Part shown: in pieces, positions 1 through 11,385 of the stretch | Layout of the letters: each line of letters opens with the position of its first letter | How positions within the stretch are numbered: position 1 is the first letter of the stretch | Position numbers and translations under genes: made by a program | The notes under the pieces: model-generated | Seen by the model: the letters and a program-made list of their open reading frames with translations, nothing else | Told to the model about the DNA's origin: nothing | Databases searched by the model: none | DNA from: a virus | DNA: 11,385 bases | Virus genome (UHGV): UHGV-0346646 | Direction: 5' to 3' (one strand)

Positions 1-642
1 CGCTTCCACGGCGTTATTGATTACGCGCTTGCTGAAAGTGGCCCTGTGCTCTGAATAGATCGCCACCATTTCGCGGCTAAGTTCCATTGTGCTGACCGGA
101 CACCATACCCCGCCGCGCCATACGTGAACGATTTCACTTTCAGGATGTACGCAAACGCCATCAAAGCGATCGGCAAGCAGCTGCGCGCGCTCACTGTCCG
201 CCATCTGCGAAAGTTGCGCCTTTTGCTTTACCGGAAGCTCAATGACCAGACCATCAGAAAGATTCTGGCGCTCACGGGCCAGATATTCGCGCCAGTTCTC
301 CACCTTCTGACCGTGCATACCATCAGGGTAAAAATTTGCATCCTGTACGCCTGCCGCCGCCAGCTTCTGGCCAATCGCCTTTATCATTACTGGCGCAAGA
401 TATCCGGCCCTGAATATGCGCACGGATTTTCTGCCTTCCGGCACAATTTGCAGCTTATCCAGTTCTGATAACTGCTGCTCCCCAAGCCACACAGGAGGCT
501 CATTATCTCCGGCCATACGCGCATCATGTTCCTGCCATTGTTTCGCGTGTGCCCAGGCATCACTACCCGCAAAAATAATGACTTCTGTTCCTTTGTGTTT
601 TATGCCGCGTGACTGCTGTTTTACGTTCGGTGCCAGTTTCAT
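1..642 (-). CDS. hypothetical protein, 5-prime part only (gene continues past window start)
   Basis: ATG at 642-640 overlaps the stop of the upstream gene (ATGA). Frame stays open for all 214 codons down to position 1; checked by hand translation (MKLAPNVKQQSRGIKHKGTEVIIFAGSDAWAHAKQW...VWRGGVWCPVSTMELSREMVAIYSEHRATFSKRVINNAVEA). Absent from the ORF track because it has no stop inside the window. Function not recognised. Confidence 0.5.
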   Translation of the reverse strand, partial: MKLAPNVKQQSRGIKHKGTEVIIFAGSDAWAHAKQWQEHDARMAGDNEPPVWLGEQQLSELDKLQIVPEGRKSVRIFRAGYLAPVMIKAIGQKLAAAGVQDANFYPDGMHGQKVENWREYLARERQNLSDGLVIELPVKQKAQLSQMADSERAQLLADRFDGVCVHPESEIVHVWRGGVWCPVSTMELSREMVAIYSEHRATFSKRVINNAVEA

Positions 643-938
643 TTTTTACCCCTGAATCCTTTAATCATGGTTTTCATCTTCTGAATATTGGCGCGTGCTT
701 TCTCCCTGCTGGTGGGCACGTTACGCGGTACGGCCTGCACAAGAGAAAAATCACGGTCGAACTGATAAACAGGCATCACGCAATCATATTCGTAGCCTTC
801 ACGACGGTAGGTTACGCGCCGTTCCTCCACGCCCTTAATCATTACCGTGCCGCCGTACTTATCGCGGTAAATATCACCGCGCATGAATTTAGTGCGAGTT
901 TTGCCACTGGCAGTTAAGCCAGAATATTTAAGTTTCAT
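639..938 (-). CDS. hypothetical protein (99 aa)
   Basis: ATG at 938-936 with GGAGAA upstream; stop overlaps the start of the next minus-strand gene (ATGA at 639-642). Part of a translationally coupled minus-strand operon. No recognisable motif. Confidence 0.5.
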   Translation of the reverse strand: MKLKYSGLTASGKTRTKFMRGDIYRDKYGGTVMIKGVEERRVTYRREGYEYDCVMPVYQFDRDFSLVQAVPRNVPTSREKARANIQKMKTMIKGFRGKK

Positions 939-943
939 TATTT

Positions 944-1177
944 TTATTCTCCGGTGTGGGGCGCTTTATACTGGTCGTGTAATGTCTCTATTTCCTGCAA
1001 CTCATTTATTACAGGCTCAAGAAGCGTTATTAATGCCGTGACAATCCTTGATTTCTGTTTATCACGTTCATTATCTCCAAGCGTTTCAAGACATATGCGC
1101 AATATTTCCAACATATTTTCACTGTGAGAAAGTGCAAGAAATGCGCGGTCTATTGTTTCGTGGTAAATATCACGCAT
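944..1177 (-). CDS. hypothetical protein (77 aa)
   Basis: ATG at 1177-1175 preceded by GGGGA; stop at 944-946 lies 5 nt before the next gene start. Protein-like composition. Confidence 0.5.
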   Translation of the reverse strand: MRDIYHETIDRAFLALSHSENMLEILRICLETLGDNERDKQKSRIVTALITLLEPVINELQEIETLHDQYKAPHTGE

Positions 1178-1178
1178 A

Positions 1179-1613
1179 TTAATCCCCGTCCGTCGTTTTT
1201 CTTAAAATAACCTCTGTCACGAAATCAGCATAATCGGCGGCGATATTCAGTACATCAAGCCCCGTTGATTTATATTCTCTCGTGGAAAGTAAGAAAAAAT
1301 CCGCTCTAATAAGCTCTGGCATTGACGAAAGCGCATCAGCCGCATCATCAGGAACGCCGGAAAATTCCTGTTTCAGGGAATTAAAACGATCATCACGCAT
1401 AACCCCCCCATTTTCACAATCAGCAACAAGAATATTTTTAGCGTCATTCAGCGACCGCGTTGCGATGTATCGGATACATTCCAGGGCGAACTGTGTCCGG
1501 TCTTTCTGTTCTTCTCCCTGCGCAAGCTCTGCCGTGCATTCAATATCAATAAGCGCGTGCATCAGCGTAGTGAGTGCGGCGGCGGCTGCGTCCGGTGTGG
1601 TTTTATTGCACAT
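1179..1613 (-). CDS. hypothetical protein (144 aa from the ATG at 1613; track ORF starts further upstream at 1667)
   Basis: Internal ATG at 1613 is preceded by GGAGGGG at good spacing; the 1667 start has no Shine-Dalgarno. Overlaps the stop of the upstream gene by 11 nt. Function not recognised. Confidence 0.5.
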   Translation of the reverse strand: MCNKTTPDAAAAALTTLMHALIDIECTAELAQGEEQKDRTQFALECIRYIATRSLNDAKNILVADCENGGVMRDDRFNSLKQEFSGVPDDAADALSSMPELIRADFFLLSTREYKSTGLDVLNIAADYADFVTEVILRKTTDGD

Positions 1614-1833
1614 GTACCCCTCCGCATTTTTTTTCGTTAGAAATAAGCGTTCTTCTTTCCTGTTCATCGCTCAGGAATACGCAGACCTCACCGCTAAGGC
1701 GTTTAAGTAAGCCGATGATTGCCCCTGATTCGCTGTCGGTCATCATGCCAGGGTAATCCTCTGCCAGTGCGCAAATAACTTCGATTTGGTGGGCGCGTTC
1801 TGCTGCCTGTTGTAGTGTGATTTCCTGGCTCAT
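1603..1833 (-). CDS. hypothetical protein (76 aa)
   Basis: ATG at 1833-1831 overlaps the stop of the upstream gene (ATGA); GGGGG upstream. Confidence 0.45.
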   Translation of the reverse strand: MSQEITLQQAAERAHQIEVICALAEDYPGMMTDSESGAIIGLLKRLSGEVCVFLSDEQERRTLISNEKKCGGVHVQ

Positions 1834-2030
1834 AAGCCTACCCCCTGACGAATACGGGCAGCAAATACCATCACGCAGCCAGCCGGAGATTGCTGGCGTG
1901 CTTCCTGTTCGCTGGTGGCCTCAATGGTAATCACGCGCGGTTGTGCCGTGCTCAGGGCGATAAAACGCCAGATGTATTTATTCAGGTTGTGCGAGTCCCG
2001 CCCTTGCGGGTGTGTGGTATGATTTAACAT
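1830..2030 (-). CDS. small protein (66 aa), possibly Icd-like; family assignment is tentative
   Basis: ATG at 2030-2028 with GAGG 5-6 nt upstream; first gene of the minus-strand operon, downstream of a strong predicted promoter. It is also the C-terminal 66 codons of the long track ORF 1830..3116, which I consider a read-through artefact. Confidence 0.5.
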   Translation of the reverse strand: MLNHTTHPQGRDSHNLNKYIWRFIALSTAQPRVITIEATSEQEARQQSPAGCVMVFAARIRQGVGL

Positions 2031-2067
2031 AGCTACCTCGATACTTTCGCTATCGTTGGTGGTTAGA

Positions 2068-2100
2068 AGCCCTGCGAGTGGTAACGACACTTGCGGGGCT
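2068..2100. promoter_or_regulatory. 13-bp-arm inverted repeat (AGCCCTGCGAGTG / CACTTGCGGGGCT, 7-nt loop) in the leader of the minus-strand operon
   Basis: Read directly: the arms pair fully if two G-U wobbles are allowed. Sits between the predicted minus-strand promoter and the start at 2030. Confidence 0.4.
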
Positions 2101-2127
2101 TTGCATTTATGCACCTTGATAATCTCA

Positions 2128-2168
2128 AGGTGTAGCCCACTATATGCTTTAGGTGTGGCCCACGTCAA
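2128..2168 (-). promoter_or_regulatory. predicted sigma70 promoter for the minus-strand small-gene operon, overlapped by two direct repeats (AGGTGTAGCCCAC 2128-2140 and AGGTGTGGCCCAC 2151-2163)
   Basis: On the minus strand: -35 TTGACG (2168-2163), 18-bp spacer, -10 TATAGT (2144-2139). The direct repeats overlap the spacer and the start site, as operator sites would. Confidence 0.4.
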
Positions 2169-2170
2169 GG

Positions 2171-2199
2171 GTTTTATTTGTGCTTTTTCTGTGTATACT
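2171..2199 (+). promoter_or_regulatory. possible promoter for the ribbon-helix-helix gene
   Basis: -10 TATACT at 2194-2199; the -35 is weak (GTTTTA region). Divergent from the minus-strand promoter. Confidence 0.3.
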
Positions 2200-2229
2200 G
2201 TCCCCCACCAATCCAACAGAGGAATAGAA

Positions 2230-2409
2230 ATGGCAACGGGTACAACAAACGCAAAATCACAAGCTCTAAAGGCTCGTGTACCACACGAAATAGTAAACGC
2301 CATGGAATCAGTGAAAGAATCAGGCGAAAGCACATCACAATTCATCATTGCGTCAATGCAAGGCGAGATCAAACGCCGCCAGCGCCGCAAGGCCAAAGAG
2401 CAGGAGTAA
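2230..2409 (+). CDS. ribbon-helix-helix (Arc/MetJ/CopG-like) DNA-binding protein, 59 aa
   Basis: ATG at 2230 with AGAGGAA Shine-Dalgarno. Protein MATGTTNAKSQALKARVPHEIVNAMESVKESGESTSQFIIASMQGEIKRRQRRKAKEQE has the strand-helix-helix pattern typical of RHH repressors. Followed by tandem plus-strand terminators. Confidence 0.6.
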   Translation: MATGTTNAKSQALKARVPHEIVNAMESVKESGESTSQFIIASMQGEIKRRQRRKAKEQE

Positions 2410-2466
2410 CCATCACCAGCGCCGTGGTGTGAGTAACTACGGCGCATTGCTATGCAGGACAACACA

Positions 2467-2640
2467 ATGACCGATAAAGAATTGACCAAAACATTATCAC
2501 CGGCACGGAAAAGACGGCGCAGAAAGATAGAGCATGAATCAGAAAGATTCGCGCCATGTGCTTTTGCCCTTGAGCAATTCCTTAAAGAGTACAGGGAAAA
2601 GCGCTCATTGCAGGTATGGCAACGAACTGAACCTGACTGA
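2467..2640 (+). CDS. possible small basic protein (57 aa)
   Basis: ATG at 2467 with a weak AGGA upstream; Lys/Arg-rich (SPARKRRRRK). Lies between the RHH gene and the plus-strand terminators. Weakly supported. Confidence 0.3.
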   Translation: MTDKELTKTLSPARKRRRRKIEHESERFAPCAFALEQFLKEYREKRSLQVWQRTEPD

Positions 2641-2719
2641 TTGCATTGCCCACCAGCCGCAAATGTGGCATTGTTGGCAATGCTCATGCGTTGGGGATAA
2701 CGTGTAGCTTGTGTCGAGG

Positions 2720-2748
2720 GGCCACCGTAGCGGGTGGCCTTTGTTTTG
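2720..2748 (+). terminator. rho-independent terminator
   Basis: Stem GGCCACC / GGTGGCC with loop GTAGCG, followed by TTTGTTTTG. Confidence 0.6.
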
Positions 2749-2843
2749 CCCGTTATTCGGCAATTGTGGCGCTTCTCCACATGGTTGATATAATCCCACT
2801 GCTCAGATTCATTTTTTGCGCAGTAGGTTAATTGTTCACAAAG

Positions 2844-2877
2844 GCGCTCCGGCAACGGGGCGCTTTTTGTTTTTATT
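2844..2877 (+). terminator. rho-independent terminator (second of a tandem pair)
   Basis: Stem GCGCTCCG / CGGGGCGC (one G-U) with loop GCAA, followed by TTTTTGTTTTTATT. Confidence 0.6.
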
Positions 2878-2882
2878 AGTTT

Positions 2883-3116
2883 GTAGAAACCTGACTCAGA
2901 GATAATGCTCATATTCTGATTGCCGTCAGGGGTGTAAGTTAAATTTACTCCCTTTTTATCATCAAACATCTGCAACGCTCTGGCGTTAACAATATTGGTT
3001 TCACTCCCGCCAGTAAGGCCGGAAATAACCGGAATAATTTCGGCAAAATTTTGCAGATTCTGTTTTTCAGGACGAACGAAGCCCCGCCCTTGTTCGGGAG
3101 AATATCCAGTATTCAT
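2883..3116 (-). CDS. BRO-N / antirepressor-like N-terminal domain ORF, probably truncated or degenerate
   Basis: First ~78 codons of track ORF 1830..3116 (…DDKKGVNLTYTPDGNQNMSIISESGFYKLI) resemble the C-terminal half of a BRO-N domain from memory. The similarity ends where the plus-strand terminator at 2844-2877 is encoded; the remaining ~350 codons have Cys/Trp/Arg-rich antisense-like composition. True end unknown. Confidence 0.3.
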
Positions 3117-3168
3117 GGTTAGATCTCTGTATTAGTGGATGGGTGGCGGCTGTGTGCCGCCAGCCTGA

Positions 3169-3357
3169 TTAGTGAACTGCCTCGCAGCTGTCCTTCCATG
3201 CCAGAACTTCGGATAAAGACCAGCCAACGGAACGACCGCCCAGCTTACGCCGTGATGGGAATTGTCCGGCTTTTTCCAGGTGGTACCGACATGAGCGGCT
3301 CAGGCCTGTAAGTTGCTGACATTCTTTTTCACGTATAAAGCGATCTGTGCTTAACAC
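3169..3357 (-). CDS. alpA: AlpA-family (prophage CP4-57-type) transcriptional regulator / excisionase-like HTH protein
   Basis: GTG start at 3357-3355 preceded by GGGGGA. Protein (…QQLTGLSRSCRYHLEKAGQFPSRRKLGGRSVGWSLSEVLAWK) matches the AlpA pattern TG.SR.T.Y…G.FP…KLG.RSVGW..SE…W. Sits next to the integrase, as in P4-like islands. Confidence 0.85.
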   Translation of the reverse strand: MLSTDRFIREKECQQLTGLSRSCRYHLEKAGQFPSRRKLGGRSVGWSLSEVLAWKDSCEAVH

Positions 3358-3640
3358 AATTCCCCCTTTGTTGTTTCTTAAAGAGTCATTGGGTGGATTA
3401 TTGGGTTGGGTTGTGTCGGATTGTGTCAGGGTGTTTGTGGAATGGCAAACACTGGCGGCGGTCGTTTTACAGAAGCAGGGGAAATGAGAATAAAAACTCT
3501 TTTAATTCATTATGATGCAAAGGCATAAAATTTTACTTTTACGCCTTTTTTACATATTTTTAAGAGTGATTCGCCAGTGTATAAAAAAACAGTACACCTA
3601 TAAAAATCAAATGGTTATTACGATGGCTGATTTTTAACCC

Positions 3641-3700
3641 GTTGTTCCATTTTGTTCCTTGTTGTTCGTCGTTGTGTCTCGTTGTTTCACGTTGTCCGCA
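3641..3700. repeat. cluster of short direct repeats (CGTTGTT/CGTTGTC units) between the integrase and alpA
   Basis: Read directly: gttgttccattttgttccttgttgttcgtcgttgtgtctcgttgtttcacgttgtcc. Related TTGTGTC units occur at 3400-3440. Confidence 0.5.
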
Positions 3701-3722
3701 TCCTGAAAAATCGCAAAAAAAA

Positions 3723-4970
3723 TTATATTTCTCTGGCTATTGGCAATGTGGTTACGTTTTCATGTGTTCCCGCCAGTATCCCTAACCGCTCCGTCCACAT
3801 ATCCAGCGCGTCACGTTTCGCATCCAGATAACGGGAATGGTTATAGACTCGTTGCATCCCTGGCATCTGATGACCTGTAAGCTGCTCCACGACGTGAGGA
3901 TCCACGCCTAAATCGTTCAGCATCGTTGTAAAGGTGCGCCGGATGTCATGCAGTGACCAGTGAGGGTGTTTTAGCCTCCTGTGCGCTAATCTGCCGTACT
4001 GCGACACGCTTGTTTCCTGTTTCACTTCCCCCAGCAATAAGCCCGTGTGCCTGTTCTGCTCCACCAGCTGCGTGACGAACGGCAGTATTGCTTCCGGTAT
4101 GGGCCGGAATATTGCCACCTTCGTTTTGCTGTGTTCTTTCGGCACGGTCCAGAGCATTTCGGTAAAATCCCACTCGCTGATCTCCGATAACCTCAGTTCT
4201 ACCGTCCGGCATCCGAAAACAATCAGGAGGCGGATTAGTGCGACGTAGTAAGGGGAAAATATTTTTTTGTCCAGTGCCTGCAATAATTCGCCAAGTTCTT
4301 TGGTGCTTAAGACGCGCTCGCTTATATCCGGTTTTTTCCCAACGTCCGCCACACTCATATCATCAAGAACGTTGCTGATTGCATAGCGCCGCCTCCGGCA
4401 GAACTTAAGCGCCTGTTTGCACGTCTGTAGCAAGAATCCGGCAGTAACAGGCGTTCGCTTTGCCACCTGGTCAAAACAGGCCAGCCAGTGCCGTAGCTCG
4501 CATTTATCCAGCGGCATAGCACCAATGTGCTGTATTACGTGATTATTAAGGCGCTTTTTCAGGGCGGCATAATCCACGCGGTTTTCCTTTGCGTACGACT
4601 CAAGCCAGTAGGTGAGCGCATCGCCAACCGTTACCGGCTTTAACGCTTCCTGTACGGTGTAATTCATTTCATGACGTGGATTTTTCCCCTCTGCCAGCCA
4701 TGCGCGACACTGGGCGGCTTTTTCCCTGGCTGATTTCAGGCTCAGATCAGGATAATTTCCCAGCTTAATGCGTTCCGGTGGTGCCCCCCTTCCCGTTCCG
4801 GCCCTGTAAGTGAAATACCAGGTTAAAAGGCCACTGGTTGAATGCCTGACGCTCAGGTTTCCACCGTCATTAAGAAAGGCTGTTTTTTGGGCGGGTGTGC
4901 CGTTGATTTTCCTCAGCTGTGTATCGCTCAGTTTGTTAAGTGCTCTGCTCATAATTTTGATTCCGGTCAT
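3723..4970 (-). CDS. int: P4-type tyrosine integrase (site-specific recombinase, phage integrase family)
   Basis: Conserved C-terminal catalytic region HDIRRTF…GHQMPGMQRVYNHSRYLD (H-x-x-R and catalytic Tyr context) and an N-terminal arm-binding-type region like P4/CP4-57 integrases. Start is ambiguous: GTG 4973, ATG 4970 or ATG 4952 (MSRALNKLSDTQ…). Confidence 0.9.
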   Translation of the reverse strand: MTGIKIMSRALNKLSDTQLRKINGTPAQKTAFLNDGGNLSVRHSTSGLLTWYFTYRAGTGRGAPPERIKLGNYPDLSLKSAREKAAQCRAWLAEGKNPRHEMNYTVQEALKPVTVGDALTYWLESYAKENRVDYAALKKRLNNHVIQHIGAMPLDKCELRHWLACFDQVAKRTPVTAGFLLQTCKQALKFCRRRRYAISNVLDDMSVADVGKKPDISERVLSTKELGELLQALDKKIFSPYYVALIRLLIVFGCRTVELRLSEISEWDFTEMLWTVPKEHSKTKVAIFRPIPEAILPFVTQLVEQNRHTGLLLGEVKQETSVSQYGRLAHRRLKHPHWSLHDIRRTFTTMLNDLGVDPHVVEQLTGHQMPGMQRVYNHSRYLDAKRDALDMWTERLGILAGTHENVTTLPIAREI

Positions 4971-4972
4971 CA

Positions 4973-5009
4973 CAATTAACTACACCATTAACTACACCGA
5001 TCGTTGCAC
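4973..5009. repeat. direct repeat copy 1 (contains tandem AACTACACC units), immediately upstream of and overlapping the integrase start
   Basis: caattaactacaccattaactacaccgatcgttgcac. A near-identical copy lies 234 bp away at 5207-5242; the flanks share a degenerate ACAACGTG-GAACAA motif. Confidence 0.7.
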
Positions 5010-5206
5010 AAAGGGCTACAACGTGAAACAAGCTGGAACAAGGAAAATCACAAATCTGTTTATAATCAAAAACATAATGAACAACCTGAAACATTATGAA
5101 ACGGCAAAAAACACTAATTGATAAAATATGTCCTTTTATCACTACATCAAGGCAAGCCATTGATTTAATTAAATGATTTGCACTGCAAAAAGTGCTAAAA
5201 ATCGCA

Positions 5207-5242
5207 AATTGACTACACCATTAACTACACCGATCGTTGCAC
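5207..5242. repeat. direct repeat copy 2 of the integrase-upstream repeat
   Basis: aattgactacaccattaactacaccgatcgttgcac; one mismatch against copy 1. Confidence 0.7.
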
Positions 5243-5451
5243 TGTATGAAACAACGTGGAACAAATAGACACAAGAAATATACAGGCGGGTCATCTTTCC
5301 AGGGGGAAGCGCGCCAATTCATGAGGGGCGTTAATGTCGATATGGGGATCCCCATAACGGGGCTACCTGGCTTTTTTCCGGTTAAATGTCAATCAGGCTG
5401 GTGGGTTTTACATACCCTTGATCACCGTAATGATGATCCAGATGTGCGCCT

Positions 5452-5507
5452 TTCCACCAATGGTGGAAAAGCCCACAGCAGGCCGCCCAGCCTCCCCCAA
5501 TGGGGGA
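5452..5507. repeat. pair of related GC-rich palindromes (TTCCACCAATGGTGGAA at 5452-5468; TCCCCCAATGGGGGA at 5493-5507)
   Basis: Read directly; centres 41 bp apart. A third palindrome, ATGGGGATCCCCAT, is at 5342-5355. Candidate protein-binding or recombination core sites in the non-coding junction. Confidence 0.5.
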
Positions 5508-5515
5508 TTGTGGAA

Positions 5516-5684
5516 GAATCAACGGGTTAGGCCTTAATGGGCTGCGTGGTAATTATCAGCATCCAGAATATGACGGGTTATGTTTCCGACCTCTTCAATT
5601 TGAGGTTCCCGAAAATATCAACGGGTTAGGCTGGTTTCCCCGATGTTCGCCGCTGGCGAATTTCGAAAATATCAACCAGTTACC
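5516..5684. repeat. three direct repeats of an ATCAAC(G/C)(G/A)GTTA(G/C)(G/C) unit (5516-5533, 5608-5632, 5662-5684)
   Basis: gaatcaacgggttaggcc; cccgaaaatatcaacgggttaggct; ttcgaaaatatcaaccagttacc. The last copy overlaps the stop of the 93-aa gene. Confidence 0.5.
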
Positions 5685-5961
5685 GCCGCAACCGCTCCGG
5701 CTTCTTCCAGTGGTACGTAATTTTCTCCGTTTCCCGATACAGTGCCACGCGGCGATTGTAGGCCAGCATTTCAAGAACGCGGATCCGTATGTTGCGCATA
5801 TCCACATCATTAAGCTGGATACCATTACGGCGAATCACCTCAGCAACCACACGAACATAATTTTCGGCGGTCACGCTGTCCGGCTGCGTGGTCTGTTCGT
5901 CGGCCTGCTGGCTGATTCCGGCAACGCGGCGGATTAATCGCAGTATTTCGGCTTCTGTCAT
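5680..5961 (-). CDS. hypothetical protein (93 aa), last gene of the packaging-side module
   Basis: ATG at 5961-5959 with GGGGG 5 nt upstream; the track ORF 5680..6159 extends upstream through the cos copy and is not credible there. Protein MTEAEILRLIRRVAGISQQ… has no recognised motif. Confidence 0.5.
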   Translation of the reverse strand: MTEAEILRLIRRVAGISQQADEQTTQPDSVTAENYVRVVAEVIRRNGIQLNDVDMRNIRIRVLEMLAYNRRVALYRETEKITYHWKKPERLRR

Positions 5962-5994
5962 TGTGCCCCCATCGTTCTGATAGTCTGGTGTCGT

Positions 5995-6066
5995 CGGGTC
6001 CTTCCTGGAATTATGGCCCGTTACGGGGCGGCGACCTCGCGCGTTTTCACTATTTATGAAAATTTT
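5995..6066 (+). other. lambda-type cos site, copy 1 (cosN with cohesive-end sequence GGGCGGCGACCT at 6026-6037)
   Basis: gttacgGGGCGGCGACCTcgcgcgttttcactatttatgaaaattttt is near-identical to the lambda genome junction (…GTTACG / GGGCGGCGACCTCGCGGGTTTTCGCTATTTATGAAAATTTTCCGG) as I remember it. Confidence 0.75.
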
Positions 6067-6075
6067 TCGGGATCC

Positions 6076-6172
6076 ATGTCCGGTTTCTCTGCAAGTTAAC
6101 CATATGAAAAATATAAAAACATGCTTTCCATGAACCGGACATGCGCAAAAAACAGACACTAAAACCGGACAT
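6076..6172 (+). promoter_or_regulatory. cosB-like repeats: ATGTCCGGTT (6076-6085, inverted), AT-rich spacer, AACCGGACAT (6134-6143) and AACCGGACAT (6163-6172)
   Basis: One inverted plus two direct 10-bp sites with an A/T-rich stretch between the inverted pair, paralleling lambda cosB (R3 - IHF site I1 - R2 - R1). Lies directly after cosN copy 1. Confidence 0.5.
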
Positions 6173-6240
6173 CGAACCAGTTAACCGAAAGTGTGCACAA
6201 ATCACATGCATTGCTGCGAGTGATTAACAAGTTATCGGCT

Positions 6241-6675
6241 TTACTGTTCTGTATCGGCTGATTGCTCCATGCTGGCACGGCGAACGCTTACGGCATGACG
6301 CCACCCAGCCAGAAAGCCAGCCATTTTATTTCGTGCCTTGCTCACATCTTCCGGTGAATAGCCGTAAATCTGCAAACCTTCATCAAATCGATGTTCTGTT
6401 TCTTCACTGGAGTACTCGTCACGCTCAGATGAAAGCAGCCTGGCAAACATAATTTTTTCCAGCGCACTGGTTTCTACGTGATATCTGATGGCCTCAAGAC
6501 GGCTTTTACCTGAAGACCAAAGCAATGTATGCCCGATGTGATAACCGCCAGACTTTCCGCGATCCGCATTAAGATACGGCATCCCCTGTTTGGTCCATGC
6601 GCGAATAGTGGTTCTGTTAACCTTGAAATGTTCAGCTATTTCCTGCTGACTTACAAAACAAGCTTTATCAATCAT
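6241..6675 (-). CDS. lambda Nu1-like small terminase-type protein (N-terminal winged-HTH DNA-binding domain), 144 aa
   Basis: ATG at 6675. N-terminus VSQQEIAEHFKVNRTTIRAWTKQGMPYLNADRGKSGGYHIGHTLLW aligns by eye with lambda Nu1 KKQLADIFGASIRTIQNWQEQGMPVLRGGGKGNEVLYDSAAVIKW. Shorter than Nu1 (181 aa). Lies about 90 bp downstream (minus strand) of cosN copy 2. Confidence 0.7.
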   Translation of the reverse strand: MIDKACFVSQQEIAEHFKVNRTTIRAWTKQGMPYLNADRGKSGGYHIGHTLLWSSGKSRLEAIRYHVETSALEKIMFARLLSSERDEYSSEETEHRFDEGLQIYGYSPEDVSKARNKMAGFLAGWRHAVSVRRASMEQSADTEQ

Positions 6676-6744
6676 AATGTTACCTTAACTGCATGGTTAA
6701 ATATTAATCAAGTGGTGGTGGTGTCACCTTCACGGAAAAACGTC

Positions 6745-6807
6745 ATAAATAGCGAAAACCCGCGAGGTCGCCGCCCCGTAACGGGCCATAATTCCAGGAA
6801 GGACCCG
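6745..6807 (-). other. lambda-type cos site, copy 2, inverted relative to copy 1 (cohesive-end sequence at 6765-6776 read on the minus strand)
   Basis: Reverse complement reads cgggtccttcctggaattatggcccgttacgGGGCGGCGACCTcgcgggttttcgctatttatg; 47 bp are identical to copy 1 and about 70 bp match with two mismatches. Confidence 0.75.
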
Positions 6808-6808
6808 T

Positions 6809-6830
6809 AAAAAAGCCGGATTTCTCCGGC
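6809..6830 (-). terminator. rho-independent terminator ending the capsid operon
   Basis: Minus-strand hairpin GCCGGA-GAAA-TCCGGC followed by TTTTTT, just after the stop at 6837. Confidence 0.65.
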
Positions 6831-6836
6831 CTTGTC

Positions 6837-7250
6837 TCAGATGGTTTTCAGTATGCGATCGATGTCGCCGTCATCGCCCTGGTTTCTGCCATCGTATGCC
6901 ATGCCAGCTGATACGGCTTGCGGGCTGTGCATGTCCATAAAGTTTTCAAAGGCTGCGGTAAGCTCTGGTGCAACCTTTGGGCGCTCCTGCTCTATGGTCA
7001 TGTTCAGGATTTCACGAGCATTATCGACGCTAATACATGGCACGTTTGCCATTGCACGTAACAGCGGCTGATAGTCTTTATGCTCATGAAGCGCCATAAT
7101 CGCATCAGCGCGCGGCTTGTCCTGCTCTTCCAGTTTGTTTAGTTGATATACGGCCTCATAGGTTGATAAACCTCTGTCAGCCATTGCCCGCGCTTCGGCT
7201 TTAAATTTACTCGCCAGCGGTAGCGTCATGATGCTTTCATTCGTTGCCAT
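6837..7250 (-). CDS. hypothetical protein (137 aa), last gene of the capsid operon; possible scaffold-like or capsid accessory protein (speculative)
   Basis: ATG at 7250 with GGGGG 5 nt upstream; predicted helix-rich and acidic. Function not recognised. Confidence 0.55.
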   Translation of the reverse strand: MATNESIMTLPLASKFKAEARAMADRGLSTYEAVYQLNKLEEQDKPRADAIMALHEHKDYQPLLRAMANVPCISVDNAREILNMTIEQERPKVAPELTAAFENFMDMHSPQAVSAGMAYDGRNQGDDGDIDRILKTI

Positions 7251-7262
7251 CGTTCCCCCTGC

Positions 7263-7598
7263 TTATCGGGCCAGCGGCTGAACGGATACGCCGGAACCCG
7301 CAAAGGCGGCGCATTTTTTCGCATCGGTGTCGACGCTCTCAGGCCAGTTAACGGCGGCAATATTGAATATCCCCGTCTTGTAACACTGTGCTGATTTCTG
7401 CTTTGACGTGTCCACAGGGTACGAGGTCAGATAAACAGCCTTGCCAGATTCCTGACCATCCCACGGCTTAAACTCGCCATTGTCCGCCAGCATCAGCGGG
7501 GTAAATTCCTGAATAACGCCAGCATCAGCGGCAAAATGTACCAGCGTCGTGGCGACCTGCTGACTGCCTGCAAATAACTCAATGTATGGAGTGTCCAT
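7263..7598 (-). CDS. head decoration protein, lambda gpD family
   Basis: TPLMLADNGEFKPWDG…YKTGIFNIAAVNWPES…AKKCAAFAGSGVSV aligns by eye with lambda gpD TPLMLDTSSRKLVAWDG…YKSGTFRYEDVLWPEA…TKKRTAFAGTAISI. Similar length (111 vs 110 aa). GGGGG Shine-Dalgarno. Confidence 0.8.
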   Translation of the reverse strand: MDTPYIELFAGSQQVATTLVHFAADAGVIQEFTPLMLADNGEFKPWDGQESGKAVYLTSYPVDTSKQKSAQCYKTGIFNIAAVNWPESVDTDAKKCAAFAGSGVSVQPLAR

Positions 7599-7609
7599 AG
7601 AATCCCCCG

Positions 7610-8665
7610 TTAACCAATTTTGACGGTAACAAATTTGCGAATATCTGCCGGAACCGGCTGCGGTGCGCTGTGCGTCTGCACGTACTCAATCGCCGGATCG
7701 CCGTCCTCAATCCAGTTTTTCGGGTAAAACATGTTTTGCGTTGCGCCCGTTCTTACTGCGTCCTGATCCATAATCGCACCATAGGCCACCAGCCCTTTAT
7801 TGTTGGTGTTGCCCAGGACAAGCAAATCAGGCTCAAGGAAATATTTTTCTGTGCCGTCGCTGTCAGTGTATTTGCCGGAATAGACGATAAGGGCAATATC
7901 GCCCAGATAGCCTTTAAAGCTCACCACTTCGCCCAGGTTTTTACAGGCCAGCTCTGCGGCGGACTCTGAACCACGGGAAAGATCGTACAGCTCACGGAAT
8001 TTTTTAAAGCTGCGTAACGTTCGCCATACCTCAGCGCCCATAATCATGACGTTTGCGGGGCAACCAGCCTGATCGGCGTATAGTTCGATATCATAGATTG
8101 GATCGTGGGTTTCTTTGTCCTGCTCTGACCATTTTTTCCCGTCGGCCTGCTCTATGATGTTTTTTTCCGGTATCTTCCAGTCGATTTCATAGCGCTCTAT
8201 GCCTTCGCCTTCAATGATGTTTTTTCCGGTCGTTACCGCATTTACCGCCAGCCATTCCACGCGCGCTTTTATGGCGTTTATCTGGCGGCGCATATTGCCA
8301 GTAATCAGGCGCATACGGCGATAGGTAGGGTCGTTAAGCTGTGCCGGATCTTCTCCAGCCATGCGCATGATGGTTTTCGTTGGATCGATTTCGTGCTTTG
8401 GCTTCATGTAGCCAGGTTTAATCGTGCTGGTTTCGTACCCTTTATCGCGCTGAACCTGGCTACCCACCATAGGCGAACAAAACGCCGACATGGTGACTTC
8501 TTCAATGTCCAGGGTATCCAGCATGATGTTTTGCGTGCTGAATGTCGCCACGTTCGGGAAAAACAGCGTGGTAAACAGCGGACTGAATTTAAATTCCGCA
8601 ATATCCCCGCGATTCAGGTACGCAAAAAGCTGGTTAGTGTTAAGTGCCATTGCTTTTACTGTCAT
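7610..8665 (-). CDS. major capsid protein, lambda gpE family
   Basis: 351 aa with FKFSPLFTTLFF, PGYMKPKHE, DPTYRRMR, SFKGYLGDIALIVYSG, YPKNW and GDPAIE motifs matching lambda gpE (FKFDPLFLRLFF, PGYVKPKHE, DPAYRRRR, SYKGMYGDVAIVVYSG, YPKNW, GDPARE) at the same relative positions. Confidence 0.9.
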   Translation of the reverse strand: MTVKAMALNTNQLFAYLNRGDIAEFKFSPLFTTLFFPNVATFSTQNIMLDTLDIEEVTMSAFCSPMVGSQVQRDKGYETSTIKPGYMKPKHEIDPTKTIMRMAGEDPAQLNDPTYRRMRLITGNMRRQINAIKARVEWLAVNAVTTGKNIIEGEGIERYEIDWKIPEKNIIEQADGKKWSEQDKETHDPIYDIELYADQAGCPANVMIMGAEVWRTLRSFKKFRELYDLSRGSESAAELACKNLGEVVSFKGYLGDIALIVYSGKYTDSDGTEKYFLEPDLLVLGNTNNKGLVAYGAIMDQDAVRTGATQNMFYPKNWIEDGDPAIEYVQTHSAPQPVPADIRKFVTVKIG

Positions 8666-8871
8666 TATTCACCCCCGTGAACCTGATTCATACCCAGCGC
8701 CGCGCGTAAATAGGCGCGTACCTGCCAGCCTGTTGACGGCTCAACCATCGCCAGCGGATCAAGTCCTGCCGCAATGCCTGCTTTTACGTTCTGCTGGTGG
8801 CGTTCCTTGAGCGCCTTCACGATGTCGGGGCTTATGTACACCGAAACACCGCCTTTTTTCTCTTCAGCCAT
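8665..8871 (-). CDS. hypothetical protein (68 aa), first gene of the capsid operon
   Basis: ATG at 8871; stop overlaps the capsid gene start by 1 nt (TAATG). Shine-Dalgarno spacing is long (AGAGGA ~12 nt upstream), so the start is uncertain. Confidence 0.45.
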   Translation of the reverse strand: MAEEKKGGVSVYISPDIVKALKERHQQNVKAGIAAGLDPLAMVEPSTGWQVRAYLRAALGMNQVHGGE

Positions 8872-8904
8872 AGTAAGAAATTCCTCTTTGACTTAAAAAA
8901 TCAT

Positions 8905-8953
8905 AACTGGATGTTCATCCAGCTCTGATTATAATCATGATTGCATTTTGTGC
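8905..8953 (-). promoter_or_regulatory. predicted capsid-operon promoter with overlapping palindromes
   Basis: Minus strand: -35 TTGCAC (8953-8948), 16-bp spacer, -10 TATAAT (8931-8926) inside the palindrome GATTATAATC. The perfect inverted repeat CTGGATG-TT-CATCCAG (8905-8920) lies at about +1 to +16. Confidence 0.4.
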
Positions 8954-9036
8954 AATGATGTTGAGTTGCGTTGCAAATTATGAAATGATTATCCCGATCA
9001 TGTGTGTCAGTGCACCAAAAAGCCTCATATGCAAAA

Positions 9037-9073
9037 GCCCGATAAGCCACCTCTGACCTTATCGGGCTTTTTT
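9037..9073. terminator. orphan terminator-like hairpin in the 415-bp intergenic region
   Basis: GCCCGATAAG - 11-nt loop - CTTATCGGGC followed by TTTTTT on the plus strand (AAAA precedes it). No obvious plus-strand gene upstream. Confidence 0.35.
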
Positions 9074-9248
9074 ATCTGCCTGCAAAGATGTCGAACGAAA
9101 ATTAACCACAACCATCATCTTTTTTGCATCAAAACAATTAAAAACAATAAATTACGCTCATGATGATGATGACGATAAAATCACAAAAATGCGCTTTTTT
9201 CCGCGCCTCCCGCCCCGTGTTCAGGCCCACCCCGCCAGGAGGACCCGT

Positions 9249-9271
9249 AAAAAAGCCGGATTGCTCCGGCT
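9249..9271 (-). terminator. rho-independent terminator after the SSB gene
   Basis: Minus-strand hairpin AGCCGGA-GCAA-TCCGGCT followed by TTTTTT. Sequence is near-identical to the terminator module at 6791-6840. Confidence 0.6.
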
Positions 9272-9286
9272 TCTGTCTCTCGTCGC

Positions 9287-9709
9287 TTAAAACGGTATGT
9301 TATCCCCGTACGGATCATCATTCCCCGCCTGTTGTTTTGCCCTGTTCAGCGCGTCAGTAGCCTGGCCCTGTTGACCTTTTTTGCCGCCCAGTCGCGCCGT
9401 TCGCGCACTGATTACACTGTCTGCGATAACCTGCCAGCCCTGCCGCGTTTCTCCGTTCTGCCCAGTCCACTGGCTGATCTGCATGTTACCCGCCACGCTC
9501 AGGAGTTCACCCTTGCGGTGCCTTTCCAGTGCTTCGGCCTGTCTGCCAAATGCCAGGACGGATAACCACATCGTCGCCGTTCCGTCATCTGCCTGGCTGC
9601 ACGGAAGGGGGACCGCCATACGCGCCAGCGTCATCGGTGTGCCCTTGCTGGTCTGTTTTACCTGCGGGTCGTCCACCAGCCGCCCGTAAGCTGCTATCTG
9701 TGCTGTCAT
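9287..9709 (-). CDS. ssb: single-stranded DNA-binding protein (SSB, OB-fold)
   Basis: Aligns by eye with E. coli SSB: G.L..DP.V, W..V..FG..AE, RKG, W.G..G..R. C-terminal acidic tail ends NDDPYGDNIPF (compare SSB …DFDDDIPF). GAGGTGG Shine-Dalgarno. Confidence 0.75.
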   Translation of the reverse strand: MTAQIAAYGRLVDDPQVKQTSKGTPMTLARMAVPLPCSQADDGTATMWLSVLAFGRQAEALERHRKGELLSVAGNMQISQWTGQNGETRQGWQVIADSVISARTARLGGKKGQQGQATDALNRAKQQAGNDDPYGDNIPF

Positions 9710-9765
9710 GATTCCACCTCTCCGGTTTTAACGTTGATGGTTGTTACCTGTTCCGCTTCGGCAAT

Positions 9766-9984
9766 CTACCGCTCTGTCAGCGTGGCAAAATTTGCCGCCG
9801 TCGTGGTCATGAATGCGCTTATCAGTTCGGGATGTGCTTTCGCGTATCCTTCCCCCGCGTGGCGGTCTATCGTTCTGATTGCCACCTTTAAAGCGTGCTC
9901 TGTCATGTCTAACGCGCGATATTTCGGTTCTGTTCTGTCTCTGCGTTTTTTGAGTGATTTATTAAATTTCCCTGAAGTGTGCAT
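9766..9984 (-). CDS. hypothetical small protein (72 aa or shorter from an internal Met)
   Basis: ORF between the origin and ssb; the Shine-Dalgarno is poorly placed, so the start is uncertain. Confidence 0.4.
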   Translation of the reverse strand: MHTSGKFNKSLKKRRDRTEPKYRALDMTEHALKVAIRTIDRHAGEGYAKAHPELISAFMTTTAANFATLTER

Positions 9985-10033
9985 ATTTATTTTTACCCCC
10001 TCGTTTAAAAAGTTTTGAGTTGTGCCTCCCCTT

Positions 10034-10259
10034 GTCTACCTTATCTACCTTAGTGGCCCTCATGCCAGTAATGGCGCGGCTTTCAGCGGGGTAGAGTGCT
10101 TTTATCCACTATCTACCCCGTGTCTACCTCCCTGTCTGATTCAGGTAAAATCAGGTAGAGAGGGTAGATAGTGGGTAGACAGTAAAAAAAGGCTATCTAC
10201 CTAACTTAATGCACTGAATTAAATGTATTTTTCTTTACTCAGGTAGACAGGGTAGACAG
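10034..10259. repeat. iteron cluster, putative replication origin (about 11 copies of GGTAGA(C/G/T)AG in both orientations)
   Basis: TCTACC at 10035, 10044, 10112, 10123 and 10196; GGTAGA at 10089, 10154, 10163, 10174, 10242 and 10251. Immediately downstream of the primase/helicase stop at 10273. Confidence 0.7.
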
Positions 10260-10272
10260 CAATTACAAAAAA

Positions 10273-11385
10273 TTATAAAAACGCGTCGCACTCGTCTGTT
10301 GTTATTGCGTTAGTCTGCGTTACCCCCTTAACTTTCCGCGTAATATATTCATGTCCGTAAACTTTTGCGGCAGGCTTCATAGCCTTTCCAAAGTCATTTA
10401 CGTTTAGCGGTTTGCTCCTGCCTGCGTATGCCATAAACGCCAGATAGACGCGGTAAAGGCTGTTCCTGGTCGTGTACTTCACTGAATCGCCACCGCCCCC
10501 CATCATCAGGCCGCGCGCTTCCTCCAGAAAATTCAGGAACTGGCAAAACTCAATAACCGGATCCGTCTGTTGCTTTATTGCCAGTGCTTCATCACCGTCA
10601 CGCTGTTCCAGTAGTAAAGCCCGTGCCTTCTCAGGGTCGGTAAAGTTCGCCAGCAATCGGCGGATAATGACAGGGATTTCAGCCGCGATCTTTTCCGGTA
10701 GCTCCCTGTCTTTTTCGGCCTCACTGACGATATTGTCGAAACGGAAAATCACGCGACGACGTGCCACACCTCCGGCCCGTTCGGTGAATATCATCGGGTT
10801 ATTGTTGGTCGCCAGCACCACCGCCCTGATTACAGCCGTGAAACGCTTTTCGTATTTCGGGTTAATTTCCACGGGGTCACCGCCCGTGATTTTCTTGATG
10901 CCCGTTCCTTCGCCTGTATATTTCGGCTGGTCAGCCAGGACGATAAGACGACTCCCGACAACCTGCGCACGTCCACCAGCATCATCAAGCGATGTCATTT
11001 CAGCGCTTACCGTGTTCTGTTTCCCTGCCAGAAGGCTGGCTATGTGCGTGAATGTACTTTTACCGCTCCCGCCGTCTCCGGTGGCCTCAATAAACATCTG
11101 CCAGTCGTACCGGTTCGCCATAATCATGTACAGCGCGGCACATATACGCATCATCTTGCGCGGGTCTTTTCCGGCTGCGTGCTCAAGCCATTTATGAAAG
11201 TTTGGCGCGTTATCGCGGATGTTCTCCCCTGGTGCTGGTGGCGTGTACTCAATGCCGTTGTGCGTGGTGATCCAGTTCTCCGGCGTGTGCGGGGAAAATC
11301 CCCCCGTTTTCAGGTCAAGCGCACCATTGGCGAACGGCAGCAAATCGCCGGACGGCTCGCCCATTGGTTCGGCAATAACTTTTAA
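10273..11385 (-). CDS. P4-family phage/plasmid primase C-terminal region with D5_N-like and SF3 helicase (P-loop) domains; 3-prime part only (start lies beyond window end)
   Basis: Walker A GDGGSGKST; upstream D5_N-like LLPFANGALDLKTGGFSPHTPENWIT; Walker B-like LIVLADQ. The frame is open upstream of the first in-window Met to position 11385, so the gene starts outside the window. Confidence 0.85.
   Translation of the reverse strand, partial: LKVIAEPMGEPSGDLLPFANGALDLKTGGFSPHTPENWITTHNGIEYTPPAPGENIRDNAPNFHKWLEHAAGKDPRKMMRICAALYMIMANRYDWQMFIEATGDGGSGKSTFTHIASLLAGKQNTVSAEMTSLDDAGGRAQVVGSRLIVLADQPKYTGEGTGIKKITGGDPVEINPKYEKRFTAVIRAVVLATNNNPMIFTERAGGVARRRVIFRFDNIVSEAEKDRELPEKIAAEIPVIIRRLLANFTDPEKARALLLEQRDGDEALAIKQQTDPVIEFCQFLNFLEEARGLMMGGGGDSVKYTTRNSLYRVYLAFMAYAGRSKPLNVNDFGKAMKPAAKVYGHEYITRKVKGVTQTNAITTDECDAFL

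What the first reader, a model, noticed from the sequence alone, without database searches (positions are those of the whole stretch)
1..2030. Translationally coupled operon of six small unknown genes in the accessory position after int/alpA
Six minus-strand ORFs (66, 76, 144, 77, 99 aa and a 214+ codon partial gene) have overlapping stop/start codons (ATGA at 1830-1833 and 639-642; 11-nt overlap at 1603-1613) and good Shine-Dalgarno sequences. They sit behind a strong promoter under apparent repressor control. I could assign none of them to a family by eye. In satellites, this position often carries helper-interference, defence or anti-defence cargo.
Basis: inference. Interest (0 to 1): 0.6.

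Follow-up and report, generated by a model that had tools for sequence, protein, structure and literature searches.

The report
Early replication operon of known PICI
The six back-to-back genes are real, but they are the conserved, repressor-controlled early operon that ends in the replication primase of a well-studied E. coli phage satellite (EcCICFT073 type), not a cargo slot for defence genes.

Summary
Six minus-strand ORFs at the stated coordinates are joined by ATGA, 11-nt, 1-nt and 5-nt junctions. All have strong Shine-Dalgarno sites, and the five small ones have dN/dS of 0.28-0.45.

The window is a circularly permuted copy of an EcCICFT073-type PICI: 99.9% identical to E. coli HM670 and 98.9% to CFT073. 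The "partial" sixth gene is the N-terminus of the 584-aa Pri-Rep primase-helicase, which continues at 11385→10273. Gene 1 is an Icd-like protein (P1 Icd family) and gene 5 is DUF4222 (basic SH3/Tudor-like barrel). Genes 2-4 are acidic helical mini-proteins of unknown function.

In 85 variant elements the order is always icd … p77 – DUF4222 – pri. Only about seven small families occur there, and no defence genes, so "accessory cargo position" is not supported.

The promoter/repressor idea is supported. Two 13-bp repeats overlap a TTGACG-18-TATAGT promoter and map one-to-one (13:13 types) to alleles of the divergent YlcI/YnfO gene, not to AlpA or Icd alleles. Sister elements carry C4 antisense RNA there instead.

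In passing: p144 is a fusion of two modules that a hypervariable poly-G tract (G7-G11) joins or splits.

The parts
2163..2168 (-). -35 hexamer TTGACG of the operon promoter (P_icd)
   Evidence: Consensus scan gives 10 of 12 matches, the best site in 1-3800. TTGAC/TTGAA is kept at this position in all 13 operator types.
2139..2144 (-). -10 hexamer TATAGT of P_icd (18-nt spacer). The inferred transcription start is near 2132.
   Evidence: The transcription start is inferred, not measured.
2151..2163 (-). Operator repeat O1, GTGGGCCACACCT, lying in the promoter spacer and abutting the -35
   Evidence: Only two copies of this 13-mer exist in the window. Its sequence type maps one-to-one to the YlcI allele across 50 loci.
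2128..2140 (-). Operator repeat O2, GTGGGCTACACCT, overlapping the -10 and the +1 position, 23 bp from O1
2230..2409 (+). Divergent gene for a YlcI/YnfO-family protein (59 aa, basic). It is the candidate repressor of P_icd.
   Evidence: NF041551, E=8e-19. RefSeq annotation. Operator and allele types map one-to-one, AMI 1.00. DNA binding and a ribbon-helix-helix fold are inferred and not verified.
2068..2100 (-). Conserved hairpin in the ~100-nt 5' leader (AGCCCCGCAAGUG…CACUCGCAGGGCU)
   Evidence: Fold z-score of -3.9 for the leader. Five of 8 consensus pairs show compensatory changes in 20 variants.
1830..2030 (-). Gene 1: Icd-like protein (66 aa, basic), first cistron of the operon
   Evidence: NF033153, 69.9 bits against a cut-off of 25. 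P1-type Icd from phage RCS47 hits the same model at 49.8 bits and likewise overlaps its downstream gene by ATGA. Present in 84 of 85 intervals.
1603..1833 (-). Gene 2: p76, an optional acidic helical mini-protein (phrog_1478)
   Evidence: Present in 37 of 131 loci. Homologues at ~40% identity lie in the early-left operons of Fels-1 and Klebsiella prophages.
1627..1634 (-). A8 tract just before the p76 stop / p144 start. A7 alleles fuse p76 to p144.
   Evidence: Natural fusion proteins P0001, P0028 and P0115 all share the junction …SNEKNAEGYMCNK. Unique contexts: A8 in 19, A7 in 2.
1179..1613 (-). Gene 3: p144 (phrog_2512), a fusion of an N module (about 1404-1613, phrog_5146) and a C module (1179-1400, phrog_24341)
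   Evidence: The two halves are separate genes in CFT073 and in many loci, sometimes with a further gene between them.
1403..1409 (-). Poly-G tract (G7) at the N/C module junction. The internal ATG at 1398-1400 starts the C module when the two are split.
   Evidence: G7 23, G8 33, G9 18, G10 3, G11 3 in 80 IMG/VR contigs. G7 and G10 give the fused form; G8, G9 and G11 give two coupled ORFs.
944..1177 (-). Gene 4: p77, a core acidic helical mini-protein (phrog_2196)
   Evidence: Present in 82 of 85 intervals, in two main alleles (~40% identical) plus a third variant. Only 8 representatives among 1.84 billion proteins.
639..938 (-). Gene 5: DUF4222 protein (99 aa, pI 10.2), always ATGA-coupled to pri
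1..642 (-). Gene 6, 5' part: N-terminal 214 codons of the Pri-Rep primase-helicase
   Evidence: phrog_864 DNA primase. The frame is contiguous with the other window end.
10273..11385 (-). Gene 6, 3' part: the rest of Pri-Rep (584 aa in all; D5_N, DUF5906 P-loop, Pox_D5)
   Evidence: 99-100% identical to the annotated 'DNA primase family protein' of CFT073 and HM670.
9985..10272 (-). Replication origin: iterons (C/A)T(G/A/C)TCTACC in both orientations flanking an AT-rich core
   Evidence: Read directly from the sequence. It matches the pri-rep-ori layout tested in EcCICFT073 (PMC6092414).
3169..3357 (-). alpA, the activator of the PICI cycle
   Evidence: PF05930, E=9e-18. Its role was shown experimentally in EcCICFT073 (PMC6092414).
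2641..3116 (-). Remnant of a BRO-N gene downstream of alpA. It forms part of a 428-codon open frame that runs into icd.
   Evidence: Weak Bro-N hit, E=0.009, below the Pfam cut-off. RefSeq annotates a truncated BRO-N pseudogene at this place in NZ_CP026723.

Best explanation
Window 1-2030, together with 10273-11385, is the early/replication operon of an EcCICFT073-type phage-inducible chromosomal island (PICI). The window presents the excised circle linearised inside the primase gene.

Transcription. One mRNA starts at a sigma-70 promoter (-35 at 2163-2168, -10 at 2139-2144). Two 13-bp direct repeats overlap this promoter. I infer that the small YlcI/YnfO-family protein encoded divergently at 2230-2409 binds them and keeps the operon silent in the integrated island. 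Sister elements carry a C4 antisense RNA at the same place instead.

Induction. In EcCICFT073 it has been shown that a helper phage turns on alpA, and that alpA is required for excision, replication and transfer. How AlpA overrides the repressor is unknown. One possibility is read-through from the alpA promoter across the ylcI cassette in the antisense direction.

Translation. After a ~100-nt leader with a conserved hairpin, ribosomes translate Icd-like, p76, p144, p77, DUF4222 and Pri-Rep in succession. They pass between cistrons by termination-reinitiation at overlapping or abutting stop/start codons. Pri-Rep then fires the iteron origin just downstream, which has been shown for EcCICFT073.

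Roles of the small proteins (all inferred).
- Icd-like is a homologue of P1 Icd. In P1 that protein blocks cell division, and its translation is needed for the next gene. That is established knowledge about P1 and was not tested here.
- DUF4222 is a strongly basic SH3/Tudor-like barrel, most likely a nucleic-acid- or Pri-binding accessory factor.
- p76, p144N, p144C and p77 are acidic helical mini-proteins. They probably act by binding host or helper proteins.
- p76, p144N and p144C probably work as one complex, because nature makes them either fused or separate.
For: Identity of the element:
- 99.9% identical to HM670 and 98.9% to CFT073.
- The window equals HM670 island coordinates 3739-15123 circularised, with 10 mismatches in 11,385.
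- RefSeq annotations agree.
- int, alpA, Pri-Rep, iteron ori, capsid E/D homologues and a 144-aa RppA 100% identical to the CFT073 protein are all present.

Operon:
- Junctions and SD strengths.
- No convincing terminator between the cistrons.
- Purifying selection on the small ORFs.

Core status:
- icd comes first and DUF4222-pri last in 85 unique intervals, whatever the int, alpA or pri allele.

Families:
- Icd-like, DUF4222, primase domains.

Regulation:
- Promoter and repeats found only at this site.
- 13 operator types match 13 YlcI types one-to-one (AMI 1.00). The association with Icd is 0.16 and with AlpA -0.06.
- C4 RNA (70-82 bits) lies upstream of icd in sister elements.
- The leader hairpin shows covariation.

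Literature:
- AlpA is an activator; alpA is required for induction and transfer; pri deletion cuts transfer about 100-fold, and AlpA-driven replication needs pri and int; pri-ori function was tested (PMC6092414).
- rppA and interference map downstream of ori (PMC6739421).
- A general zone model for Gram-negative PICIs, with immunity RNAs, exists (PMC10111431).
Against: - No transcript data were available. The transcription start and the single-mRNA claim are inferred.
- The operator/YlcI association could reflect tight physical linkage (under 200 bp) rather than binding. The equally close icd gene does recombine away, however.
- The YlcI fold could not be verified: no PDB hit by sequence or by profile.
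- The link between AlpA and this promoter is not established. The 2018 paper reports only an 'ORF3' fusion, and I could not map that ORF.
- The AF2 model of p76-p144 was unusable (pLDDT 41).
- The DUF4222 fold match is to a generic small barrel (Z no higher than 6.6).
- The functions of four of the proteins therefore remain guesses.
Confidence: 0.8

Rival explanations
1. One reading: the small genes are accessory cargo for helper interference, defence or anti-defence, placed after int/alpA and unrelated to replication.
For: The middle modules (p76, p144N, p144C, and a 70-127-aa 'modD') are optional and shuffled between elements. They are acidic helical mini-proteins, like many phage inhibitor proteins. 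p76 relatives sit among the small early-left genes of temperate phages. These genes were never tested for interference, because only genes after ori were cloned (PMC6739421).
Against: No PADLOC hit. Only about seven small families occur in 85 intervals, and no recognisable defence system. icd, p77 and DUF4222 are core and translationally tied to pri. The known interference gene (rppA) and the 'adaptable module' lie after ori. dN/dS of 0.28-0.45 shows no sign of diversifying selection.
Confidence: 0.2
2. One of the small proteins is a functional analogue of P4 epsilon (Ash), which derepresses or otherwise manipulates the helper prophage. It would occupy the same alpA-to-primase position as epsilon does in P4-like satellites.
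For: The positional analogy: in P4-like elements the order is alpA, epsilon, alpha (PMC10085698). The proteins are small and acidic.
Against: No Ash/epsilon family hit at E<0.1 in Pfam, NCBIfam or PHROGs. EcCICFT073 is induced by its helper rather than inducing it (PMC6092414).
Confidence: 0.08
3. The small ORFs matter mainly in cis. They would be a chain of coupling cistrons that meters Pri-Rep translation, as icd translation is needed for ant in P1, with little or no role for the proteins themselves.
For: Every junction is built for reinitiation. The same 11-nt junction (CATGTGCAATAA) recurs at different module boundaries. Modules can be lost, fused or split without loss of the design.
Against: Amino-acid sequences are under purifying selection. 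DUF4222 has a well-folded, highly conserved core. Minimal elements still keep icd, p77 and DUF4222.
Confidence: 0.1
4. The operon is driven mainly by read-through from the AlpA-activated alpA promoter. The ylcI cassette with its repeats would be an unrelated autoregulated insert (for example an antitoxin-like gene) that interrupted a BRO-N gene.
For: There is no strong minus-strand terminator between alpA and icd. A BRO-N remnant is truncated by the ylcI cassette. The 2018 ORF3 fusion was AlpA-dependent.
Against: The repeats overlap the -35/-10 of the minus-strand promoter that faces icd, not an obvious ylcI promoter. That promoter architecture is conserved in all 13 specificity types. Sister elements place an immunity RNA at exactly this spot.
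Confidence: 0.15

Closest known systems
EcCICFT073, the prototype Gram-negative PICI of E. coli CFT073 (Fillol-Salom et al. 2018, 2019)
   Same: It uses the same integration site (between phoQ and roxA) and the same gene order. It is 98.9% identical over 1-3400, and Icd, p76, p77, RppA and Pri-Rep are 99-100% identical.
   Different: In CFT073 p144 is split into two 73-aa ORFs (G8 instead of G7). CFT073 has a PerC-family gene and different ssb and upstream alleles. The window matches the HM670 variant.
Phage P1/P7 immI operon (c4 antisense RNA - icd - ant)
   Same: The first cistron is a homologue of Icd (same NCBIfam model). It overlaps the next gene by ATGA and sits at the head of an immunity-controlled operon. 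Sister PICIs even keep a C4 RNA upstream.
   Different: The window has no C4 RNA and uses a protein/operator cassette instead. The downstream genes are mini-proteins and a primase rather than an antirepressor. BLASTP finds no pairwise alignment, so similarity is seen only at profile level.
Satellite P4 left (early) operon: promoter, immunity RNA CI, epsilon, alpha primase
   Same: The logic is the same: an immunity-controlled early operon of small genes ending in a D5/P4-type primase-helicase, followed by ori, and preceded by an AlpA/Vis homologue.
   Different: There is no Ash/epsilon, Sid, Delta or Psu homologue. Fillol-Salom 2018 report only distant homology between PICI and P4 for Int, AlpA and Pri.
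Phage P22 immI (Mnt/Arc ribbon-helix-helix repressors at the ant promoter)
   Same: A small repressor gene is transcribed divergently from the promoter it controls, with paired operators overlapping the core promoter. This is functional analogy only.
   Different: No sequence relationship was shown. The ribbon-helix-helix fold of YlcI is my reading of the sequence pattern and was not confirmed.

Membership tests
Gram-negative PICI (EcCICFT073 type) | Unidirectional int - alpA - pri-rep followed by an iteron ori | tested here: met
   Integrase domains, Phage_AlpA, D5_N/DUF5906/Pox_D5, and iterons at 9985-10272
Gram-negative PICI (EcCICFT073 type) | Size of about 10-15 kb, flanked by att repeats at a PICI-specific chromosomal site | tested here: met
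   11,385 bp. A 10-bp direct repeat, AAATATGTCC, lies at both ends in HM670 between phoQ and roxA, the same site as in CFT073.
Gram-negative PICI (EcCICFT073 type) | No tail, lysis or terminase genes; packaging redirected by Rpp | tested here: met
   Among virion genes the window has only capsid E and decoration D homologues, plus one ORF (6837-7250) that weakly resembles the end of a head protease. The 144-aa RppA is 100% identical to the CFT073 protein (PMC6739421).
Gram-negative PICI (EcCICFT073 type) | Induction and high-frequency transfer by a helper phage | not testable with these tools
   Shown for the 98.9%-identical EcCICFT073 with lambda and phi80 (PMC6092414), not for this copy.
Icd-like protein (NF033153) | Score above the curated cut-off of the NCBIfam model that P1-type Icd also matches | tested here: met
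   69.9 bits against a cut-off of 25. RCS47 (P1-like) Icd scores 49.8 bits.
Icd-like protein (NF033153) | Inhibits host cell division | not testable with these tools
   The name rests on P1 experiments. No data exist for PICI homologues.
P1 immI-type operon | C4 antisense RNA gene upstream of icd | tested here: not met
   No C4 hit in the window at E<=1. It is present in sister elements L007, L009, L011, L022 and L034.
DUF4222 (PF13973) | Pfam gathering score reached | tested here: met
   85 bits against a cut-off of 27
P4/D5-type primase-helicase | D5_N, a P-loop SF3 helicase core and a Pox_D5 C-terminal domain in one polypeptide | tested here: met
   D5_N E=1.5e-14, DUF5906 E=5e-10, Pox_D5 E=8e-5 on the rejoined 584-aa protein. 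A Walker A motif, GDGGSGKST, is present.
Known anti-phage defence systems (PADLOC-DB) | Any component model matched | tested here: not met
   No family at E<=0.01 for the five small proteins or for five other window proteins
P4 epsilon / Ash helper derepressor | Sequence membership in the Ash family | tested here: not met
   No such hit at E<=0.1 in Pfam, NCBIfam or PHROGs for any of the six proteins
YlcI/YnfO family (candidate repressor) | NCBIfam NF041551 cut-off reached | tested here: met
   67.4 bits against a cut-off of 30
Ribbon-helix-helix repressors (Arc/Mnt/CopG type) | RHH fold, with the N-terminal strand reading the operator | tested here: inconclusive
The most variable residues (11-15) lie just before an invariant R-x-P, and the protein types match operator types one-to-one. 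This is suggestive only.

The most novel reading that the evidence does not exclude
The YlcI/YnfO-family protein and its paired 13-bp operators are the missing 'master repressor' (immunity) module of E. coli PICIs. It exists in at least 13 specificities and is interchangeable with C4-RNA immunity. In addition, the acidic mini-proteins p76, p144N and p144C form a complex directed at a helper or host protein, and hypermutable A8 and G7-G11 tracts toggle that complex between fused and split forms.
Probability: 0.3. Interest if true: 0.6.

Novelty: already known. Interest (0 to 1): 0.35.

Why it matters
The finding is not new cargo. It is the conserved early operon of the best-studied Gram-negative phage satellite, already annotated in RefSeq, and its last gene has been characterised experimentally.

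Its value lies in what remains open. Four or five proteins made together with the primase have never been tested. The 2018 question of whether Gram-negative PICIs have a global repressor becomes directly testable, because the YlcI/operator pairs identified here give a concrete candidate with 13 natural specificity variants.

The homopolymer-controlled fusing and splitting of p144 is unusual for E. coli. It also offers natural 'Rosetta-stone' evidence that these mini-proteins act together.

Tried and rejected
- Rfam scan of the window at E<=1 found nothing relevant, so there is no C4/CI-type immunity RNA in this element.
- PADLOC search of the small proteins gave no hits.
- PDB sequence searches for p144, DUF4222 and YlcI (single sequence and profile) found nothing significant.
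- AF2 of the natural p76-p144 fusion gave pLDDT 41. It is all-helical with no usable fold, so I ran no fold search on it.
- I rejected the idea that p76, p144N, p144C and p77 are paralogues. All hhalign probabilities are below 4%.
- I rejected Icd or AlpA as the operator-specific binder, because their alleles assort independently of operator type.
- A deep phmmer search with p77 found only 8 representatives and no distant relatives.
- tblastn of DUF4222 and p77 against 50,697 phage records gave no match, and Icd matched only one 16.5-kb record.
- The genome-contig scan with Pri-Rep returned only three loci.
- Literature searches for DUF4222, YlcI/YnfO and Icd-like in PICIs found no functional study.
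- I could not establish which ORF is 'ORF3' in the 2018 AlpA reporter experiment.
Full report
**1. Observation**

The junctions are ATGA at 1830-1833, an 11-nt overlap at 1603-1613, a 1-nt gap, a 5-nt gap, and ATGA at 639-642. All six starts have SD:anti-SD energies between -6.2 and -10.7 kcal/mol. The median over all 401 ATGs of the window is -1.7 and the 10th percentile is -5.3. PGAP annotates exactly these CDS in RefSeq. Across related elements the five small ORFs have median dN/dS of 0.28-0.45.

**2. What the window is**

Positions 1-3400 are 99.9% identical to E. coli HM670 and 98.9% identical to CFT073 at the locus between phoQ and roxA. That locus is EcCICFT073, the prototype Gram-negative phage-inducible chromosomal island (PMC6092414).

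The window equals the HM670 island (L002 3739-15123, 11,385 bp) joined head to tail and rotated, with 10 mismatches. The 10-bp direct repeat found at both chromosomal ends occurs once in the window, at 5124-5133. The 'partial' sixth gene is therefore an artefact of linearisation. Read across the ends it gives a 584-aa protein with D5_N, DUF5906 (P-loop) and Pox_D5 domains. This is the Pri-Rep primase-helicase.

The iteron origin follows at 9985-10272. Pri and ori function were shown for EcCICFT073.

**3. The six genes**

- Gene 1 is an Icd-like protein (NF033153, 69.9 bits). Icd of a P1-like phage hits the same model and also overlaps its downstream gene (ant) by ATGA. BLASTP finds no pairwise alignment between the two.
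- Genes 2-4 (p76, p144, p77) belong to PHROGs of unknown function. They are acidic (pI 4.4-5.0). p76 and p144 come out all-helical in a low-confidence model; I read p77 as helical from its sequence only. They have no Pfam, NCBIfam, PADLOC or PDB relatives.
- p77 has only 8 cluster representatives among 1.84 billion proteins.
- p76 has relatives at ~40% identity among the small early-left genes next to the repressor of Fels-1 and of Klebsiella prophages.

**4. Is this an accessory position?**

I fetched 130 related loci and found 85 distinct icd-to-pri intervals. Icd is always first, and DUF4222 is always last and coupled to pri. p77 or a ~40%-identical allele is nearly always present. This holds whichever integrase family, AlpA type or pri allele the element carries.

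The shortest form (~725 nt) is icd - p77-like - DUF4222 - pri. The middle part is modular: p76, the two halves of p144, and a 70-127-aa 'modD' come and go. In all, only about seven small families plus two rare ones occur there, and no defence system.

In EcCICFT073 the interference gene rppA lies after ori, and only post-ori genes were screened for interference. The engineered 'adaptable module' is c1498-c1501, also after ori. Mageeney et al. place this region between a dynamic 'Bro zone' with immunity RNAs and the replication zone.

The block is therefore the core early/replication operon. It has a variable middle but is not a cargo slot.

**5. Regulation**

The best promoter-like site in 1-3800 is TTGACG-18-TATAGT at 2168-2139. 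Two copies of GTGGGC(C/T)ACACCT, 23 bp apart, overlap its spacer and its -10/+1 region. The 13-mer occurs nowhere else in the window.

Across 50 loci that have an adjacent divergent ylcI gene, there are 13 operator types and 13 YlcI types, and they match one-to-one (AMI 1.00). The association with Icd alleles is 0.16 and with AlpA alleles -0.06. The variable residues of YlcI cluster just before an invariant R-x-P. This pattern fits a ribbon-helix-helix recognition strand, but I could not verify the fold. Physical linkage is a caveat. Even so, recombination clearly separates the operator from the equally close icd gene.

Sister elements with the other icd allele class carry an Rfam C4 antisense RNA, sometimes with isrK as well, directly upstream of icd. 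This is the P1 immI / P4 CI arrangement already noted for some PICIs. The window itself has none.

The ~100-nt leader contains a hairpin (2068-2100) with compensatory changes in 5 of 8 consensus pairs.

AlpA is an experimentally shown activator of the island cycle. How it overrides the repressor is unknown. Downstream of alpA lies a BRO-N remnant that the ylcI cassette interrupts, and there is no strong minus-strand terminator. Read-through antisense to ylcI is therefore possible.

**6. Mechanism, shown versus inferred**

Shown here:
- the gene order, the junctions and the SD sites;
- conservation of the block across variants;
- family membership of genes 1, 5 and 6;
- the one-to-one match between operator and YlcI types.

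Shown in the literature for the near-identical EcCICFT073:
- dependence of the cycle on AlpA;
- pri-ori replication;
- rppA-mediated interference, mapped elsewhere in the island.

Inferred:
- a single mRNA starting near 2132;
- repression by YlcI;
- ribosome hand-over between cistrons;
- roles for Icd (division block or coupling leader), DUF4222 (nucleic-acid or Pri partner) and the acidic mini-proteins (binders of host or helper proteins).

**7. Noticed on the way**

p144 is a fusion of two modules that are separate genes in CFT073 and many other elements. The junction is a poly-G tract: G7 23, G8 33, G9 18, G10 3 and G11 3 in 80 IMG/VR contigs. G7 and G10 fuse the modules. G8, G9 and G11 give two coupled ORFs, with the C module starting at ATG 1398-1400. 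Six pairs of contigs with identical 400-nt flanks differ in run length. The tract is therefore either hypermutable or error-prone to sequence.

An A8 tract at 1627-1634 likewise separates p76 from p144. A7 alleles encode p76-p144 fusion proteins seen on dozens of contigs. Both observations suggest that p76, p144N and p144C act together.

**8. Verdict**

The operon and promoter/repressor reading is supported. The 'unknown accessory cargo' reading is not supported. The feature is already known as part of EcCICFT073, so overall interest is modest. There are two testable leads: YlcI as the candidate PICI repressor, and the homopolymer-toggled mini-protein modules.

Noticed in passing
window 1 / 11385 junction; 5124-5133: The window is the excised island written as a circle and cut inside the primase gene. 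It equals HM670 island coordinates L002 3739-15123 with 10 mismatches. The 10-bp repeat AAATATGTCC that flanks the island in the chromosome occurs once here, so it is probably the attP core.
   Followed up: yes
window 1403-1409 (minus strand), internal ATG at 1398-1400: A poly-G tract at the junction of the two halves of p144 varies from G7 to G11 among related elements (23/33/18/3/3 of 80 contigs). It switches between one fused 144-aa protein and two translationally coupled ORFs. Contigs with identical flanks differ in run length. I could not separate hypermutability from sequencing error.
   Followed up: partly
window 1627-1634 (minus strand): An A8 tract lies just upstream of the p76 stop / p144 start overlap. 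Natural A7 alleles encode p76-p144 fusion proteins (217-224 aa, junction SNEKNAEGYMCNK). Transcriptional slippage on A8 could make the same fusion at a low level.
   Followed up: partly
window 1603-1613, and the equivalent junctions in loci L014, L070 and L071: The same overlap sequence (…CATGTGCAATAA, protein tails …HVQ* / MCN…) recurs at several different module boundaries: icd|p144N, p76|p144N and modD|p144N. Modules may be inserted or lost by recombination at this shared joint.
   Followed up: partly
window 2068-2100 (minus strand): A GC-rich hairpin in the 5' leader of icd is conserved in structure, with compensatory changes, across otherwise different promoter and operator types. It is followed by the conserved sequence UCUAACCA(C/A)CAACG. 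Its function is unknown (attenuator, processing site or antisense target).
   Followed up: partly
loci L007 2962-3050, L009 113-200, L011 3104-3191, L022 3299-3386, L034 3497-3584: Sister elements carry Rfam C4 antisense RNA (70-82 bits) directly upstream of their icd-like gene, and three of them also carry isrK. These take the place of the YlcI/operator cassette.
   Followed up: yes
window 1830-3116 (minus strand): A 428-codon open frame runs from just after alpA, antisense through h57 and ylcI and the promoter, into icd. Its upstream part (2641-3116) is a BRO-N remnant. RefSeq annotates a truncated BRO-N pseudogene there in NZ_CP026723. Why the rest of the frame stays open is unexplained.
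   Followed up: partly
window 2467-2640 (+) and terminator 2840-2867 (+): A 57-aa very basic protein (phrog_21027, no other family) follows ylcI and is followed by a strong plus-strand intrinsic terminator. It also occurs in elements without ylcI. Its function is unknown.
   Followed up: no
window 268-642 (minus strand; Pri-Rep residues 1-125): The first ~125 residues of Pri-Rep are conserved (45-66% identity) across elements whose remaining primase-helicase body is unrelated (tblastn coverage only 21-25%). The N-terminal domain therefore travels with the p77-DUF4222 block.
   Followed up: partly
window 6837-7250 (minus strand): A 137-aa protein next to the decoration-protein gene (phrog_1999) weakly resembles the C-terminal end of head maturation proteases (phrog_53, E=1.7e-10). 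It may be a scaffold- or protease-derived fragment.
   Followed up: no
locus L001 7676-7924 (CFT073) versus window ~9000-9280: CFT073 carries a PerC-family regulator gene between the capsid module and ssb. This window and HM670 lack it. The ssb and the small upstream gene are different alleles (72% and 65% identity).
   Followed up: no
loci L003 and L025 (p144 region): These copies have G8 plus a second 1-nt deletion about 150 nt downstream, which truncates the C module to ~50 aa. Some lineages are apparently losing this gene.
   Followed up: no

What the first reader, a model, noticed from the sequence alone, without database searches (positions are those of the whole stretch)
1830..3116. 428-codon track ORF is a composite, not one gene
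The frame stays open for 1287 nt, but its middle is antisense to a well-formed plus-strand RHH gene and two plus-strand terminators, and is Cys/Trp/Arg-rich. Only the first ~78 codons (BRO-N-like) and the last 66 codons (own Shine-Dalgarno and ATG at 2030) look real. The BRO-N-like part may be a decayed antirepressor gene.
Basis: partly seen in the sequence, partly recalled or inferred. Interest (0 to 1): 0.35.

Follow-up and report, generated by a model that had tools for sequence, protein, structure and literature searches.

The report
Conserved read-through frame ending in Icd
The 428-codon frame is a patchwork whose middle does not look like a protein, but relatives keep it free of stop codons, as in satellite phage P4, where ribosomes reading the matching frame (eta/kil) stop transcription ending early; here the frame also runs antisense over a likely repressor gene.

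Summary
The window is an excised, circularised copy of the E. coli CFT073 satellite island EcCICFT073. The frame 1830..3116(-) is open. It ends in a 66-aa Icd-like gene. It runs antisense to a YlcI/YnfO gene, a second small gene and two terminators. It carries a 35-codon remnant of a 192-aa Bro antirepressor.

The conclusion "not one gene" is only half right. In 80 loci chosen only by their Icd match, the Icd frame usually has 0-1 stops between alpA and icd, against 10-30 in each other frame. In 29 of 40 distinct alleles one frame covers at least 90% of that interval, whatever its length. Substitutions in the parts that are non-coding on the + strand show no codon periodicity, and AlphaFold folds only the Icd part. 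So the open frame is kept, not the product.

P4 eta/kil has the same layout, and P4 Kil matches the Icd-like model. The most likely role is translation from the AlpA-driven transcript that prevents premature termination before the replication genes; this is inferred, not shown.

New here: the YlcI variants co-vary with paired GTG-N5-CAC sites over the icd promoter, so YlcI is probably its repressor.

The parts
1830..3116 (-). Long read-through frame (eta-like ORF of the island's 'Bro zone'), 428 codons. It runs from 52 nt after the alpA stop to the icd stop.
   Evidence: 0 stops against 30 and 24 in the other minus-strand frames; the frame is kept open in relatives. P4 eta/kil has the same layout.
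1830..2030 (-). Nested icd/kil-like gene (66 aa) with its own ATG and a GAGGT Shine-Dalgarno at 2039-2035. Its stop overlaps the ATG of the next gene (ATGA at 1833-1830).
   Evidence: NF033153, E 1.4e-19. RefSeq CDS; 61% of substitutions fall at codon position 3; the only part folded by AlphaFold (pLDDT about 71-76 for residues 379-424).
2031..2135 (-). Predicted leader of the short transcript from the internal promoter. It forms three hairpins, and the third partly covers the icd Shine-Dalgarno.
   Evidence: -33.6 kcal/mol, z -3.9; inverted repeats 2067-2080/2088-2101 and 2112-2119/2125-2132.
2139..2168 (-). Internal promoter for icd and the replication genes (counterpart of P4 PLE): TTGACG, 18 nt, TATAGT.
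   Evidence: 10 of 12 consensus matches; the 'LT' and 'YS/YT' codons that carry the two hexamers recur in several otherwise divergent alleles.
2130..2163 (.). Two operator-like sites, GTGGGCTACAC (2140-2130) and GTGGGCCACAC (2163-2153) as read on the minus strand. One lies in the promoter spacer next to the -35 and the other overlaps the end of the -10.
   Evidence: 22-nt direct repeat with 23-nt spacing. GTG-N5-CAC sits at a fixed offset in most alleles, and its N5 core changes with the YlcI N-terminal variant, also across genera.
2230..2409 (+). YlcI/YnfO-family small protein (59 aa), probably ribbon-helix-helix. It is proposed as the repressor of the icd promoter. It lies antisense inside the long frame.
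   Evidence: NF041551, E 7.9e-19; 55 homologues of 52-67 aa, 54 of them across Enterobacterales; pLDDT 89.7 with an extended N-terminus and two helices; sub-threshold hits include five RHH-type families; substitution pattern fits the + frame.
2467..2640 (+). Second small + strand gene (57 aa from ATG 2467, or 62 aa from ATG 2452). It is basic and of unknown function.
   Evidence: RefSeq CDS WP_000130015.1; phrog_21027, E 1.6e-15; 88-96% identity in about 36 of 58 alleles.
2717..2748 (+). Terminator T1 of the ylcI operon: a GGCCACC/GGTGGCC stem followed by UUUGUUUUG. In the long frame it reads 'GKTKATRYGGPS'.
   Evidence: -18.5 kcal/mol; sequence. On the minus strand the hairpin is not followed by a U-run.
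2786..2875 (+). Candidate antisense small-RNA unit: an invariant extended -10 (TGATATAAT, 2786-2794), then a transcript of about 72 nt (roughly 2801-2872) that ends at terminator T2 (2838-2870 plus a U-run).
   Evidence: T2.: -31.8 kcal/mol, z -5.5; the -10 is invariant in 13 readable unique alleles and the T2 stem is kept with changed bases; no Rfam family matches.
2874..2978 (-). Remnant of a Bro/antirepressor gene (codons 47-81 of the frame).
   Evidence: 90.7% nucleotide identity to the intact 192-aa bro gene of L039; homology ends after 'SESGFYKLI'; antirepressor PHROGs match only residues 44-81. Pfam Bro-N E 0.069, profile positions 37-85 of 96.
2979..3116 (-). Start of the frame (MNTGYSPEQGRGFVRP...). 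This start type is shared with alleles that carry no Bro piece.
   Evidence: MNTGY/MKIEY/MKTGY starts lie 52-57 nt after the alpA stop.
3141..3165 (-). GC-rich hairpin between the alpA stop and the start of the long frame. No U-run follows it.
   Evidence: -17.3 kcal/mol, z -3.8; alleles differ by paired changes that keep the stem.
3169..3357 (-). alpA (the Vis-like activator/excisionase). It is the upstream gene whose promoter must read through the long frame.
   Evidence: PF05930, E 9e-18. AlpA activates its own promoter and the island's life cycle (PMC6092414).

Best explanation
The 428-codon frame is the EcCICFT073 counterpart of the nested eta/kil genes of satellite phage P4.

- Short transcripts start at an internal promoter (2168-2139). 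They can express only the 66-aa Icd/Kil-like protein and the replication operon behind it.
- That promoter is probably held off by the YlcI-family repressor, which is encoded on the opposite strand inside the frame and would bind the two GTG-N5-CAC sites.
- When a helper phage switches on alpA, transcription from the alpA promoter must cross about 1.1 kb that is antisense to the ylcI cassette before it reaches icd and the primase.
- The uninterrupted frame lets ribosomes follow the polymerase across this stretch. This would prevent premature (Rho-type) termination and unfold the hairpins in the RNA.
- The frame is therefore kept free of stops while the peptide encoded by its middle is irrelevant.
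- The frame was assembled from scraps: an alpA-proximal start, 35 codons of a decayed bro antirepressor, the antisense of two terminators and two small genes, and the promoter region.

Shown here: the frame is conserved; there is no amino-acid-level constraint in the middle; the layout is homologous to P4; the YlcI variants co-vary with the operator sites.

Inferred: that the frame is translated, the anti-termination role, and repression by YlcI.
For: 1. The frame is under selection, not chance.
- Window: 0 stops against 30 and 24 in the other minus-strand frames, and P = 4e-4 that the three + non-coding segments are all open.
- 80 IMG/VR loci picked only by the Icd match: 62 of 76 informative loci have an ATG-started ORF of at least 200 codons ending in Icd.
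- Between alpA and icd the Icd frame has 0-1 stops against 10-30 in each other frame, for intervals of 523-1327 nt.
- In 29 of 40 distinct alleles one frame covers at least 90% of the interval, against 15-39% on average in shuffles.
- In 10 of 15 informative species-level loci from other genera the Icd domain ends an ORF of 274-411 codons.
- In 87 of 150 cluster representatives from 1.84 billion proteins the domain is C-terminal with at least 150 residues upstream.

2. The product is not what is selected.
- Share of substitutions at codon position 3: 0.32, 0.19 and 0.34 in the + non-coding segments against 0.61 in icd.
- Over ylcI the pattern (319/642/989 at positions 1/2/3) is that of the + frame.
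- In the promoter region only 63% of aligned bases are read in the same frame in different alleles.
- AlphaFold gives mean pLDDT 30, with only residues 379-424 confident.

3. Continuous translation seems to be what matters.
- In many alleles the ATG lies 8-14 nt after the alpA stop, behind a strong GGGGAG Shine-Dalgarno.
- In several of the 'broken' alleles (L079, L058, L090) a 300-396-codon ORF ends 20 nt before the icd ATG; others keep an intact bro gene overlapped by the eta-like ORF.
- Some broken copies are at least 97% identical to intact ones, so the breaks are recent.

4. The P4 precedent.
- The P4 frame 8168..8812(-) has 0 stops. Its start overlaps the vis stop. Its last 65 aa (Kil) match NF033153 at E 1.4e-20.
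- PMC10111431, citing Forti et al. 1999, states that eta is coupled to the alpA homologue, contains a constitutive promoter, and that its translation prevents termination.

5. AlpA drives the cycle from its own promoter in this very island (PMC6092414).

6. YlcI and its sites.
- GTG-N5-CAC pairs sit at a fixed position over the promoter.
- The N5 core is specific to the YlcI N-terminal variant in more than 10 classes, and the same pairing recurs across genera.
- This block is the hypervariable part of the region, at 55-78% identity between flanks of 90-99%.
Against: - There are no expression, ribosome-profiling or Rho data for this island. Translation of the frame and the Rho link are carried over from P4.
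- In the window the start codon lies 52 nt after alpA, behind a hairpin and only a weak Shine-Dalgarno (AGAG), so coupling to alpA is less obvious than in other alleles.
- C-over-G richness, a rough mark of Rho loading sites, is only modest: C/G is 1.5-1.7 at 2641-2760.
- About a fifth of sampled loci lack the in-frame fusion to icd.
- 5 of 15 species-level loci have only a 62-100-codon icd ORF, so the long frame is not indispensable.
- The sampled alleles are mosaics that share segments, so the counts are not fully independent.
- The AlphaFold alignment had only 13 rows.
- The promoters are consensus matches only.
Confidence: 0.6

Rival explanations
1. The frame is kept open because it must be translated, but not in order to block Rho. 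Ribosomes might instead protect the long sense RNA from pairing with the convergent ylcI/small-RNA transcripts and from cleavage. They might melt the T1/T2 hairpins on the sense RNA. Or they might deliver ribosomes to icd, whose Shine-Dalgarno is partly buried.
For: The evidence for a conserved frame without a conserved product is the same as for the main explanation. The frame overlaps two convergent transcription units and at least three strong hairpins. The icd Shine-Dalgarno is partly paired in the predicted leader. The rut-like signal is weak.
Against: In P4, polarity caused by nonsense codons in eta, and its relief by suppression, were tied to a Rho-dependent site (Forti et al. 1999; the paper could not be read here, so this detail is from my own knowledge; PMC10111431 section 20 cites it for the statement that Eta translation prevents termination). 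P4 has the same layout without any antisense protein genes. So antisense protection cannot be the general reason.
Confidence: 0.2
2. The whole 428-aa product is a working, fast-evolving 'Bro network'/Eta-type protein. For example, it could be a longer form of Icd with a different activity or localisation.
For: The ORF is kept. PMC10111431 treats such genes as domain-swapping Bro-network proteins. PGAP names the 425-aa forms as Icd-like proteins. The first roughly 16 residues are similar across several start types.
Against: The segments not constrained by the other strand show no codon periodicity. Homologous bases are read in different frames in different alleles. The middle is replaced by unrelated sequence in other genera. 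pLDDT is below 50 for residues 1-378. The Bro piece is 35 of 192 residues and falls below the Pfam threshold. Much of the 'protein' is the mirror image of terminators, a promoter and two real genes.
Confidence: 0.15
3. One reading: the long frame is an accidental or 'shadow' ORF formed by juxtaposing a dead bro gene, antisense genes and icd, with no selective value.
For: Codon usage, composition and structure prediction of the middle are not protein-like. Over ylcI and the second small gene an open antisense frame is not improbable given their protein sequences (P = 0.45 and 0.80). RefSeq complete genomes annotate only the small genes.
Against: The + non-coding 483 nt are all open in 0.04% of shuffles. 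The same property recurs in 29 of 40 distinct alleles with intervals of 523-1327 nt, in other genera and in P4. The frame always crosses ylcI in the one phase where the wobble positions of the two strands coincide, in 42 of 42 alleles whose ORF spans ylcI.
Confidence: 0.03

Closest known systems
Nested eta/kil genes of satellite phage P4 (Forti et al. 1999, J Bacteriol 181:5225, as summarised in PMC10111431)
   Same: - A long frame starts at the end of the AlpA-family gene (vis).
- It contains the early promoter.
- It ends in a roughly 65-aa Kil/Icd-like protein with its own start.
- The primase operon follows it.
- P4 Kil and the window's Icd match the same NCBIfam model (E 1.4e-20 and 1.4e-19).
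- Both frames are stop-free, unlike the two other frames of the same strand.
   Different: - The P4 frame is 199 aa. Its interior carries the same-strand immunity RNA CI and its target seqA (Rfam C4 and isrK; Pfam Phage_ASH over residues 37-161).
- The window has none of these.
- Instead it holds a convergent protein-coding cassette (ylcI, a 57-aa gene, two terminators and a possible small RNA) plus a Bro remnant, and is twice as long.
- The start is 52 nt from alpA rather than overlapping it.
'Bro zone' genes of Gram-negative PICIs (PMC10111431)
   Same: The position between the Integration zone (int, alpA) and the Replication zone is the same. The gene content is mosaic and domain-swapping, and some relatives carry a real Bro-N domain fused to the same frame (P0067: Bro-N E 2e-14).
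   Different: That paper treats these as protein genes and mentions immunity RNAs. It does not describe an antisense YlcI cassette, a lack of amino-acid constraint, or operator co-variation. Here the Bro part is a 35-codon relic.
Phage P1 immI operon (c4 RNA - icd - ant)
   Same: An Icd-family small protein leads an operon that is kept off by an immunity function encoded next to it. (This comparison rests on my own knowledge of P1.)
   Different: P1 uses the C4 antisense RNA and has no long upstream frame. The window has no C4 match, and its downstream genes are for replication, not an antirepressor.
Ribbon-helix-helix repressors with tandem operators (Arc/Mnt/CopG type)
   Same: YlcI is small and has a predicted strand-helix-helix layout. 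The variable residues lie in the N-terminal strand. It is paired with two short palindromic sites over a promoter.
   Different: No RHH family reaches its threshold, and Foldseek finds nothing. DNA binding is untested.

Membership tests
Icd-like / P4 Kil family (NCBIfam NF033153) | Match to the family model above its curated cut-off (25 bits) | tested here: met
   69.9 bits, E 1.4e-19, residues 19-62 of the 66-aa product, which are residues 381-424 of the 428-aa ORF.
Icd-like / P4 Kil family (NCBIfam NF033153) | Inhibits cell division or kills the cell when expressed | not testable with these tools
   This needs expression in E. coli.
P4 eta/kil-type nested read-through ORF | The Kil/Icd-like protein is the in-frame C-terminal part of a much longer ORF and has its own start and Shine-Dalgarno | tested here: met
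   ATG at 2030 with GAGGT at 2039-2035.
P4 eta/kil-type nested read-through ORF | The long ORF begins at or just after the vis/alpA gene | tested here: met
   The start is 52 nt after the alpA stop in the window, 8-57 nt in 14 further start types (one more, L072, overlaps the alpA end), and overlaps the vis stop in P4.
P4 eta/kil-type nested read-through ORF | A promoter inside the long ORF, upstream of kil | tested here: inconclusive
   TTGACG-18-TATAGT at 2168-2139 matches 10 of 12 consensus positions, and the hexamers recur in divergent alleles. No transcript data are available.
P4 eta/kil-type nested read-through ORF | The open frame is maintained in relatives | tested here: met
P4 eta/kil-type nested read-through ORF | Translation of the long frame prevents Rho-dependent termination of transcripts from the upstream promoter | not testable with these tools
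   This needs nonsense mutants with and without Rho inhibition. Only a modest C-rich patch is seen.
P4 eta/kil-type nested read-through ORF | The interior carries the CI immunity RNA and seqA (Rfam C4/isrK; Pfam Phage_ASH) | tested here: not met
   No Rfam hit at E <= 1 in the window and no PF10554. The P4 control is positive.
BRO-N domain proteins (Pfam PF02498) / phage antirepressors | Match to the domain model above the gathering score (25.6 bits) over most of the profile | tested here: not met
   14.2 bits, E 0.069, profile positions 37-85 of 96; only codons 47-81 derive from a 192-aa bro gene. The relative P0067 passes at E 2e-14.
YlcI/YnfO family (NCBIfam NF041551), + strand gene | Match above the cut-off (30 bits) | tested here: met
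   67.4 bits, E 7.9e-19.
Ribbon-helix-helix DNA-binding proteins, + strand gene | Strand-helix-helix fold recognisable by a family model or by structure comparison | tested here: inconclusive
   The AlphaFold model has pLDDT 89.7, with an extended N-terminus and two helices. Only sub-threshold hits were found; they include five RHH-type families: CB_ParB_C (7 members, best E 3e-4), PSK_trans_fac, Arc, HicB_lk and RHH_5. Foldseek and PDB sequence searches found nothing.
Ribbon-helix-helix DNA-binding proteins, + strand gene | Binds specific operator repeats | not testable with these tools
   The support is indirect: the GTG-N5-CAC cores co-vary with the N-terminal variants.

The most novel reading that the evidence does not exclude
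Many Gram-negative PICIs share a three-part switch that has not been described.

1. A YlcI/YnfO-family ribbon-helix-helix protein is the long-sought repressor. It has allele-specific GTG-N5-CAC operators on the icd/primase promoter, so it would define immunity types.
2. Its gene lies antisense inside a 'ribosome track': a 220-470-codon frame whose only function is to be translated, so that AlpA-driven transcripts survive the crossing.
3. A roughly 72-nt antisense RNA made between the two terminators guards that track against leaky alpA transcription.
Probability: 0.35. Interest if true: 0.65.

Novelty: new variant of a known kind. Interest (0 to 1): 0.5.

Why it matters
- EcCICFT073 is the model Gram-negative phage-inducible island. 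Its founding paper left open whether these islands have a repressor at all (PMC6092414).
- This analysis gives a testable wiring diagram for its switch.
- It offers a clean natural example of an open reading frame that is selected for being read rather than for what it encodes, overlapping a real gene on the other strand in the wobble-on-wobble phase.
- It also explains an annotation conflict. Public records call the same DNA either a 425-aa 'Icd-like protein' or three small genes.
- It warns that Pfam Phage_ASH and several 'Bro network' segments may be translations of regulatory DNA.

Tried and rejected
- **Known RNA families in the window:** an Rfam scan at E <= 1 found no C4, isrK or other relevant family.
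- **ylcI versus CI RNA as alternatives:** I tested whether the ylcI cassette and the CI/C4 RNA exclude each other. Only P4 and one E. albertii locus have C4/isrK, and the other 11 scanned loci with neither a ylcI match nor C4/isrK (of 12 without ylcI) have no Rfam hit at gathering threshold, so no conclusion is possible.
- **P4 by BLAST:** tblastn of Icd against the phage collection missed P4. The relationship appeared only with the NCBIfam model.
- **Forti et al. 1999:** the paper could not be retrieved, so I relied on the summary in PMC10111431. One literature search was wasted on unspecific terms.
- **First locus search:** the first alignment was too divergent for the search for related loci.
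- **Rho loading sites:** a C/G-skew scan gave only a weak signal.
- **RHH fold of YlcI:** Foldseek and PDB sequence searches found nothing.
- **Candidate small RNA:** covariation analysis supported only the terminator stem; the first hairpin shows no compensatory changes.
- **Literature on ylcI:** searches for YlcI/YnfO or ribbon-helix-helix in PICIs found nothing relevant. The 2019 and 2020 EcCICFT073 papers do not discuss this region.
- **Composition as an explanation:** I rejected strand composition as the cause of the stop-free frame, because the two other frames on the same strand carry 24-30 stops.
Full report
**Where the window comes from.** Positions 1500-3500 of the window are 99.9% identical to E. 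coli CFT073. The whole window is a circular permutation of the island between phoQ and roxA. Window 1-5133 matches L001 7501-12634, 5124-9073 matches L001 1173-5123, and 9381-11385 matches L001 5517-7500. The attachment junction therefore lies at about 5124-5133, and the primase gene spans the window ends. This island is EcCICFT073, the model Gram-negative phage-inducible chromosomal island (PMC6092414). On the minus strand the gene order is int (4973-3723), alpA (3357-3169), the ORF in question (3116-1830), four small overlapping or abutting genes, and then the primase.

**Checking the observation.**
- The ORF 1830..3116(-) is 428 codons. It has no stop, while the other two minus-strand frames have 30 and 24.
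- The last 66 codons match the Icd-like model NF033153 (E 1.4e-19). They have a GAGGT Shine-Dalgarno and are the gene RefSeq annotates.
- The + strand gene 2230-2409 matches the YlcI/YnfO family (E 7.9e-19).
- A second + strand gene (2467-2640) is annotated in RefSeq and matches phrog_21027.
- Both + strand terminators fold strongly and are followed by U-runs: T1 at 2717-2742 (-18.5 kcal/mol) and T2 at 2838-2870 (-20.5 kcal/mol, z -5.2).
- The middle has 5.5% Cys and a codon-usage score near zero. Codons 16-90 and 331-428 score positive.
- AlphaFold, run with 13 homologues, gives mean pLDDT 30. Only residues 379-424, the Icd part, reach about 71-76.

**The Bro piece.** Pfam Bro-N reaches only 14.2 bits (cut-off 25.6) on residues 52-91, which correspond to profile positions 37-85. 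Related islands carry an intact 192-aa bro gene that matches the antirepressor family phrog_2593 at E 9e-82. The window shares 90.7% nucleotide identity with that gene only over codons 47-81 (2874-2978). Homology stops after 'SESGFYKLI', directly next to terminator T2. The first 46 codons are not Bro-derived. They belong to a start type (MNTGY/MKIEY...) that also occurs in alleles with no Bro piece. So 'decayed antirepressor' is correct, but the relic is 35 codons long.

**The surprise.** A protein search returned 1,984 hits. Most of the best 120 cover 99-100% of the 428 aa, at 58-99% identity and lengths of about 360-530 aa, and many are named 'Icd-like protein' by PGAP. In the alignment the two ends and the blocks mirroring the terminators are conserved. 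The stretch opposite the ylcI N-terminus and the promoter region is hypervariable, with large insertions, yet it stays open.

Because called proteins are a biased sample, I collected loci by the Icd domain alone.
- *Species-level loci.* Of 16 loci from other species, 15 are informative, and in 10 of these the domain ends an ORF of 274-411 codons. The genera include Klebsiella, Enterobacter, Rahnella, Pantoea and others.
- *IMG/VR loci.* Of 80 loci, 76 are informative, and 62 of these have an ATG-started ORF of at least 200 codons ending in Icd.
- *Stops between alpA and icd.* The Icd frame has 0-1 stops and each other frame 10-30, for interval lengths of 523 to 1327 nt.
- *Distinct alleles.* After clustering at 97% identity, 29 of 40 distinct alleles with alpA upstream have one sense frame covering at least 90% of the interval. 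Shuffled sequences average 15-39%.
- *Exceptions.* Some keep an intact bro gene overlapped by the eta-like ORF. In others the long ORF has slipped into another frame; in several it ends 20 nt before the icd ATG. Some are at least 97% identical to intact alleles, so the breaks are recent.
- *Whole-database view.* Among 150 representatives from 1.84 billion proteins, the Icd stretch is C-terminal in 130, and 87 have at least 150 residues upstream. This count is inflated, because the variable upstream parts split the clusters.

**What is and is not selected.** I compared the window with 54 unique long-ORF alleles and counted substitutions at codon positions 1/2/3 of the long frame.

| Segment | Substitutions at positions 1/2/3 | Share at position 3 |
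|---|---|---|
| icd | 62/72/213 | 0.61 |
| T1-T2 region | 95/69/78 | 0.32 |
| 2410-2466 spacer | 79/184/62 | 0.19 |
| promoter region | 692/520/627 | 0.34 |
| opposite ylcI | 319/642/989 | 0.51 |

- Only icd shows the periodicity expected of a protein under constraint in this frame.
- In the promoter region only 63% of aligned bases are read in the same frame in different alleles, and most alignment gaps are not multiples of three.
- Opposite ylcI the pattern is the one expected if the + frame is constrained, because position 2 of the long frame is position 1 of ylcI.
- In all 42 alleles whose ORF spans ylcI, the two genes are phased so that their wobble positions coincide. That is also the only sense frame free of stops there.
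- For the window alone, shuffling the three + non-coding segments leaves all of them open in 0.04% of trials. The antisense of ylcI and of the second small gene stays open in 45% and 80% of synonymous recodings.

The frame is therefore maintained by selection against stop codons, with no detectable selection on the peptide of the middle.

**The precedent.**
- In P4 the minus-strand frame 8168-8812 has no stop. Its triple-ATG start overlaps the stop of vis, the AlpA homologue. Its last 65 aa are Kil, which matches the same Icd-like model at E 1.4e-20.
- PMC10111431 (section 'Gene content', citing Forti et al. 1999) states the following. eta contains a constitutive promoter. [quoted passage not shown] The paper also says that Gram-negative PICIs have a 'Bro zone' at this position.
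- In P4 the interior of eta holds the CI RNA and seqA (Rfam C4 and isrK), and Pfam's Phage_ASH family covers exactly that stretch. The window has no such RNA.
- In many PICI alleles the long ORF starts 8-14 nt after the alpA stop, behind a GGGGAG Shine-Dalgarno. In the window type it starts 52 nt downstream, after a conserved GC hairpin.
- In EcCICFT073 AlpA activates its own promoter and is required for induction (PMC6092414).

**What sits inside the frame.**
- The consensus scan finds TTGACG-18-TATAGT at 2168-2139 on the minus strand. This is about 100 nt upstream of icd, and the predicted leader is structured.
- Two 11-nt sites, GTGGGCCACAC and GTGGGCTACAC, lie in the spacer next to the -35 and over the end of the -10.
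- Across alleles a GTG-N5-CAC site sits at the same offset from the ylcI start, usually with a second copy 23-35 nt further on.
- The N5 core changes with the YlcI N-terminal variant. Examples are NAKSQALKARVP with GGCCA, NAKSQTVAARVP with TTCAA, NGKSKKLEARVP with GCTGA, and NAKSKR(I/F)D with TCCGA.
- The same pairings recur in Superficieibacter, E. ruysiae and Pectobacterium.
- This block is the least conserved part of the region, at 55-78% identity between flanks of 90-99%. That is the usual mark of an immunity-specificity module.
- YlcI has 55 homologues of 52-67 aa, 54 of them across Enterobacterales. Its most variable positions (residues 12-14) lie in the N-terminal segment. Its confident model (pLDDT 89.7) has an extended N-terminus and two helices. 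Its sub-threshold Pfam hits include five RHH-type families.
- I conclude that YlcI is probably the repressor of the icd promoter. This is an inference from co-variation, not a demonstrated function.

**Model.**
- In the quiescent island, YlcI keeps the internal promoter off.
- On helper-phage infection, AlpA drives transcription from its own promoter. This transcript runs against the ylcI cassette and must cross 1.1 kb before icd and the replication genes.
- Translation of the stop-free frame keeps the transcript from being terminated.
- Steps shown here: conservation of the frame, absence of peptide constraint, homology of layout with P4, and operator/YlcI co-variation.
- Steps inferred: translation of the frame, the role of Rho, and repression by YlcI.

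**Verdict.**
- In kind this is the known P4 eta/kil arrangement. The variant found here, with an antisense repressor cassette in place of the CI RNA, does not appear in the literature I could search.

Noticed in passing
window 1-11385; junction about 5124-5133: The window is the excised, circular form of the CFT073 phoQ/roxA island, linearised inside the primase gene. The two chromosomal ends of the island meet at about 5124-5133, with a 10-nt overlap. Positions 9074-9380 (the PerC-regulator region in CFT073) do not align to CFT073, and 9381-11385 is only 91% identical.
   Followed up: partly
window 2786-2875 (+): An extended -10 box, TGATATAAT, lies between the two + strand terminators and is invariant in 13 readable unique alleles. 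It would give an RNA of about 72 nt ending at T2, fully antisense to codons about 82-105 of the long frame. This would explain why there are two tandem terminators. No Rfam family matches. Only the terminator stem shows supporting base changes.
   Followed up: partly
window 2130-2163: Paired GTG-N5-CAC sites lie over the icd promoter. Their central five bases co-vary with the N-terminal variant of the divergently encoded YlcI protein, across more than 10 allele classes and several genera. This points to a repressor with immunity types in Gram-negative PICIs.
   Followed up: yes
window 3141-3165 (-): A GC-rich hairpin (-17.3 kcal/mol, z -3.8) lies between the alpA stop and the long ORF's start. 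Alleles differ by paired changes that keep the stem, and no U-run follows. Alleles without it start the ORF 8-14 nt after alpA.
   Followed up: partly
window 2640-2660: The block 'attgcattgcccaccagccg', just after the second small + strand gene, is present in about 43 of 58 alleles at 94% identity. Its translation 'AAGGQ' recurs in the Klebsiella satellite vB_KppS-Ant. Its function is unknown.
   Followed up: no
L002 (phage P4) 8330-8704: The Pfam family Phage_ASH (PF10554) matches residues 37-161 of the P4 eta frame. That is the stretch that encodes the CI RNA and seqA (Rfam C4 at 8420-8507, isrK at 8615-8692). This 'protein family' may therefore largely be a translation of regulatory RNA genes.
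   Followed up: partly
window 4974-5048 and 5207-5281: A 75-nt direct repeat (79% identity) flanks the attachment junction. Each copy begins with a doubled CTACACC motif (CTACACCATTAACTACACC). These are probably integrase arm-type sites.
   Followed up: no
window 5995-6072 and 6730-6807: A 78-nt inverted repeat (91% complementary) brackets the 144-aa gene at 6241-6675.
   Followed up: no
public records: Annotation of this DNA is inconsistent. Many NCBI records call the 421-474-aa ORF 'host cell division inhibitor Icd-like protein'. RefSeq complete genomes annotate a 66-aa icd plus ylcI and a 57-aa gene on the other strand, and nothing over the Bro remnant.
   Followed up: partly

What the first reader, a model, noticed from the sequence alone, without database searches (positions are those of the whole stretch)
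2030..2230. Divergent promoter region with direct-repeat operators and a long leader hairpin, next to a ribbon-helix-helix gene
A strong predicted minus-strand promoter (TTGACG - 18 bp - TATAGT) is overlapped by two direct repeats (AGGTGTAGCCCAC / AGGTGTGGCCCAC, each flanked by TCAAGG). A 13-bp-arm hairpin (2068-2100) sits in the leader of the small-gene operon. The divergently transcribed RHH protein is the obvious candidate repressor, since RHH proteins typically bind tandem direct repeats.
Basis: partly seen in the sequence, partly recalled or inferred. Interest (0 to 1): 0.55.

Follow-up and report, generated by a model that had tools for sequence, protein, structure and literature searches.

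The report
Hidden repressor switch of a phage satellite
The 200-base gap between two divergent genes of an E. coli phage satellite (an EcCICFT073-type PICI) seems to hold a complete on/off switch, made of a small ribbon-helix-helix repressor with three matching DNA sites and a previously undescribed antisense RNA, which would be the repressor not yet identified for Gram-negative PICIs.

Summary

The window is a circular permutation of an EcCICFT073-type PICI.

Comparison with about 150 related loci adds four points:
- A third repeat copy lies on the start of the ylcI promoter.
- The repeat core co-varies one-to-one with two beta-strand residues of the divergent 59-aa protein. That protein is predicted to have a ribbon-helix-helix (RHH) fold. 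The core does not co-vary with AlpA, the downstream ORF, the Icd type or the hairpin type.
- The hairpin is selected on the plus strand, opposite to the operon leader (44 G·U pairs against 1). It ends a conserved two-hairpin RNA of about 80 nt, antisense to the icd-like ribosome site. This RNA has its own conserved -10 and has no Rfam match.
- The icd reading frame stays free of stop codons upstream, through the whole switch and antisense to ylcI. This matches the nested eta/kil genes of phage P4, and P4 Kil is in the same family as the icd-like protein.

Best reading: this is a P4-type immunity region in which the CI RNA system is replaced by an RHH repressor plus a cis-antisense RNA.

The RHH-repressor idea is supported. 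The "leader hairpin" idea is not. Nothing here has been tested experimentally.

The parts
1830..2030 (-). icd-like gene (66 aa), first gene of the long minus-strand operon leading to the primase; homologue of P4 kil
   Evidence: NCBIfam phage_ICD_like, 69.9 bits. P4 Kil hits the same model at 76.1 bits. Annotated as Icd-like in ZH063 and CFT073.
2015..2023 (+). Predicted promoter of the antisense RNA: TGg + TATGAT (-10 at 2018-2023), inside icd codons 3-5; no recognisable -35
   Evidence: All 21 distinct upstream classes have a TANNNT hexamer at a fixed -43/-42 (one at -46) from the conserved GGTTAGA. This holds even though the overlapping icd N-termini differ.
2030..2108 (+). Predicted ~80-nt cis-antisense RNA. 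5' stem-loop 2030-2065 (inner stem 2039-2043 with 2051-2055, loop 2044-2050). T-rich tail. Complementary to the icd Shine-Dalgarno (2036-2040) and to the first base of the AUG (2030; AUG is 2030-2028)
   Evidence: MFE -40.1 kcal/mol, z -6.9. The covariance model finds it full length, on the same strand, in 73 loci of many genera. There it is 97.7% paired with 14 of 21 pairs compensatory. G·U asymmetry favours the plus strand. No Rfam family matches. The ends are inferred, not mapped.
2044..2050 (+). 7-nt loop of the 5' stem-loop (CTTTCGC). It is variable inside a ~75-nt block that is otherwise nearly invariant
   Evidence: Nine loop variants occur among 60 loci, shuffled across operator and hairpin classes. 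Positional variation in that block is concentrated in the loop and in icd codon 2.
2112..2132 (.). Inverted repeat CACCTTGA-N5-TCAAGGTG at the predicted 5' end of the icd mRNA; overlaps the left edge of O1
   Evidence: Sequence. It forms the first stem in the minus-strand fold. Other classes have a different sequence at the same place that is still an inverted repeat, e.g. TTGAGTG-ATAAA-CACTCAA. Function not followed up.
2128..2140 (.). Operator O1 (AGGTGTAGCCCAC), over the -10 edge and predicted start of the icd promoter
   Evidence: co-varies with O2, O3 and the RHH beta-strand.
2139..2168 (-). Promoter of the icd operon: -35 TTGACG (2168-2163), 18-bp spacer, -10 TATAGT (2144-2139); start predicted near 2132
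   Evidence: geometry conserved in 117 of 126 distinct regions. The start site is inferred.
2151..2163 (.). Operator O2 (AGGTGTGGCCCAC), in the spacer and abutting the -35 of the icd promoter
2194..2199 (+). -10 (TATACT) of the ylcI promoter; weak -35 near 2171-2176, back to back with the icd -35
   Evidence: Sequence. TATACT is the commonest hexamer at this place in relatives.
2197..2208 (.). Operator O3 (ACTGTCCCCCAC), over the predicted start of the ylcI promoter. Degenerate in this window, perfect (TGTGGCCCAC) in relatives of the same class
   Evidence: four mismatches to O2 over 12 positions, so it is not listed.
2230..2409 (+). 59-aa YlcI/YnfO-family protein with a predicted ribbon-helix-helix fold; candidate repressor. 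Beta-strand about residues 10-17 (KSQALKAR), helices 19-28 and 35-58
2467..2640 (+). Small basic ORF (57 aa) downstream of ylcI; a variable, swappable partner, absent in some loci
   Evidence: phrog_21027, no function. No Pfam or NCBIfam hit. Its types are shuffled relative to operator class.
2717..2747 (+). Intrinsic terminator of the ylcI-orf57 unit (stem AGGGGCCACC with GGTGGCCTTT, 6-nt loop, then GTTTT). A second terminator lies at 2840-2877
   Evidence: Fold; scan hit at 2840-2867.
1830..3116 (-). 428-codon stop-free frame in phase with icd. It starts 50 nt after alpA and runs antisense through orf57 and ylcI, both promoters and the leader. 'eta-like' nested ORF
   Evidence: Zero stops in the icd phase across the intergenic region in 48 of 58 distinct sequences, against about 5 per other frame. 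The same is seen in 43 of 58 distinct loci from other genera. Weak Bro-N match at the N-terminus. P4 has the same arrangement, an open frame from vis to kil through PLE.
3169..3357 (-). alpA, the experimentally established activator of this PICI family; upstream of the eta-like frame
   Evidence: Pfam Phage_AlpA, 9e-18; PMC6092414.

Best explanation
Window 2015-2210 is the immunity or control region of an EcCICFT073-type PICI. It is homologous in layout to the PLE/kil region of satellite phage P4 but uses different effectors. I infer three layers.

1. Protein lock. The 59-aa RHH protein is made from a weak promoter (-10 at 2194-2199). It binds three GTG-N5-CAC sites as dimers. O1 and O2 lie over the start, spacer and -35 of the strong icd-operon promoter and shut it. 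O3 lies over the protein's own start site and gives negative autoregulation. Residues 12 and 14 of the beta-strand read the variable 5-bp core. The invariant Arg16 would read the invariant GTG/CAC ends. This yields more than 20 specificity classes.

2. RNA lock. An RNA of about 80 nt starts inside the icd codons (-10 at 2018-2023) and ends at the hairpin 2066-2102. It is fully complementary to the icd leader. It probably starts pairing through a 7-nt kissing loop, covers the Shine-Dalgarno and start codon, and blocks icd translation. By analogy with P4 CI/kil and P1 c4/icd, this would lead to Rho-dependent polarity on the replication genes.

3. Bypass. Transcripts that come from alpA upstream carry a long stop-free frame in phase with icd. 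Their translation would run through the switch, escape both locks and interfere with ylcI expression.

Shown by computation: the sites, the fold, the covariation, the RNA structure and its strand, and the open frame. Inferred: binding, repression, RNA expression and ends, Rho involvement and the bypass.
For: Identity of the element.
- The window is a circular permutation of the CFT073/ZH063 island, 98-99% identical over most of its length.

RHH protein.
- Variable positions fall between the invariant S10 and R16.

Operators.
- Three copies overlap both promoters.
- The mapping between core and strand residues is one-to-one in 148 loci and about 25 classes. The same class in different genera has different spacers.
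- AlpA, orf2, Icd and hairpin types are shuffled relative to class.
- A natural hybrid, P0032, has the N-terminal half of one class and the C-terminal half of the window class.

Antisense RNA.
- Strand asymmetry.
- Covariation on the training set and on an independent set.
- A fixed -10.
- Strong fold.

P4 homology.
- kil and the icd-like gene are in one family.
- P4 has an open frame through PLE.
- The stop-free frame is seen here and in other genera.

Mutual exclusivity in these samples.
- 80 P4-like kil loci carry CI in 79, but no ylcI and no antisense-RNA match.
- The window and 20 diverse RHH loci have no Rfam hit at all, and so neither C4 nor isrK, whereas P4 does.

Literature.
- AlpA is an activator, and the existence of a repressor in Gram-negative PICIs is called unclear (PMC6092414).
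- No paper describing this module was found.
Against: - There is no experimental datum for binding, repression or RNA expression.
- The operators lie within about 100 bp of the beta-strand codons, so part of the covariation could be plain linkage.
- O3 is degenerate in this window.
- The antisense promoter has no -35. It overlaps coding sequence, which by itself constrains it.
- The U-tract after the hairpin is interrupted (UUUGCAUUU here; UUCGCUAUUUU is typical). Termination may therefore be partial, and the RNA may also serve as a long leader of ylcI.
- The stop-free frame is absent in about a fifth to a quarter of loci.
- The test that co-resident islands always differ in class is only suggestive (0 of 21 pairs, P = 0.064).
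Confidence: 0.62

Rival explanations
1. One reading: an RHH-repressed divergent promoter pair, with the hairpin acting in the minus-strand leader as an attenuator or mRNA stabiliser, and no antisense RNA.
For: The hairpin lies inside the predicted 5' UTR of the icd mRNA. The minus strand can still form a weaker version of it, -16 kcal/mol for the hairpin, and the whole leader has z -3.9.
Against: Among 23 distinct hairpin variants the plus strand has 44 G·U pairs and the minus strand has 1. Canonical pairing is 94% against 81%, and mean stability is -23.2 against -17.2 kcal/mol. The 5' stem (UAGCUACC with GGUGGUUA) also needs G·U pairs that become C·A on the minus strand, and one of them is invariant in 67 of 68 sequences. 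A -10 hexamer sits at a fixed distance in all classes.
Confidence: 0.1
2. The repeats are bound by another protein (AlpA, integrase, the primase/initiator, or the product of the small ORF after ylcI). The RHH protein would then be an unrelated passenger, for example an antitoxin of a toxin-antitoxin pair with orf57.
Against: One AlpA allele occurs with six different repeat classes. One orf2 type occurs with three or more classes, and the ORF is absent in several loci. orf57 has no toxin family match. The repeats overlap the divergent icd promoter, not only the ylcI promoter. Repeat class follows the RHH beta-strand exactly.
Confidence: 0.07
3. The plus-strand structured RNA is not a free-standing antisense regulator. 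It would be the 5' part of a long leader of ylcI made from a second, upstream promoter, with the hairpin acting as a partial terminator or stabiliser. Its main effect would be transcriptional interference with the icd promoter and supply of repressor.
For: The U-tract after the hairpin is interrupted. The RNA is always co-oriented with ylcI and 115-200 nt upstream of it. The plus-strand frame in phase with ylcI is stop-free in 28 of 58 sequences.
Against: The ylcI gene has its own well-conserved -10 next to O3. The RNA covers the icd translation start exactly, and its loop is complementary to the loop of the mRNA hairpin next to the Shine-Dalgarno. The two readings are not exclusive.
Confidence: 0.15

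Closest known systems
Satellite phage P4 immunity region (PLL-vis-eta / PLE-CI RNA-kil; Rfam C4 RF01695, isrK RF01394, c4-a1b1 RF03163)
   Same: - An AlpA/Vis-family gene lies upstream.
- A strong early promoter comes next.
- The first translated gene is a 65-66-aa Kil/Icd-like protein of the same NCBIfam family.
- That gene is the end of a longer in-frame ORF that begins just after vis/alpA and spans the promoter.
- An RNA is aimed at the translation start region.
- The primase operon lies downstream.
- P4 immunity works by premature termination (PMC4825925). From memory of Forti et al. 1999, whose title appears, translation of the kil region prevents Rho-dependent termination.
   Different: - No C4, isrK or c4-a1b1 element is present (positive control on P4; 20 relatives).
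- The RNA here is on the opposite strand (cis-antisense) and is not processed from the leader.
- P4 has no RHH repressor and no operators. Conversely, 80 P4-like loci have no ylcI and no match to the antisense-RNA model.
- The eta-like frame here runs antisense through a whole divergent gene cassette.
Phage P22 immI region (Arc and Mnt ribbon-helix-helix repressors, divergent Pant/Pmnt promoters, sar antisense RNA)
   Same: Works alike (from established knowledge of P22):
- Small RHH repressors whose N-terminal strand residues i, i+2 and i+4 read the operator.
- Operators over back-to-back divergent promoters.
- Autoregulation.
- An antisense RNA of about 69 nt that starts inside the downstream gene and covers its ribosome site.

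   Different: - There is no sequence-level homology to Arc or Mnt.
- There is one repressor instead of two, and three single 11-13-bp sites instead of 21-bp and 17-bp operators.
- The target gene is kil/icd-like, not an antirepressor.
- The host element is a satellite, not a phage.
Phage P1/P7 immI (c4 RNA - icd - ant)
   Same: The first gene is icd, the name-giving member of the Icd-like family. An RNA blocks icd translation, and this causes polarity on the downstream gene (established knowledge).
   Different: c4 is a sense-strand RNA processed from the same transcript and belongs to Rfam C4, which is absent here. No RHH repressor is involved.
YlcI/YnfO family (DUF3950) proteins of lambdoid prophages DLP12 and Qin
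   Same: Same NCBIfam family, NF041551 at 67.4 bits against a cut-off of 30. K-12 YlcI also shows an RHH-like pattern, NIRFPNQMIEQI.
   Different: - K-12 YlcI is only about 18% identical over 22 residues.
- It sits next to cos and nohD, not next to an icd-like gene.
- It has no match to the antisense-RNA model.
- No function is reported for the family.
Stl/Rpr master repressors of Gram-positive PICIs (SaPIs)
   Same: A repressor gene divergent from the replication/packaging operon keeps the island silent (PMC6092414).
   Different: Stl proteins are larger HTH repressors that are inactivated by binding helper-phage proteins. Here the protein is a 59-aa RHH. An RNA lock and a read-through frame are added. 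Induction is known to go through AlpA.

Membership tests
Ribbon-helix-helix (Arc/MetJ/CopG) DNA-binding fold | N-terminal beta-strand followed by two helices | tested here: met
Ribbon-helix-helix (Arc/MetJ/CopG) DNA-binding fold | Alternate strand residues determine operator specificity | tested here: met
   Residues 12 and 14 co-vary with the 5-bp operator core in 148 loci, and R16 is invariant like the GTG/CAC ends. This is correlative evidence.
Ribbon-helix-helix (Arc/MetJ/CopG) DNA-binding fold | Obligate dimer forming a two-stranded antiparallel sheet | not testable with these tools
   Only single-chain prediction is available.
Ribbon-helix-helix (Arc/MetJ/CopG) DNA-binding fold | Match to a curated RHH sequence family (Pfam RHH_1, Arc, etc.) or to a solved RHH chain | tested here: not met
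   No Pfam RHH hit at E up to 0.1. No PDB sequence hit with the single sequence or the profile.
YlcI/YnfO family (NCBIfam NF041551) | Score above the curated cut-off | tested here: met
   67.4 bits against a cut-off of 30.
P4-type immunity region | Kil/Icd-like protein as the first translated gene after the early promoter | tested here: met
P4-type immunity region | The kil-like gene is the end of a longer in-frame ORF (eta) that begins upstream of the promoter, after vis/alpA | tested here: met
   The window frame runs 3116 to 1830. It is conserved stop-free. The P4 frame is shown.
P4-type immunity region | CI RNA (Rfam C4) with seqA/seqC targets (isrK, c4-a1b1) on the sense strand | tested here: not met
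   No hit at E up to 1 in the window and none in 20 relatives. All three families are found in P4. The structure here is on the other strand.
P4-type immunity region | Rho-dependent termination when kil translation is blocked | not testable with these tools
   Needs in vivo or in vitro transcription assays.
Cis-encoded antisense RNA regulator (sar, CopA or Sok type) | Own promoter on the opposite strand, stable stem-loops, terminator, full complementarity to the target translation start | tested here: inconclusive
   Structure, strand and complementarity are met. The -10 is conserved. The U-tract is interrupted. Expression was not testable.
Type II toxin-antitoxin pair with RHH antitoxin | Conserved adjacent toxin gene of a recognisable family | tested here: not met
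   orf57 has no Pfam or NCBIfam match. The partner varies or is missing.
Gram-negative PICI (EcCICFT073 type) | int, alpA and a primase of the same element, flanked by att sites, about 11 kb, with captured phage late genes | tested here: met
   98-99% identical to the CFT073 and ZH063 islands over most of its length.

The most novel reading that the evidence does not exclude
The RHH protein with its three operators, the cis-antisense RNA and the stop-free eta-like frame together form the missing master immunity system of Gram-negative PICIs. With more than 20 repressor/operator classes and a variable kissing loop, it would set which islands can co-reside or exclude each other. AlpA would induce the island not by activating the icd promoter but by driving translated read-through. 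That read-through would run antisense across the repressor gene and bypass both locks.
Probability: 0.3. Interest if true: 0.8.

Novelty: new variant of a known kind. Interest (0 to 1): 0.68.

Why it matters
EcCICFT073 is the model Gram-negative PICI. Its regulation is described only through the activator AlpA, and the 2018 paper that defined the family states that the existence of a repressor is unclear. Later papers, up to 2026, still list the YlcI/YnfO protein as an accessory gene.

A repressor-operator pair with many specificity classes would matter in several ways:
- It would explain how these islands stay silent.
- It would explain why several islands can share one genome.
- It would suggest how the islands diversify.
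- It would give a natural set of orthogonal small repressors with predictable DNA codes.

The antisense RNA would be a new RNA family present across Enterobacterales.

The conserved stop-free frame links PICIs mechanistically to P4. The 2018 paper argued that PICIs and P4 evolved independently.

Tried and rejected
- Rfam search of the window at E up to 1 gave only a chance mir-135 match elsewhere. P4 served as positive control.
- Pfam and PDB sequence searches for the RHH protein gave nothing useful.
- I considered AlpA, orf57, Icd and hairpin type as the partner of the repeats. All are shuffled relative to repeat class.
- I looked for further operator copies elsewhere in the window and found none at one mismatch or fewer.
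- I looked for a second (trans) target of the antisense RNA in the window and found none.
- I looked for a YlcI paralogue in the stretch of the neighbouring CFT073 lambdoid prophage that I fetched (the helper), as a possible decoy. None was found, and I dropped the idea.
- A profile search for diverse Icd/Kil loci failed because the alignment was too divergent. The single-protein search returned only close P4 relatives.
- The P4 nested-gene paper (PMC94026) is not held. That mechanism is therefore cited from memory, from its title and from the P4 sequence itself.
- Six literature searches, and text searches in two recent papers, found no description of this module. Subscription journals are not covered.
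- The within-genome class-exclusion test reached only P = 0.064.
Full report
**What the window is**

The ORF map shows these genes:
- an integrase (3723-4973, minus strand)
- alpA (3169-3357, minus strand)
- an icd-like gene (1830-2030, minus strand)
- a divergent 59-aa YlcI/YnfO-family gene (2230-2409, plus strand)
- a lambda-E-like capsid gene and a decoration gene
- an SSB gene
- a primase gene split across the window ends

BLAST against the annotated islands of E. coli ZH063 and CFT073 shows that the window is a circular permutation of that island. It is 98-99% identical over most of its length, and the att junction lies near 5124-5133. The 59-aa protein is 100% identical to the CFT073 protein. 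The finding therefore lies in the control region of an EcCICFT073-type island; EcCICFT073 is the model Gram-negative PICI. [quoted passage not shown]

**Check of the observation**

- The minus-strand promoter TTGACG-18-TATAGT is present at 2168-2139.
- The two 13-mers are at 2128-2140 and 2151-2163, 23 bp apart. They are the only matches with one mismatch or fewer in the window.
- The hairpin arms are 2067-2080 and 2088-2101.
- The promoter hit alone is not statistically remarkable. Its geometry, however, is conserved in 117 of 126 distinct related regions.

**Comparative data**

I collected 80 loci from viral contigs and 78 from one-genome-per-species bacterial contigs. The latter cover Yersinia, Xenorhabdus, Proteus, Morganella, Pectobacterium, Dickeya, Serratia and others.

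Reading the upstream regions side by side shows a third copy of the repeat directly after the -10 (TATACT) of the ylcI promoter. It is perfect in many relatives and degenerate (GTCCCCCAC) in the window.

All three copies change together from locus to locus. The ends GTG and CAC stay constant, and the central five bases define classes such as TGGCC, TCAGC, TCTTA/TAAGA, GAATC, AATCG, AAATA, TCGGA, TTGAA and AACAC. In some classes one copy is inverted, so the site is pseudo-palindromic rather than strictly direct.

**Which protein reads the sites**

In the alignment the variable positions lie between the invariant S10 and R16, that is, on the predicted strand. Across 148 loci the pair of residues 12 and 14 predicts the operator core:
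- Locus pairs with the same residues have cores within one mismatch in 92% of cases.
- Locus pairs with different residues do so in 0.9% of cases.

The same class occurs in different genera with different spacer sequences.

In contrast, AlpA alleles, the ORF after ylcI, the Icd N-terminal type and the hairpin type are all shuffled relative to operator class. A natural hybrid protein carries the N-terminal half of one class and the C-terminal half of the window class (P0032).

Physical linkage contributes to this pattern. Even so, recombination points are visible on both sides, within tens of bases. I conclude that the RHH protein is the operator-binding protein. The positions of the sites then imply its roles. 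O1 lies on the start, and O2 lies in the spacer against the -35 of the icd promoter, so it should repress the icd operon. O3 lies on its own start site, so it should repress itself.

**The hairpin**

I folded 31 variants on both strands. The plus strand is more stable in nearly all of them, with a mean of -23.2 against -17.2 kcal/mol. On the alignment of 23 distinct hairpins, the plus strand has 94% canonical pairs with 44 G·U. The minus strand has 81% canonical pairs with a single G·U. Nine of 14 pairs show compensatory changes. The structure is therefore selected in an RNA made from the plus strand, antisense to the icd leader.

Upstream of the hairpin, every one of 21 distinct sequence classes has a TANNNT hexamer at a fixed distance. 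In the window this is TATGAT at 2018-2023, preceded by TG. The fixed position holds although the overlapping icd N-termini differ.

The RNA from about 2029 to 2110 folds into two hairpins at -40.1 kcal/mol, z -6.9. The conserved GGUGGUUA pairs with UAGCUACC, which holds the anti-Shine-Dalgarno sequence.

A covariance model built on the first set finds the RNA full length, always co-oriented with ylcI, in 73 loci from other genera. It finds no match in P4 or at the K-12 ylcI locus. On that independent set, 97.7% of cells pair, 14 of 21 pairs are compensatory, and slid controls give 32-50%.

Rfam has no matching family for the window or for 20 relatives.

The tail after the hairpin is T-rich but interrupted. 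The 3' end, and the efficiency of termination, are therefore uncertain.

The 7-nt loop of the 5' hairpin has nine variants inside a 75-nt block that is otherwise nearly invariant. It is the exact complement of the loop of the mRNA hairpin that abuts the Shine-Dalgarno. This suggests a kissing-loop start of pairing with its own specificity. That point is inference.

**An unexpected feature**

The ORF list contains a 428-codon minus-strand frame (3116 to 1830) that ends as icd. In 48 of 58 distinct sequences, the frame in phase with icd has no stop codon across the roughly 199-bp intergenic region or antisense through ylcI. The other two frames have about 5 and 8 stops.

The intergenic length is kept at 1 modulo 3. 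As a result the two overlapping frames share wobble positions.

The same holds in 43 of 58 distinct loci from other genera.

The N-terminus of the frame has a weak Bro-N match.

**Link to P4**

- P4 Kil (65 aa) belongs to the same NCBIfam family as the icd-like protein.
- In the P4 sequence the frame in phase with kil is open upstream through the PLE promoter, to the end of vis, which is the AlpA homologue.
- This is the published eta/kil nested-gene arrangement (Forti et al. 1999, title seen).
- As I recall that paper, kil is the first gene translated from PLE and is under immunity control. eta is translated only from the upstream PLL transcript. Translation of the region prevents Rho-dependent termination.
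- P4 immunity by premature termination through CI RNA is summarised in PMC4825925.

The PICI region is thus the positional and architectural counterpart of the P4 immunity region. It lacks C4, isrK and c4-a1b1, which Rfam does find in P4, and it has the RHH cassette and the antisense RNA instead.

Among 80 P4-like kil loci, 79 have CI and none has ylcI or the antisense RNA. Among the RHH loci, none has CI by BLAST or Rfam.

**Model**

In the silent state the RHH protein closes the icd promoter and limits its own synthesis. Any escaping icd mRNA is paired by the antisense RNA, which blocks icd translation and probably causes polarity on the replication genes. Upon helper-phage-dependent alpA expression (shown experimentally), transcripts from upstream carry the translated eta-like frame across the switch. 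These transcripts are insensitive to both locks, and they collide with ylcI transcription.

My confidence in each part of this model is as follows:

| Part of the model | Probability |
|---|---|
| RHH/operator part | about 0.75 |
| Existence of the antisense RNA | about 0.6 |
| Mechanism of the antisense RNA | about 0.45 |
| Read-through bypass | about 0.25 |

**Other points**

- Co-resident islands in nine genomes never share a class: 0 of 21 pairs against 2.5 expected, P = 0.064. This is suggestive of immunity groups only.
- No paper in the searchable library describes the module.
- A 2023 survey notes 'immunity repressor RNAs' (C4, isrK) in the same zone of some Gram-negative PICIs, but it does not mention this RNA or an RHH repressor.
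- A 2026 survey lists YlcI/YnfO only as an accessory gene.

**Verdict**

The feature is a new variant of a known kind of phage or satellite immunity region, sitting in a model element where the repressor has been an open question.

Noticed in passing
window 1-11385; junction near 5124-5133: The window is a circular permutation of the integrated island of CFT073/ZH063. The primase gene is split over the window ends, and a 10-bp overlap of the two alignment blocks marks the att junction. It therefore looks like an excised, circularised or packaged PICI rather than a chromosomal stretch.
   Followed up: partly
window 5995-6072 and 6730-6807: A 78-nt inverted repeat (91% complementary) flanks the 144-aa HTH gene at 6241-6675, which has a weak Phage_Nu1 match. 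Each arm matches lambdoid phage DNA and resembles the cos-proximal sequence next to nohD in DLP12 (GAAAACCCGCGAGGTCGCCGCCCCGTAACCTGTCGGATC). These are probably the island's cos sites around its packaging-redirection gene.
   Followed up: partly
window 10105-10186 (minus strand): A long, nearly perfect hairpin with repeated GGTAGA-like units lies just downstream of the primase gene. Rfam scored it as a sub-threshold chance mir-135 match. It may be part of the replication origin, which in these islands lies after pri.
   Followed up: no
window 2044-2050: The loop of the 5' hairpin of the predicted antisense RNA has nine variants among 60 otherwise nearly identical loci, and the variants are shuffled across backgrounds. 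This may be a specificity determinant, as with kissing loops of plasmid antisense RNAs, or it may simply be unconstrained.
   Followed up: partly
window 1975-2065: A block of about 75-90 nt covering the first ~18 icd codons and the proximal leader is almost invariant across 60 loci, including third codon positions. The rest of icd varies freely. The block contains a GC hairpin (CCCGCCCTTGCGGG, 1999-2012) of unknown role just upstream of the antisense -10.
   Followed up: no
window 2112-2132: The inverted repeat CACCTTGA-N5-TCAAGGTG lies at the predicted start of the icd mRNA and overlaps O1. Other classes keep an inverted repeat there with a different sequence. It could be a 5' stabilising stem or a further protein site.
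   Followed up: no
loci L096/L130/L137/L145, L110/L122/L126/L153 and seven other genomes: Genomes carrying two to four such islands always have different repressor/operator classes (0 of 21 same-class pairs, 2.5 expected, P = 0.064).
   Followed up: partly
window 2467-2640 and the equivalent place in L002-L081: The small basic ORF after ylcI belongs to a set of interchangeable short ORFs (several related K/R-rich types, or none). It moves independently of the repressor class, and its function is unknown.
   Followed up: partly
window 2230-2409, residues 46-52: The C-terminal helix motif EIKRRQR is (nearly) invariant in all classes and genera, while the DNA-reading strand varies: E46-R50 are invariant and Q51 and R52 nearly so. 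It could be an oligomerisation surface, a backbone-contact surface, or the target of an inducer.
   Followed up: no

What the first reader, a model, noticed from the sequence alone, without database searches (positions are those of the whole stretch)
3641..3700. CGTTGT-type direct repeat cluster between the integrase and alpA
Several tandem CGTTGTT/CGTTGTC units lie just downstream of int and upstream of the alpA promoter region. Related motifs (ACAACGTG / GAACAA) recur on the other side of int near 5015-5045 and 5246-5275. Repeats on both sides of int could be arm-type recombinase sites or AlpA sites.
Basis: seen in the sequence. Interest (0 to 1): 0.35.

Follow-up and report, generated by a model that had tools for sequence, protein, structure and literature searches.

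The report
Probable AlpA operator repeats in satellite
The repeat cluster is real and conserved: six 10-bp-spaced copies of a GAACAA-type motif that also recur at the alpA promoter and in both arms of the element's attachment site, most likely binding sites for the small regulator/excision factor AlpA of an EcCICFT073-type phage satellite, which is an ordinary design for such elements.

Summary
Observation confirmed. Bases 3640-3699 hold six head-to-tail 10-nt units (minus strand, consensus tGrAACAAyg) at an exact 10-bp period. No run of three or more occurred in 500 dinucleotide shuffles. The window is the excised, circular form of an EcCICFT073-type PICI, 99.9% identical to the copy between roxA and phoQ in E. 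coli HM670. It therefore carries an intact attP with core AAATATGTCC at 5124-5133. Each lies next to a doubled ACTACACC-N4-ACTACACC motif. That doubled motif matches the annotated arm repeats of P4 in layout and changes with the integrase clade, so it is the likely Int arm-type site. A further array sits on the predicted alpA promoter (3409-3428). All 52 distinct related int-alpA spacers keep the arrays while the spacers between units vary. The motif flavour follows the AlpA allele, not the Int N-domain. The mapped TorI sites of KplE1 have the same design. Best reading (about 0.6): AlpA operators of the excisionase type, serving autoregulation and excision. Binding is inferred, not shown. This is a new member of a known kind, of modest interest.

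The parts
3640..3699 (-). Array B (the finding): six head-to-tail 10-nt units, consensus tGrAACAAyg, starting 23 bp after the int stop codon. Proposed high-occupancy AlpA operator.
   Evidence: kept with 3-6 units in all 52 distinct related spacers
3399..3438 (-). Array A: two strong units TGACACAATC (3428-3419) and CGACACAACC (3418-3409), flanked by weak in-register units. It overlaps the -10 and start region of the predicted alpA promoter.
3420..3448 (-). Predicted sigma-70 promoter of alpA: TTGCCA, 17 nt, TGa-CACAAT. The -10 hexamer is the 3' half of an array-A unit.
   Evidence: TTGCCA-17-[CA]ACAAT is kept in all 52 distinct spacers; no transcription start data
3169..3357 (-). alpA, 62 aa, Phage_AlpA winged-helix protein. 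Proposed binder of the arrays.
   Evidence: Pfam PF05930 E=9e-18; PDB 8c3t 'AlpA family' E=2e-6; model topology H-H-beta-beta-H
3520..3551 (.). Conserved hairpin/terminator between array B and the alpA promoter.
   Evidence: minus-strand RNA -16.6 kcal/mol, z -5.9; plus-strand RNA followed by U6; pairing kept through substitutions in alignment A1
3723..4952 (-). int, P4-family tyrosine integrase with an N-terminal arm-binding domain.
   Evidence: Pfam Arm-DNA-bind_3 and Phage_integrase; RefSeq annotation of the identical copy
4979..4998 (+). Int-proximal doubled motif ACTACACC-ATTA-ACTACACC (12-bp period). Probable Int arm-type sites.
   Evidence: counterparts of the P4 'attP arm sequence repeat' pairs
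5004..5043 (+). attP int-proximal array: four in-register units (two strong: TGAAACAAGC, TGGAACAAGG), lying between the arm pair and the core.
5078..5116 (+). Degenerate second array (TGAACAACC, TGAAACATTA, TGAAACGGCA, AAAAACACTA) next to the core.
5124..5133 (.). attP crossover core AAATATGTCC. The matching attB lies at the phoQ stop codon, upstream of roxA.
   Evidence: 10-bp overlap of the two junction alignments; K-12 attB AAATATGCCC
5212..5231 (+). Int-distal doubled motif ACTACACC-ATTA-ACTACACC. Probable Int arm-type sites.
5247..5276 (+). attP int-distal array: TGAAACAACG, TGGAACAAAT, AGACACAAGA.

Best explanation
The cluster is an operator array for AlpA, the element's own small winged-helix protein. 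AlpA would bind one monomer per 10-bp unit, head to tail and cooperatively, bending the DNA as excisionase-type recombination directionality factors do. The same motif at the same 10-bp period occurs in three functional contexts. (i) Array B (3640-3699) lies between the int stop codon and a conserved terminator hairpin, 221-225 bp upstream of the promoter units. (ii) Array A (3409-3428) sits on the -10 and start region of the predicted alpA promoter. Together these would mediate the AlpA autoregulation shown experimentally for the 98%-identical EcCICFT073 module. (iii) Three- to four-unit arrays sit next to the Int arm-type pairs in both attP arms. There AlpA would shape the attL/attR complexes for Int-dependent excision. 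SHOWN here: the repeats, their periodicity, their positions relative to int, alpA, the attP core and the arm pairs, their conservation, and their co-variation with the AlpA allele. INFERRED: that AlpA is the binder, the promoter position, and the direction of the regulatory effect of each array.
For: (1) Exact 10-bp head-to-tail arrays far beyond chance. This is the stated hallmark of RDF operators, and 186 Apl, P2 Cox and P4 Vis are dual-function RDFs with arrays both at att and at a promoter (PMC7498355). (2) The window is a circularised EcCICFT073-type PICI with an intact attP, so the clusters upstream of int lie in the two attP arms. (3) Architecture shared with P4-family systems. In KplE1, the experimentally mapped TorI sites are GTTCG/GATCG units at 10-bp period beside an Arm-DNA-bind_3 integrase gene. 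P4 attP has four CGGA units at 10 bp between its annotated arm pair and the core. CP4-57 has GTCCG units. In all four systems the int-proximal array reads GT[TC]C[GC] on the int coding strand. (4) All 52 distinct AlpA1-type int-alpA spacers (71 loci) keep array B (3-6 units) and array A (2-3 units), while inter-unit spacers and flanks vary and copy number changes by whole 10-bp units. (5) Co-variation. AlpA1 elements use G[AG][AC]ACAA in the arms and in arrays A and B. AlpA2 elements use C[GA]AAC(AA) both in the arms (cspD- and rcnR-type Int) and in a 2-3-unit CGAAC-N5 array upstream of alpA2. The roxA- and cspD-type Int N-domain strands are identical. (6) In EcCICFT073, AlpA supplied in trans activates a PalpA fusion, and its overexpression triggers Int-dependent excision (PMC6092414). 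AlpA must therefore act on DNA in this spacer, and the arrays are its only conserved repeated motif.
Against: No binding data exist. Array A overlaps the -10 and start site of the only good promoter prediction, which would normally give repression, whereas the published effect is activation. Array B is more than 220 bp upstream of that promoter, an unusual distance for a simple activator. RDF sites on both att arms, and outside the arm pair on the distal arm, are atypical. The same paper found no AlpA effect on a Pint fusion that should contain the proximal arm array. AlpA2/cspD elements carry a different 10-bp array ([AG]AATATC[GT] x3) at the position of array B that is absent from their arms, so not every array after int follows the simple model. 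The flavour co-variation rests on two AlpA alleles and could reflect shared ancestry. The fold search of a single-sequence model gave only weak MerR/TnrA-type winged-helix matches and did not retrieve TorI or Xis.
Confidence: 0.6

Rival explanations
1. The 10-bp arrays are arm-type binding sites for the N-terminal domain of Int. Array B would then let Int regulate alpA or form an extended recombination complex.
For: Arrays occur in both attP arms. Three contiguous units resemble lambda P'1-P'3 (established knowledge). The ACAA core is shared by elements with different AlpA alleles. P4 also carries extra annotated arm repeats inside and at the start of int.
Against: A different motif, ACTACACC x2 at 12-bp period, occupies the positions of the P4, CP4-57 and HE-PICI arm pairs. 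It changes with the Int clade while AlpA stays the same (L012 versus L014). One arm-binding domain is unlikely to have two specificities. The array flavour differs between roxA- and cspD-type elements whose Int N-domain strands are identical. Arrays A and B have no core or arm pair nearby. In KplE1, the 10-bp arrays are the RDF sites and the arm-type sites are a different motif.
Confidence: 0.12
2. The arrays are bound by a host protein, for example an OmpR/PhoB-family response regulator that recognises tandem direct repeats one helical turn apart. Alternatively they act mainly as intrinsically bent DNA, tying satellite excision and induction to host physiology.
For: G[AT][AT]ACA-like half-sites at 10-bp period resemble OmpR boxes such as GAAACA (recalled from memory, not tested). 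The ACAA core is common to elements with different AlpA and Int variants. The surrounding DNA is AT-rich, 27-31% GC at 3500-3650.
Against: The arrays keep a fixed register with the element-specific arm pairs, at offsets of 10, 20 and 30 bp. The flavour changes with the AlpA allele. Homologous positions in KplE1 are occupied by the element's own RDF. AlpA alone activates PalpA in trans.
Confidence: 0.1
3. Arrays A and B are the landing site of the still unidentified helper-phage inducer of alpA, possibly a helper Xis/Cox-like protein. AlpA itself would act elsewhere.
For: Helper phages switch on alpA by an unknown factor, and in EcCIMP1 helper-dependent induction persists without alpA. In P4, three TTAAAG units at 10-bp period lie upstream of vis; from established knowledge these are the P2 Cox boxes through which the helper activates the satellite. 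Xis/AlpA cross-talk is documented. The lambda X1 site ATGTTGTGTTTT shares GTTGTGT with an array-B unit.
Against: The same motif in both att arms of the satellite points to the satellite's own factor. The helpers are diverse (lambda, phi80, CFT073 phage 4). The lambda resemblance is a single 7-mer.
Confidence: 0.08
4. Array B is a neutral tandem repeat produced by replication slippage, with no function.
For: Unit number varies from 3 to 6 among relatives, in whole-unit steps.
Against: The cores are conserved while inter-unit spacers diverge. The motif recurs at four other places in the same register logic. The 3' end of the array keeps a fixed distance of 221-225 bp to the promoter units in 50 of 52 variants.
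Confidence: 0.03

Closest known systems
TorI (RDF) sites in attL of the KplE1/CPS-53 prophage of E. coli K-12, with the IntS integrase
   Same: The integrase is P4-type with an Arm-DNA-bind_3 N-domain. The RDF sites are 8-bp units at exact 10-bp period in blocks of three (caGTTCGtc atGGTTCGct tcaGATCGtt). They read GT[TC]C[GC] on the int strand, as in the window's proximal arm. The arm-type sites are a separate motif.
   Different: TorI sites are on the int-proximal arm only and overlap the int promoter, where TorI represses intS. Here arrays sit on both arms and two further arrays sit at the RDF's own gene. TorI and AlpA are only distantly related (26% identity, E=8e-5; TorI does not reach the Pfam AlpA model).
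Dual-function RDFs of P2-like phages and P4: 186 Apl, P2 Cox, P4 Vis
   Same: They are small DNA-bending proteins whose operators are direct repeats 10-11 bp apart. There is one array at att for excision and another at a promoter region for transcriptional control (PMC7498355). Vis is the P4 homologue of AlpA.
   Different: Apl and Cox repress the lysogenic and lytic promoters, whereas PICI AlpA is reported as a positive autoregulator. The array B position, downstream of int and upstream of a terminator, has no described counterpart.
P4 attP (Pierson and Kahn arm repeats, as annotated in NC_001609)
   Same: Co-oriented doubled 12-bp arm repeats lie on both sides of the core at about 75 and 134 bp (window: about 93 and 140 bp). 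A 10-bp phased array lies between the int-proximal pair and the core.
   Different: The motif sequences differ: ATGCCCCC versus ACTACACC, and CGGA versus GAACAA. No array was seen after the distal P4 pair.
Doubled motif tgTGTATTGCantgTGTATTGCa in attP of helper-embedded PICIs (PMC10111431)
   Same: There are two co-oriented copies of a 12-bp-period doubled motif at fixed distances (81 and 132 bp) on either side of the attP centre. The authors propose they bind the four Int arm domains, or AlpA.
   Different: That paper reports the motif as absent from other PICIs. Here an analogous but unrelated doubled motif is found, and it is accompanied by 10-bp arrays that the paper does not describe.
AlpA binding element of Pseudomonas aeruginosa AlpA (antiterminator)
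   Same: An AlpA-family winged-helix protein recognises a short bipartite element (GGGACG-N5-GGTA) inside a promoter. Array A likewise lies inside or on the predicted alpA promoter, and a conserved hairpin lies nearby.
   Different: The ABE is a single element between -35 and -10 and loads an antiterminator onto RNA polymerase. Here there are multi-unit arrays, also present in the att arms. Antitermination by PICI AlpA was not tested.

Membership tests
RDF/excisionase operator arrays (lambda Xis, P2 Cox, 186 Apl, P4 Vis, KplE1 TorI type) | Direct (head-to-tail) repeats spaced one helical turn (10-11 bp) apart, with several adjacent units | tested here: met
   Six units at exactly 10 bp in 3640-3699; 2-4 units in the four other arrays; no chain of 3 or more in 500 shuffles; only period 10 gives chains
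RDF/excisionase operator arrays (lambda Xis, P2 Cox, 186 Apl, P4 Vis, KplE1 TorI type) | Located in an att arm next to Int arm-type sites | tested here: met
   Arrays at 5004-5043 and 5247-5276 adjoin the ACTACACC pairs on either side of the core at 5124-5133. The same module occurs on both arms of cspD- and rcnR-type elements. Array 3640-3699 itself is not in an att arm.
RDF/excisionase operator arrays (lambda Xis, P2 Cox, 186 Apl, P4 Vis, KplE1 TorI type) | For dual-function RDFs: a second array at a regulated promoter | tested here: inconclusive
   Array A overlaps the predicted TTGCCA-17-CACAAT promoter of alpA, and array B lies 221-225 bp upstream. The promoter is only predicted; there are no transcription start data.
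RDF/excisionase operator arrays (lambda Xis, P2 Cox, 186 Apl, P4 Vis, KplE1 TorI type) | A cognate small winged-helix RDF is encoded by the element | tested here: met
   alpA, 62 aa, Pfam Phage_AlpA E=9e-18; wHTH topology in the model; the PDB fold search was weak
RDF/excisionase operator arrays (lambda Xis, P2 Cox, 186 Apl, P4 Vis, KplE1 TorI type) | Motif co-varies with the RDF rather than with the integrase | tested here: inconclusive
   The G[AG][AC]ACAA (AlpA1) versus C[GA]AAC (AlpA2) flavours match in arms and alpA-proximal arrays, independent of Int clade. Only two alleles were compared, so shared ancestry is not excluded.
RDF/excisionase operator arrays (lambda Xis, P2 Cox, 186 Apl, P4 Vis, KplE1 TorI type) | Cooperative binding and bending by the RDF; RDF required for excision | not testable with these tools
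   Only indirect evidence: AlpA overexpression gives Int-dependent excision of EcCICFT073 (PMC6092414)
Arm-type Int sites of P4-family heterobivalent tyrosine integrases | Lie in the att arms within about 150 bp of the crossover core | tested here: not met
   Array 3640-3699 is about 1.4 kb from the core, beyond int. The arm arrays do meet this feature.
Arm-type Int sites of P4-family heterobivalent tyrosine integrases | Family-typical layout: co-oriented doubled repeats at 12-bp period on both sides of the core | tested here: not met
   That layout is occupied by ACTACACC x2 at 4979-4998 and 5212-5231, not by the 10-bp arrays
Arm-type Int sites of P4-family heterobivalent tyrosine integrases | Motif co-varies with the Int N-terminal arm-binding domain | tested here: not met
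   The array flavour differs between roxA- and cspD-type elements with identical N-domain strands, and the core is unchanged in the diverged rcnR type, whereas the doubled motif changes there. The sample of clades is small.
Iterons of a replication origin | Tandem repeats next to the replication initiator gene and an AT-rich unwinding region | tested here: not met
   A separate set of tandem repeats lies at 10030-10281 beside the primase gene 10273-11364. Array B lies between int and alpA.
Host OmpR/PhoB-type response-regulator boxes | Match to a known regulator consensus and dependence on that regulator | not tested
   The resemblance to OmpR half-sites is recalled from memory only; no tool here scores it

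The most novel reading that the evidence does not exclude
Arrays A and B are the cis element through which the still unidentified helper-phage inducer switches on alpA. A helper Xis/Cox-like winged-helix protein would bind the 10-bp repeats, as P2 Cox binds the three 10-bp-spaced TTAAAG boxes upstream of P4 vis. AlpA would then take over the same sites for positive feedback and excision. That would make satellite induction in Gram-negative PICIs a case of excisionase cross-talk.
Probability: 0.1. Interest if true: 0.7.

Novelty: new member of a known kind. Interest (0 to 1): 0.35.

Why it matters
AlpA is the master switch of Gram-negative PICIs. It is needed for induction, excision and transfer, yet the papers I could search do not define its DNA targets. 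The factor by which helper phages turn it on was still unidentified in the 2018 paper, and my searches found no later identification. A defined operator motif (tGrAACAAyg at 10-bp period), with mapped copies at the alpA promoter, after int and in both attP arms, gives ready-made probes for several tests. These are gel shifts, footprints and reporter mutagenesis for AlpA; for separating Int arm sites (ACTACACC pairs) from RDF sites; and for asking whether helper proteins use the same sites. The module is present in at least 861 of 5,426 complete E. coli genomes. If the assignment is right, it is a routine extension of the excisionase paradigm to this satellite family rather than a new principle.

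Tried and rejected
- The genome-contig scan with Int returned a single, near-identical Shigella locus, so it gave no diversity. I used the E. coli and IMG/VR collections instead.
- My first motif pattern (GRAMACAA) was mis-specified and gave only chance hits. I corrected it.
- tRNA search: none. The att site is not in a tRNA gene; it lies at the phoQ stop codon.
- Rfam at gathering thresholds: no family in the window.
- The consensus promoter scan found only one acceptable minus-strand site in the spacer. I could not place a convincing promoter just downstream of array B or upstream of int, so the activation geometry stays open.
- The conserved block TTACTG..TATACA..GCGAATCAC..TTAAAA (about 3555-3596) fits neither a good sigma-70 promoter nor the IHF consensus by eye, and is left unexplained.
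- A literature search for the PDB entry 8C3T (AlpA family) found nothing relevant. Searches for the PICI inducer or AlpA binding sites found no mapping.
- The AlphaFold single-sequence model (pLDDT 74) gave only weak MerR/TnrA/GlnR winged-helix matches (E of 0.15 or worse) and did not retrieve TorI or Xis.
- Two extra 2-unit chains at 9132-9147 and 1415-1430 were inspected and judged to be A-rich or coding-sequence chance matches.
- I first labelled the element a capsid-forming PICI. I corrected this to EcCICFT073-type (capsid plus decoration genes only) after reading the gene content. The AlpA2 comparison elements L019 and L020 are the capsid-forming type.
- The iteron, neutral tandem-repeat and Int arm-site readings were considered and set aside for the reasons given under rival explanations.

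Full report
**What the window is.** int (3723-4952, minus strand; Arm-DNA-bind_3 plus Phage_integrase) and alpA (3169-3357, minus; Phage_AlpA, E=9e-18) are followed around the sequence by several other genes. These are a D5-type primase, SSB, a lambda-E-type capsid gene, a head-decoration gene and an HTH protein. The whole window is 99.9% identical to an element integrated between roxA and phoQ in E. coli HM670, but circularly permuted. Window 1-5133 and 5124-11385 align to the two halves of the integrated copy with a 10-bp overlap. The window is therefore the excised, circular (or concatemer-junction) form and carries an intact attP. Its crossover core is AAATATGTCC (5124-5133). The empty site in K-12 reads AAATATGCCC and starts at the phoQ stop codon.

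The int-alpA module is 98.4% identical to the one next to roxA in CFT073. The gene content (capsid plus decoration protein, no portal or large terminase) matches the description of EcCICFT073. I infer that this CFT073 locus is EcCICFT073; the paper gives no coordinates or flanking genes to confirm it. At least 861 of 5,426 complete E. coli genomes carry most of the region.

**The observation.** The + strand at 3640-3699 is CGTTGTTCCA TTTTGTTCCT TGTTGTTCGT CGTTGTGTCT CGTTGTTTCA CGTTGTCCGC. On the minus strand, the direction of int and alpA, this gives six 10-nt units: GCGGACAACG, TGAAACAACG, AGACACAACG, ACGAACAACA, AGGAACAAAA and TGGAACAACG. TRF and the repeat finder both report period 10. A 5-unit chain of [AG][AC]ACAA at exact 10-bp spacing never arose in 500 dinucleotide shuffles, where the longest chain was 2 units and the mean number of chains was 0.05. 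Periods 7-9 and 11-14 give no chains at all.

**Other copies of the motif.** The same motif at the same period occurs at four further places:
- Array A, TGACACAATC CGACACAACC (3428-3409, minus strand).
- The int-proximal attP arm, with ACAA at 5008/5018/5028/5038 on the + strand.
- A degenerate run at 5078-5116.
- The int-distal attP arm, TGAAACAACG TGGAACAAAT AGACACAAGA (5247-5276).

**A second repeat class, and why it is the better Int arm site.** A 75-nt module is duplicated about 74 bp on either side of the core (4974-5048 and 5207-5281). Each copy starts with ACTACACC-ATTA-ACTACACC, a 12-bp period, followed in fixed register by the 10-bp array. Several comparisons point to this doubled motif as the Int arm site:
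- The phage P4 GenBank record annotates "attP arm sequence repeats" as just such co-oriented 12-bp tandem pairs on both sides of its core: AGATGCCCCCAA-TTATGCCCCCAA and ATATGCCCCCTT-TTGTGCCCCCAC.
- CP4-57 has TAGGCCCA x2 at 12 bp.
- Helper-embedded PICIs have TGTATTGC x2 at 81 and 132 bp from the attP centre, interpreted as probable Int arm-domain sites (PMC10111431).
- Among relatives of this element, the pair is ACTACACC for the roxA-, abgR-, tqsA-, yifB- and cspD-type integrases. It is GACCACAC for the diverged rcnR-type integrase, although that element carries the same AlpA allele as a cspD-type element.

The doubled motif therefore follows Int, which is what arm-type sites should do.

**What the 10-bp arrays resemble.** Recombination directionality factors bind head to tail to direct repeats one helical turn apart. 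The dual-function ones (186 Apl, P2 Cox, P4 Vis) have one array at att and another at a promoter (PMC7498355). In KplE1, the integrase has the same arm-binding domain family. Its experimentally mapped TorI sites are 8-bp units separated by 2 bp, with GTTCG/GATCG cores: caGTTCGtc atGGTTCGct tcaGATCGtt. P4 attP has four CGGA units at exactly 10 bp (3973-4007) between its int-proximal arm pair and the core. CP4-57 has GTCCCG/GTCCGA units. Read on the int coding strand, the int-proximal arrays of all four systems are GT[TC]C[GC]; in the window they are GTTTC and GTTCC. These resemblances are leads drawn from sequence. Only the TorI sites are experimentally mapped.

**Conservation.** Seven divergent spacers align with invariant AACAA cores and variable inter-unit spacers. 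In 71 loci with AlpA1-type alpA (52 distinct spacers, 18 distinct arrays, 29 distinct units), every one has array B with 3-6 in-register units. The consensus is t-G-r-A-A-C-A-A-y-g. G at position 2, which was not used for detection, occurs in 22 of 29 units. Every locus also has array A. Copy number changes by whole units. TTGCCA-17-[CA]ACAAT is kept in all 52 spacers. The distance from the last B unit to the -10 unit is 221-225 bp in 50 of them and 233 bp in the other 2. The CFT073 copy has an array identical to the window's.

**Which protein binds the arrays.** Two AlpA alleles are available for comparison.
- AlpA1 elements use G[AG][AC]ACAA in both arms and in arrays A and B.
- AlpA2 elements, with either cspD- or rcnR-type Int, use C[GA]AACAA in both arms. 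They also have a conserved 2-3-unit CGAAC-N5 array about 150 nt upstream of alpA2, whose spacers vary between variants.
- The roxA- and cspD-type Int N-domain strands are identical (GGNLSVRHSTSGLLTWYFTYR), yet the flavour differs.

The flavour thus goes with AlpA rather than Int. This is suggestive only, because it rests on two alleles and shared ancestry is not excluded. Experimentally, in EcCICFT073, AlpA supplied in trans activates a PalpA fusion but not Pint, is required for transfer, and when overexpressed triggers Int-dependent excision and replication. Helper phages switch alpA on by an unidentified factor (PMC6092414).

**Proposed mechanism and its weak points.** I commit, at about 0.6, to AlpA filaments on these arrays. 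Arrays A and B would serve autoregulation of alpA, and the arm arrays would serve excision next to Int bound at the ACTACACC pairs. The difficulties are these:
- Array A lies on the -10 and start region of the only good promoter prediction (TTGCCA-17-TGaCACAAT, 3448-3420). That placement suggests repression rather than the reported activation.
- Array B lies more than 220 bp upstream and is separated from the promoter by a conserved hairpin at 3520-3551 (minus-strand RNA -16.6 kcal/mol, z=-5.9).
- A plausible but untested resolution has three parts. AlpA would nucleate cooperatively on the six-unit array B. DNA bending, looping to array A, or counter-silencing of the 27-31% GC spacer would then raise transcription. 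Occupancy of array A at high AlpA levels would cap it.
- Arrays on both arms, and outside the arm pair on the distal arm, are unusual for an RDF.
- AlpA2/cspD elements carry an unrelated 10-bp array ([AG]AATATC[GT] x3) where array B would be, and it is not found in their arms.

**Other checks.** The window has no tRNA gene and no Rfam family. The AlpA model has a winged-helix topology (pLDDT 74), but the structural matches are weak. By sequence, the closest solved structure is an "AlpA family phage regulatory protein", 8c3t.

**Verdict.** This is a real, conserved and statistically unambiguous set of helically phased repeats. They are best read as AlpA (RDF-type) operators of an EcCICFT073-type PICI, distinct from the probable Int arm-type pairs. 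The design is that of known dual-function excisionases, so this is a new member of a known kind. The sites do not appear to have been mapped in the papers I could search. They would be useful handles for the open question of how helper phages induce these satellites.

Noticed in passing
window 3520-3551: A conserved hairpin lies between array B and the predicted alpA promoter. It is strong as minus-strand RNA (-16.6 kcal/mol, z -5.9). As plus-strand RNA it is followed by U6, so it could be a bidirectional terminator that insulates alpA from int read-through. Pairing is kept through substitutions in relatives.
   Followed up: partly
window 3555-3596: A highly conserved block (minus strand TTACTG..TTTTTTATACACTGGCGAATCACTCTTAAAA) lies between array B and the hairpin. 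It fits neither a good sigma-70 promoter nor an IHF consensus by eye. Its function is unknown.
   Followed up: partly
L010/L011/L013 and IMG/VR loci L093-L140 (AlpA2-type, cspD-site elements), just 3' of int: A different 10-bp phased array ([AG]AATATC[GT] x3, e.g. TAGAATATCGGGGAATATCTGCAAATATCTTC, or ATAAATCGTCGAATATCGGCAAATATCGACGA in variants) occupies the position of array B. It is absent from those elements' att arms, and its binder is unknown.
   Followed up: partly
L012, L014, L119, L126 upstream of alpA2: Variants with an extra gene between int and alpA carry two GTGATATCAC palindromes followed by a GC-rich hairpin with a T-run immediately before alpA. This suggests a different regulatory logic (a palindromic operator plus a terminator).
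   Followed up: no
window 5995-6059 and 6743-6807; 6794-6838 and 9235-9279: A 65-bp inverted repeat (97%) flanks the HTH-containing ORF 6241-6675, and there is a 46-bp direct repeat (91%). In addition, 5994-6172 is 93% identical to PhiR12 phages and 9084-9253 is about 90% identical to Stx phages. These may be packaging (cos-like) or regulatory mimicry of helper phages.
   Followed up: no
window 10030-10281: Several short tandem repeats (CCTTATCTA, GGTAGACAG and others) lie beside the primase gene 10273-11364. This is probably the replication origin with its iterons.
   Followed up: no
window 1830-3116 (minus strand): A 428-aa ORF has no Pfam hit. The RefSeq copy annotates only its last 66 aa as an Icd-like protein, and places two small plus-strand genes (YlcI/YnfO family and a hypothetical) inside it. 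It is unclear which reading is real.
   Followed up: no
L002 (E. coli NCCP 13894, NZ_CM167691.1): Two copies of a related satellite lie in tandem, so an attP-like junction sits inside the chromosome between them.
   Followed up: no
window 5124-5133 / K-12 L091 about 2800-2817: The attachment core AAATATG starts at the TAA stop codon of phoQ, so integration occurs at the very 3' end of phoQ and upstream of roxA. Related integrases of 80-86% identity use abgR, tqsA, yifB/ilvL, cspD and rcnR sites, while the attP arm up to the core stays almost unchanged.
   Followed up: partly
L018 (phage P4) 9176-9205: The repeats annotated as 'ori type 2 repeat' are three TTAAAG units at 10-bp period upstream of vis, the AlpA homologue. 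From memory, these correspond to the P2 Cox boxes through which the helper activates P4.
   Followed up: partly

What the first reader, a model, noticed from the sequence alone, without database searches (positions are those of the whole stretch)
4973..5275. Two 36-bp direct repeats with tandem AACTACACC units upstream of the integrase
Near-identical copies at 4973-5009 and 5207-5242 flank a 200-bp AT-rich stretch, and the first overlaps the int start region. Each carries two AACTACACC units plus a shared GATCGTTGCAC tail. The spacing is too short for attL/attR of an element. Arm-type Int sites, AlpA activator sites around the int promoter, or a duplicated att core at a tandem-element junction are all possible.
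Basis: seen in the sequence. Interest (0 to 1): 0.5.

Follow-up and report, generated by a model that had tools for sequence, protein, structure and literature searches.

The report
Integrase arm sites in a satellite attP
The two repeats are real and most likely are the docking sites for the integrase's N-terminal domain on either side of the recombination crossover point of a phage satellite (an EcCICFT073-like island); this is an ordinary P4-type attachment site, though its geometry proves to be shared across a whole integrase clade.

Summary
A 36-nt direct repeat (35/36 identical) lies at 4974-5009 and 5207-5242. Each copy holds two tandem 12-bp-period units, TTAACTACACC.

The window is one complete EcCICFT073-like capsid-forming PICI, circularly permuted: its two ends join into an intact 584-aa primase. 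So 4953-5290 is an intact attP.

Comparing attB, attL and attR in E. coli puts the crossover core between the repeats, not in them. It reads TGATAAAA|TATGTCC|TTTTATCA at 5119-5141.

The repeats are therefore P-arm and P'-arm elements, 132 and 79 bp from the core centre. The P-arm copy ends 23 nt before the int ATG at 4952.

Int carries an Arm-DNA-bind_3 domain. Phage P4's record annotates the same layout: tandem 12-bp arm repeats on both sides of the core.

Relatives with 34-91% identical Int (tqsA-, fis- and helper-embedded PICIs, Salmonella phage Oslo) keep two co-oriented doubled units 231-235 bp apart. The unit sequence changes with the Int N-terminal domain.

Best reading: four arm-type Int half-sites. 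The duplicated-core idea is refuted and AlpA-operator sites are disfavoured.

A second repeat class, GAACAA at 10-bp phase, flanks the units and recurs upstream of alpA. It is a candidate AlpA/excisionase site.

Verdict: a new member of a known kind.

The parts
4953..5290 (.). Intact attP of the island: P arm (int side), core, P' arm. The outer limits are approximate.
   Evidence: Window 1-5133 matches the CFT073 int-side junction, and 5124-9073 matches the CFT073 phoQ-side junction. attB, attL and attR were compared.
4976..4998 (-). P-arm doubled unit: 2 x TTAACTACACC at a 12-bp period. On the int-coding strand it reads GGTGTAGTTAAtGGTGTAGTTAA. Proposed Int arm-type half-sites P1/P2, 24-46 nt upstream of the int ATG.
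   Evidence: Its nearest edge is 132 bp from the core centre at 5130.
5209..5231 (-). P'-arm doubled unit: TTGACTACACC + TTAACTACACC, co-oriented with the P-arm pair. Proposed Int arm-type half-sites P'1/P'2.
   Evidence: Its nearest edge is 79 bp from the core centre. It is also present at the phoQ-side end of integrated EcCICFT073 (L001 6084-6119).
4999..5009 (.). Shared tail GATCGTTGCAC of the first copy. The second copy has it at 5232-5242. It is conserved only among close relatives.
   Evidence: It varies to GTTCGGTGCAC, and is replaced in L111.
5119..5141 (.). Core: C TGATAAAA (5119-5126), 7-bp overlap TATGTCC (5127-5133), C' TTTTATCA (5134-5141). This is a perfect 8-bp inverted repeat around the overlap. 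The identity block shared with attB is AAATATGTCC (5124-5133).
   Evidence: Sequence. attB of K-12 reads TGAATAAATATGCCCATACTTCA. The empty site with TATGTCC is 100% identical in Nissle 1917 and ATCC 25922.
5153..5165 (-). IHF-consensus match AATCAATGGCTTG in the P' arm, between the core and the P' units.
   Evidence: 5 matches in the window against 0.56 expected. The site is conserved in the EC444 and NCCP13894 junctions.
5008..5041 (+). Array of ACAA/GAACAA units at an exact 10-bp phase (4 units), directly after the P-arm units. A weaker continuation lies at 5081-5104. Candidate binding sites for a directionality factor (AlpA).
   Evidence: runs of 3 or more occur 3 times in the window against 0.005 in shuffles. 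The array is kept in relatives.
5251..5274 (+). 10-bp-phased ACAA array (3 units), directly after the P'-arm units.
3642..3695 (-). Six 10-bp-phased ACAAC units between the int stop and alpA. This is the same motif class as in the att arms.
   Evidence: The phase is kept in relatives although the surrounding sequence diverged.
3723..4952 (-). int: a 409-aa P4-type tyrosine integrase with an N-terminal arm-binding domain.
   Evidence: Pfam Arm-DNA-bind_3 at residues 8-95 (E 5e-18) and Phage_integrase (E 6e-17). PDB 3jtz/3rmp N-domain match.
3169..3357 (-). alpA: Phage_AlpA family, 47% identical to P4 Vis.
   Evidence: Pfam E 9e-18. tblastn hit to P4 ORF88, annotated as 'excisionase and transcriptional regulator'.

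Best explanation
The two 36-bp repeats are the arm-type integrase-binding sites of the attP of an EcCICFT073-like capsid-forming PICI.

Each repeat supplies two half-sites (GGTGTAGTTAA on the int strand, 12-bp period), giving four in all, one per N-terminal Arm-DNA-bind_3 domain of an Int tetramer. The catalytic and core-binding domains act on the core TGATAAAA|TATGTCC|TTTTATCA at 5119-5141, which lies between the repeats. DNA bending brings arms and core together in the intasome; an IHF-like site at 5153-5165 and phased GAACAA arrays are candidates for that role. The intasome integrates the island immediately after the phoQ stop codon.

Because the P-arm pair lies 24-46 nt upstream of the int ATG, Int bound there probably also represses its own gene, as in P4 and KplE1.

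Shown here: the repeat, its position in both arms of a mapped attP, its absence from attB, the arm-binding domain in Int, the conserved geometry, and co-variation with Int across relatives.

Inferred: physical binding by Int, the four-site stoichiometry, bending, and autoregulation.
For: (1) attP mapping. Window 1-5133 equals the int-side junction and 5124-9073 the phoQ-side junction of EcCICFT073. attB, attL and attR share only AAATATGTCC. An empty site 100% identical to the reconstructed attB exists in Nissle 1917 and ATCC 25922.

(2) The window ends join into an intact 584-aa primase, so the attP is intact.

(3) Int has PF13356 Arm-DNA-bind_3 and matches the 3jtz N-domain.

(4) The P4 record annotates 'attP arm sequence repeat' as tandem 12-bp pairs on both sides of the core. 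The int-side pair lies 16-39 nt from the int ATG.

(5) The geometry is conserved while the sequence differs. Start-to-start spacing is 233 (window, NCCP13894, EC444), 232 (L111), 233 (fis-PICI vB_KppS-Ant and P12620-1), 232-235 (HE-PICIs), 231 (phage Oslo) and 209 (P4). This agrees with the published 81 and 132 bp offsets in HE-PICIs (PMC10111431), against 79 and 132 bp here.

(6) Co-variation. Int N-terminal allele B (17/60 differences, against 20/347 in the rest) pairs with GGTGTAGTCAC in three of the four half-sites and GGTGTAGTCAT in the fourth. HE Ints pair with TGTATTGC, fis Ints with TGTATAAACA, and Oslo Int with TGTGTACCA.

(7) The cloned int-attP segment of EcCICFT073 suffices for integration in a recA host (PMC6092414).
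Against: No binding or mutational data exist for this element; everything about Int contact is inferred.

Int N-terminal alleles, the arms and the core lie within a few hundred bp in the circular form. Part of the 'co-variation' could therefore be linkage from module exchange rather than co-adaptation.

The authors who saw the analogous motif in HE-PICIs left AlpA or an unknown protein open as the binder.

No sigma-70-like promoter was found by the simple scan in 4850-5400, so the autoregulation step has no mapped promoter to act on.
Confidence: 0.85

Rival explanations
1. The repeats are operators for AlpA (an activator or excisionase-type winged-helix protein), which binds them to control int expression or to direct excision.
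For: AlpA is encoded next to int. It is 47% identical to P4 Vis, an excisionase and regulator. The HE-PICI authors considered AlpA a possible binder of their doubled motif. In the loci sampled, AlpA type and unit type are linked, so they cannot be separated.
Against: The unit is absent from the alpA upstream region, which AlpA activates. AlpA did not alter Pint-lacZ in EcCICFT073 (PMC6092414). The same doubled-unit layout occurs in phage Oslo and in P4, where the repeats are annotated as Int arm repeats. Directionality-factor sites are typically direct repeats one helical turn apart (PMC7498355 abstract). That description fits the separate 10-bp GAACAA arrays, not the 12-bp units.
Confidence: 0.07
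2. The repeats are duplicated att cores (attL/attR remnants) left at a junction between two tandem islands, or flank a decayed 200-bp element.
For: Two chromosomal assemblies (NCCP 13894, EC444) do carry this junction between two tandem islands. The window reads as int followed by a capsid module.
Against: The crossover maps to 5124-5133, between the repeats. In singly integrated CFT073, one copy lies 75-110 bp inside the phoQ-side end and the other 115-150 bp inside the int-side end. attB has no copy. The 197 bp between the copies is simply the inner P arm, the core and the inner P' arm.
Confidence: 0.01
3. The repeats are replication iterons or packaging (cos/pac) recognition sites rather than recombination sites.
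For: P4 has its cis replication region (crr) directly beside attP. PICI cos sites lie at this end of the island (PMC10111431).
Against: There are only four units, split 2+2 symmetrically about the core. No further copies lie near the primase gene or elsewhere. The spacing is tied to the int start and the core in elements with unrelated replication and packaging modules, including the temperate phage Oslo. A separate set of 19-nt repeats at 5511-5682 is a better cos candidate.
Confidence: 0.03

Closest known systems
Satellite phage P4 attP (Int arm repeats; Int and Vis)
   Same: P4-type integrase with an Arm-DNA-bind_3 N-domain. int is transcribed away from attP. Tandem pairs of 12-bp arm repeats are co-oriented on both sides of the core, with the int-side pair a few tens of nt before the int ATG. 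An AlpA/Vis homologue is encoded in the element. Int represses its own gene in P4 (Piazzolla 2006, as cited in PMC2951348).
   Different: The unit sequence is unrelated (P4 TGGGGGCAT; here GGTGTAGTTAA). Pair-to-pair spacing is 209 bp in P4 and 233 bp here. P4 has extra single or inverted copies. Int is only 22% identical. P4 targets a tRNA-Leu gene (from my own knowledge); this element targets the phoQ 3' end.
Doubled TGTATTGC motif in attP of helper-embedded PICIs (PMC10111431)
   Same: A doubled unit with a 12-bp period occurs in two co-oriented copies at fixed distances from the attP centre: published 81+/-2 and 132+/-2 bp, here 79 and 132 bp. In my reconstructions the start-to-start spacing is 232-235 bp, against 233 here. 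Units in both begin with TGTA on the int strand.
   Different: The unit sequence differs (TGTATTGC vs TGTAGTTAA), Int is 40-46% identical, and the target sites differ. That paper reported its motif as absent from other PICIs, including fis PICIs. Here each clade is seen to have its own unit in the same geometry (fis: TGTATAAACA).
P2/186 attP arm sites
   Same: [quoted passage not shown] The unit consensus differs between Int types (tgTGGaCa vs tgccGCCActt), in parallel with N-terminal residues (PMC3448106).
   Different: The integrase family and N-domain are different, and the spacing and gene order differ. The directionality factor there is Cox/Apl.
KplE1 (IntS/TorI) attL-Pint overlap
   Same: The int promoter region overlaps the arm-type sites, giving negative autoregulation by Int and the directionality factor (PMC2951348). 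This is the model for the proposed regulatory side-effect here.
   Different: The arm-site sequence and number differ. Regulation is demonstrated there and only inferred here. No promoter is mapped here.

Membership tests
Arm-type sites of a heterobivalent (P4-type) tyrosine integrase attP | The cognate integrase has an N-terminal arm-binding domain. | tested here: met
   PF13356 Arm-DNA-bind_3 at residues 8-95, E 5e-18. PDB 3jtz/3rmp N-domain, E 7e-4.
Arm-type sites of a heterobivalent (P4-type) tyrosine integrase attP | The repeats lie outside the crossover core, in the element-derived arms, and are absent from attB. | tested here: met
   The core at 5119-5141 was mapped from attB, attL and attR. 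The repeats lie 79 and 132 bp away. K-12 and Nissle attB have none.
Arm-type sites of a heterobivalent (P4-type) tyrosine integrase attP | The core has inverted core-type sites around a 6-8 bp overlap that is identical in attP and attB. | tested here: met
   TGATAAAA|TATGTCC|TTTTATCA. The attB of B2 strains carries the identical TATGTCC.
Arm-type sites of a heterobivalent (P4-type) tyrosine integrase attP | The repeat sequence tracks the integrase N-domain across relatives while the layout is kept. | tested here: met
   Caveat: physical linkage of the int 5' end and the arms.
Arm-type sites of a heterobivalent (P4-type) tyrosine integrase attP | The Int N-domain binds the repeats directly, and they are required for recombination. 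| not testable with these tools
   This needs gel shift or footprinting and attP mutagenesis. The only available fact is that the int-attP segment is sufficient for integration (PMC6092414).
EcCICFT073-type capsid-forming PICI | Gene set int-alpA-primase-SSB-capsid/decoration, size about 11-15 kb, and a specific chromosomal att site not used by prophages. | tested here: met
   Pfam results. 98-99% nucleotide identity to EcCICFT073 over most of its length. Site between phoQ and roxA.
Duplicated att core / tandem-junction remnant | Each repeat copy coincides with the recombination crossover (the identity block shared with attB). | tested here: not met
   The identity block AAATATGTCC lies at 5124-5133, between the copies.
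AlpA operator | The motif is present at the AlpA-activated alpA promoter, and AlpA changes int promoter activity. | tested here: not met
   No unit with 2 or fewer mismatches occurs in 3358-3722. Pint is unaffected by AlpA in EcCICFT073 (PMC6092414). Direct binding was not tested.
HE-PICI doubled motif (PMC10111431) | The sequence tgTGTATTGCantgTGTATTGCa. | tested here: not met
   The unit here is GGTGTAGTTAA. Only the TGTA start, the 12-bp period and the geometry are shared.

The most novel reading that the evidence does not exclude
The '2+2' layout is an unrecognised invariant of the whole PICI / P4-like integrase clade. It consists of two tandem 12-bp units in each arm, co-oriented, about 233 bp (about 22 helical turns) apart and placed asymmetrically about 80 and 132 bp from the crossover. 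In this reading the layout acts as a molecular ruler for the intasome. A TGTA-anchored unit carries a variable 3' half that is read by beta-strand residues of the Arm-DNA-bind_3 domain (for example SVRHSTSGLL vs SVKYLTSGKL). In the phoQ/tqsA PICIs, AlpA also doubles as the directionality factor by polymerising on 10-bp-phased GAACAA arrays that occur both in the att arms and upstream of alpA.
Probability: 0.4. Interest if true: 0.45.

Novelty: new member of a known kind. Interest (0 to 1): 0.3.

Why it matters
It fixes the anatomy of the attachment site of the model Gram-negative satellite EcCICFT073 and its relatives. That anatomy comprises a 23-bp core after the phoQ stop codon, four candidate Int arm half-sites, an IHF-like site, and a second set of phased repeats.

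This is directly usable for engineering PICI-based delivery vectors and for calling island boundaries.

It also shows that the motif reported as peculiar to helper-embedded PICIs is one instance of a clade-wide layout with a conserved spacing of about 233 bp. That gives a simple test set (natural allele A and allele B pairs) for how arm specificity is encoded.

It does not reveal a new kind of system.

Tried and rejected
(1) The genome-contig scan with Int returned one locus only (Shigella flexneri), so it gave no diversity.

(2) An exact search for the 24-nt core in viral contigs found nothing, so I could not show packaged circular copies with this exact core there.

(3) The motif scans of viral contigs returned many chance or unrelated hits. 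Only loci that also matched the window or Int were used.

(4) The sigma-70 scan of 4850-5400 found no promoter, so the int promoter remains unmapped.

(5) The Rfam gathering search of the whole window found nothing, so no known RNA explains the repeats.

(6) I looked for a double dissociation between Int type and AlpA type, to assign the 12-bp units and the 10-bp arrays to different proteins. In the loci held, the two are linked, so the test was uninformative.

(7) I considered the GATCGTTGCAC tail as a third, degenerate arm unit in phase. It is not conserved in L111, so I dropped it.

(8) The iteron/cos and duplicated-core readings were rejected, as set out under the rival explanations.

Full report
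**Observation**

Reading 4700-5600 and the repeat finder confirm a 36-nt direct repeat at 4974-5009 and 5207-5242. It is 35/36 identical, with 233 bp start to start. Each copy is two tandem units TTAACTACACC (one is TTGACTACACC) at a 12-bp period, followed by GATCGTTGCAC.

With 0-1 mismatch the 11-mer occurs only at 4976, 4988, 5209 and 5221 in the window. The DNA between the copies has GC 0.26-0.36, against about 0.5 outside.

The similarity continues for about 75 nt with an indel.

The int ORF listed from GTG 4973 is mechanical. RefSeq homologues and the alignment of Int relatives begin at ATG 4952. The first copy is therefore 21-57 nt upstream of the start codon, not over it.

**What the window is**

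Pfam assigns the following:
- 3723-4952(-): a tyrosine integrase with an Arm-DNA-bind_3 N-domain
- 3169-3357(-): AlpA
- 7610-8665(-): a lambda-E-type major capsid protein
- 7263-7598(-): a head decoration protein
- 9287-9709(-): SSB
- 10273-11364(-): a D5-type primase

Megablast against complete E. coli genomes leads to CFT073, where an island of this content lies between phoQ and roxA. This is the PICI EcCICFT073 studied in PMC6092414.

Pairwise blastn gives these matches:
- Window 1-5133 equals the int-side part of that island up to its junction (98.9%).
- Window 5124-9073 equals the phoQ-side part starting at its junction (98.3%).
- Window base 11385 and base 1 are adjacent bases in CFT073.

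Joining the window ends gives an uninterrupted 584-aa primase. The window is therefore one whole island, circularly permuted. It could be an excised circle, a concatemer unit or a tandem unit. Either way, 4953-5290 is an intact attP.

Only 2 of 5,426 complete E. coli genomes carry this junction in the chromosome, as tandem islands.

**Where recombination happens**

The four junction sequences are:
- attB in K-12...GATGAATAAATATGCCCATACTTCA...
- CFT073 attL...GATGAATAAATATGTCCTTTTATCA...
- CFT073 attR...TTGATAAAATATGTCCATACTTCA...
- Window: ...TTGATAAAATATGTCCTTTTATCA...

The shared block is AAATATGTCC (5124-5133).

In attP it sits in a perfect 8-bp inverted repeat around 7 bp: TGATAAAA|TATGTCC|TTTTATCA (5119-5141). 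This is the usual form of a tyrosine-recombinase core.

An empty site rebuilt from the CFT073 flanks, carrying TATGTCC, is 100% identical over 125 nt in Nissle 1917, ATCC 25922 and others. 4,823 of 5,426 genomes have the site uninterrupted.

The 36-bp repeats are thus not cores. With the centre at 5130, the nearest edges of the unit pairs are 132 bp (int side, P arm) and 79 bp (P' arm) away. In singly integrated CFT073, one copy is at each end of the island, inside it.

**Who binds them**

Int has the arm-binding domain and matches the solved CP4-like integrase N-domain 3jtz.

The GenBank record of P4, the prototype of this integrase type, annotates 'attP arm sequence repeat' features as tandem 12-bp pairs:
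- 3942-3965, which is 16-39 nt from the int ATG
- 4151-4174, on the far side of the core (4078-4097), co-oriented with the first pair

The layout recurs in relatives with other unit sequences:

| Element | Int identity | Unit (int strand) | Start-to-start spacing |
|---|---|---|---|
| This window | 100% | GGTGTAGTTAA | 233 bp |
| EC444 junction | 91% | GGTGTAGTCAC | 233 bp |
| IMG/VR contig L111 | 77% | GGTGTAGT(C/T)AA | 232 bp |
| Klebsiella satellite vB_KppS-Ant and 'phage' P12620-1 (fis-PICI) | 50% | TGTATAAACA (doubled) | 233 bp |
| Helper-embedded PICI loci | 40-46% | TGTATTGC (doubled) | 232-235 bp |
| Salmonella phage Oslo | 34% | TGTGTACCA (doubled) | 231 bp |
| P4 | 22% | TGGGGGCAT | 209 bp |

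Further points on this table:
- In the fis-PICI elements, the fis identity block lies between the two copies.
- The helper-embedded PICI spacings come from my reconstructions of attP. They match the published offsets of 81+/-2 and 132+/-2 bp (PMC10111431).
- In L111 the tail sequence is different although the units are kept.

On the int strand, the units of the PICI clades and Oslo all begin (G)TGTA and differ in the 3' half.

Within the close family there are two alleles. Int allele A (..SVRHSTSGLLT..) goes with GGTGTAGTTAA. Int allele B (EC444, L015..SVKYLTSGKLT..) differs at 17 of the first 60 residues but at only 20 of the remaining 347. It goes with GGTGTAGTCAC in three of the four half-sites (GGTGTAGTCAT in the fourth) and with another core, next to tqsA.

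Between these alleles, the inner arms are nearly identical while the units changed at the same positions. This is what co-adaptation of Int N-domain and arm site predicts, although linkage cannot be excluded.

**Mechanism proposed**

Four Int N-domains bind the four half-sites. The C-terminal domains bind C and C' and exchange strands across TATGTCC.

The arms are folded back by bends. An IHF-consensus site lies at 5153-5165 in the P' arm; the window has 5 such matches against 0.56 expected.

The conserved distance of about 233 bp suggests a fixed intasome geometry.

The P pair lies in the int leader region. By analogy with P4 and KplE1 (PMC2951348), bound Int should lower int expression. This step is inferred, and no sigma-70-like promoter was detected by the simple scan.

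**Second motif class**

ACAA (GAACAA) at an exact 10-bp phase forms runs of 3 or more at three places and nowhere else (0.005 expected):
- 5008-5041
- 5251-5274
- on the other strand, 3695-3642, between the int stop and alpA

Relatives keep the phase although the sequence has drifted. L111 keeps CGAACAA arrays in both arms and a phased CGARC triplet upstream of its alpA.

HE, fis, Oslo and P4 loci lack the arrays.

Several facts point to AlpA as the binder:
- Directionality factors typically bind direct repeats one turn apart (PMC7498355 abstract).
- AlpA activates its own promoter, and its over-expression induces int-dependent excision and replication (PMC6092414).
- AlpA is 47% identical to P4 Vis, annotated as excisionase and regulator.

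AlpA is therefore the favoured binder of these arrays. However, Int type and AlpA type are linked in my sample, so this is unproven.

**Rivals**

- AlpA operators: the unit is missing from the AlpA-activated alpA promoter region, and AlpA does not affect Pint.
- Duplicated core or tandem remnant: refuted by the junction mapping.
- Iterons or cos: there are only 2+2 copies, tied to the core and int in elements with unrelated replication and packaging genes.
- Known RNA families: none in the window.

**Comparison and novelty**

This is a P4-type attP with its own arm-unit sequence. P4's arm repeats are annotated in its GenBank record. P2/186 show the same 'two direct repeats per arm' rule (PMC3448106). 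The HE-PICI paper described the same geometry but thought the motif specific to that group.

What is added here:
- the map of the EcCICFT073-type attP
- the finding that fis-, phoQ- and tqsA-PICIs and a temperate phage each have their own unit in the same geometry
- the A/B allele pair

This is a new member of a known kind, of modest interest.

Noticed in passing
window 1-642 and 10273-11385 (- strand): The window is a circular permutation of a complete 11,385-bp island. Its two ends are adjacent bases in CFT073, and joining them restores an intact 584-aa primase gene that the window boundary splits.
   Followed up: yes
window 3642-3695 (-), 5008-5041 (+), 5251-5274 (+): ACAA/GAACAA units at an exact 10-bp phase occur in both att arms and in a six-unit array between the int stop and alpA. 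They are absent from HE, fis, Oslo and P4 relatives. They are candidate AlpA (directionality factor / autoregulator) sites; the binder is unresolved.
   Followed up: partly
window 5511-5529, 5610-5628, 5664-5682: Three copies of a 19-nt repeat (CGAAAATATCAACGGGTTA-like) lie between attP and the last late gene. Each contains an IHF consensus (WATCAANNNNTTR). This is a possible cos or packaging recognition region.
   Followed up: no
window 5338-5359, 5453-5467, 5493-5507: Three short perfect or near-perfect palindromes lie just beyond the P' arm: CGATATGGGGA/TCCCCATAACG, TCCACCAATGGTGGA and TCCCCCAATGGGGGA. Their function is unknown.
   Followed up: no
L005 (E. coli EC444) 3141-3500; L015 3857-4005: A sister integrase (91% identical, with divergence concentrated in the first 60 residues) uses almost the same arms, with units changed from TTAAC to GTGAC (ATGAC in the fourth) and a different core (TGATAAAATGCTGTTATATATAAC). 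It integrates next to tqsA instead of phoQ. This is a natural specificity-swap pair.
   Followed up: partly
L002 (E. coli NCCP 13894) 1-16613: Two identical copies of a related island lie in tandem, with an attP-like junction between them. Only 2 of 5,426 complete E. coli genomes show such a junction. It could be a true tandem or an assembly effect of a replicating island.
   Followed up: no
window 1830-3116 (- strand): A 428-aa open frame with an odd, low-complexity-looking translation spans a region where CFT073 is annotated with several small genes on both strands (Icd-like, YlcI/YnfO). It is probably not a real gene.
   Followed up: no
window 9073-9381: This is the only sizeable stretch of the island without a blastn match to EcCICFT073. 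The flanking primase/SSB segment (9381-11385) is only 91% identical, against 98-99% elsewhere, which suggests a mosaic replication module.
   Followed up: no

What the first reader, a model, noticed from the sequence alone, without database searches (positions are those of the whole stretch)
5340..5684. Non-coding junction rich in GC palindromes and direct repeats
Two related palindromes (TTCCACCAATGGTGGAA and TCCCCCAATGGGGGA) lie 41 bp apart, with a third (ATGGGGATCCCCAT) nearby. Downstream are three direct repeats of an ATCAACGGGTTAGG-type unit, preceded in two cases by CGAAAATATCAAC. No convincing ORF covers them. This is the far end of the packaging-side element and may hold its att site, a recombinase core, or cosQ-like termination elements.
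Basis: seen in the sequence. Interest (0 to 1): 0.5.

Follow-up and report, generated by a model that had tools for sequence, protein, structure and literature searches.

The report
Satellite end array of IHF/Roi-operator sites
The palindromes and repeats are real and non-coding: they form a tandem array of host IHF binding-site matches, each paired with a small palindrome, copied from the spot inside the lambdoid-phage gene roi where Roi and IHF reportedly bind, and they lie at the end of a phage satellite (an EcCICFT073-type PICI), so they are neither its att site nor its cos site.

Summary
All three palindromes and the three direct repeats are at the stated coordinates and exceed chance, and no conserved ORF covers them.

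The window is one full circle of an EcCICFT073-type phage-inducible chromosomal island (PICI). The att core is AAATATGTCC at 5124-5133. The two lambda-type cos sites lie at 5996-6037 (+) and 6806-6765 (-). The finding therefore holds neither att nor cosQ/cosN.

The direct repeats are three same-orientation matches to the IHF consensus WATCAANNNNTTR. Each sits 10 nt downstream of a 13-15 nt dyad. The same module (dyad, 10-nt spacer, IHF site) lies inside codons ~43-58 of lambdoid-phage roi genes. There the dyad type tracks the putative recognition helix, and the module holds roi's only IHF consensus.

PICI ends carry 2-5 such modules with dyads identical to several roi alleles. They sit directly 3' of a satellite-specific 93-aa gene, across different integrases, capsid alleles and packaging types.

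Best reading (confidence 0.45): a cis-acting platform for host IHF and helper-phage Roi proteins, acting as decoy or sensor. Binding is inferred, not shown. Helpers without roi still mobilise the island. The region also holds one of ten Chi sites in the window (0.33 expected).

The parts
3723..4973 (-). Tyrosine integrase of the island (P4-like, with an arm-binding domain)
   Evidence: Pfam Arm-DNA-bind_3 and Phage_integrase. Matches the CFT073 island integrase end.
4974..5048 (+). attP left arm: direct repeat TTAACTACACCATTAACTACACCG plus GAAACA/GGAACA motifs (probable integrase arm-type sites)
   Evidence: the repeat finder D2 and D1. The two copies flank the core symmetrically. The function is inferred.
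5124..5133 (.). attP crossover core AAATATGTCC. Its TAA overlaps the phoQ stop codon in the integrated state.
   Evidence: The block is shared by both CFT073 junctions. The empty phoQ|core|roxA site is contiguous in 4823 of 5426 genomes. The window is a circular permutation of the island.
5153..5165 (-). IHF consensus site inside attP, 20 nt from the core
   Evidence: Match to WATCAANNNNTTR.
5207..5281 (+). attP right arm: second copy of the arm repeat
   Evidence: the repeat finder D2, 79% identity over 75 nt with 34 of 35 identical in the core part.
5338..5359 (.). 22-nt palindrome CGATATGGGGATCCCCATAACG with a central GATC.
   Evidence: the repeat finder I19. Conserved in many PICI ends, sometimes in 2-3 copies and often flanked by inverted Chi octamers. 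Function unknown.
5397..5404 (+). Chi octamer GCTGGTGG. By the known polarity of Chi recognition it would be read by RecBCD entering at a cos-cut end and moving towards lower coordinates.
   Evidence: 10 Chi in the window against 0.33 expected. Relatives carry three tandem Chi in this end region. The orientation argument rests on established knowledge of Chi.
5407..5434 (+). Weak sigma-70-like promoter match TTTACA-16-AATGAT, pointing into the array
   Evidence: Consensus scan: 1 site found against 2.6 expected. Kept in L004 but not clearly in L003. Not evidence of function.
5451..5469 (.). Orphan dyad P1, TTTCCACCAATGGTGGAAA, with no IHF site after it. Its half-site CCACCA equals the right half of the HK022-type roi dyad CCCCCAATGGTGG.
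5494..5529 (+). Module 1: dyad CCCCCAATGGGGG (5494-5506), spacer ATTGTGGAAG, IHF consensus AATCAACGGGTTA (5517-5529)
   Evidence: About 35 nt are near-identical to a coding segment of roi.
5593..5628 (+). Module 2: imperfect dyad CTTCAATTTGAGG (5593-5605), spacer TTCCCGAAAA, IHF consensus TATCAACGGGTTA (5616-5628)
   Evidence: Relatives have the perfect dyads CCTCAATTTGAGG or CCTCAAATTGAGG.
5646..5682 (+). Module 3: dyad TTCGCCGCTGGCGAA (5646-5660), spacer TTTCGAAAA, IHF consensus TATCAACCAGTTA (5670-5682). The last three bases of the IHF site form the stop codon of the 93-aa gene on the minus strand.
   Evidence: By my own reading of those sequences, 27 of 32 nt match the roi allele carrying GCGCCAATGGCGA-ATTTCGAAAT-AATCAAC.
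5680..5961 (-). 93-aa gene (p93, phrog_1561, function unknown). It is the last gene before the array and has been found only in satellites.
   Evidence: PHROG E=4e-54. No tblastn hit in 50,697 phage records. 817 homologue clusters, and every named one among the 120 listed is E. coli. The array lies directly 3' of it in diverse satellites.
5996..6037 (+). cos2: cosQ-like GGGTCCT (5996-6002) and cosN GGGCGGCGACCT (6026-6037)
   Evidence: Exact 17-mer match. Two cos sites are published for EcCICFT073.
6241..6675 (-). rpp (redirecting phage packaging protein)
   Evidence: PDB 6HLK RppC, E=5e-31. Weak Nu1/TerS HTH matches.
6765..6806 (-). cos1 (the functional cos): cosN at 6776-6765 and cosQ-like GGGTCCT at 6806-6800. 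The rpp start codon falls at bp 102 from the cohesive end.
   Evidence: The bp-102 spacing equals the one given for PICI-C in PMC9026076.

Best explanation
The finding is the non-coding right-end spacer of an EcCICFT073-type PICI. It lies between the attP right arm and the stop codon of the last gene.

The spacer has a modular build. A conserved block at about 5282-5440 holds a 22-nt GATC-centred palindrome and a Chi site. After it come an orphan dyad and three tandem modules. Each module is a 13-15 nt dyad, a 10-nt A/T-rich spacer with an invariant GAA, and an IHF consensus site. All three IHF sites face the same way.

These modules are copies of the element embedded in codons ~43-58 of lambdoid-phage roi genes. 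roi encodes a DNA-binding protein with an Rha domain followed by an ANT domain. Roi is reported to bind within its own gene next to an IHF site.

Most likely mechanism. Host IHF bends the DNA at each site (inferred from the sequence). When a roi-carrying lambdoid phage is active, Roi dimers occupy the adjacent dyads (inferred by homology to the roi element). Different modules would match different Roi specificity types. The array would then act as a multivalent landing pad or decoy for a helper-phage regulator, and its dose would rise as the satellite replicates.

Shown: the anatomy, the homology to roi, the dyad covariation, the enrichment of IHF consensus sites, and the position relative to att, cos and the genes. 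Inferred: IHF binding, Roi binding and every downstream consequence, whether titration of Roi, sensing of the helper, or control of transcription that runs from the late operon across attP into int in the excised circle.
For: Context:
- The window is a circular permutation of the CFT073 island.
- The att core and the empty site are mapped.
- rpp and both cos sites are identified. Published work on them is in PMC6092414 and PMC6739421.

IHF consensus sites:
- Five matches in the window against 0.56 expected. Three lie in the array in one orientation and one lies beside the att core.
- The pattern is specific. The 47-kb phage HK629 has only four matches: three in attP and one in roi.
- In a sample collected through the p93 protein, and so not through the repeats, 45 distinct downstream regions hold 63 same-orientation matches against about 0.6 expected. 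Of these regions 33 have at least one match and 12 have at least three.

Homology to roi:
- The unit CCTCAAATTGAGG-ATTGTGGAAG-AATCAATGGGTTAGGC of PICI arrays is identical to an internal coding segment of roi.
- A codon alignment shows that roi alleles carry different dyads but keep dyad, spacer and IHF site.
- This IHF site is the only IHF consensus in roi.

Dyads:
- In 33 distinct units, 88% of dyad positions are symmetric against 71% in shuffles. 29 cells are double changes against 10.7. The covariation score is 0.415 against 0.153, and 0 of 500 shuffles reach it. Slid registers collapse.
- Across 30 roi alleles each dyad type goes with one putative recognition-helix sequence, on otherwise mosaic N-terminal and downstream backgrounds.
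- PICI units carry the same dyads as roi alleles. CCTCAAATTGAGG, CCTGCATTGCAGG and CCGCCAATGGCTG are exact, and CCCCCAATGGGGG is near.

Position and coding status:
- Arrays sit directly 3' of p93 in satellites whose integrases are 24-77% identical and whose capsids are 44-97% identical to the window's. A terS-type island without p93 has one too.
- The region is not coding. Unit spacings in relatives are 54, 55, 99, 116, 133, 152 and 256 nt, so the reading frame is not kept.

From memory, paper not held: Clerget & Boccard 1996, J Bacteriol 178:4077, report that Roi binds a site within its own gene close to an IHF site, and that IHF stabilises that binding.
Against: - No binding data exist for this DNA.
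- The key statement about Roi binding inside roi comes from my memory of an abstract, and the exact Roi site is not known to me.
- The link between dyad and recognition helix could reflect physical linkage alone, because they lie about 60 nt apart.
- Helpers without roi mobilise the island. Lambda does (that lambda lacks roi is my own knowledge). So does the lambdoid prophage next to the island, which has the identical cosN and is probably the published 'phage 4'. It has neither roi nor the module. Roi is therefore not needed for induction or transfer.
- In 8 genomes that carry both a roi prophage and a PICI, the dyad types matched only sometimes.
- The units turn over quickly. Module 1 is missing and module 3 is replaced in the O157 relative. 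That fits either an arms race or weak constraint.
- Units for the alignment were picked with an IHF-like pattern, so invariance of ATCA/TTA there is by construction. The dyad test and the p93-anchored count do not have this bias.
Confidence: 0.45

Rival explanations
1. An IHF-plus-palindrome element at the end of an operon that works without Roi, in the way RIB/RIP (BIME-1) elements do. IHF-bent DNA and stem-loops at the 3' end of the capsid/rpp/p93 operon would shape local DNA architecture, stabilise the 3' end of the mRNA, or limit read-through across attP into int (in the circle) or into phoQ (in the chromosome). roi would merely share the same cassette.
For: - The array lies directly 3' of the last gene, and its final IHF site overlaps the stop codon.
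- IHF consensus sites are strongly enriched.
- Dyads keep their symmetry through compensatory changes, as a stem-loop would.
- The minus-strand RNA folds somewhat better than shuffles, z = -2.3.
- The island is mobilised by helpers without roi.
Against: - The dyads are not REP sequences, and nothing in the region matches any Rfam family.
- No convincing intrinsic terminator is present. The scan gives one weak site at 5694-5677 and finds no more sites than shuffles do.
- Stems are only 5-6 bp, some around a single central base, which suits a duplex dyad better than a hairpin.
- G-U pairs are rare: 6 of 175 paired cells.
- This reading does not explain why PICI dyads equal the allele-specific dyads of roi.
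Confidence: 0.22
2. Neutral debris. Short pieces of helper-phage roi genes would have been captured by illegitimate or homologous recombination between satellites and lambdoid phages, then amplified by slippage or unequal crossing-over, with no function of their own.
For: - Units read in the roi frame as roi-like peptides, such as DCGRINGLG and PENINGLG.
- The 54-nt period fits tandem duplication.
- Composition varies widely between close relatives.
- Satellites and lambdoid phages share cells and cos sequences.
Against: - Only the 50-55 nt dyad-plus-IHF segment of a 720-nt gene is ever found, and it recurs from several roi alleles.
- The non-coding copies keep dyad symmetry and the IHF consensus although reading frames are lost.
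- The array holds a fixed position and orientation across satellite lineages with different integrases, capsids and packaging modes.
Confidence: 0.15
3. An extended attP arm. The IHF sites and dyads would be accessory sites of the intasome for the island's integrase and its directionality factor.
For: - The array lies next to attP.
- IHF sites are typical of attP. The three attP sites of HK629 are the only IHF consensus matches in that phage apart from the one in roi.
- One IHF site does sit 20 nt from the core.
Against: - The modules start about 320 nt and end about 560 nt from the core, beyond the arm repeats at about +75 to +157.
- The same modules occur with integrases only 24-45% identical and at other attachment sites, for example next to clpS.
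- Module number and spacing vary freely between relatives.
Confidence: 0.08
4. Packaging signals: a cosQ-like termination element or a third cos.
For: Block 5273-5380 aligns weakly with cos1 and cos2. It has GGGTCAT where they have GGGTCCT, and ACGGGGCTACCT where they have ACGGGGCGGCGACCT. The alignment score was reached by 0 of 500 shuffles against cos1 and 8 of 500 against cos2.
Against: - The 12-nt cohesive-end sequence is not intact here.
- Both real cos sites have their own cosQ within 24 nt of cosN.
- Deleting cos1 and cos2 abolishes transfer.
- The modules also occur in terS-type islands.
- The modules show no similarity to cos.
Confidence: 0.04
5. A protein-coding gene on the plus strand (5237..5530 or 5500..5937), possibly a decayed roi-like gene.
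For: ORFs of 97 and 145 aa exist, and the three units lie in one frame in this window, with spacings of 99 and 54 nt.
Against: - No family match.
- Stops in all frames and indels that break the frame in the O157 relative.
- Unit spacings are not multiples of 3 in relatives.
- The 145-aa ORF is mostly antisense to the conserved 93-aa gene.
Confidence: 0.02

Closest known systems
Internal Roi/IHF site of the roi gene of HK022-like lambdoid phages (Clerget & Boccard 1996, cited from memory)
   Same: The architecture is the same: 13-nt dyad, 10-nt spacer (TTTTCGAAAA or ATTGTGGAAG), then WATCAANNNNTTR. Sequences are identical or nearly so over 35-55 nt. Several allele-specific dyads are shared.
   Different: In phages there is one copy, inside a coding sequence. 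In the satellite there are 2-5 tandem non-coding copies of mixed allele types, next to attP and 3' of the late operon, and the island has no roi gene. Binding has not been tested.
RIB/RIP elements (BIME-1: an IHF site between REP palindromes) of E. coli (Boccard & Prentki 1993; Oppenheim et al. 1993; from memory)
   Same: Reiterated units that combine palindromes with an IHF consensus and lie at the 3' ends of transcription units.
   Different: The palindromes are not REP sequences. The units occur on mobile satellites rather than dispersed in the chromosome. They are homologous to a phage coding segment.
Helper-activator sites in the late promoters of satellite P4 (P2 Ogr/P4 Delta sites; from memory)
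   Same: Concept only: a satellite carries cis sites for a DNA-binding regulator of its helper.
   Different: Those sites lie upstream of promoters and have proven activation. Here no regulated promoter is identified, and the sites lie downstream of the operon.
IHF sites of lambda attP (H1, H2, H') and of cosB (I1)
   Same: Same consensus, and the same host bending protein is expected. One site of this kind lies beside the att core of this island.
   Different: The array is 320-560 nt from the att core and 340-1100 nt from the cos sites. It is reiterated and varies in number.

Membership tests
IHF binding site | Match to the core consensus WATCAANNNNTTR | tested here: met
   Matches at 5517-5529, 5616-5628 and 5670-5682, all on the + strand. 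Enrichment is about 100-fold in p93-anchored relatives.
IHF binding site | A/T-rich tract just upstream of the core, as in strong sites such as H' | tested here: inconclusive
   The spacers are TTCCCGAAAA and TTTCGAAAA in modules 2 and 3, and ATTGTGGAAG in module 1. They are A/T-rich but are not an A-tract.
IHF binding site | Actual binding and bending by IHF | not testable with these tools
   Needs a gel shift, a footprint or ChIP.
roi internal operator module | 13-nt dyad, 10-nt spacer, then an IHF consensus in fixed register | tested here: met
   Alignment A1 of 33 units from roi genes and PICI ends. Dyad symmetry is 88% against 71% in shuffles.
roi internal operator module | Sequence identity to known roi alleles | tested here: met
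   Window module 1 matches about 35 nt of roi. Module 3 matches 27 of 32 nt (my own count).
roi internal operator module | Lies within an intact roi reading frame | tested here: not met
   The island has no roi (tblastn, and the annotation). The region is non-coding.
roi internal operator module | Bound by Roi protein | not testable with these tools
   The only support is a literature statement recalled from memory, and that paper is not held.
RIB/RIP (BIME-1) | IHF site flanked by REP palindromes of the GCCGGATG... type | tested here: not met
   The dyads are CCNNCAATGNNGG-type, not REP. There is no Rfam match. The REP consensus is from memory.
RIB/RIP (BIME-1) | Location at the 3' end of a transcription unit | tested here: met
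   The array lies directly after the p93 stop codon.
att site (attP core) | Identity block present at both prophage junctions and once at the empty site | tested here: not met
   That block is AAATATGTCC at 5124-5133, not 5340-5684.
lambda-type cos (cosQ/cosN) | The 12-nt cohesive-end sequence GGGCGGCGACCT with GGGTCCT about 24 nt upstream | tested here: not met
   Present only at 6026-6037 (+) and 6776-6765 (-). The region has only a degenerate look-alike.
Chi site | Exact octamer 5'-GCTGGTGG-3' | tested here: met
   5397-5404 (+), one of 10 in the window.
Intrinsic terminator | G+C-rich stem-loop followed by a T run | tested here: not met
   The scan finds only one weak site at 5694-5677 (-), and no more sites than shuffles give.
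Known RNA families (Rfam 15) | Covariance-model match | tested here: not met
   No match inside 5282-5700 even at E up to 10.

The most novel reading that the evidence does not exclude
E. coli PICIs carry, next to their att site, a tandem 'library' of the autoregulatory operators of several allelic types of the helper-phage regulator Roi, each paired with an IHF site. This DNA-level mimicry would let a replicating satellite titrate or sense Roi from many different lambdoid phages. It would be a helper-satellite interaction mediated by cis-DNA rather than by a satellite protein. It might feed into the still unknown helper signal for Gram-negative PICIs, or into interference with phages that carry roi.
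Probability: 0.3. Interest if true: 0.8.

Novelty: new variant of a known kind. Interest (0 to 1): 0.55.

Why it matters
How Gram-negative PICIs perceive and manipulate their helpers is only partly known. Rpp explains packaging, but the papers read here leave the helper cue that switches on alpA unidentified.

A conserved, reiterated array at the island end that copies the Roi/IHF element of lambdoid phages would be a new kind of satellite-helper interface. It uses no satellite protein, only binding sites matched to several helper alleles.

It would also give a handle on Roi and Rha proteins. They are widespread in temperate phages, including Stx phages, yet their function is poorly understood.

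The work also removes a wrong lead. The att core and both cos sites are now placed precisely, outside the finding.

The Chi excess of the island (10 sites in 11.4 kb) against none in about 50 kb of the neighbouring helper-like prophage suggests a separate, testable strategy against RecBCD.

I found no paper in the held library that mentions PICIs together with Roi, or this array.

Tried and rejected
- Rfam scan of 4900-6300 at E up to 10: nothing in the region.
- Promoter and terminator scan: no more sites than in shuffles.
- RNA folding of both strands: z = -2.3 for the minus strand and -1.4 for the plus strand, not decisive.
- Pfam and PHROG scans of all local ORFs: no match for those inside the region.
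- Integron attC idea, prompted by GTTAGGC fitting GTTRRRY. Rejected by reading the sequence: all copies are direct and no inverse core is paired with them.
- A coding 18-aa repeat, prompted by the 54-nt period: rejected because spacings in relatives break the frame.
- Two scans of one genome per species (genome contigs): the first gave zero hits and the second only chance hits in unrelated taxa. No spread beyond E. coli was shown, but the sample holds only one genome per species.
- Reading the original Roi paper: not held. Full-text searches for its key statement found nothing.
- Structure prediction of p93, to see whether it could be the array's binding protein. The model had low confidence (pLDDT 69) and three helices, with no PDB sequence relative, so I ran no fold search.
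- Matching roi dyad type to PICI dyad type within 8 genomes: inconclusive.
- Looking for further copies of the roi dyad in phage HK629. There is only the one in roi, so no second operator supports the idea.
- A third cos in block 5273-5380: borderline similarity only.
Full report
**What the window is.** The region and its flanks match E. coli CFT073 at 98-100% identity. Window 5124-9073 follows directly on the phoQ stop codon. Window 1-5133 is the integrase end of the same island, next to roxA. The end of the window joins its start without a gap. The window is therefore one full circle, circularly permuted, of an EcCICFT073-type phage-inducible chromosomal island (PICI). This satellite was studied by Fillol-Salom et al. 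(PMC6092414, PMC6739421).

- The 144-aa gene at 6241..6675 (-) is an Rpp (PDB 6HLK RppC, E=5e-31).
- Two exact lambda-type cosN sequences flank it, at 6026-6037 (+) and 6776-6765 (-). Each has GGGTCCT about 24 nt upstream.
- The rpp start codon is bp 102 from the minus-strand cohesive end. That is the spacing given for the PICI cos-rpp layout in PMC9026076. The minus-strand site is therefore the functional cos1, and packaging from it runs towards lower coordinates.

**Observation check.**
- The pattern CCNNCAATGNNGG occurs twice against 0.14 expected.
- The repeats match WATCAANNNNTTR. The window has five matches against 0.56 expected, three of them here in one orientation.
- No real ORF covers them. 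There are no family hits and no RefSeq gene. In the O157:H7 relative there are stops in all six frames and frame-breaking indels.

**Where att and cos really are.** Both CFT073 junctions share AAATATGTCC. The int side reads GATAAAATATGTCC|atacttc, and the phoQ side reads gaaTAAATATGTCC|ttttatc.
- A reconstructed phoQ|core|roxA junction is contiguous at 100% identity in strains such as Nissle 1917. It is covered at 80% or more in a single place in 4823 of 5426 complete E. coli genomes.
- The attP core is therefore 5124-5133. It is flanked symmetrically by 75-nt direct repeats at 4974-5048 and 5207-5281, which are probable arm sites. An IHF consensus lies at 5153-5165.
- The finding starts about 200 nt to the right of the core and ends 310 nt to the left of the nearest cosQ.
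- Deleting both cos sites abolishes transfer.
- Only a borderline, gapped resemblance to cos exists at 5273-5380.

**What the repeats are.** Each direct repeat is an IHF consensus match, at 5517, 5616 and 5670. Each is preceded by a 10-nt spacer with an invariant GAA, and before that by a dyad: CCCCCAATGGGGG, CTTCAATTTGAGG or TTCGCCGCTGGCGAA. A fourth dyad, TTTCCACCAATGGTGGAAA, stands alone. The last IHF site overlaps the stop codon of the 93-aa gene p93 (5680..5961, minus strand; phrog_1561).

**The link to roi.** A scan of viral contigs for the repeat returned PICI ends. It also returned many 40-60 kb lambdoid contigs in which the same 45-50 nt lie inside a gene. That gene is roi, which has an Rha N-domain and an ANT/KilAC C-domain and sits between ninF and Q.
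- Codon alignment of roi alleles shows that the segment falls in hypervariable codons ~43-58.
- The alleles encode different peptides (PQIEDCGRINGLG, PPMVVFEKINNLG, APMANFEIINNLG, PALQVFEKINNLG). At the DNA level they all keep a 13-nt dyad, a 10-nt spacer and an IHF consensus.
- This is the only IHF consensus in roi.
- In the whole 47-kb HK629 genome, the only IHF consensus matches besides this one are the three in attP.
- From memory (the paper is not held), Clerget & Boccard 1996 showed that Roi binds a site within its own gene close to an IHF site, and that IHF stabilises that binding.

**Evidence that the dyad is a functional element.** The alignment holds 33 distinct units, 11 from roi genes and 22 from PICI ends.
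- Six symmetric position pairs are complementary in 88% of cells, against 71% after shuffling.
- There are 29 double changes against 10.7, and the covariation score is 0.415 against 0.153 (0 of 500 shuffles).
- Slid registers fall to 30-56%. The dyad was not used to select the units.
- Among 30 distinct roi N-termini each dyad type goes with one putative recognition-helix sequence, on mosaic N-terminal and downstream backgrounds:

| Dyad | Helix sequence |
|---|---|
| CCTCAAATTGAGG | KRHDNVKRTIETLAK |
| CCCCCAATGGTGG | RHDKVKQSIERLA |
| CCTGCATTGCAGG | SRPDNVKISIERLA |
| GCGCCAATGGCGA | SQHKDVKRSIERLM |
| CCGCCAATGGCTG | SQHSDVKRSIERMV |

This is the pattern expected for operator and repressor specificity pairs. 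Tight physical linkage (about 60 nt) could also produce it.

**The satellite arrays.** PICI ends carry 2-5 modules, often at an exact 54-nt period. Their dyads are identical to several roi types within one array. In L121, for example, they are CCTCAAATTGAGG, CCCCCAATGGGGG and CCTGCATTGCAGG.
- In the window, P1 and module 1 are the two symmetrised halves of the HK022-type dyad. Module 2 is a CCTCAAATTGAGG derivative. Module 3 matches the GCGCCAATGGCGA allele at 27 of 32 nt.
- Arrays always lie directly 3' of p93, in satellites whose integrases are 24-77% identical and whose capsids are 44-97% identical to the window's. One also occurs in a terS-type island next to clpS that lacks p93.
- p93 itself has no hit in 50,697 phage records.
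- In a sample collected through p93, independently of the repeats, 45 distinct downstream regions hold 63 same-orientation strict IHF matches against about 0.6 expected.
- Homologues of the region occur in 1137 of 5426 complete E. coli genomes. None appeared in one-genome-per-species scans of other taxa.

**Interpretation.** The most economical reading is a tandem array of roi-operator-like modules. It would bind host IHF and, when a roi-carrying lambdoid phage is active, Roi proteins of several specificity types. What the satellite gains is inferred only.
- It might titrate a helper regulator, since the phage has a single such site and a replicating PICI would offer many.
- It might sense the helper.
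- It might control transcription that, in the excised circle, runs from the late operon through attP into int, which lies on the same strand.

**Limits on the interpretation.** The island is mobilised by lambda and by the CFT073 prophage next to it. That prophage has the identical cosN and is probably the published 'phage 4'. It has no roi and no module. Roi therefore cannot be required for induction or transfer. Co-residence of matching types in 8 genomes was inconclusive.

**Rivals.** Four alternatives remain.
- A Roi-independent IHF-plus-palindrome element at the operon end, like RIB/RIP.
- Neutral roi debris amplified by slippage.
- An extended attP arm.
- Packaging signals or a coding ORF, which I consider essentially excluded.

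**Other content of the region.** Block 5282-5440 is 97% identical in the O157 relative.
- It holds a 22-nt GATC-centred palindrome that recurs in many PICI ends.
- It holds a Chi octamer at 5397-5404. The window has ten Chi sites against 0.33 expected.
- Relatives have three tandem Chi in this end block.
- The neighbouring lambdoid prophage (about 50 kb, Gam-encoding) and HK629 have none.

**Novelty.** Full-text searches found no paper that links PICIs with Roi or describes this array. I file it as a new variant of a known kind, a reiterated IHF/operator element. The functional claim awaits binding and deletion experiments.

Noticed in passing
window 708, 1911, 5397, 8793, 11234 (+) and 2650, 4061, 7786, 9673, 10973 (-): Ten Chi octamers (GCTGGTGG) in 11.4 kb against 0.33 expected by shuffling. 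Related PICIs have up to 16 in 13 kb, and often three tandem Chi about 115 nt apart in the end block. The adjacent lambdoid prophage of CFT073, which encodes Gam, has none in about 50 kb, and phage HK629 has none. This may be a strategy of the Gam-less satellite against RecBCD. A correctly oriented Chi lies 1.0-1.4 kb inside each cos-cut end.
   Followed up: partly
window 4974-5281: Anatomy of attP. The core AAATATGTCC (5124-5133) overlaps the phoQ stop codon. There are symmetric 75-nt arm repeats, reiterated GAAACA/GGAACA motifs, an IHF consensus at 5153-5165 (-) and an A/T palindrome at 5156-5181. A PICI next to clpS has the same TTAACTACACC arm motif but different inner repeats (CGAACAA).
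   Followed up: partly
window 5338-5359; L004, L012, L023, L029, L067, L220: The 22-nt palindrome CGATATGGGGATCCCCATATCG, with a central GATC (Dam site), is conserved at many PICI ends. It sometimes occurs in 2-3 copies and is often bracketed by inverted GCTGGTGG...CCACCAGC. No function is known.
   Followed up: partly
window 5273-5380: Gapped resemblance to the island's own cos sites (GGGTCAT...CCCATAACGGGGCTACCT against GGGTCCT...CCCGTTACGGGGCGGCGACCT). It is possibly a decayed third cos interrupted by the 22-nt palindrome. Significance is borderline.
   Followed up: partly
roi genes in L130, L132, L123, L092 and about 100 IMG/VR loci: Inside roi, the hypervariable codons ~43-47 double as a 13-nt dyad whose sequence tracks the putative recognition helix about 20 codons upstream. 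The gene seems to encode part of its own operator in a segment whose peptide sequence is free to vary. The Acinetobacter phage phiAC-1 homologue keeps CCCCCAATGGGG but has no IHF site.
   Followed up: partly
window 5680-5961 (-): The 93-aa protein p93 (phrog_1561) appears specific to satellites. It has no hit in the phage collection. Every named protein among the 120 best of its 817 homologue clusters is from E. coli. It is always the last gene before the array. The AlphaFold model has low confidence and shows three helices. Function unknown.
   Followed up: partly
window 5996-6037 (+) and 6765-6806 (-): The two cos sites are inverted relative to each other and bracket rpp. cos2 keeps lambda-like sequence for about 45 nt beyond cosN, while cos1 diverges after about 30 nt. 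This fits the published result that only the cosB of cos1 is recognised by Rpp-TerS.
   Followed up: partly
window 9073-9381 against L001 12951-13345: A stretch of about 300 nt between the capsid module and the replication module does not align with CFT073, and the following 2 kb is only 91% identical. This is a mosaic joint within the island.
   Followed up: no
window 3605-3617 (+): A further IHF consensus match (AATCAAATGGTTA) lies just downstream of the int stop codon, between int and the alpA-side genes.
   Followed up: no

What the first reader, a model, noticed from the sequence alone, without database searches (positions are those of the whole stretch)
5995..6817. Two inverted copies of a lambda-type cosN flank a Nu1-like gene
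GGGCGGCGACCT with lambda-like flanks occurs at 6026-6037 (plus) and 6765-6776 (minus), forming a ~70-bp inverted repeat around a 700-bp segment that holds the Nu1-like gene. A single cos is the norm for cos-packaged genomes. Two opposed cos sites could allow packaging initiation in either direction, act as a decoy for helper terminase, or support inversion of the intervening segment by recombination.
Basis: partly seen in the sequence, partly recalled or inferred. Interest (0 to 1): 0.85.

Follow-up and report, generated by a model that had tools for sequence, protein, structure and literature searches.

The report
Known PICI double cos site, flippable
The two opposed lambda-type cos sites around a Nu1-like gene are the already published cos1, cos2 and rppA of an E. 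coli phage-satellite island (EcCICFT073 family); comparison with other genomes adds that cos2 is a near-exact copy of another prophage family's packaging site and that the segment between the two sites is flipped in some natural strains.

Summary
Window 5995-6072 and 6730-6807 form a 78-nt, 91% inverted repeat. Each arm carries lambda-like cosQ, a perfect cosN (GGGCGGCGACCT) and I2.

The feature is already known. The window is the whole 11,385-bp excised-circle form of an EcCICFT073-family PICI. The minus-strand copy is the published cos1, which is Rpp-dependent and essential for transfer. The plus-strand copy is the published cos2. The gene between them is rppA (c1503), a TerS mimic rather than a terminase.

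I found three points in none of the papers I could search:
- **Origin of cos2.** Its cosB side is 99/100 identical to the cosB of PhiR12-type lambdoid phages, with three R-like repeats at the same offsets. Related islands carry other prophage-derived cassettes at this position. The cosB core of cos1 is PICI-specific and invariant.
- **Arm recombination.** The arms show gene conversion. The 813-bp segment is cleanly inverted in 15 complete E. coli genomes, which look like one clone. Derivatives without rpp, carrying two phage-type cos sites, also exist.
- **Conservation.** The convergent layout is kept even in islands with a different cosN type.

Best model: cos1 is the Rpp-dependent route and cos2 is a captured helper-cognate cos, so the island has two packaging routes. 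Inversion is a rare by-product, not a switch. Novelty: already known. Interest: moderate.

The parts
5995..6072 (+). Left inverted-repeat arm: the cosQ-cosN-I2 part of published cos2
   Evidence: The sequence continues as in published 'EcCICFT073 cos2' (GGGATCCATGTCCGGTTTCTCTGCAAGTTAAC).
6026..6037 (+). cosN of cos2 (GGGCGGCGACCT)
   Evidence: 12/12 identical to lambda.
6073..6172 (+). cosB of cos2, a captured phage cosB. Three R-like repeats ATGTCCGGTT lie at 6076-6085 (+), 6133-6142 (-) and 6163-6172 (-).
   Evidence: Three exact copies against 0.04 expected. Identity is 99/100 to PhiR12_1 phage and 88/100 to the EDL933 prophage over +48..+147, with repeats at identical offsets (+51, +110, +140) and random identity beyond +148. 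In those phages the segment lies directly upstream of a Nu1-type terS.
6241..6675 (-). rppA (c1503), encoding the redirecting-phage-packaging protein Rpp, a mimic of the TerS DNA-binding domain
   Evidence: PDB RppC 6hlk, E=5e-31. The first 50 aa equal RppA in Fig. S1 of PMC6739421. HM670, whose 5600-7300 stretch is 100% identical to the window, carries the same protein accession (WP_000565609.1) as CFT073. No Phage_Nu1 domain.
6704..6724 (-). Core of the cos1 cosB (the proposed R3-PICI): ACACCACCACCACTTGATTAA at +53..+73 from the cos1 cosN
   Evidence: Invariant in all Rpp loci aligned, including those with another cosN type and a 70%-identical Rpp. No counterpart in the phage collection. Matches the R3-PICI proposal at bp 48-65 in PMC9026076.
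6730..6807 (-). Right inverted-repeat arm: the cosQ-cosN-I2 part of published cos1, which is Rpp-dependent and essential for transfer
   Evidence: On the minus strand it runs into ATGATTGATAAAGC, the rppA start, exactly as published 'cos1' does.
6765..6776 (-). cosN of cos1
5995..6807 (.). Naturally invertible 813-bp segment (both arms, both cosB regions and rppA). The exchange lies within the 47-nt perfectly identical cosQ-cosN core, 5995-6041 / 6761-6807.
   Evidence: The synthetic flipped junction matches at 100% over 453 nt in 15 genomes. In L032 the 813 nt map 100% in reverse while the flanks stay collinear. After de-inversion only 1 SNP remains in 2674 nt. The identical Rpp protein lies on the opposite strand.
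6809..6833 (-). Intrinsic terminator (hairpin plus U6) ending the capsid-decoration-orf137 transcription unit, abutting the cosQ of cos1
   Evidence: strand folding: -18.3 kcal/mol, z = -3.4.
5680..5961 (-). orf93, a conserved hypothetical gene flanking cos2. It is the last gene before the att junction.
   Evidence: Annotated in HM670 and CFT073. No Pfam or NCBIfam hit.
6837..7250 (-). orf137, the conserved gene flanking cos1. Some records annotate it as a head-tail connector.
   Evidence: No Pfam hit.
5124..5133 (+). att core (AAATATGTCC) at the circular junction 5133|5134. The window is the excised, circularly permuted island.
   Evidence: Window = HM670 L001 17787-22919 + 11535-17786, with 10 mismatches in 11,385 nt. 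The 10-nt repeat is present at both chromosomal ends.

Best explanation
The window is the complete excised-circle form of an EcCICFT073-family phage-inducible chromosomal island (PICI).

**Shown here or published.**
- The minus-strand cos (cosN 6765-6776) is the published cos1. It sits just upstream of rppA, as lambda cos sits upstream of Nu1.
- cos1 has lambda-like cosQ, cosN and I2 but a PICI-specific cosB core (ACACCACCACC...).
- Published genetics show that Rpp heterodimerises with the helper's TerS. This blocks recognition of the phage cosB and redirects terminase to cos1, which is required for transfer.
- The plus-strand cos (cosN 6026-6037) is the published cos2. It works as a cos when cloned, is not stimulated by Rpp, and its deletion raises transfer by lambda.
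- cos2 is a near-exact copy of the cos of a common family of lambdoid prophages (PhiR12 / O157-prophage type), including three R-type repeats at the phage's own offsets. The copy ends just before the point where the phage terS would start.
- Related islands carry different prophage-derived cassettes at the same position.
- The arms have undergone gene conversion, and one clean inversion is found in natural genomes.

**Inferred.**
- cos2 is recognised directly by the cognate TerS of that prophage family. That gives the island a second, Rpp-independent packaging route and a wider helper range.
- The convergent orientation is the arrangement in which two cos sites can coexist. Lambda-type termination is polar (cosQ, then cosN, then I2), so a packaging run started at one site passes the other site backwards and ignores it. 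The unit genome stays intact.
- The recombination between the arms is a by-product of the 78-bp inverted homology.

**Confidence.** The 0.6 given applies to the whole model. Identity as EcCICFT073-type cos1, cos2 and rppA is about 0.97. The inferred Rpp-independent role of cos2 is about 0.55.
For: **Identity of the element.**
- The window is 97.7-98.9% identical to EcCICFT073 and about 99.9% to the HM670 island.
- The integrase, AlpA, D5_N primase and SSB hallmarks are all present.
- Rpp is identified by PDB RppC 6hlk at E=5e-31 and by the RppA sequence.
- The published cos1 and cos2 sequences map onto the two copies.
- Published function is summarised.

**cos2 is a phage cos.**
- Identity to PhiR12 cosB is 99/100, with repeats at +51, +110 and +140 in both. 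Homology ends at +148 and the phage terS ATG is at +196.
- 1,185 of 5,426 E. coli genomes match the cos2 cosB query. In the two hits inspected (PhiR12_1 and the EDL933 prophage) the match lies directly upstream of terS.
- That TerS has a divergent N-terminal DNA-binding domain and is 34% identical to Nu1 overall.
- The type II cassette is 91-92% identical to an O111 prophage cos that lies next to terS.
- The type III cassette includes 34 codons of a phage terS.

**cos1 is PICI-specific.** It has no phage match and its core is invariant across Rpp loci.

**The arrangement is conserved.** All 23 IMG/VR loci with Rpp at least 83% identical and both sides present keep it, including three with a different cosN type.

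**The arms recombine.**
Against: - No experiment has tested a PhiR12- or O157-type helper. Direct use of cos2 by that TerS is inference only.
- With the helpers that were tested (lambda and phi80), cos2 is dispensable and slightly harmful.
- The copy stops at +148 and so lacks a possible fourth, plus-oriented half-site (ATGACCGGTT) present in the phage. It may be functionally incomplete.
- If Rpp also binds the PhiR12-type TerS, it could block use of cos2.
- I did not measure whether these islands co-occur with type I prophages.
- The orientation argument rests on lambda knowledge recalled from memory (polar termination, deletions between tandem cos sites). It was not tested here.
Confidence: 0.6

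Rival explanations
1. cos2 is a non-adaptive relic. A past recombination with a helper phage left a second cos, which persists by hitch-hiking and has no role in island spread.
For: Deleting cos2 does not reduce transfer by lambda or phi80 and in fact raises it. RppA does not promote cos2 use. The copy is truncated at +148. In L006 and L008 the cos2 cosN carries one substitution.
Against: The convergent pair is kept in 23 of 23 IMG/VR loci, including lineages with another cosN type. The R repeats stay 99% identical to a live phage. At least three different prophage-derived cassettes occupy the same position. Islands that lost rpp kept two phage-type cos sites. A costly relic would be expected to decay or be lost.
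Confidence: 0.2
2. cos2 is an interference or decoy site. On the amplified island it titrates the cognate TerS-TerL of PhiR12/O157-type phages, or provokes unproductive cutting by them, so it protects the host or out-competes that phage rather than packaging the island.
For: cos2 is a perfect cognate target for a very common prophage family. It has a cost with non-cognate helpers, so some other benefit is needed.
Against: A complete cos with cosQ, cosN and I2 in a replicating concatemer should be packaged, not merely bound. Published interference maps entirely to Rpp. There are no data on cognate helpers.
Confidence: 0.12
3. The cos arms form a programmed invertible switch that toggles rppA/orf93 expression or the polarity of packaging.
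For: Both orientations exist in nature, with breakpoints inside the arms. After a flip, rppA faces away from orf93 and towards orf137. A terminator abuts cos1. Cutting both cos sites would release an interior fragment with two identical cohesive ends that could re-ligate either way (inference).
Against: No invertase gene is adjacent. Orientation is fixed within the flipped group: L037 and L038 differ by 2 nt in 23 kb, and all 15 share the allele. The other 64 complete genomes and all 24 IMG/VR loci are unflipped. Weak promoter-like sites upstream of rppA lie inside the segment, so expression need not change.
Confidence: 0.05
4. The repeat is an assembly artefact or a chance match.
For: None found.
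Against: Shuffles expect 0.09 cosN matches. The structure is identical in dozens of independently assembled complete genomes and contigs. Both sites are experimentally functional in EcCICFT073.
Confidence: 0.01

Closest known systems
EcCICFT073 cos1 / cos2 / RppA (Fillol-Salom et al. 2018 ISME J; 2019 Mol Cell)
   Same: It is the same element family (97.7-98.9% nucleotide identity) with an identical RppA protein. The two cos sites sit at the same positions and match the published cos1 and cos2 sequences.
   Different: In the window variant, the cosQ side of cos1 has been converted to the cos2 type. This lengthens the perfect inverted core from 25 to 47 nt. The papers draw the sites as unoriented boxes. 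They do not mention orientation, inversion or a phage source for the cos2 cosB.
Bacteriophage lambda cos (cosQ-cosN-I2-cosB with R3-I1-R2-R1)
   Same: Both copies share cosQ, an identical 12-nt cosN and I2 at lambda spacing. cos2 also has three R-type repeats near the lambda R offsets: +51, +110 and +140 against +53, +114 and +155.
   Different: The R sequences are unrelated to lambda's. The third cos2 repeat has the R2 orientation, not the R1 orientation. cos1 has only a single R3-like element, resembling N15 as noted in PMC9026076. Two sites in one genome is not the phage norm.
cos of PhiR12-type phages and O157:H7 (EDL933) lambdoid prophages
   Same: From cosN to +147, cos2 is essentially this phage family's cos: 99/100 identical in cosB.
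   Different: No terS follows in the island. Homology stops about 48 nt before the phage terS start. The cosQ-cosN spacer is island-type, at 25/35 identity.
SaPIbov4 / SaPIbov5 (cos-packaged staphylococcal islands)
   Same: They are satellites that carry helper-type cos sites. SaPIbov4 is reported to have two putative cos sites.
   Different: They are unrelated in sequence and have no Rpp. I did not examine the orientation or function of the SaPIbov4 pair.
Invertible DNA segments (Hin/Gin/Cin, fimS)
   Same: A short segment bounded by inverted repeats is found in both orientations.
   Different: There is no dedicated recombinase, the arms are packaging sites, and the orientation is stable within a clone. 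The resemblance is in anatomy only.

Membership tests
EcCICFT073-type Rpp/cos PICI | Tyrosine integrase at one end, with an att core repeated at both island ends | tested here: met
   Arm-DNA-bind_3 plus Phage_integrase domains. A 10-nt core, AAATATGTCC, is present at both chromosomal junctions and at window 5124-5133.
EcCICFT073-type Rpp/cos PICI | AlpA regulator and a primase/replication module | tested here: met
   Phage_AlpA at 9e-18; D5_N, DUF5906 and Pox_D5 primase domains; SSB.
EcCICFT073-type Rpp/cos PICI | An rpp gene encoding a mimic of the TerS DNA-binding domain | tested here: met
   RppC structure 6hlk at E=5e-31. HM670, identical to the window over this region, shares the CFT073 RppA accession.
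EcCICFT073-type Rpp/cos PICI | Lambda-like cosQ and cosN next to rpp, with a PICI-specific cosB in place of the helper's | tested here: met
EcCICFT073-type Rpp/cos PICI | Helper-induced excision, replication and Rpp-dependent packaging | not testable with these tools
   Published for EcCICFT073 only. The window's circular junction fits an excised form.
Complete lambda-type cos site | A 12-nt cosN with cosQ upstream and I2 downstream at lambda spacing | tested here: met
   Both copies: cosN 12/12, an ungapped alignment to lambda from cosQ through I2, and I2 at 29-30/35.
Complete lambda-type cos site | A cosB with several R repeats for a TerS | tested here: met
   Met for cos2 only: three exact repeats, identical to a phage cosB. 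cos1 has a single R3-like core. The I1 (IHF) site was not tested.
Small terminase (gpNu1 family), for the 'Nu1-like gene' | The Phage_Nu1 domain, including the C-terminal TerL-binding part | tested here: not met
   The 144-aa protein has no PF07471 hit, only weak HTH hits. The PhiR12 TerS scores 1e-18. The protein is 23% identical to Nu1 and lacks the C-terminal third.
Site-specific invertible switch (Hin/Gin/Fim type) | A dedicated invertase encoded in or beside the invertible segment | tested here: not met
   Only rppA lies inside the segment. The flanking orf93 and orf137 have no recombinase domains.
Site-specific invertible switch (Hin/Gin/Fim type) | Both orientations found among close relatives or within populations | tested here: inconclusive
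   Both orientations exist in nature. The flipped state is fixed in one clone-like group. Read-level heterogeneity could not be tested.

The most novel reading that the evidence does not exclude
The position of the second cos is a swappable helper-range cassette. Islands of this family capture the complete cos, including cosB, of whichever lambdoid prophage families are around. The window carries type I (PhiR12/O157-like), others carry type II (O111-like), and a third type still holds part of a phage terS. This lets the phage's own TerS package the island without Rpp, while cos1 plus Rpp handles TerS proteins that Rpp can bind. Recombination between the cosQ-cosN-I2 arms then homogenises, flips and reshuffles these cassettes. 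One outcome is islands without rpp that carry two phage-type cos sites. [quoted passage not shown]
Probability: 0.45. Interest if true: 0.65.

Novelty: already known. Interest (0 to 1): 0.42.

Why it matters
The feature as reported is a textbook trait of the best-studied Gram-negative PICI, so on its own it adds nothing new.

[quoted passage not shown] If that holds, these islands use two hijacking routes. One is Rpp-mediated redirection. The other is direct mimicry of the helper's cos. Helper range could then be read from the cos2 cassette type. That matters for predicting how virulence- and defence-carrying islands spread, and for engineering PICI-based delivery vehicles.

The natural flip and the rpp-less double-cos derivatives also show how packaging modules get rearranged.

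Tried and rejected
- **Genome-contig scan.** A scan for Rpp relatives returned nothing usable. 38 pattern hits came back and none was confirmed.
- **cos1 cosB side in phages.** The search found only a chance-level 42-nt hit. I take this to mean cos1 is PICI-specific.
- **Type II cassette in the curated phage set.** No real match there. It was found instead in prophages within E. coli genomes.
- **Literature on the PhiR12 phages.** Nothing relevant.
- **Promoter scan.** Only weak, near-background hits: 4 found against 2.1 expected. I draw no conclusion about rppA transcription after inversion. The scan also missed the clear terminator at 6809-6833, which I confirmed by folding.
- **NCBIfam.** No names for Rpp, orf93, orf137 or the phage TerS proteins.
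- **Fast phase-variable switch.** Considered and rejected. The flipped genomes share one chromosomal context and are near-identical, and every other locus is unflipped.
- **Capsid-size redirection.** The island's gpE and gpD homologues raised the possibility. The 2018 paper already tested c1499 and c1500 and found phage-sized packaged DNA.
- **H146 (strain ST130).** First counted as a flipped allele. It turned out to be an rpp-less double-cos variant at another integration site.
Full report

Yes. The repeat finder reports inverted arms at 5995-6072 and 6730-6807. They are 78 nt long, 91% complementary and 657 nt apart.

The lambda cohesive-end sequence GGGCGGCGACCT occurs exactly twice in the 11,385-nt window, at 6026-6037 (+) and 6765-6776 (-). 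Shuffles expect 0.09 matches, and 0 of 200 shuffles gave two.

I oriented both copies on cosN and compared them with lambda's joined ends. Both match lambda 12/12 in cosN, 22-25/35 on the cosQ side and 29-30/35 in the I2 region. There are no gaps from cosQ through I2. Identity falls to random (13/53) beyond +47, exactly where lambda's cosB begins.

**2. What is the window?**

Window 5600-7300 is 100% identical to several E. coli chromosomes, HM670 among them, and 97.7% identical to CFT073. Window 1-5133 matches the other end of the same island.

The window equals HM670 positions 17787-22919 followed by 11535-17786 of locus L001, with 10 mismatches. A 10-nt core, AAATATGTCC, is present at both chromosomal junctions. 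The window is therefore the whole 11,385-bp island in its excised, circular form, opened inside the primase gene. The att junction is at 5133|5134.

The island has a tyrosine integrase, AlpA, a D5_N-type primase and SSB. It also has gpE-like capsid and gpD-like decoration genes. It lies between phoQ and roxA in HM670. This is the EcCICFT073 family of phage-inducible chromosomal islands (PICIs).

**3. The finding is already published.**

Fillol-Salom et al. [quoted passage not shown] Their results were:
- each cloned site allows transduction of a plasmid;
- deleting cos1 strongly reduces island transfer;
- deleting cos2 raises it;
- deleting both abolishes it.

Fillol-Salom et al. 2019 (PMC6739421) showed that c1503 encodes RppA. 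RppA heterodimerises with helper TerS, blocks recognition of the phage cosB and directs terminase to the cosB of cos1. RppA does not promote cos2. [quoted passage not shown]

Their Fig. S1A/S5 sequences let me assign the two copies.
- Published cos1 runs into ATGATTGATAAAGC, the rpp start. It is the window's minus-strand copy.
- Published cos2 continues GGGATCCATGTCCGGTTTCTCTGCAAGTTAAC. It is the plus-strand copy.

The 144-aa ORF at 6241-6675 (-) hits the RppC crystal structure 6hlk at E=5e-31. HM670, whose sequence is identical to the window here, carries the same protein accession as CFT073. The protein lacks the Phage_Nu1 domain, so 'Nu1-like' is true only of its N-terminal winged HTH.

**4. 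What the literature I could search does not contain.**

Neither paper, nor their supplements, uses the words inverted, orientation or opposite for these sites. The maps show them as plain rectangles.

Only those two papers mention both EcCICFT073 and cos2. No paper combines 'phage-inducible chromosomal', 'cos site' and 'inversion'.

The Murialdo and Feiss 2022 review (PMC9026076) treats only the rpp-adjacent cos. It states that no repeated R sequences are present there, and it proposes a single R3-PICI at bp 48-65. The library lacks most subscription-journal papers, so this absence is not proof.

**5. cos2 is a captured phage cos.**

The cos2 cosB side (window 6060-6172) is 98% identical to five PhiR12-series phages. 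The same query matches 1,185 of 5,426 complete E. coli genomes, mostly at 80-90% identity; the EDL933 hit is 88.5% identical.

In PhiR12_1 and in the EDL933 prophage the segment lies directly upstream of a Nu1-type terS followed by terL.

| Segment (relative to cosN) | cos2 vs PhiR12 | cos2 vs EDL933 |
|---|---|---|
| cosN | 12/12 | 12/12 |
| I2 | 32/35 | 32/35 |
| +48..+147 | 99/100 | 88/100 |
| beyond +148 | 15/73 (random) | 15/73 (random) |

These values come and alignment A1. The phage terS ATG is at +196.

The repeat ATGTCCGGTT occurs three times in the window, against 0.04 expected. The offsets are +51 (+), +110 (-) and +140 (-), the same in island and phage. The lambda R cores lie at +53, +114 and +155.

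The cognate TerS is only 34% identical to Nu1 and has a divergent N-terminal DNA-binding domain. That implies a different cosB specificity.

By contrast, the cosB side of cos1 has no counterpart in 50,697 phage records. Its core, ACACCACCACCACTTGATTAA (window 6704-6724, minus strand), is invariant across all Rpp loci aligned. That includes loci with another cosN type and an Rpp only 70% identical. This fits the R3-PICI proposal.

**6. The cos2 position holds interchangeable cassettes.**

Among 25 IMG/VR loci encoding Rpp relatives, cos2 carries one of two cassettes in otherwise near-identical islands.
- Type I has the ATGTCCGG repeats.
- Type II has GGTTGTTGT repeats in a lambda-like forward, reverse, forward layout at about +52, +113 and +175.

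Type II is 77-92% identical to the segment just upstream of terS in an O111 prophage.

Strain Ch1 has a third cassette. It has a lambda/phi80-like cosB followed by the first 34 codons of a phage terS.

**7. The convergent pair is conserved.**

All 23 loci with Rpp at least 83% identical and both sides present have the pair.

Three of them (L024-L026) have a different cosN type, yet still show a 77-80-nt inverted repeat around rpp. The layout is therefore old and maintained.

One diverged relative (L027) has a single cos. It sits inside a prophage, with a Lambda_tail_I fragment right after rpp.

**8. The arms recombine.**

The cosQ side of cos1 occurs in two forms.
- Type A is found in CFT073 and most loci.
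- Type B is identical to cos2's. It occurs in the window, L005 and L022, and with a 1-nt shift in L004/L009 and L012.

This indicates gene conversion. It lengthens the perfect inverted core from 25 to 47 nt.

L023 and L034 carry the same variant cosN, GGGCGTCGACCT, in both copies.

I built the junction expected after a flip: window 5850-6037 joined to the reverse complement of 6500-6764. It matches at 100% over all 453 nt in 15 complete genomes. In contrast, 64 genomes have the native arrangement.

In WP4-S17-ESBL-08, window 5995-6807 maps 100% in reverse while both flanks stay collinear. The same Rpp protein lies on the opposite strand from orf93 and orf137. After in-silico de-inversion, only 1 SNP remains in 2,674 nt. 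The exchange must lie inside the 47-nt identical cosQ-cosN core.

The flipped genomes share one chromosomal context. L037 and L038 differ by 2 nt in 23 kb. Their island is a mosaic: the packaging module is 99.7-100% identical to the window, and the other modules are 91-94% identical.

All 24 IMG/VR loci are unflipped. The inversion therefore looks rare and stable, and does not behave like a switch.

Further rearranged derivatives exist in strains 135, SCU-172 and ST130. They have two convergent phage-type cos sites, with the type I cassette on the orf137 side. rpp is reduced to a 65-nt remnant or is absent.

**9. How it most likely works.**

Published experiments show that cos1 plus Rpp is the route that redirects lambda, phi80 and 21-type terminases.

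From points 5 to 7, I infer that cos2 is the cognate cos of another prophage family and is read directly by that family's TerS. That would be a second, Rpp-independent route that widens helper range.

The convergent orientation can be explained from lambda biology, which I recall from memory and did not test here. Packaging runs from cosN towards cosB. Termination needs cosQ, then cosN, then I2, met in that order. A run started at one site therefore meets the other site backwards and ignores it. Two direct sites would cause termination at the wrong site and gain or loss of the 740-bp interval.

With non-cognate helpers, stray cutting at cos2 would damage concatemers. That fits the published rise in transfer when cos2 is deleted.

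The inversion can come from homologous recombination across the 47-nt core. In principle it could also come from terminase cutting both sites. The interior fragment would then have two identical 5'-GGGCGGCGACCT ends and could re-anneal either way. The data cannot separate these two mechanisms.

**10. Verdict.**

The feature is already known (EcCICFT073 cos1, cos2 and rppA), so its novelty is low. Interest is moderate. The phage origin and cassette nature of cos2, and the natural inversion, were absent from the papers I could search. Together they make the discoverers' open question directly testable.

Noticed in passing
window 5124-5133 and junction 5133|5134; window ends 1 / 11385: The window is a circular permutation of the entire island, opened inside the primase gene. 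The attL/attR core AAATATGTCC is joined as in an excised circle.
   Followed up: yes
L034 1712-2372 (E. coli strain 135), L035 893-1554 (SCU-172), L039 about 11093-11751 (ST130): These related islands lack rpp; L034 and L035 keep a 65-nt 3' remnant. They have two convergent phage-type cos sites, with the type I cassette on the orf137 side. In L034 and L035 the left cassette is type II. The junction joins the antisense rpp 3' end to the sense rpp stop region, which suggests an illegitimate join between a native and a flipped allele.
   Followed up: partly
L036 934-1516 (E. coli strain Ch1): The cos2 position holds a third cassette: a lambda/phi80-like cosB plus the first 34 codons of a phage terS, fused to a reversed type I cosB. 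Both cosN copies are degenerate and orf93 is frameshifted, so the island is probably decaying.
   Followed up: partly
L024-L026, about 2857-2949 and 3601-3692: Rpp islands with Rpp about 83% identical carry a different cos type (..GAAACACCGGGGGTAnnnnTACGCGCAAAAACGCGCT). The centre of the presumed cosN differs between the two copies, so their cohesive ends would not be interchangeable.
   Followed up: no
L027 2898-4049 (59.8-kb IMG/VR contig): An Rpp relative 70% identical has a single cos upstream and no cos2 or orf93. A Lambda_tail_I fragment and a partial capsid E gene follow immediately. It looks like a helper-embedded PICI inside a prophage late region.
   Followed up: partly
L023 2900-2911 / 3659-3670; L034 1776-1787 / 2300-2311: The same cosN variant, GGGCGTCGACCT, is present in both copies of one island. 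This points to concerted evolution of the two sites or matching to a helper with that cosN. In L006 and L008 only cos2 is changed (GGGCGACGACCT).
   Followed up: no
window 6809-6833 (-): A strong intrinsic terminator (-18.3 kcal/mol, followed by U6) lies directly between orf137 and the cosQ of cos1. rppA is therefore probably transcribed separately from the capsid-decoration-orf137 unit. The consensus terminator scan missed it.
   Followed up: partly
window 7610-8665 (-) and 7263-7598 (-): These are lambda gpE-like major capsid (Pfam 2e-52) and gpD-like decoration (1e-17) genes in a satellite reported to be packaged in phage-sized capsids. The 2018 paper already noted them as c1499 and c1500 and found them not responsible for interference. 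Their role remains unexplained.
   Followed up: partly
window 1830-3116 (-): A 428-aa stop-free ORF spans the regulatory region. Only its last 66 codons, an Icd-like cell-division inhibitor, are annotated in reference genomes, and plus-strand genes lie inside the rest. It is probably a spurious long ORF.
   Followed up: no
L037/L038/L040 14777-15025 and island modules beyond the capsid gene: The flipped-allele island is a mosaic. Its packaging module is 99.7-100% identical to the window. Its replication, regulation and integrase modules are only 91-94% identical, and it has an extra PerC-family gene. Packaging modules seem to be exchanged between island backbones.
   Followed up: partly

What the first reader, a model, noticed from the sequence alone, without database searches (positions are those of the whole stretch)
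6076..6172. cosB-like site architecture next to cosN copy 1 but not copy 2
Copy 1 is followed by an inverted pair of 10-bp sites (ATGTCCGGTT / AACCGGACAT) separated by an AT-rich 48-bp spacer, plus a third direct copy. This parallels lambda cosB (R3 - IHF site - R2 - R1). Copy 2 has the same cosN but about 70 bp of different sequence before the Nu1-like start and no such sites. The site sequence differs from lambda R sites as I remember them, suggesting an element-specific packaging specificity.
Basis: partly seen in the sequence, partly recalled or inferred. Interest (0 to 1): 0.6.

Follow-up and report, generated by a model that had tools for sequence, protein, structure and literature searches.

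The report
Phage-type cosB on satellite's second cos
The three repeats are real and sit next to a DNA-packaging cut site of a well-studied E. coli phage satellite, but they are almost certainly the docking sites of a common helper-phage packaging protein, not of the satellite's own protein.

Summary
The window is the complete, circularly permuted 11,385-bp genome of an EcCICFT073-type phage-inducible chromosomal island (PICI). The "Nu1-like" gene is rppA.

There are three exact ATGTCCGGTT/AACCGGACAT sites at +51, +108 and +138 from cosN, close to lambda R3/R2/R1 positions.

It is a true cosB, but it is neither element-specific nor RppA's site:
- Published cosB-swap experiments place RppA-TerS action at the other cos.
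- The cosN-to-third-site block is 97% identical to the cos of Escherichia phage PhiR12_1.
- In about 1,155 of 5,426 complete E. coli genomes, the same block lies directly upstream of a distinct Nu1-family terS.
- Sister islands with an identical RppA DNA-binding domain carry a different cosB at cos2 (GGTTGTTGT sites), which belongs to another terS class.
- Rpp-less islands carry only phage-type cosBs. One group even keeps a 24-codon terS relic.

Best reading: cos2 is a captured helper-type cos that allows Rpp-independent packaging by a second helper class. This has not been tested experimentally.

Also found: the segment between the two inverted cos sites occurs in both orientations in nature (83 versus 15 genomes).

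The parts
5995..6072 (+). cos2 core (published name): cosQ-like, cosN and I2-like sequence. It is one arm of the 78-nt inverted repeat shared with cos1.
   Evidence: Inverted repeat I1, 91% complementary. Alignment with phage and prophage cos regions. Matches the cos2 sequence in Fig. S1A of PMC6739421.
6026..6037 (+). cosN of cos2 (GGGCGGCGACCT, identical to the lambda cohesive end)
6076..6085 (+). Site A, R3-equivalent (ATGTCCGGTT; 11-mer CATGTCCGGTT from 6075), +51 from cosN
   Evidence: Invariant in 8 of 8 aligned PICI, phage and prophage cos regions.
6086..6132 (.). 47-nt spacer, 70% A+T, in the position of lambda I1. Its left 42 nt are nearly invariant among relatives. A possible IHF or bend site.
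   Evidence: The IHF consensus gives only 2-mismatch hits here. Divergent relatives have a 1-mismatch match, AATCAATTAGTTC (read by eye from the spacer list).
6133..6142 (-). Site B, R2-equivalent, inverted relative to site A (+108 from cosN)
   Evidence: The A-to-B spacing is 47 nt in all 119 oriented IMG/VR occurrences (120 contigs).
6163..6172 (-). Site C, third R site (+138), in the same orientation as site B
   Evidence: Present as A(A/G)CCGGACAT in 107 of 119 IMG/VR occurrences.
6173..6182 (+). Degenerate remnant (CGAACCAGTT) of the fourth half-site, which in phages reads GACCGGTTTT and makes site C a palindrome. Homology to phage cos ends here.
6241..6675 (-). rppA (redirecting phage packaging protein A, c1503 of CFT073)
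   Evidence: E=5e-31 to RppC (6hlk). Its length (144 aa) and its sequence as far as Fig. S1C is legible (residues 1-50) match the published RppA. Annotated as WP_000565609.1 in CFT073 and HM670.
6676..6729 (-). cosB of cos1 (published name), the region shown experimentally to confer RppA-dependent packaging. The cloned cosB extended into rppA, to about 6596.
   Evidence: Primer sequences and the Fig. 6 text of PMC6739421. R3-PICI proposed at bp 48-65 by PMC9026076.
6730..6807 (-). cos1 core (cosQ-like, cosN at 6765-6776, I2-like); the second arm of the inverted repeat
6073..6729 (.). Segment between the two cos cores (cosB2 + rppA + cosB1), which is found in both orientations in nature

Best explanation
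The window is an EcCICFT073-type PICI, and the repeats are the R elements of the cosB of its second cos site (published cos2).

This cosB is a copy of the cosB of a widespread class of lambdoid E. coli prophages, typified by Escherichia phage PhiR12_1. The small terminase of that class keeps the Nu1 C-terminal two-thirds but has a different N-terminal DNA-binding domain.

Inferred mechanism, by analogy with lambda:
1. During a lytic cycle of a helper of that class, the helper's own TerS binds sites A, B and C.
2. The AT-rich spacer is bent, by IHF or intrinsically, which brings A and B together.
3. TerL is thereby positioned on cosN (6026-6037), nicks it, and packages the island concatemer rightwards (+ strand direction).
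4. RppA is not needed for this route.

cos1 plus RppA serves lambda/80/21-type helpers (published). cos2 would extend the helper range by direct mimicry. Because the two cos sites are inverted, neither should act as a termination site for packaging started at the other.

Shown: identity and geometry of the sites; their linkage to that terS class; their lack of covariation with RppA; the published RppA results.

Inferred: TerS binding, bending, and real use of cos2 by such helpers.
For: 1. Window 6038-6172 is 97% identical to PhiR12_1 through PhiR12_5. In PhiR12_1 the block sits after the lysis genes and 49 nt upstream of Nu1/A.
2. Five of five non-PICI E. coli loci sampled across identity bands show lysis genes, then this cosB, then terS and terL.
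3. The terS DNA-binding-domain segment is in 1,165 of 5,426 complete genomes. It is contiguous with the cosB in 1,155.
4. In IMG/VR, 106 of 119 A-47-B occurrences are followed by this terS about 145-176 nt downstream of site A (129-176 overall; mostly ~145).
5. Selecting by terS alone, 64 of 75 loci have the exact A-47-B-20-C layout. Most of the remainder are 1-nt variants or indels; one lacks the stretch between sites B and C.
6. Pfam Phage_Nu1 covers only residues 49-150 of this TerS. Its N-terminus is a different domain, whose HTH-like stretch aligns only weakly with RppA (E=0.052).
7. Homology between the island and phage cos stops at the last R site.
8. The cosB class at cos2 changes (ATGTCCGGTT in 11 islands, GGTTGTTGT in 12) while RppA residues 1-58 stay identical.
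9. The GGTTGTTGT class precedes its own Nu1-family terS in 60 of 92 loci.
10. Rpp-less islands carry the two phage-type cosBs.
11. Single-cos islands keep this cosB plus the first 24 codons of the phage terS.
12. Published work: RppA-TerS uses the cosB of cos1 only. Both cos sites are functional, because only the double deletion abolishes transfer.
Against: 1. No binding or packaging experiment exists for this TerS class.
2. With lambda and phage 80 as helpers, deleting cos2 raised transfer, so in the only tested settings cos2 is useless or costly.
3. The fourth half-site present in phages is degenerate in the island.
4. One island (strain GF4) has a mutated cosN at cos2.
5. The IHF consensus match in the spacer is weak, with 2 mismatches.
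6. It is unknown whether PhiR12-class phages induce this island.
7. The phage relatives sampled are close (TerS about 99% identical), so conservation of the sites partly reflects recent common ancestry.
Confidence: 0.6

Rival explanations
1. One reading: the repeats are an element-specific cosB read by the island's own Nu1-like protein (RppA), alone or together with helper TerS.
For: RppA has a Nu1-like winged HTH. The sites lie next to a cosN at R3/R2/R1-like distances. The authors predicted that PICI R elements should differ from lambda's.
Against: 1. Published cosB swaps and the phage 80 chimera show that RppA-dependent packaging needs the cosB of cos1, the copy without these repeats. RppA raised transfer of cos1 plasmids only.
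2. The sites occur in phages and prophages that have their own terS and no rpp.
3. Islands with an identical RppA DNA-binding domain carry a different cosB at cos2.
4. Rpp-less islands retain the sites.
Confidence: 0.05
2. Inert relic: cos2 and its R sites are left over from the recombination that brought phage cos DNA into the island, and are no longer used for anything.
For: Deleting cos2 does not reduce transfer by lambda or phage 80; it raises it. The fourth half-site is degenerate. The GF4 island has a mutated cos2 cosN. A 24-codon terS relic in sister islands shows that such captures do leave debris.
Against: 1. Sites A, B and C are exact in 16 of the 17 island-context copies recovered (one has a 1-nt change in the third site), while the sequence between and after them varies.
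2. The position holds one of two intact cosB classes, each with a full set of R sites. That pattern suggests replacement rather than decay.
3. Rpp-less and single-cos islands have nothing else to be packaged by.
4. Both cos sites are functional, since only the double deletion abolishes transfer.
Confidence: 0.2
3. Decoy: the sites bind the TerS of PhiR12-class phages mainly to interfere with the phage, by titration or by abortive cutting of cos2, rather than to package the island.
For: The same linkage of the sites to that terS class. Islands of this family are known to interfere with helper packaging.
Against: Three sites per island copy make a weak sink. The intact cosQ-cosN next to the sites, and the sister islands that rely on this cos alone, argue for productive use.
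Confidence: 0.07
4. Transcriptional operator: the inverted and direct repeats bind a regulator controlling the downstream 93-codon ORF (5680-5961, - strand) or read-through from rppA.
For: The sites lie in the 280-nt gap between rppA and that ORF. Inverted repeats are typical of operators.
Against: No sigma-70-like promoter was found in 5962-6240 on either strand. The same sites occur in phages with a different gene context, always at a fixed distance from cosN. There is no Rfam match.
Confidence: 0.03

Closest known systems
cos2 of EcCICFT073 (Fillol-Salom et al. 2018, PMC6092414; 2019, PMC6739421)
   Same: It is the same locus. CFT073 is 100% identical over window 6060-6180 and 99.2% over 5950-6850. 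The sequence printed as "cos2" in Fig. S1A contains the three repeats.
   Different: The papers describe the PICI cosB sequences as completely divergent from lambda, 80 and phi4 and name no R elements in cos2. They leave open why some PICIs have two cos sites. The match to another phage class shown here does not appear in the papers I could search.
Lambda cosB (R3 - I1 - R2 - R1, bound by gpNu1 and IHF)
   Same: Identical cosN. R sites at +51/+108/+138 versus +53/+109/+155. The first two sites are inverted relative to each other. The spacer is AT-rich (70% versus 75% A+T). In the phage homologues a Nu1-family terS starts at +196, versus +191 in lambda.
   Different: The R sequence is unrelated (CATGTCCGGTT versus CGTTTCC(G/T)TTCT). 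The third site is inverted and 17 nt closer, and in phages it is part of a palindrome. In the island no terS follows; the 3' end of rppA, in antisense, follows instead.
cosB of phage 21 and CFT073 prophage phi4
   Same: Lambda-like layout. The R core CATGTCGG resembles CATGTCCGG.
   Different: There is one extra C in every site here, and the spacer sequences differ. From my own knowledge, gp1 of phage 21 has a lambda-like N-terminus, unlike the PhiR12-class TerS; I did not test this.
cos1/R3-PICI, the Rpp-TerS site (PMC6739421; Murialdo and Feiss 2022, PMC9026076)
   Same: Same island and same cosQ-cosN core. The cosB begins at the same distance from cosN (about +48).
   Different: cos1 has a single proposed R3-like site, no repeats and no I1, and it is followed by rpp at +102. 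It needs RppA, whereas cos2's cosB does not respond to RppA.
Satellites that carry their helper's own cos (SaPIbov5-type cos SaPIs; the helper-embedded satellite 11capE, which shares 258 bp at 90% with its helper's cos)
   Same: Packaging by plain mimicry of the helper's cos, with no satellite terminase subunit.
   Different: Here the mimic cos coexists, inverted, with an Rpp-dependent cos on the same island.

Membership tests
Lambda-type cos site (cosQ-cosN-cosB) | 12-nt cohesive-end site cosN with a flanking cosQ-like sequence upstream | tested here: met
   GGGCGGCGACCT is exact at 6026-6037. Upstream, GGGTCCTTCC aligns with phage cosQ GGGTCCTTTCC.
Lambda-type cos site (cosQ-cosN-cosB) | Repeated R elements starting about 50 nt from cosN, with the first two in inverted orientation | tested here: met
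   Sites at +51, +108 and +138.
Lambda-type cos site (cosQ-cosN-cosB) | IHF site (I1) between R3 and R2 | tested here: inconclusive
   The spacer is 70% A+T and conserved, but the IHF consensus gives only 2-mismatch hits. Lambda I1 gives a 1-mismatch hit in the same scan.
Lambda-type cos site (cosQ-cosN-cosB) | cosB followed by the cognate terS gene | tested here: not met
   In the window the next gene is rppA in antisense. The feature is met in the phage and prophage homologues.
Lambda-type cos site (cosQ-cosN-cosB) | Cut and packaged by a terminase | not testable with these tools
   Published: a cos2 plasmid is transferred by lambda and phage 80 at reduced efficiency, and only deleting both cos sites abolishes island transfer.
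Lambda packaging specificity (gpNu1 R sites) | R elements match CGTTTCC(G/T)TTCT | tested here: not met
   The R sequence is different.
PhiR12/O157-prophage-class cosB | CATGTCCGGTT - 47 nt - AACCGGACATG - 20 nt - A(A/G)CCGGACAT at +51 from cosN | tested here: met
   97% identity to PhiR12_1 over 135 nt with identical offsets.
PhiR12/O157-prophage-class cosB | Bound by the N-terminal domain of that class's TerS | not testable with these tools
   There is only genomic linkage: 1,155 genomes, 106 of 119 site-selected IMG/VR loci and 64 of 75 terS-selected loci.
Rpp-dependent PICI cosB | Lies directly upstream of rpp and confers RppA-dependent transfer | tested here: not met
   The repeats lie downstream of rppA on the opposite strand. 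Published cosB swaps assign the RppA response to the other cos.
Rpp-dependent PICI cosB | Covaries with the Rpp DNA-binding domain | tested here: not met
   Two cosB classes occur at cos2 in islands whose RppA residues 1-58 are identical.
EcCICFT073-type Gram-negative cos PICI | Integrase, primase, rpp and lambda-type cos, about 11 kb, with no terminase gene | tested here: met

The most novel reading that the evidence does not exclude
E. coli PICIs run two packaging strategies from one invertible cassette. One is an Rpp-dependent cos, which redirects lambda/80/21-type terminases. The other is a second, inverted cos whose cosB is an exchangeable copy of another helper class's cosB. At least two such classes exist, each paired with its own terS DNA-binding domain. 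This would let an island switch or widen its helper range by swapping about 130 bp.
Probability: 0.4. Interest if true: 0.6.

Novelty: new member of a known kind. Interest (0 to 1): 0.45.

Why it matters
[quoted passage not shown] This comparison gives a concrete, testable answer. The second cos is not odd island DNA but the recognition module of a very common prophage terminase class (about 21% of complete E. coli genomes, including O157:H7). Sister islands carry the module of yet another class at the same position.

If confirmed, helper range could be read from the cosB sequence. It would also define two further lambda-like packaging specificities, as R-site and TerS-domain pairs. Finally, it bears on the design of PICI- or cosmid-based delivery vehicles.

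Tried and rejected
- RppA as the binder of the sites. Rejected on the published cosB swaps and on the lack of covariation.
- A match to the natural helper phi4 of CFT073. Its cosB is phage-21-like (CATGTCGG), not this one.
- Operator or promoter role. No promoter-like site was found in the gap.
- Structured RNA. No Rfam hit up to E=1.
- IHF prediction. Only weak consensus hits.
- Genome-collection scan with the PhiR12 TerS. It returned only 4 loci, most matching only the C-terminal part, so it was not informative.
- Class-2 cosB against the phage collection. No match; its phage context came from IMG/VR instead.
- Literature search for the PhiR12 phages, and for any discussion of cos2 beyond the two Penades-lab papers. 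Nothing found.
- PDB search with the PhiR12 TerS. No meaningful hit. I could not submit that protein for structure prediction under the tool's input rule.
- Co-residence of the island with PhiR12-class prophages. This could not be counted reliably from the capped hit tables.

Full report
**What the window is**

The ORFs encode an integrase (3723-4973, - strand), a D5-type primase, SSB, a lambda E-like major capsid protein, a D-like decoration protein, and a 144-aa protein with a Nu1-like HTH.

Region 5950-6850 is 99.2% identical to E. coli CFT073 1387483-1388384. That is the island next to phoQ known as EcCICFT073. It is 100% identical to strain HM670 and others.

Mapping the window onto HM670 shows a circular permutation of the whole 11,385-bp island. 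Window 5124-11385 and 1-4465 are contiguous in the chromosome in the opposite order. The primase gene runs across the window ends and the att junction lies at about 5124-5133.

The 144-aa protein is RppA. It matches the RppC crystal structure 6hlk at E=5e-31. It also matches the published RppA in length (144 aa), in sequence as far as Fig. S1C is legible (residues 1-50), and at the named contact residues R21, T22, T23, R25, W27 and K29.

**The observation**

The three 10-mers are exact, at 6076-6085 (ATGTCCGGTT) and at 6133-6142 and 6163-6172 (AACCGGACAT). The spacer is 47 nt, not 48.

cosN occurs at 6026-6037 (+) and 6765-6776 (-). The two cos cores form a 78-nt inverted repeat (5995-6072 and 6730-6807, 91%).

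Measured from cosN, the sites start at +51, +108 and +138. Lambda R3, R2 and R1 start at +53, +109 and +155.

**Which cos is which**

Fig. S1A of Fillol-Salom et al. 2019 prints both sequences.

Published results for the two sites:
- cos1 is required for transfer by lambda and phage 80. Deleting cos2 raises transfer. Only the double deletion abolishes transfer.
- RppA raises transfer of a cos1 plasmid.
- In cosB swaps, only constructs carrying the cosB of cos1 respond to RppA.
- A phage 80 chimera carrying the cos1 cosB becomes RppA-dependent.

Murialdo and Feiss 2022 place the proposed Rpp site (R3-PICI) at bp 48-65 of cos1. [quoted passage not shown]

**What the repeats are**

A search of the phage collection with 6038-6240 found five phages, PhiR12_1, _2, _2_star, _4 and _5. 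Each matches window 6038-6172 at 97%.

In PhiR12_1 the block lies after the lysis genes. It has cosN and sites at exactly +51, +108 and +138. A gene annotated as terminase subunit Nu1 starts at +196 and gene A follows.

Five of five non-island E. coli chromosomal loci, taken across identity bands, have the same context.

In the alignment of island, phage and prophage copies, the R cores and most of the spacer are invariant. Positions before site B and between sites B and C vary. Similarity between island and phage ends just after the third site.

In phages the third site is part of a palindrome, AACCGGACATGACCGGTT. The island keeps only a degenerate right half (6173-6182).

**The terS linked to the sites**

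The 170-codon terS product matches Pfam Phage_Nu1 only over residues 49-150 (profile positions 62-163). It is about 46% identical to lambda Nu1 over residues 73-164. Its N-terminal 48 residues are different.

That N-terminus contains an HTH-like stretch that aligns only weakly with the RppA HTH (E=0.052).

Linkage between this terS and the sites:
- The segment encoding that domain occurs in 1,165 of 5,426 complete E. coli genomes. In 1,155 of them it is contiguous with the cosB.
- In IMG/VR, the pattern ATGTCCGGTT-N(40-56)-AACCGGACAT was always spaced by 47 nt. In 106 of 119 occurrences this terS follows about 145-176 nt downstream of site A (129-176 overall; mostly ~145).
- Selecting loci by terS alone, 64 of 75 have the exact A-47-B-20-C layout. 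The others differ mostly by single bases or small indels; one lacks the stretch between sites B and C.

This is linkage, not binding. The relatives are also close, so part of the conservation reflects common ancestry.

**Tests against the RppA model from sister islands**

Among 25 IMG/VR loci encoding RppA relatives, 11 have the ATGTCCGGTT cosB at cos2. Twelve have a different one: GGTTGTTGT, 50 nt, ACAACAACC, then GGTTGTTGT. That is a lambda-like >, <, > layout.

Islands of the two kinds have identical RppA residues 1-58. The nearest pairs differ only at A140V/D141V, next to the swapped segment.

The GGTTGTTGT sites in turn precede a third Nu1-family terS (MAFLLNKSDMASSIGISVQAFDKWGVPP...) in 60 of 92 IMG/VR loci.

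A group of islands without rppA carries one cos of each class, again inverted.

Another group has a single cos with the ATGTCCGGTT class, followed by the first 24 codons of the PhiR12-type terS and then the homologue of the 93-codon ORF. That relic shows where the module came from.

**Mechanism**

I conclude that cos2 is a captured helper-type cos. By analogy with lambda (established knowledge of gpNu1, R sites and IHF):
1. The helper's TerS would bind sites A, B and C.
2. The spacer would bend.
3. TerL would nick cosN and package rightwards.

RppA would play no part in this route.

The inverted arrangement should keep each cos from acting as a terminator for packaging started at the other, because termination in lambda depends on the orientation of cosQ-cosN (my knowledge, not tested here).

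Weak points:
- No experiment exists with this helper class.
- cos2 is dispensable or costly with lambda and phage 80.
- The fourth half-site is degenerate.
- One island has a mutated cos2 cosN.
- The IHF consensus match is weak.

The main rival is that cos2 is an inert relic. I give that 0.2, because the three sites are exact in 16 of the 17 island copies recovered (one has a 1-nt change in the third site) and the position holds alternative intact modules rather than decayed ones.

**Other checks**

No sigma-70-like promoter lies in the rppA-ORF93 gap. There is no Rfam match. The cosB of the CFT073 helper prophage phi4 is phage-21-like (CATGTCGG cores), not this class.

**An unplanned finding**

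The segment between the two cos cores occurs in both orientations. I built the junction expected after inversion: window 5860-6037 joined to the reverse complement of 6560-6764. It is present at 100% over all 383 nt in the 12 genomes listed, and 15 complete E. coli genomes in all have at least 80% of it in one piece. By comparison, 83 genomes are collinear with the window.

In strain WP4-S17-ESBL-08, rppA is annotated on the strand opposite to the flanking island genes. The Rpp-less islands also show both isomers.

Each cosB stays attached to a cos core after inversion. What changes is the direction of rppA relative to the upstream operon and the direction of packaging relative to the backbone.

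**Novelty and score**

The locus and its two cos sites are published. The R elements of cos2, their identity with a common prophage cosB, the second exchangeable class and the inversion are not in the papers I could search. The 2019 paper lists the two cos sites as an open question.

In kind this is a lambda-architecture cosB of another specificity, carried by a satellite by mimicry. I therefore rate it a new member of a known kind, with interest 0.45.

Noticed in passing
window 6073-6729 (between the inverted cos cores 5995-6072 and 6730-6807): The segment carrying cosB2, rppA and cosB1 is found in both orientations in nature. Fifteen complete E. coli genomes hold the predicted inverted junction (100% over 383 nt in the 12 listed), versus 83 collinear with the window. 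In strain WP4-S17-ESBL-08 (L353), rppA is on the strand opposite to its neighbours. Whether RecA or terminase cutting and re-annealing causes the flip is unknown.
   Followed up: yes
L144-L157 (IMG/VR islands with RppA), the position equivalent to window 6038-6240: About half of the RppA islands carry a different cosB at cos2: GGTTGTTGT, 50 nt, ACAACAACC, then GGTTGTTGT. Their RppA DNA-binding domain is identical. The same sites precede a third Nu1-family terS (MAFLLNKSDMASS...) in 60 of 92 IMG/VR loci.
   Followed up: yes
L009, L012, L019, L027, L038, L052, L055, L102: These are islands without rppA that keep two inverted cos sites, one with each phage-type cosB class. Only a 72-nt inverted scrap of the rppA 3' end lies between them.
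   Followed up: partly
L023, L031, L042, L068: These are single-cos islands. The ATGTCCGGTT-class cosB is followed by the first 24 codons of the PhiR12-type terS and then a homologue of the 93-codon ORF. Their cosN is GGGCGGGAGCGG, a different cohesive end.
   Followed up: partly
window 1-642 plus 10273-11385, and about 5124-5133: The window is the whole island in circular permutation. The primase gene runs across the window ends, and the att junction lies near 5124-5133, directly after the phoQ stop codon in the integrated form.
   Followed up: yes
window 1830-3116, - strand: This is a 428-codon open frame. Only its last 80 or so codons match a known family (a PHROG family annotated as a transcriptional repressor (the co-located RefSeq gene is called Icd-like)). 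RefSeq annotates small genes on both strands across the same stretch instead.
   Followed up: no
window 6837-8665, - strand: The island encodes a lambda E-like major capsid protein, a D-like decoration protein, and a 137-aa protein resembling the C-terminal (scaffold-like) end of head maturation proteases. Yet the 2018 paper describes the island as lacking capsid morphogenesis genes and as packaged in full-size capsids. Four island copies (45.5 kb) would fill a lambda head.
   Followed up: no
window 6676-6729, - strand (cosB of cos1): The segment proposed as R3-PICI (bp 48-65 from cosN, AGGTGACACCACCACCAC) begins exactly where the inverted repeat shared with cos2 ends (bp 47). Two weak sigma-70-like promoter matches for rppA lie inside this cosB (6727-6700 and 6700-6671).
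   Followed up: no
L009 1431-1520 (strain GF4 island): The cos2 cosN is mutated (GGGCGTGGAACC) while all three R sites are intact. The neighbouring 93-codon ORF is frameshifted, so this looks like a decaying island.
   Followed up: no
window 6075-6085 versus phi4/phage 21 cosB (supplement of PMC6092414): The R core here (CATGTCCGG) differs from the phage-21-type core (CATGTCGG) by one extra C, although the two terS N-termini look unrelated. This may be coincidence or distant common origin.
   Followed up: no

What the first reader, a model, noticed from the sequence alone, without database searches (positions are those of the whole stretch)
6241..6675. Nu1-like protein may be a small terminase or a helper-terminase mimic
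Only the N-terminal winged-HTH region resembles lambda Nu1; the protein is shorter (144 vs 181 aa) and the C-terminus looks different. No large terminase gene is present in the module. E. coli PICIs are known to redirect helper packaging with a protein that partners helper TerS, so this protein could act that way.
Basis: partly seen in the sequence, partly recalled or inferred. Interest (0 to 1): 0.55.

Follow-up and report, generated by a model that had tools for sequence, protein, structure and literature searches.

The report
Known PICI packaging hijacker RppA

Summary
The ORF at 6241-6675 (minus strand, 144 aa) is real. Its product is 100% identical to the CFT073 protein at the position of c1503, which is RppA of the island EcCICFT073 (Fillol-Salom et al. 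2019, Mol Cell). Only the N-terminal winged-HTH region resembles lambda Nu1. The protein as a whole matches the solved RppC structure (6HLK, E=5e-31, residues 2-125). The window is a circular permutation of the complete 11.4-kb island and contains no large terminase. The gene is preceded by the island's cos1 site, with the ATG at bp 102 from cosN, and followed by the inverted cos2 site. Both sites are published. For this exact protein, experiments have shown the mechanism: an Rpp dimer binds the helper TerS DNA-binding domain, the heterocomplex ignores phage cosB and recognises the cos1 cosB, and helper TerL comes in through TerS. The "helper-terminase mimic" reading is therefore supported and the "autonomous small terminase" reading is not. 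Novelty: already known. Interest: low. One side observation may be new. cos2 is a near-copy of the complete cosQ-cosN-cosB of a distinct lambdoid prophage family (TerS WP_000235436.1, phage PhiR12_1). This could explain why the island carries two cos sites.

The parts
6241..6675 (-). rppA (c1503 homologue): 144-aa Rpp protein. N-terminal wHTH DNA-binding domain of about residues 1-64, then a C-terminal helical dimerisation domain.
   Evidence: ORF. 100% identical to CFT073 WP_000565609.1. RppC structure 6HLK at E=5e-31 over residues 2-125. Paper sequence and primers match.
6712..6811 (-). cos1: cosQ-like 6811->6797, cosN 12-mer GGGCGGCGACCT 6776->6765, and the proposed Rpp-recognised cosB/R3-PICI at bp 48-65 = 6729->6712 (AGGTGACACCACCACCAC). 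The rppA ATG is at bp 102 from the first base of the cohesive end.
   Evidence: Sequence. cosN position. Matches the 'EcCICFT073 cos1' sequence of Figure S1A. R3-PICI proposal from PMC9026076. cosB part identical to CFT073.
5991..6177 (+). cos2, inverted relative to cos1: cosQ-like 5991-6005, cosN 6026-6037, and a phage-type cosB with three ATGTCCGG repeats at 6076 (+), 6135 (-) and 6165 (-).
   Evidence: Sequence. Repeat positions. Matches 'EcCICFT073 cos2' of Figure S1A. 93% identical over 179 bp to the cos region upstream of Nu1 of phage PhiR12_1. Same arrangement in prophages of strains EC2 and 2015C-3163.
6809..6833 (-). Terminator-like hairpin (GCCGGAGAAATCCGGC + T-run) between the 137-aa gene and cos1.
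   Evidence: Sequence. Fold -18.3 kcal/mol, z=-3.4. Not listed by the consensus scan.
6837..7250 (-). 137-aa protein resembling the C-terminal (Nu3/scaffold-like) end of lambdoid head maturation protease. Island gene upstream of cos1.
   Evidence: phrog_1999 at E=3.7e-65. phrog_53 positions 495-567 of 583 at E=1.7e-10.
7263..7598 (-). Lambda gpD-like head decoration protein (c1500 homologue).
   Evidence: Pfam HDPD at 1.3e-17. PMC6092414.
7610..8665 (-). Lambda gpE-like major capsid protein (c1499 homologue).
   Evidence: Pfam Phage_cap_E at 2e-52. PMC6092414.
5124..5133 (.). att core AAATATGTCC. This is the junction of the two island ends and shows that the window is the circularised or permuted island.
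   Evidence: blastn of the window against HM670. Window 5124-11385 and 1-5133 map to adjacent stretches with a 10-bp overlap, and the same 10-mer occurs at both chromosomal junctions.
3723..4973 (-). Island tyrosine integrase.
   Evidence: Pfam Arm-DNA-bind_3 plus Phage_integrase.
3169..3357 (-). AlpA, the PICI activator.
   Evidence: Pfam Phage_AlpA at 9e-18. PMC6092414.
10273..11385 (-). C-terminal part of the pri-rep primase/helicase. The gene wraps round the window ends, and its 5' part is at 642->1.
   Evidence: Pfam DUF5906/D5_N/Pox_D5. phrog_864. 585-aa frame across the junction in the doubled window.

Best explanation
The ORF encodes RppA, the 'redirecting phage packaging' protein of an EcCICFT073-type phage-inducible chromosomal island. 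Rpp is a homodimer held together by its C-terminal helices. Its N-terminal winged-HTH domain mimics the DNA-binding domain of a lambda-type TerS (gpNu1) and pairs with it in place of the second TerS domain. The resulting Rpp-TerS heterocomplex no longer recognises the phage cosB, so phage packaging is blocked. It does recognise the island's own cosB in cos1, immediately upstream of rppA. The TerS C-terminus still brings in the helper TerL, which cuts the lambda-like cosN and packages island DNA into helper capsids. Shown here: identity of the protein, the domain limits of the Nu1 resemblance, the cos1-rppA-cos2 anatomy, and the absence of an element-encoded terminase. Taken from published experiments on the identical protein: TerS binding, interference, cos1 specificity and the requirement for transfer. 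Still inferred in the literature: recruitment of TerL through TerS, and the exact Rpp binding site (R3-PICI, bp 48-65).
For: 100% identity over 144 aa to CFT073 WP_000565609.1 at the syntenic position: capsid c1499, decoration c1500, 137-aa gene, then this gene. The sequence printed for RppA in Figure S1 and the c1503 primers match the window. The paper gives RppA as 144 residues, with R21-T22, L51 and F121 as functional residues. All are present, and R21, T22 and F121 are invariant in 16 homologues. phmmer against the PDB gives RppC 6HLK/6HN7 at E=5.3e-31 over residues 2-125, and the lambda Nu1 DBD only at E about 0.1 over residues 6-57. The only significant Foldseek hit is 6HLK. cos1 with lambda-identical cosN lies upstream, with the ATG at bp 102, and the cos1 cosB is identical to CFT073. 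There is no TerL or full-length TerS anywhere in the complete island. Published experiments: c1503 expression blocks lambda and phi80, escape mutants map to TerS, two-hybrid and pull-down assays show binding, the RppC-TerS co-crystal was solved, deleting rppA lowers transfer, and RppA raises cos1-plasmid transfer while lowering phage-cos transfer.
Against: Nothing substantive. The AlphaFold model is low-confidence (mean pLDDT 54), so the fold comparison adds little to the sequence evidence. Murialdo and Feiss list RppA as 135 residues in one figure legend, against 144 in the primary paper and here. This looks like a discrepancy in that review. This island variant differs from CFT073 in the cosQ-to-cosN part of cos1, and its packaging has not itself been tested.
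Confidence: 0.96

Rival explanations
1. It is the island's own autonomous small terminase, which replaces helper TerS and binds helper TerL directly, as pac-type SaPIs do.
For: The N-terminal wHTH resembles TerS DNA-binding domains (PHROG 57; 1J9I). The gene sits just downstream of a cos site, as Nu1 does in lambda.
Against: The similarity stops at about residue 57. There is no counterpart of the C-terminal oligomerisation and TerL-binding region conserved between lambdoid TerS proteins. There is no Pfam Phage_Nu1 hit. A phi80 terS deletion abolishes island transfer, and TerS mutants that cannot bind Rpp transfer the island poorly.
Confidence: 0.02
2. It is only an interference decoy that sequesters TerS and has no positive role in island packaging.
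For: Expression alone blocks lambda and phi80 plaque formation.
Against: Deleting rppA lowers island transfer. RppA increases transfer of cos1 plasmids and of a phi80 chimera carrying the cos1 cosB. The R21A/T22A mutant keeps interference but loses the promotion of packaging.
Confidence: 0.01
3. It is a MerR/excisionase-type HTH transcription regulator of the island.
Against: All Pfam hits are below the gathering thresholds. The protein is identical to RppA, whose packaging role is demonstrated experimentally. The island's regulator is AlpA.
Confidence: 0.01

Closest known systems
RppA (c1503) of EcCICFT073, E. coli CFT073 (Fillol-Salom et al. 2019, Mol Cell 75:1020)
   Same: Amino-acid sequence identical over all 144 residues. 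Same gene order, same cos1 cosB and same cos2.
   Different: The surrounding island is a variant, 98-99% identical over most of its length and about 91% in part of the primase/SSB region, with a short segment missing. Its cos1 cosQ-to-cosN segment differs from CFT073 and equals that of cos2.
RppC of EcCIEC2733.1 (PDB 6HLK; complex with lambda TerS 1-98, 6HN7)
   Same: Homologous over residues 2-125 (E=5e-31, about 40-44% identity). Same wHTH plus helical dimerisation layout, and six predicted helices with a long C-terminal helix.
   Different: RppC is 153 aa, binds lambda TerS more tightly and does not heterodimerise with RppA. The dimer-interface residues are poorly conserved.
Lambda gpNu1 (TerS), Pfam Phage_Nu1 / PHROG 57
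   Same: Winged-HTH DNA-binding domain in the first 55 or so residues, and position immediately downstream of cosN-cosB.
   Different: 144 aa against 181 aa. The C-terminal oligomerisation and TerL-binding region is absent. The DNA-contact residues and the cosB target differ. It works only as a partner of TerS.
SaPI Ppi plus SaPI TerS (Staphylococcus aureus pac islands)
   Same: A satellite-encoded function that blocks helper TerS and favours satellite packaging.
   Different: SaPIs use two proteins: their own TerS, and Ppi as a blocker. Rpp does both jobs with one protein and has no sequence relationship to them (established knowledge).

Membership tests
Rpp (redirecting phage packaging) proteins of Gram-negative cos PICIs | Sequence homology to RppA/RppB/RppC over both domains | tested here: met
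   100% identical to CFT073 RppA. RppC 6HLK at E=5.3e-31 over residues 2-125. An 83%-identical 146-aa homologue corresponds to RppB.
Rpp (redirecting phage packaging) proteins of Gram-negative cos PICIs | N-terminal winged-HTH resembling the TerS DNA-binding domain, with conserved DNA-contact residues (R21, T22, R25, K29, K41) | tested here: met
   PHROG 57 over residues 7-47. 1J9I and 6HN7_B over residues 6-57. R21, T22, R25, K29 and K41 are invariant in 16 homologues.
Rpp (redirecting phage packaging) proteins of Gram-negative cos PICIs | C-terminal helical dimerisation domain ending in a long helix (F121 in RppA), and no TerL-binding domain | tested here: met
   F121 is invariant. Predicted helices at 71-85, 91-103 and 108-143, from a low-confidence model. 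No similarity to the TerS C-terminal region.
Rpp (redirecting phage packaging) proteins of Gram-negative cos PICIs | Encoded in a PICI (int, alpA, pri-rep) next to a cos site that has lambda-like cosQ/cosN and a non-phage cosB, with no element terminase | tested here: met
   Complete island in the window. cos1 lies upstream with the ATG at bp 102. No TerL.
Rpp (redirecting phage packaging) proteins of Gram-negative cos PICIs | Binds helper TerS, blocks phage packaging and promotes cos1-dependent island packaging | not testable with these tools
   Shown experimentally for the identical protein in PMC6739421. Not re-testable in silico.
Lambda-type small terminase (gpNu1, Pfam Phage_Nu1) | Full-length homology, including the C-terminal self-assembly and TerL-binding region | tested here: not met
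   No Phage_Nu1 hit in Pfam. The PHROG 57 match covers profile positions 12-52 of 199 only. BLASTP against a lambdoid TerS gives only an HTH-level match at E=0.05.
Lambda-type small terminase (gpNu1, Pfam Phage_Nu1) | Encoded next to, and working with, a cognate large terminase gene | tested here: not met
   No TerL anywhere in the circularised element.

The most novel reading that the evidence does not exclude
The protein itself offers no novelty. The most novel reading not excluded concerns its flanks. The rppA gene sits between two inverted cos sites that may work as two different 'keys'. cos1 needs Rpp to capture lambda/phi80/21-type terminases. cos2 is a near-exact copy of the complete cosQ-cosN-cosB of a different lambdoid prophage family (TerS WP_000235436.1, phage PhiR12_1 type), including its three R-like ATGTCCGG repeats. 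That copy could let the family's unmodified terminase package the island directly, in the opposite direction and without Rpp. [quoted passage not shown] I found no paper in the held library that makes this link.
Probability: 0.35. Interest if true: 0.35.

Novelty: already known. Interest (0 to 1): 0.1.

Why it matters
Rpp is how Gram-negative cos-type PICIs both interfere with lambdoid helper phages and spread themselves and their cargo. Recognising the gene correctly matters for annotation, because RefSeq still labels it 'hypothetical protein' and no Pfam family covers it. It adds no new biology, since the identical protein has been characterised genetically and its homologue RppC structurally. 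The modest added value is the cos2 observation. It gives a concrete, testable candidate for the helper family served by the second cos site.

Tried and rejected
AlphaFold2 on a 16-sequence alignment gave a poor model (mean pLDDT 54). Foldseek still ranked 6HLK first (E=2.7e-5) but with TM 0.34, so I rely on the sequence-level match instead.
(2) Tandem-element reading. I first took the second integrase/AlpA in the left half of the window for a second element in tandem. I rejected this once the window was shown to be a circular permutation of one island.
(3) cos2 as a phage-21-type cos. Only cosN and the following 50 or so bp match phage 21. The 21 R boxes (ATGTCGG-type) are similar but not the same as the cos2 repeats (ATGTCCGG). 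The PhiR12-type TerS shares only its C-terminal half with 21 gp1.
(4) CFT073's resident helper as the source of cos2. CFT073 has the cos2-type cosB only once, inside the island.
(5) Promoter scan around rppA. Three sigma-70-like matches against 1.7 expected, which is not informative.
(6) Homologue search. It returned only 17 proteins, all unnamed.

Full report
**Observation.** The ORF listing gives an ATG-initiated ORF of 144 aa at 6241-6675 on the minus strand. Pfam finds only sub-threshold generic HTH matches over residues 6-45 and no Phage_Nu1 match. PHROGs gives 'terminase small subunit' (phrog_57, E=3.9e-8), but only for residues 7-47 against profile positions 12-52 of 199. Against PDB sequences, the lambda gpNu1 DNA-binding domain (1J9I; 6HN7 chain B) aligns only to residues 6-57, at E about 0.1.

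**Identity.** The region 5600-9000 is 98.0% identical to E. coli CFT073 and 99.9% identical to several other strains. In CFT073 the syntenic gene encodes WP_000565609.1, annotated 'hypothetical protein', which is 100% identical to the window protein over all 144 residues.

Fillol-Salom et al. 2019 (PMC6739421) identified c1503 of the island EcCICFT073 as the inhibitor of lambda and named it RppA, of 144 residues. Several checks tie that gene to this ORF:
- Figure S1 of the paper prints the RppA sequence (MIDKACFVSQ QEIAEHFKVN RTTIRAWTKQ GMPYLNADRG KSGGYHIGHT...), which equals ours.
- The c1503 mutagenesis primers match the window DNA.
- The gene order agrees with the 2018 ISME J paper, in which c1499 is the capsid homologue and c1500 the decoration homologue.
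- The residues mutated in the paper (R21-T22, L51, F121) are present, and R21, T22 and F121 are invariant in 16 homologues.
- phmmer against the PDB returns RppC (6HLK/6HN7) at E=5.3e-31 over residues 2-125.

An AlphaFold2 model was of low confidence (mean pLDDT 54). It shows six helices with a long C-terminal helix, as in RppC. Its only significant Foldseek hit in the PDB is 6HLK.

**Context.** The whole window maps to one 11,395-bp stretch of strain HM670 in two pieces. Window 5124-11385 and window 1-5133 are adjacent in the chromosome and share a 10-bp overlap, AAATATGTCC, which also occurs at both chromosomal junctions. The window is therefore the complete island in circularly permuted (excised) form, cut inside the primase gene.

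Reading the minus strand, the island carries:
- pri-rep (wrapping round the window ends)
- SSB
- a 68-aa gene
- a lambda gpE-like capsid protein
- a gpD-like decoration protein
- a 137-aa protein like the C-terminal (Nu3/scaffold) end of the head protease
- a terminator-like hairpin
- cos1
- rppA
- cos2
- a 93-aa gene
- att
- int
- alpA and small genes

No ORF matches a terminase family. The only frames of 250 aa or more in the doubled window are primase, integrase, capsid and one spurious frame. tblastn with a lambdoid TerL or TerS finds nothing better than E=0.49.

**cos sites.** Upstream of rppA on the minus strand lies a lambda-like cosQ (6811->6797) and the 12-mer GGGCGGCGACCT (6776->6765). 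A cosB region follows that is unlike lambda's, and the rppA ATG is at bp 102 from the first base of the cohesive end. This sequence equals 'EcCICFT073 cos1' of Figure S1A. Murialdo and Feiss 2022 (PMC9026076) propose that the Rpp-binding R3-PICI element lies at bp 48-65, which is window 6729->6712, AGGTGACACCACCACCAC.

Downstream of rppA, on the plus strand, is a second cos (cosN 6026-6037). It equals 'EcCICFT073 cos2'. The two form a 78-nt inverted repeat that is 91% complementary. Both sites are published. cos1 is required for lambda- and phi80-mediated transfer and is the one RppA promotes. Deleting cos2 increases transfer.

**Mechanism.** All the functional steps come from published experiments on the identical protein or on RppC:
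- Expression of c1503 blocks lambda and phi80 but not HK97.
- Escape mutants map to TerS (for example E65K).
- Two-hybrid and pull-down assays show Rpp-TerS binding and Rpp homodimers.
- In the RppC-TerS(1-98) crystal, the Rpp DNA-binding domain occupies the place of the second TerS DNA-binding domain.
- Deleting rppA, or using TerS escape mutants, reduces island transfer.
- RppA lowers transfer of phage-cos plasmids and raises transfer of cos1 plasmids, and swapping cosB regions moves this specificity.
- R21A/T22A keeps interference but loses the promotion of packaging.
- A phi80 terS deletion abolishes island transfer.

Recruitment of TerL through the free TerS C-terminus is the authors' inference. 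What I showed here is that the window encodes this protein and these sites, and that nothing else in the element could supply terminase.

**Rivals.** The autonomous-TerS reading fails on domain content and on the published helper terS-deletion result. A pure decoy role fails on the separation-of-function mutant. A transcription-regulator role rests only on sub-threshold HTH hits.

**Side observation: cos2.** The 2019 paper states that no phage cosB could be identified in either island cos site, and it asks why some PICIs have two cos sites.
- cos2 from cosQ to the third repeat (window about 5994-6172) is 93% identical over 179 bp to the DNA immediately upstream of Nu1 and A in phage PhiR12_1 and its relatives.
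- The cosB part alone (6062-6182) occurs in 226 of 5426 complete E. coli genomes.
- The two more divergent copies I inspected (98% identical over 111 bp, and 89%) lie in lambdoid prophages about 45 bp upstream of terS WP_000235436.1 (169 aa) and terL.
- The octamer ATGTCCGG occurs only three times in the window: at 6076 (+), 6135 (-) and 6165 (-). That is about bp 51, 110 and 140 from cosN, an R3/R2/R1-like layout.
- It resembles the phage 21 R boxes (ATGTCGG-type) but is not the same.
- The PhiR12-type TerS shares only its C-terminal half with 21 gp1.
- CFT073 itself has this cosB only inside the island.

So cos2 looks like the native cos of a third lambdoid terminase specificity group. It may allow Rpp-independent packaging by such helpers. 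This is untested.

**Minor variant feature.** In this window the cosQ-to-cosN segment of cos1 differs from CFT073 cos1 at about eight positions and is identical to cos2. This suggests sequence exchange between the two inverted sites. The cos1 cosB is unchanged.

**Verdict.** The feature is the already characterised RppA, so novelty is 'already known' and interest is low.

Noticed in passing
window 5991-6177 (+); L003 (PhiR12_1) 3001-3179; L005 and L006 3001-3119: cos2 of the island is a near-copy (93% over 179 bp) of the complete cosQ-cosN-cosB of a lambdoid phage/prophage family whose TerS is WP_000235436.1. It has three ATGTCCGG R-like repeats at R3/R2/R1-like spacing. The published papers describe the island cosB sequences as unlike phage cosB and leave open why there are two cos sites. 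cos2 may be a direct, Rpp-independent packaging signal for that helper family.
   Followed up: partly
window 6730-6807 (-) versus 5995-6072 (+); CFT073 L001 about 10130-10215: The cosQ-to-cosN segment of cos1 in this island variant is identical to that of cos2 but differs from CFT073 cos1 at about eight positions. This creates a 78-nt, 91% inverted repeat flanking rppA, consistent with gene conversion between the two inverted cos sites.
   Followed up: partly
window 1-11385; junction 5124-5133: The window is a circular permutation of the complete 11.4-kb island, joined at a 10-bp att core (AAATATGTCC) and linearised inside the primase gene. It therefore represents the excised or circular form, not the chromosomal arrangement between roxA and phoQ.
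   Followed up: yes
window 6837-8665 (-): The island carries a partial lambda-type head module without portal, protease or terminase: a gpE-like capsid protein, a gpD-like decoration protein, and a 137-aa protein matching only the C-terminal (Nu3/scaffold-like) end of the head maturation protease (phrog_53 positions 495-567 of 583). Published deletions of the capsid and decoration genes had no phenotype, and the role of the module is unexplained.
   Followed up: no
window 6809-6833 (-): A strong hairpin followed by a T-run (-18.3 kcal/mol, z=-3.4) sits between the 137-aa gene and cosQ of cos1. If it terminates transcription, rppA may be transcribed separately from the upstream capsid-like genes. 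The consensus terminator scan did not list it.
   Followed up: partly
window 9073-9381 versus CFT073 L001 12475-12869: This island variant lacks the segment that in CFT073 holds a PerC-family regulator gene. It is also only about 91% identical to CFT073 across the SSB/primase region, whereas the rest of the island is 98-99% identical.
   Followed up: no
PMC9026076, Figure 3 legend: The review gives RppA as 135 residues. The primary paper and the ORF here give 144. There is no internal Met that would yield 135 aa.
   Followed up: no
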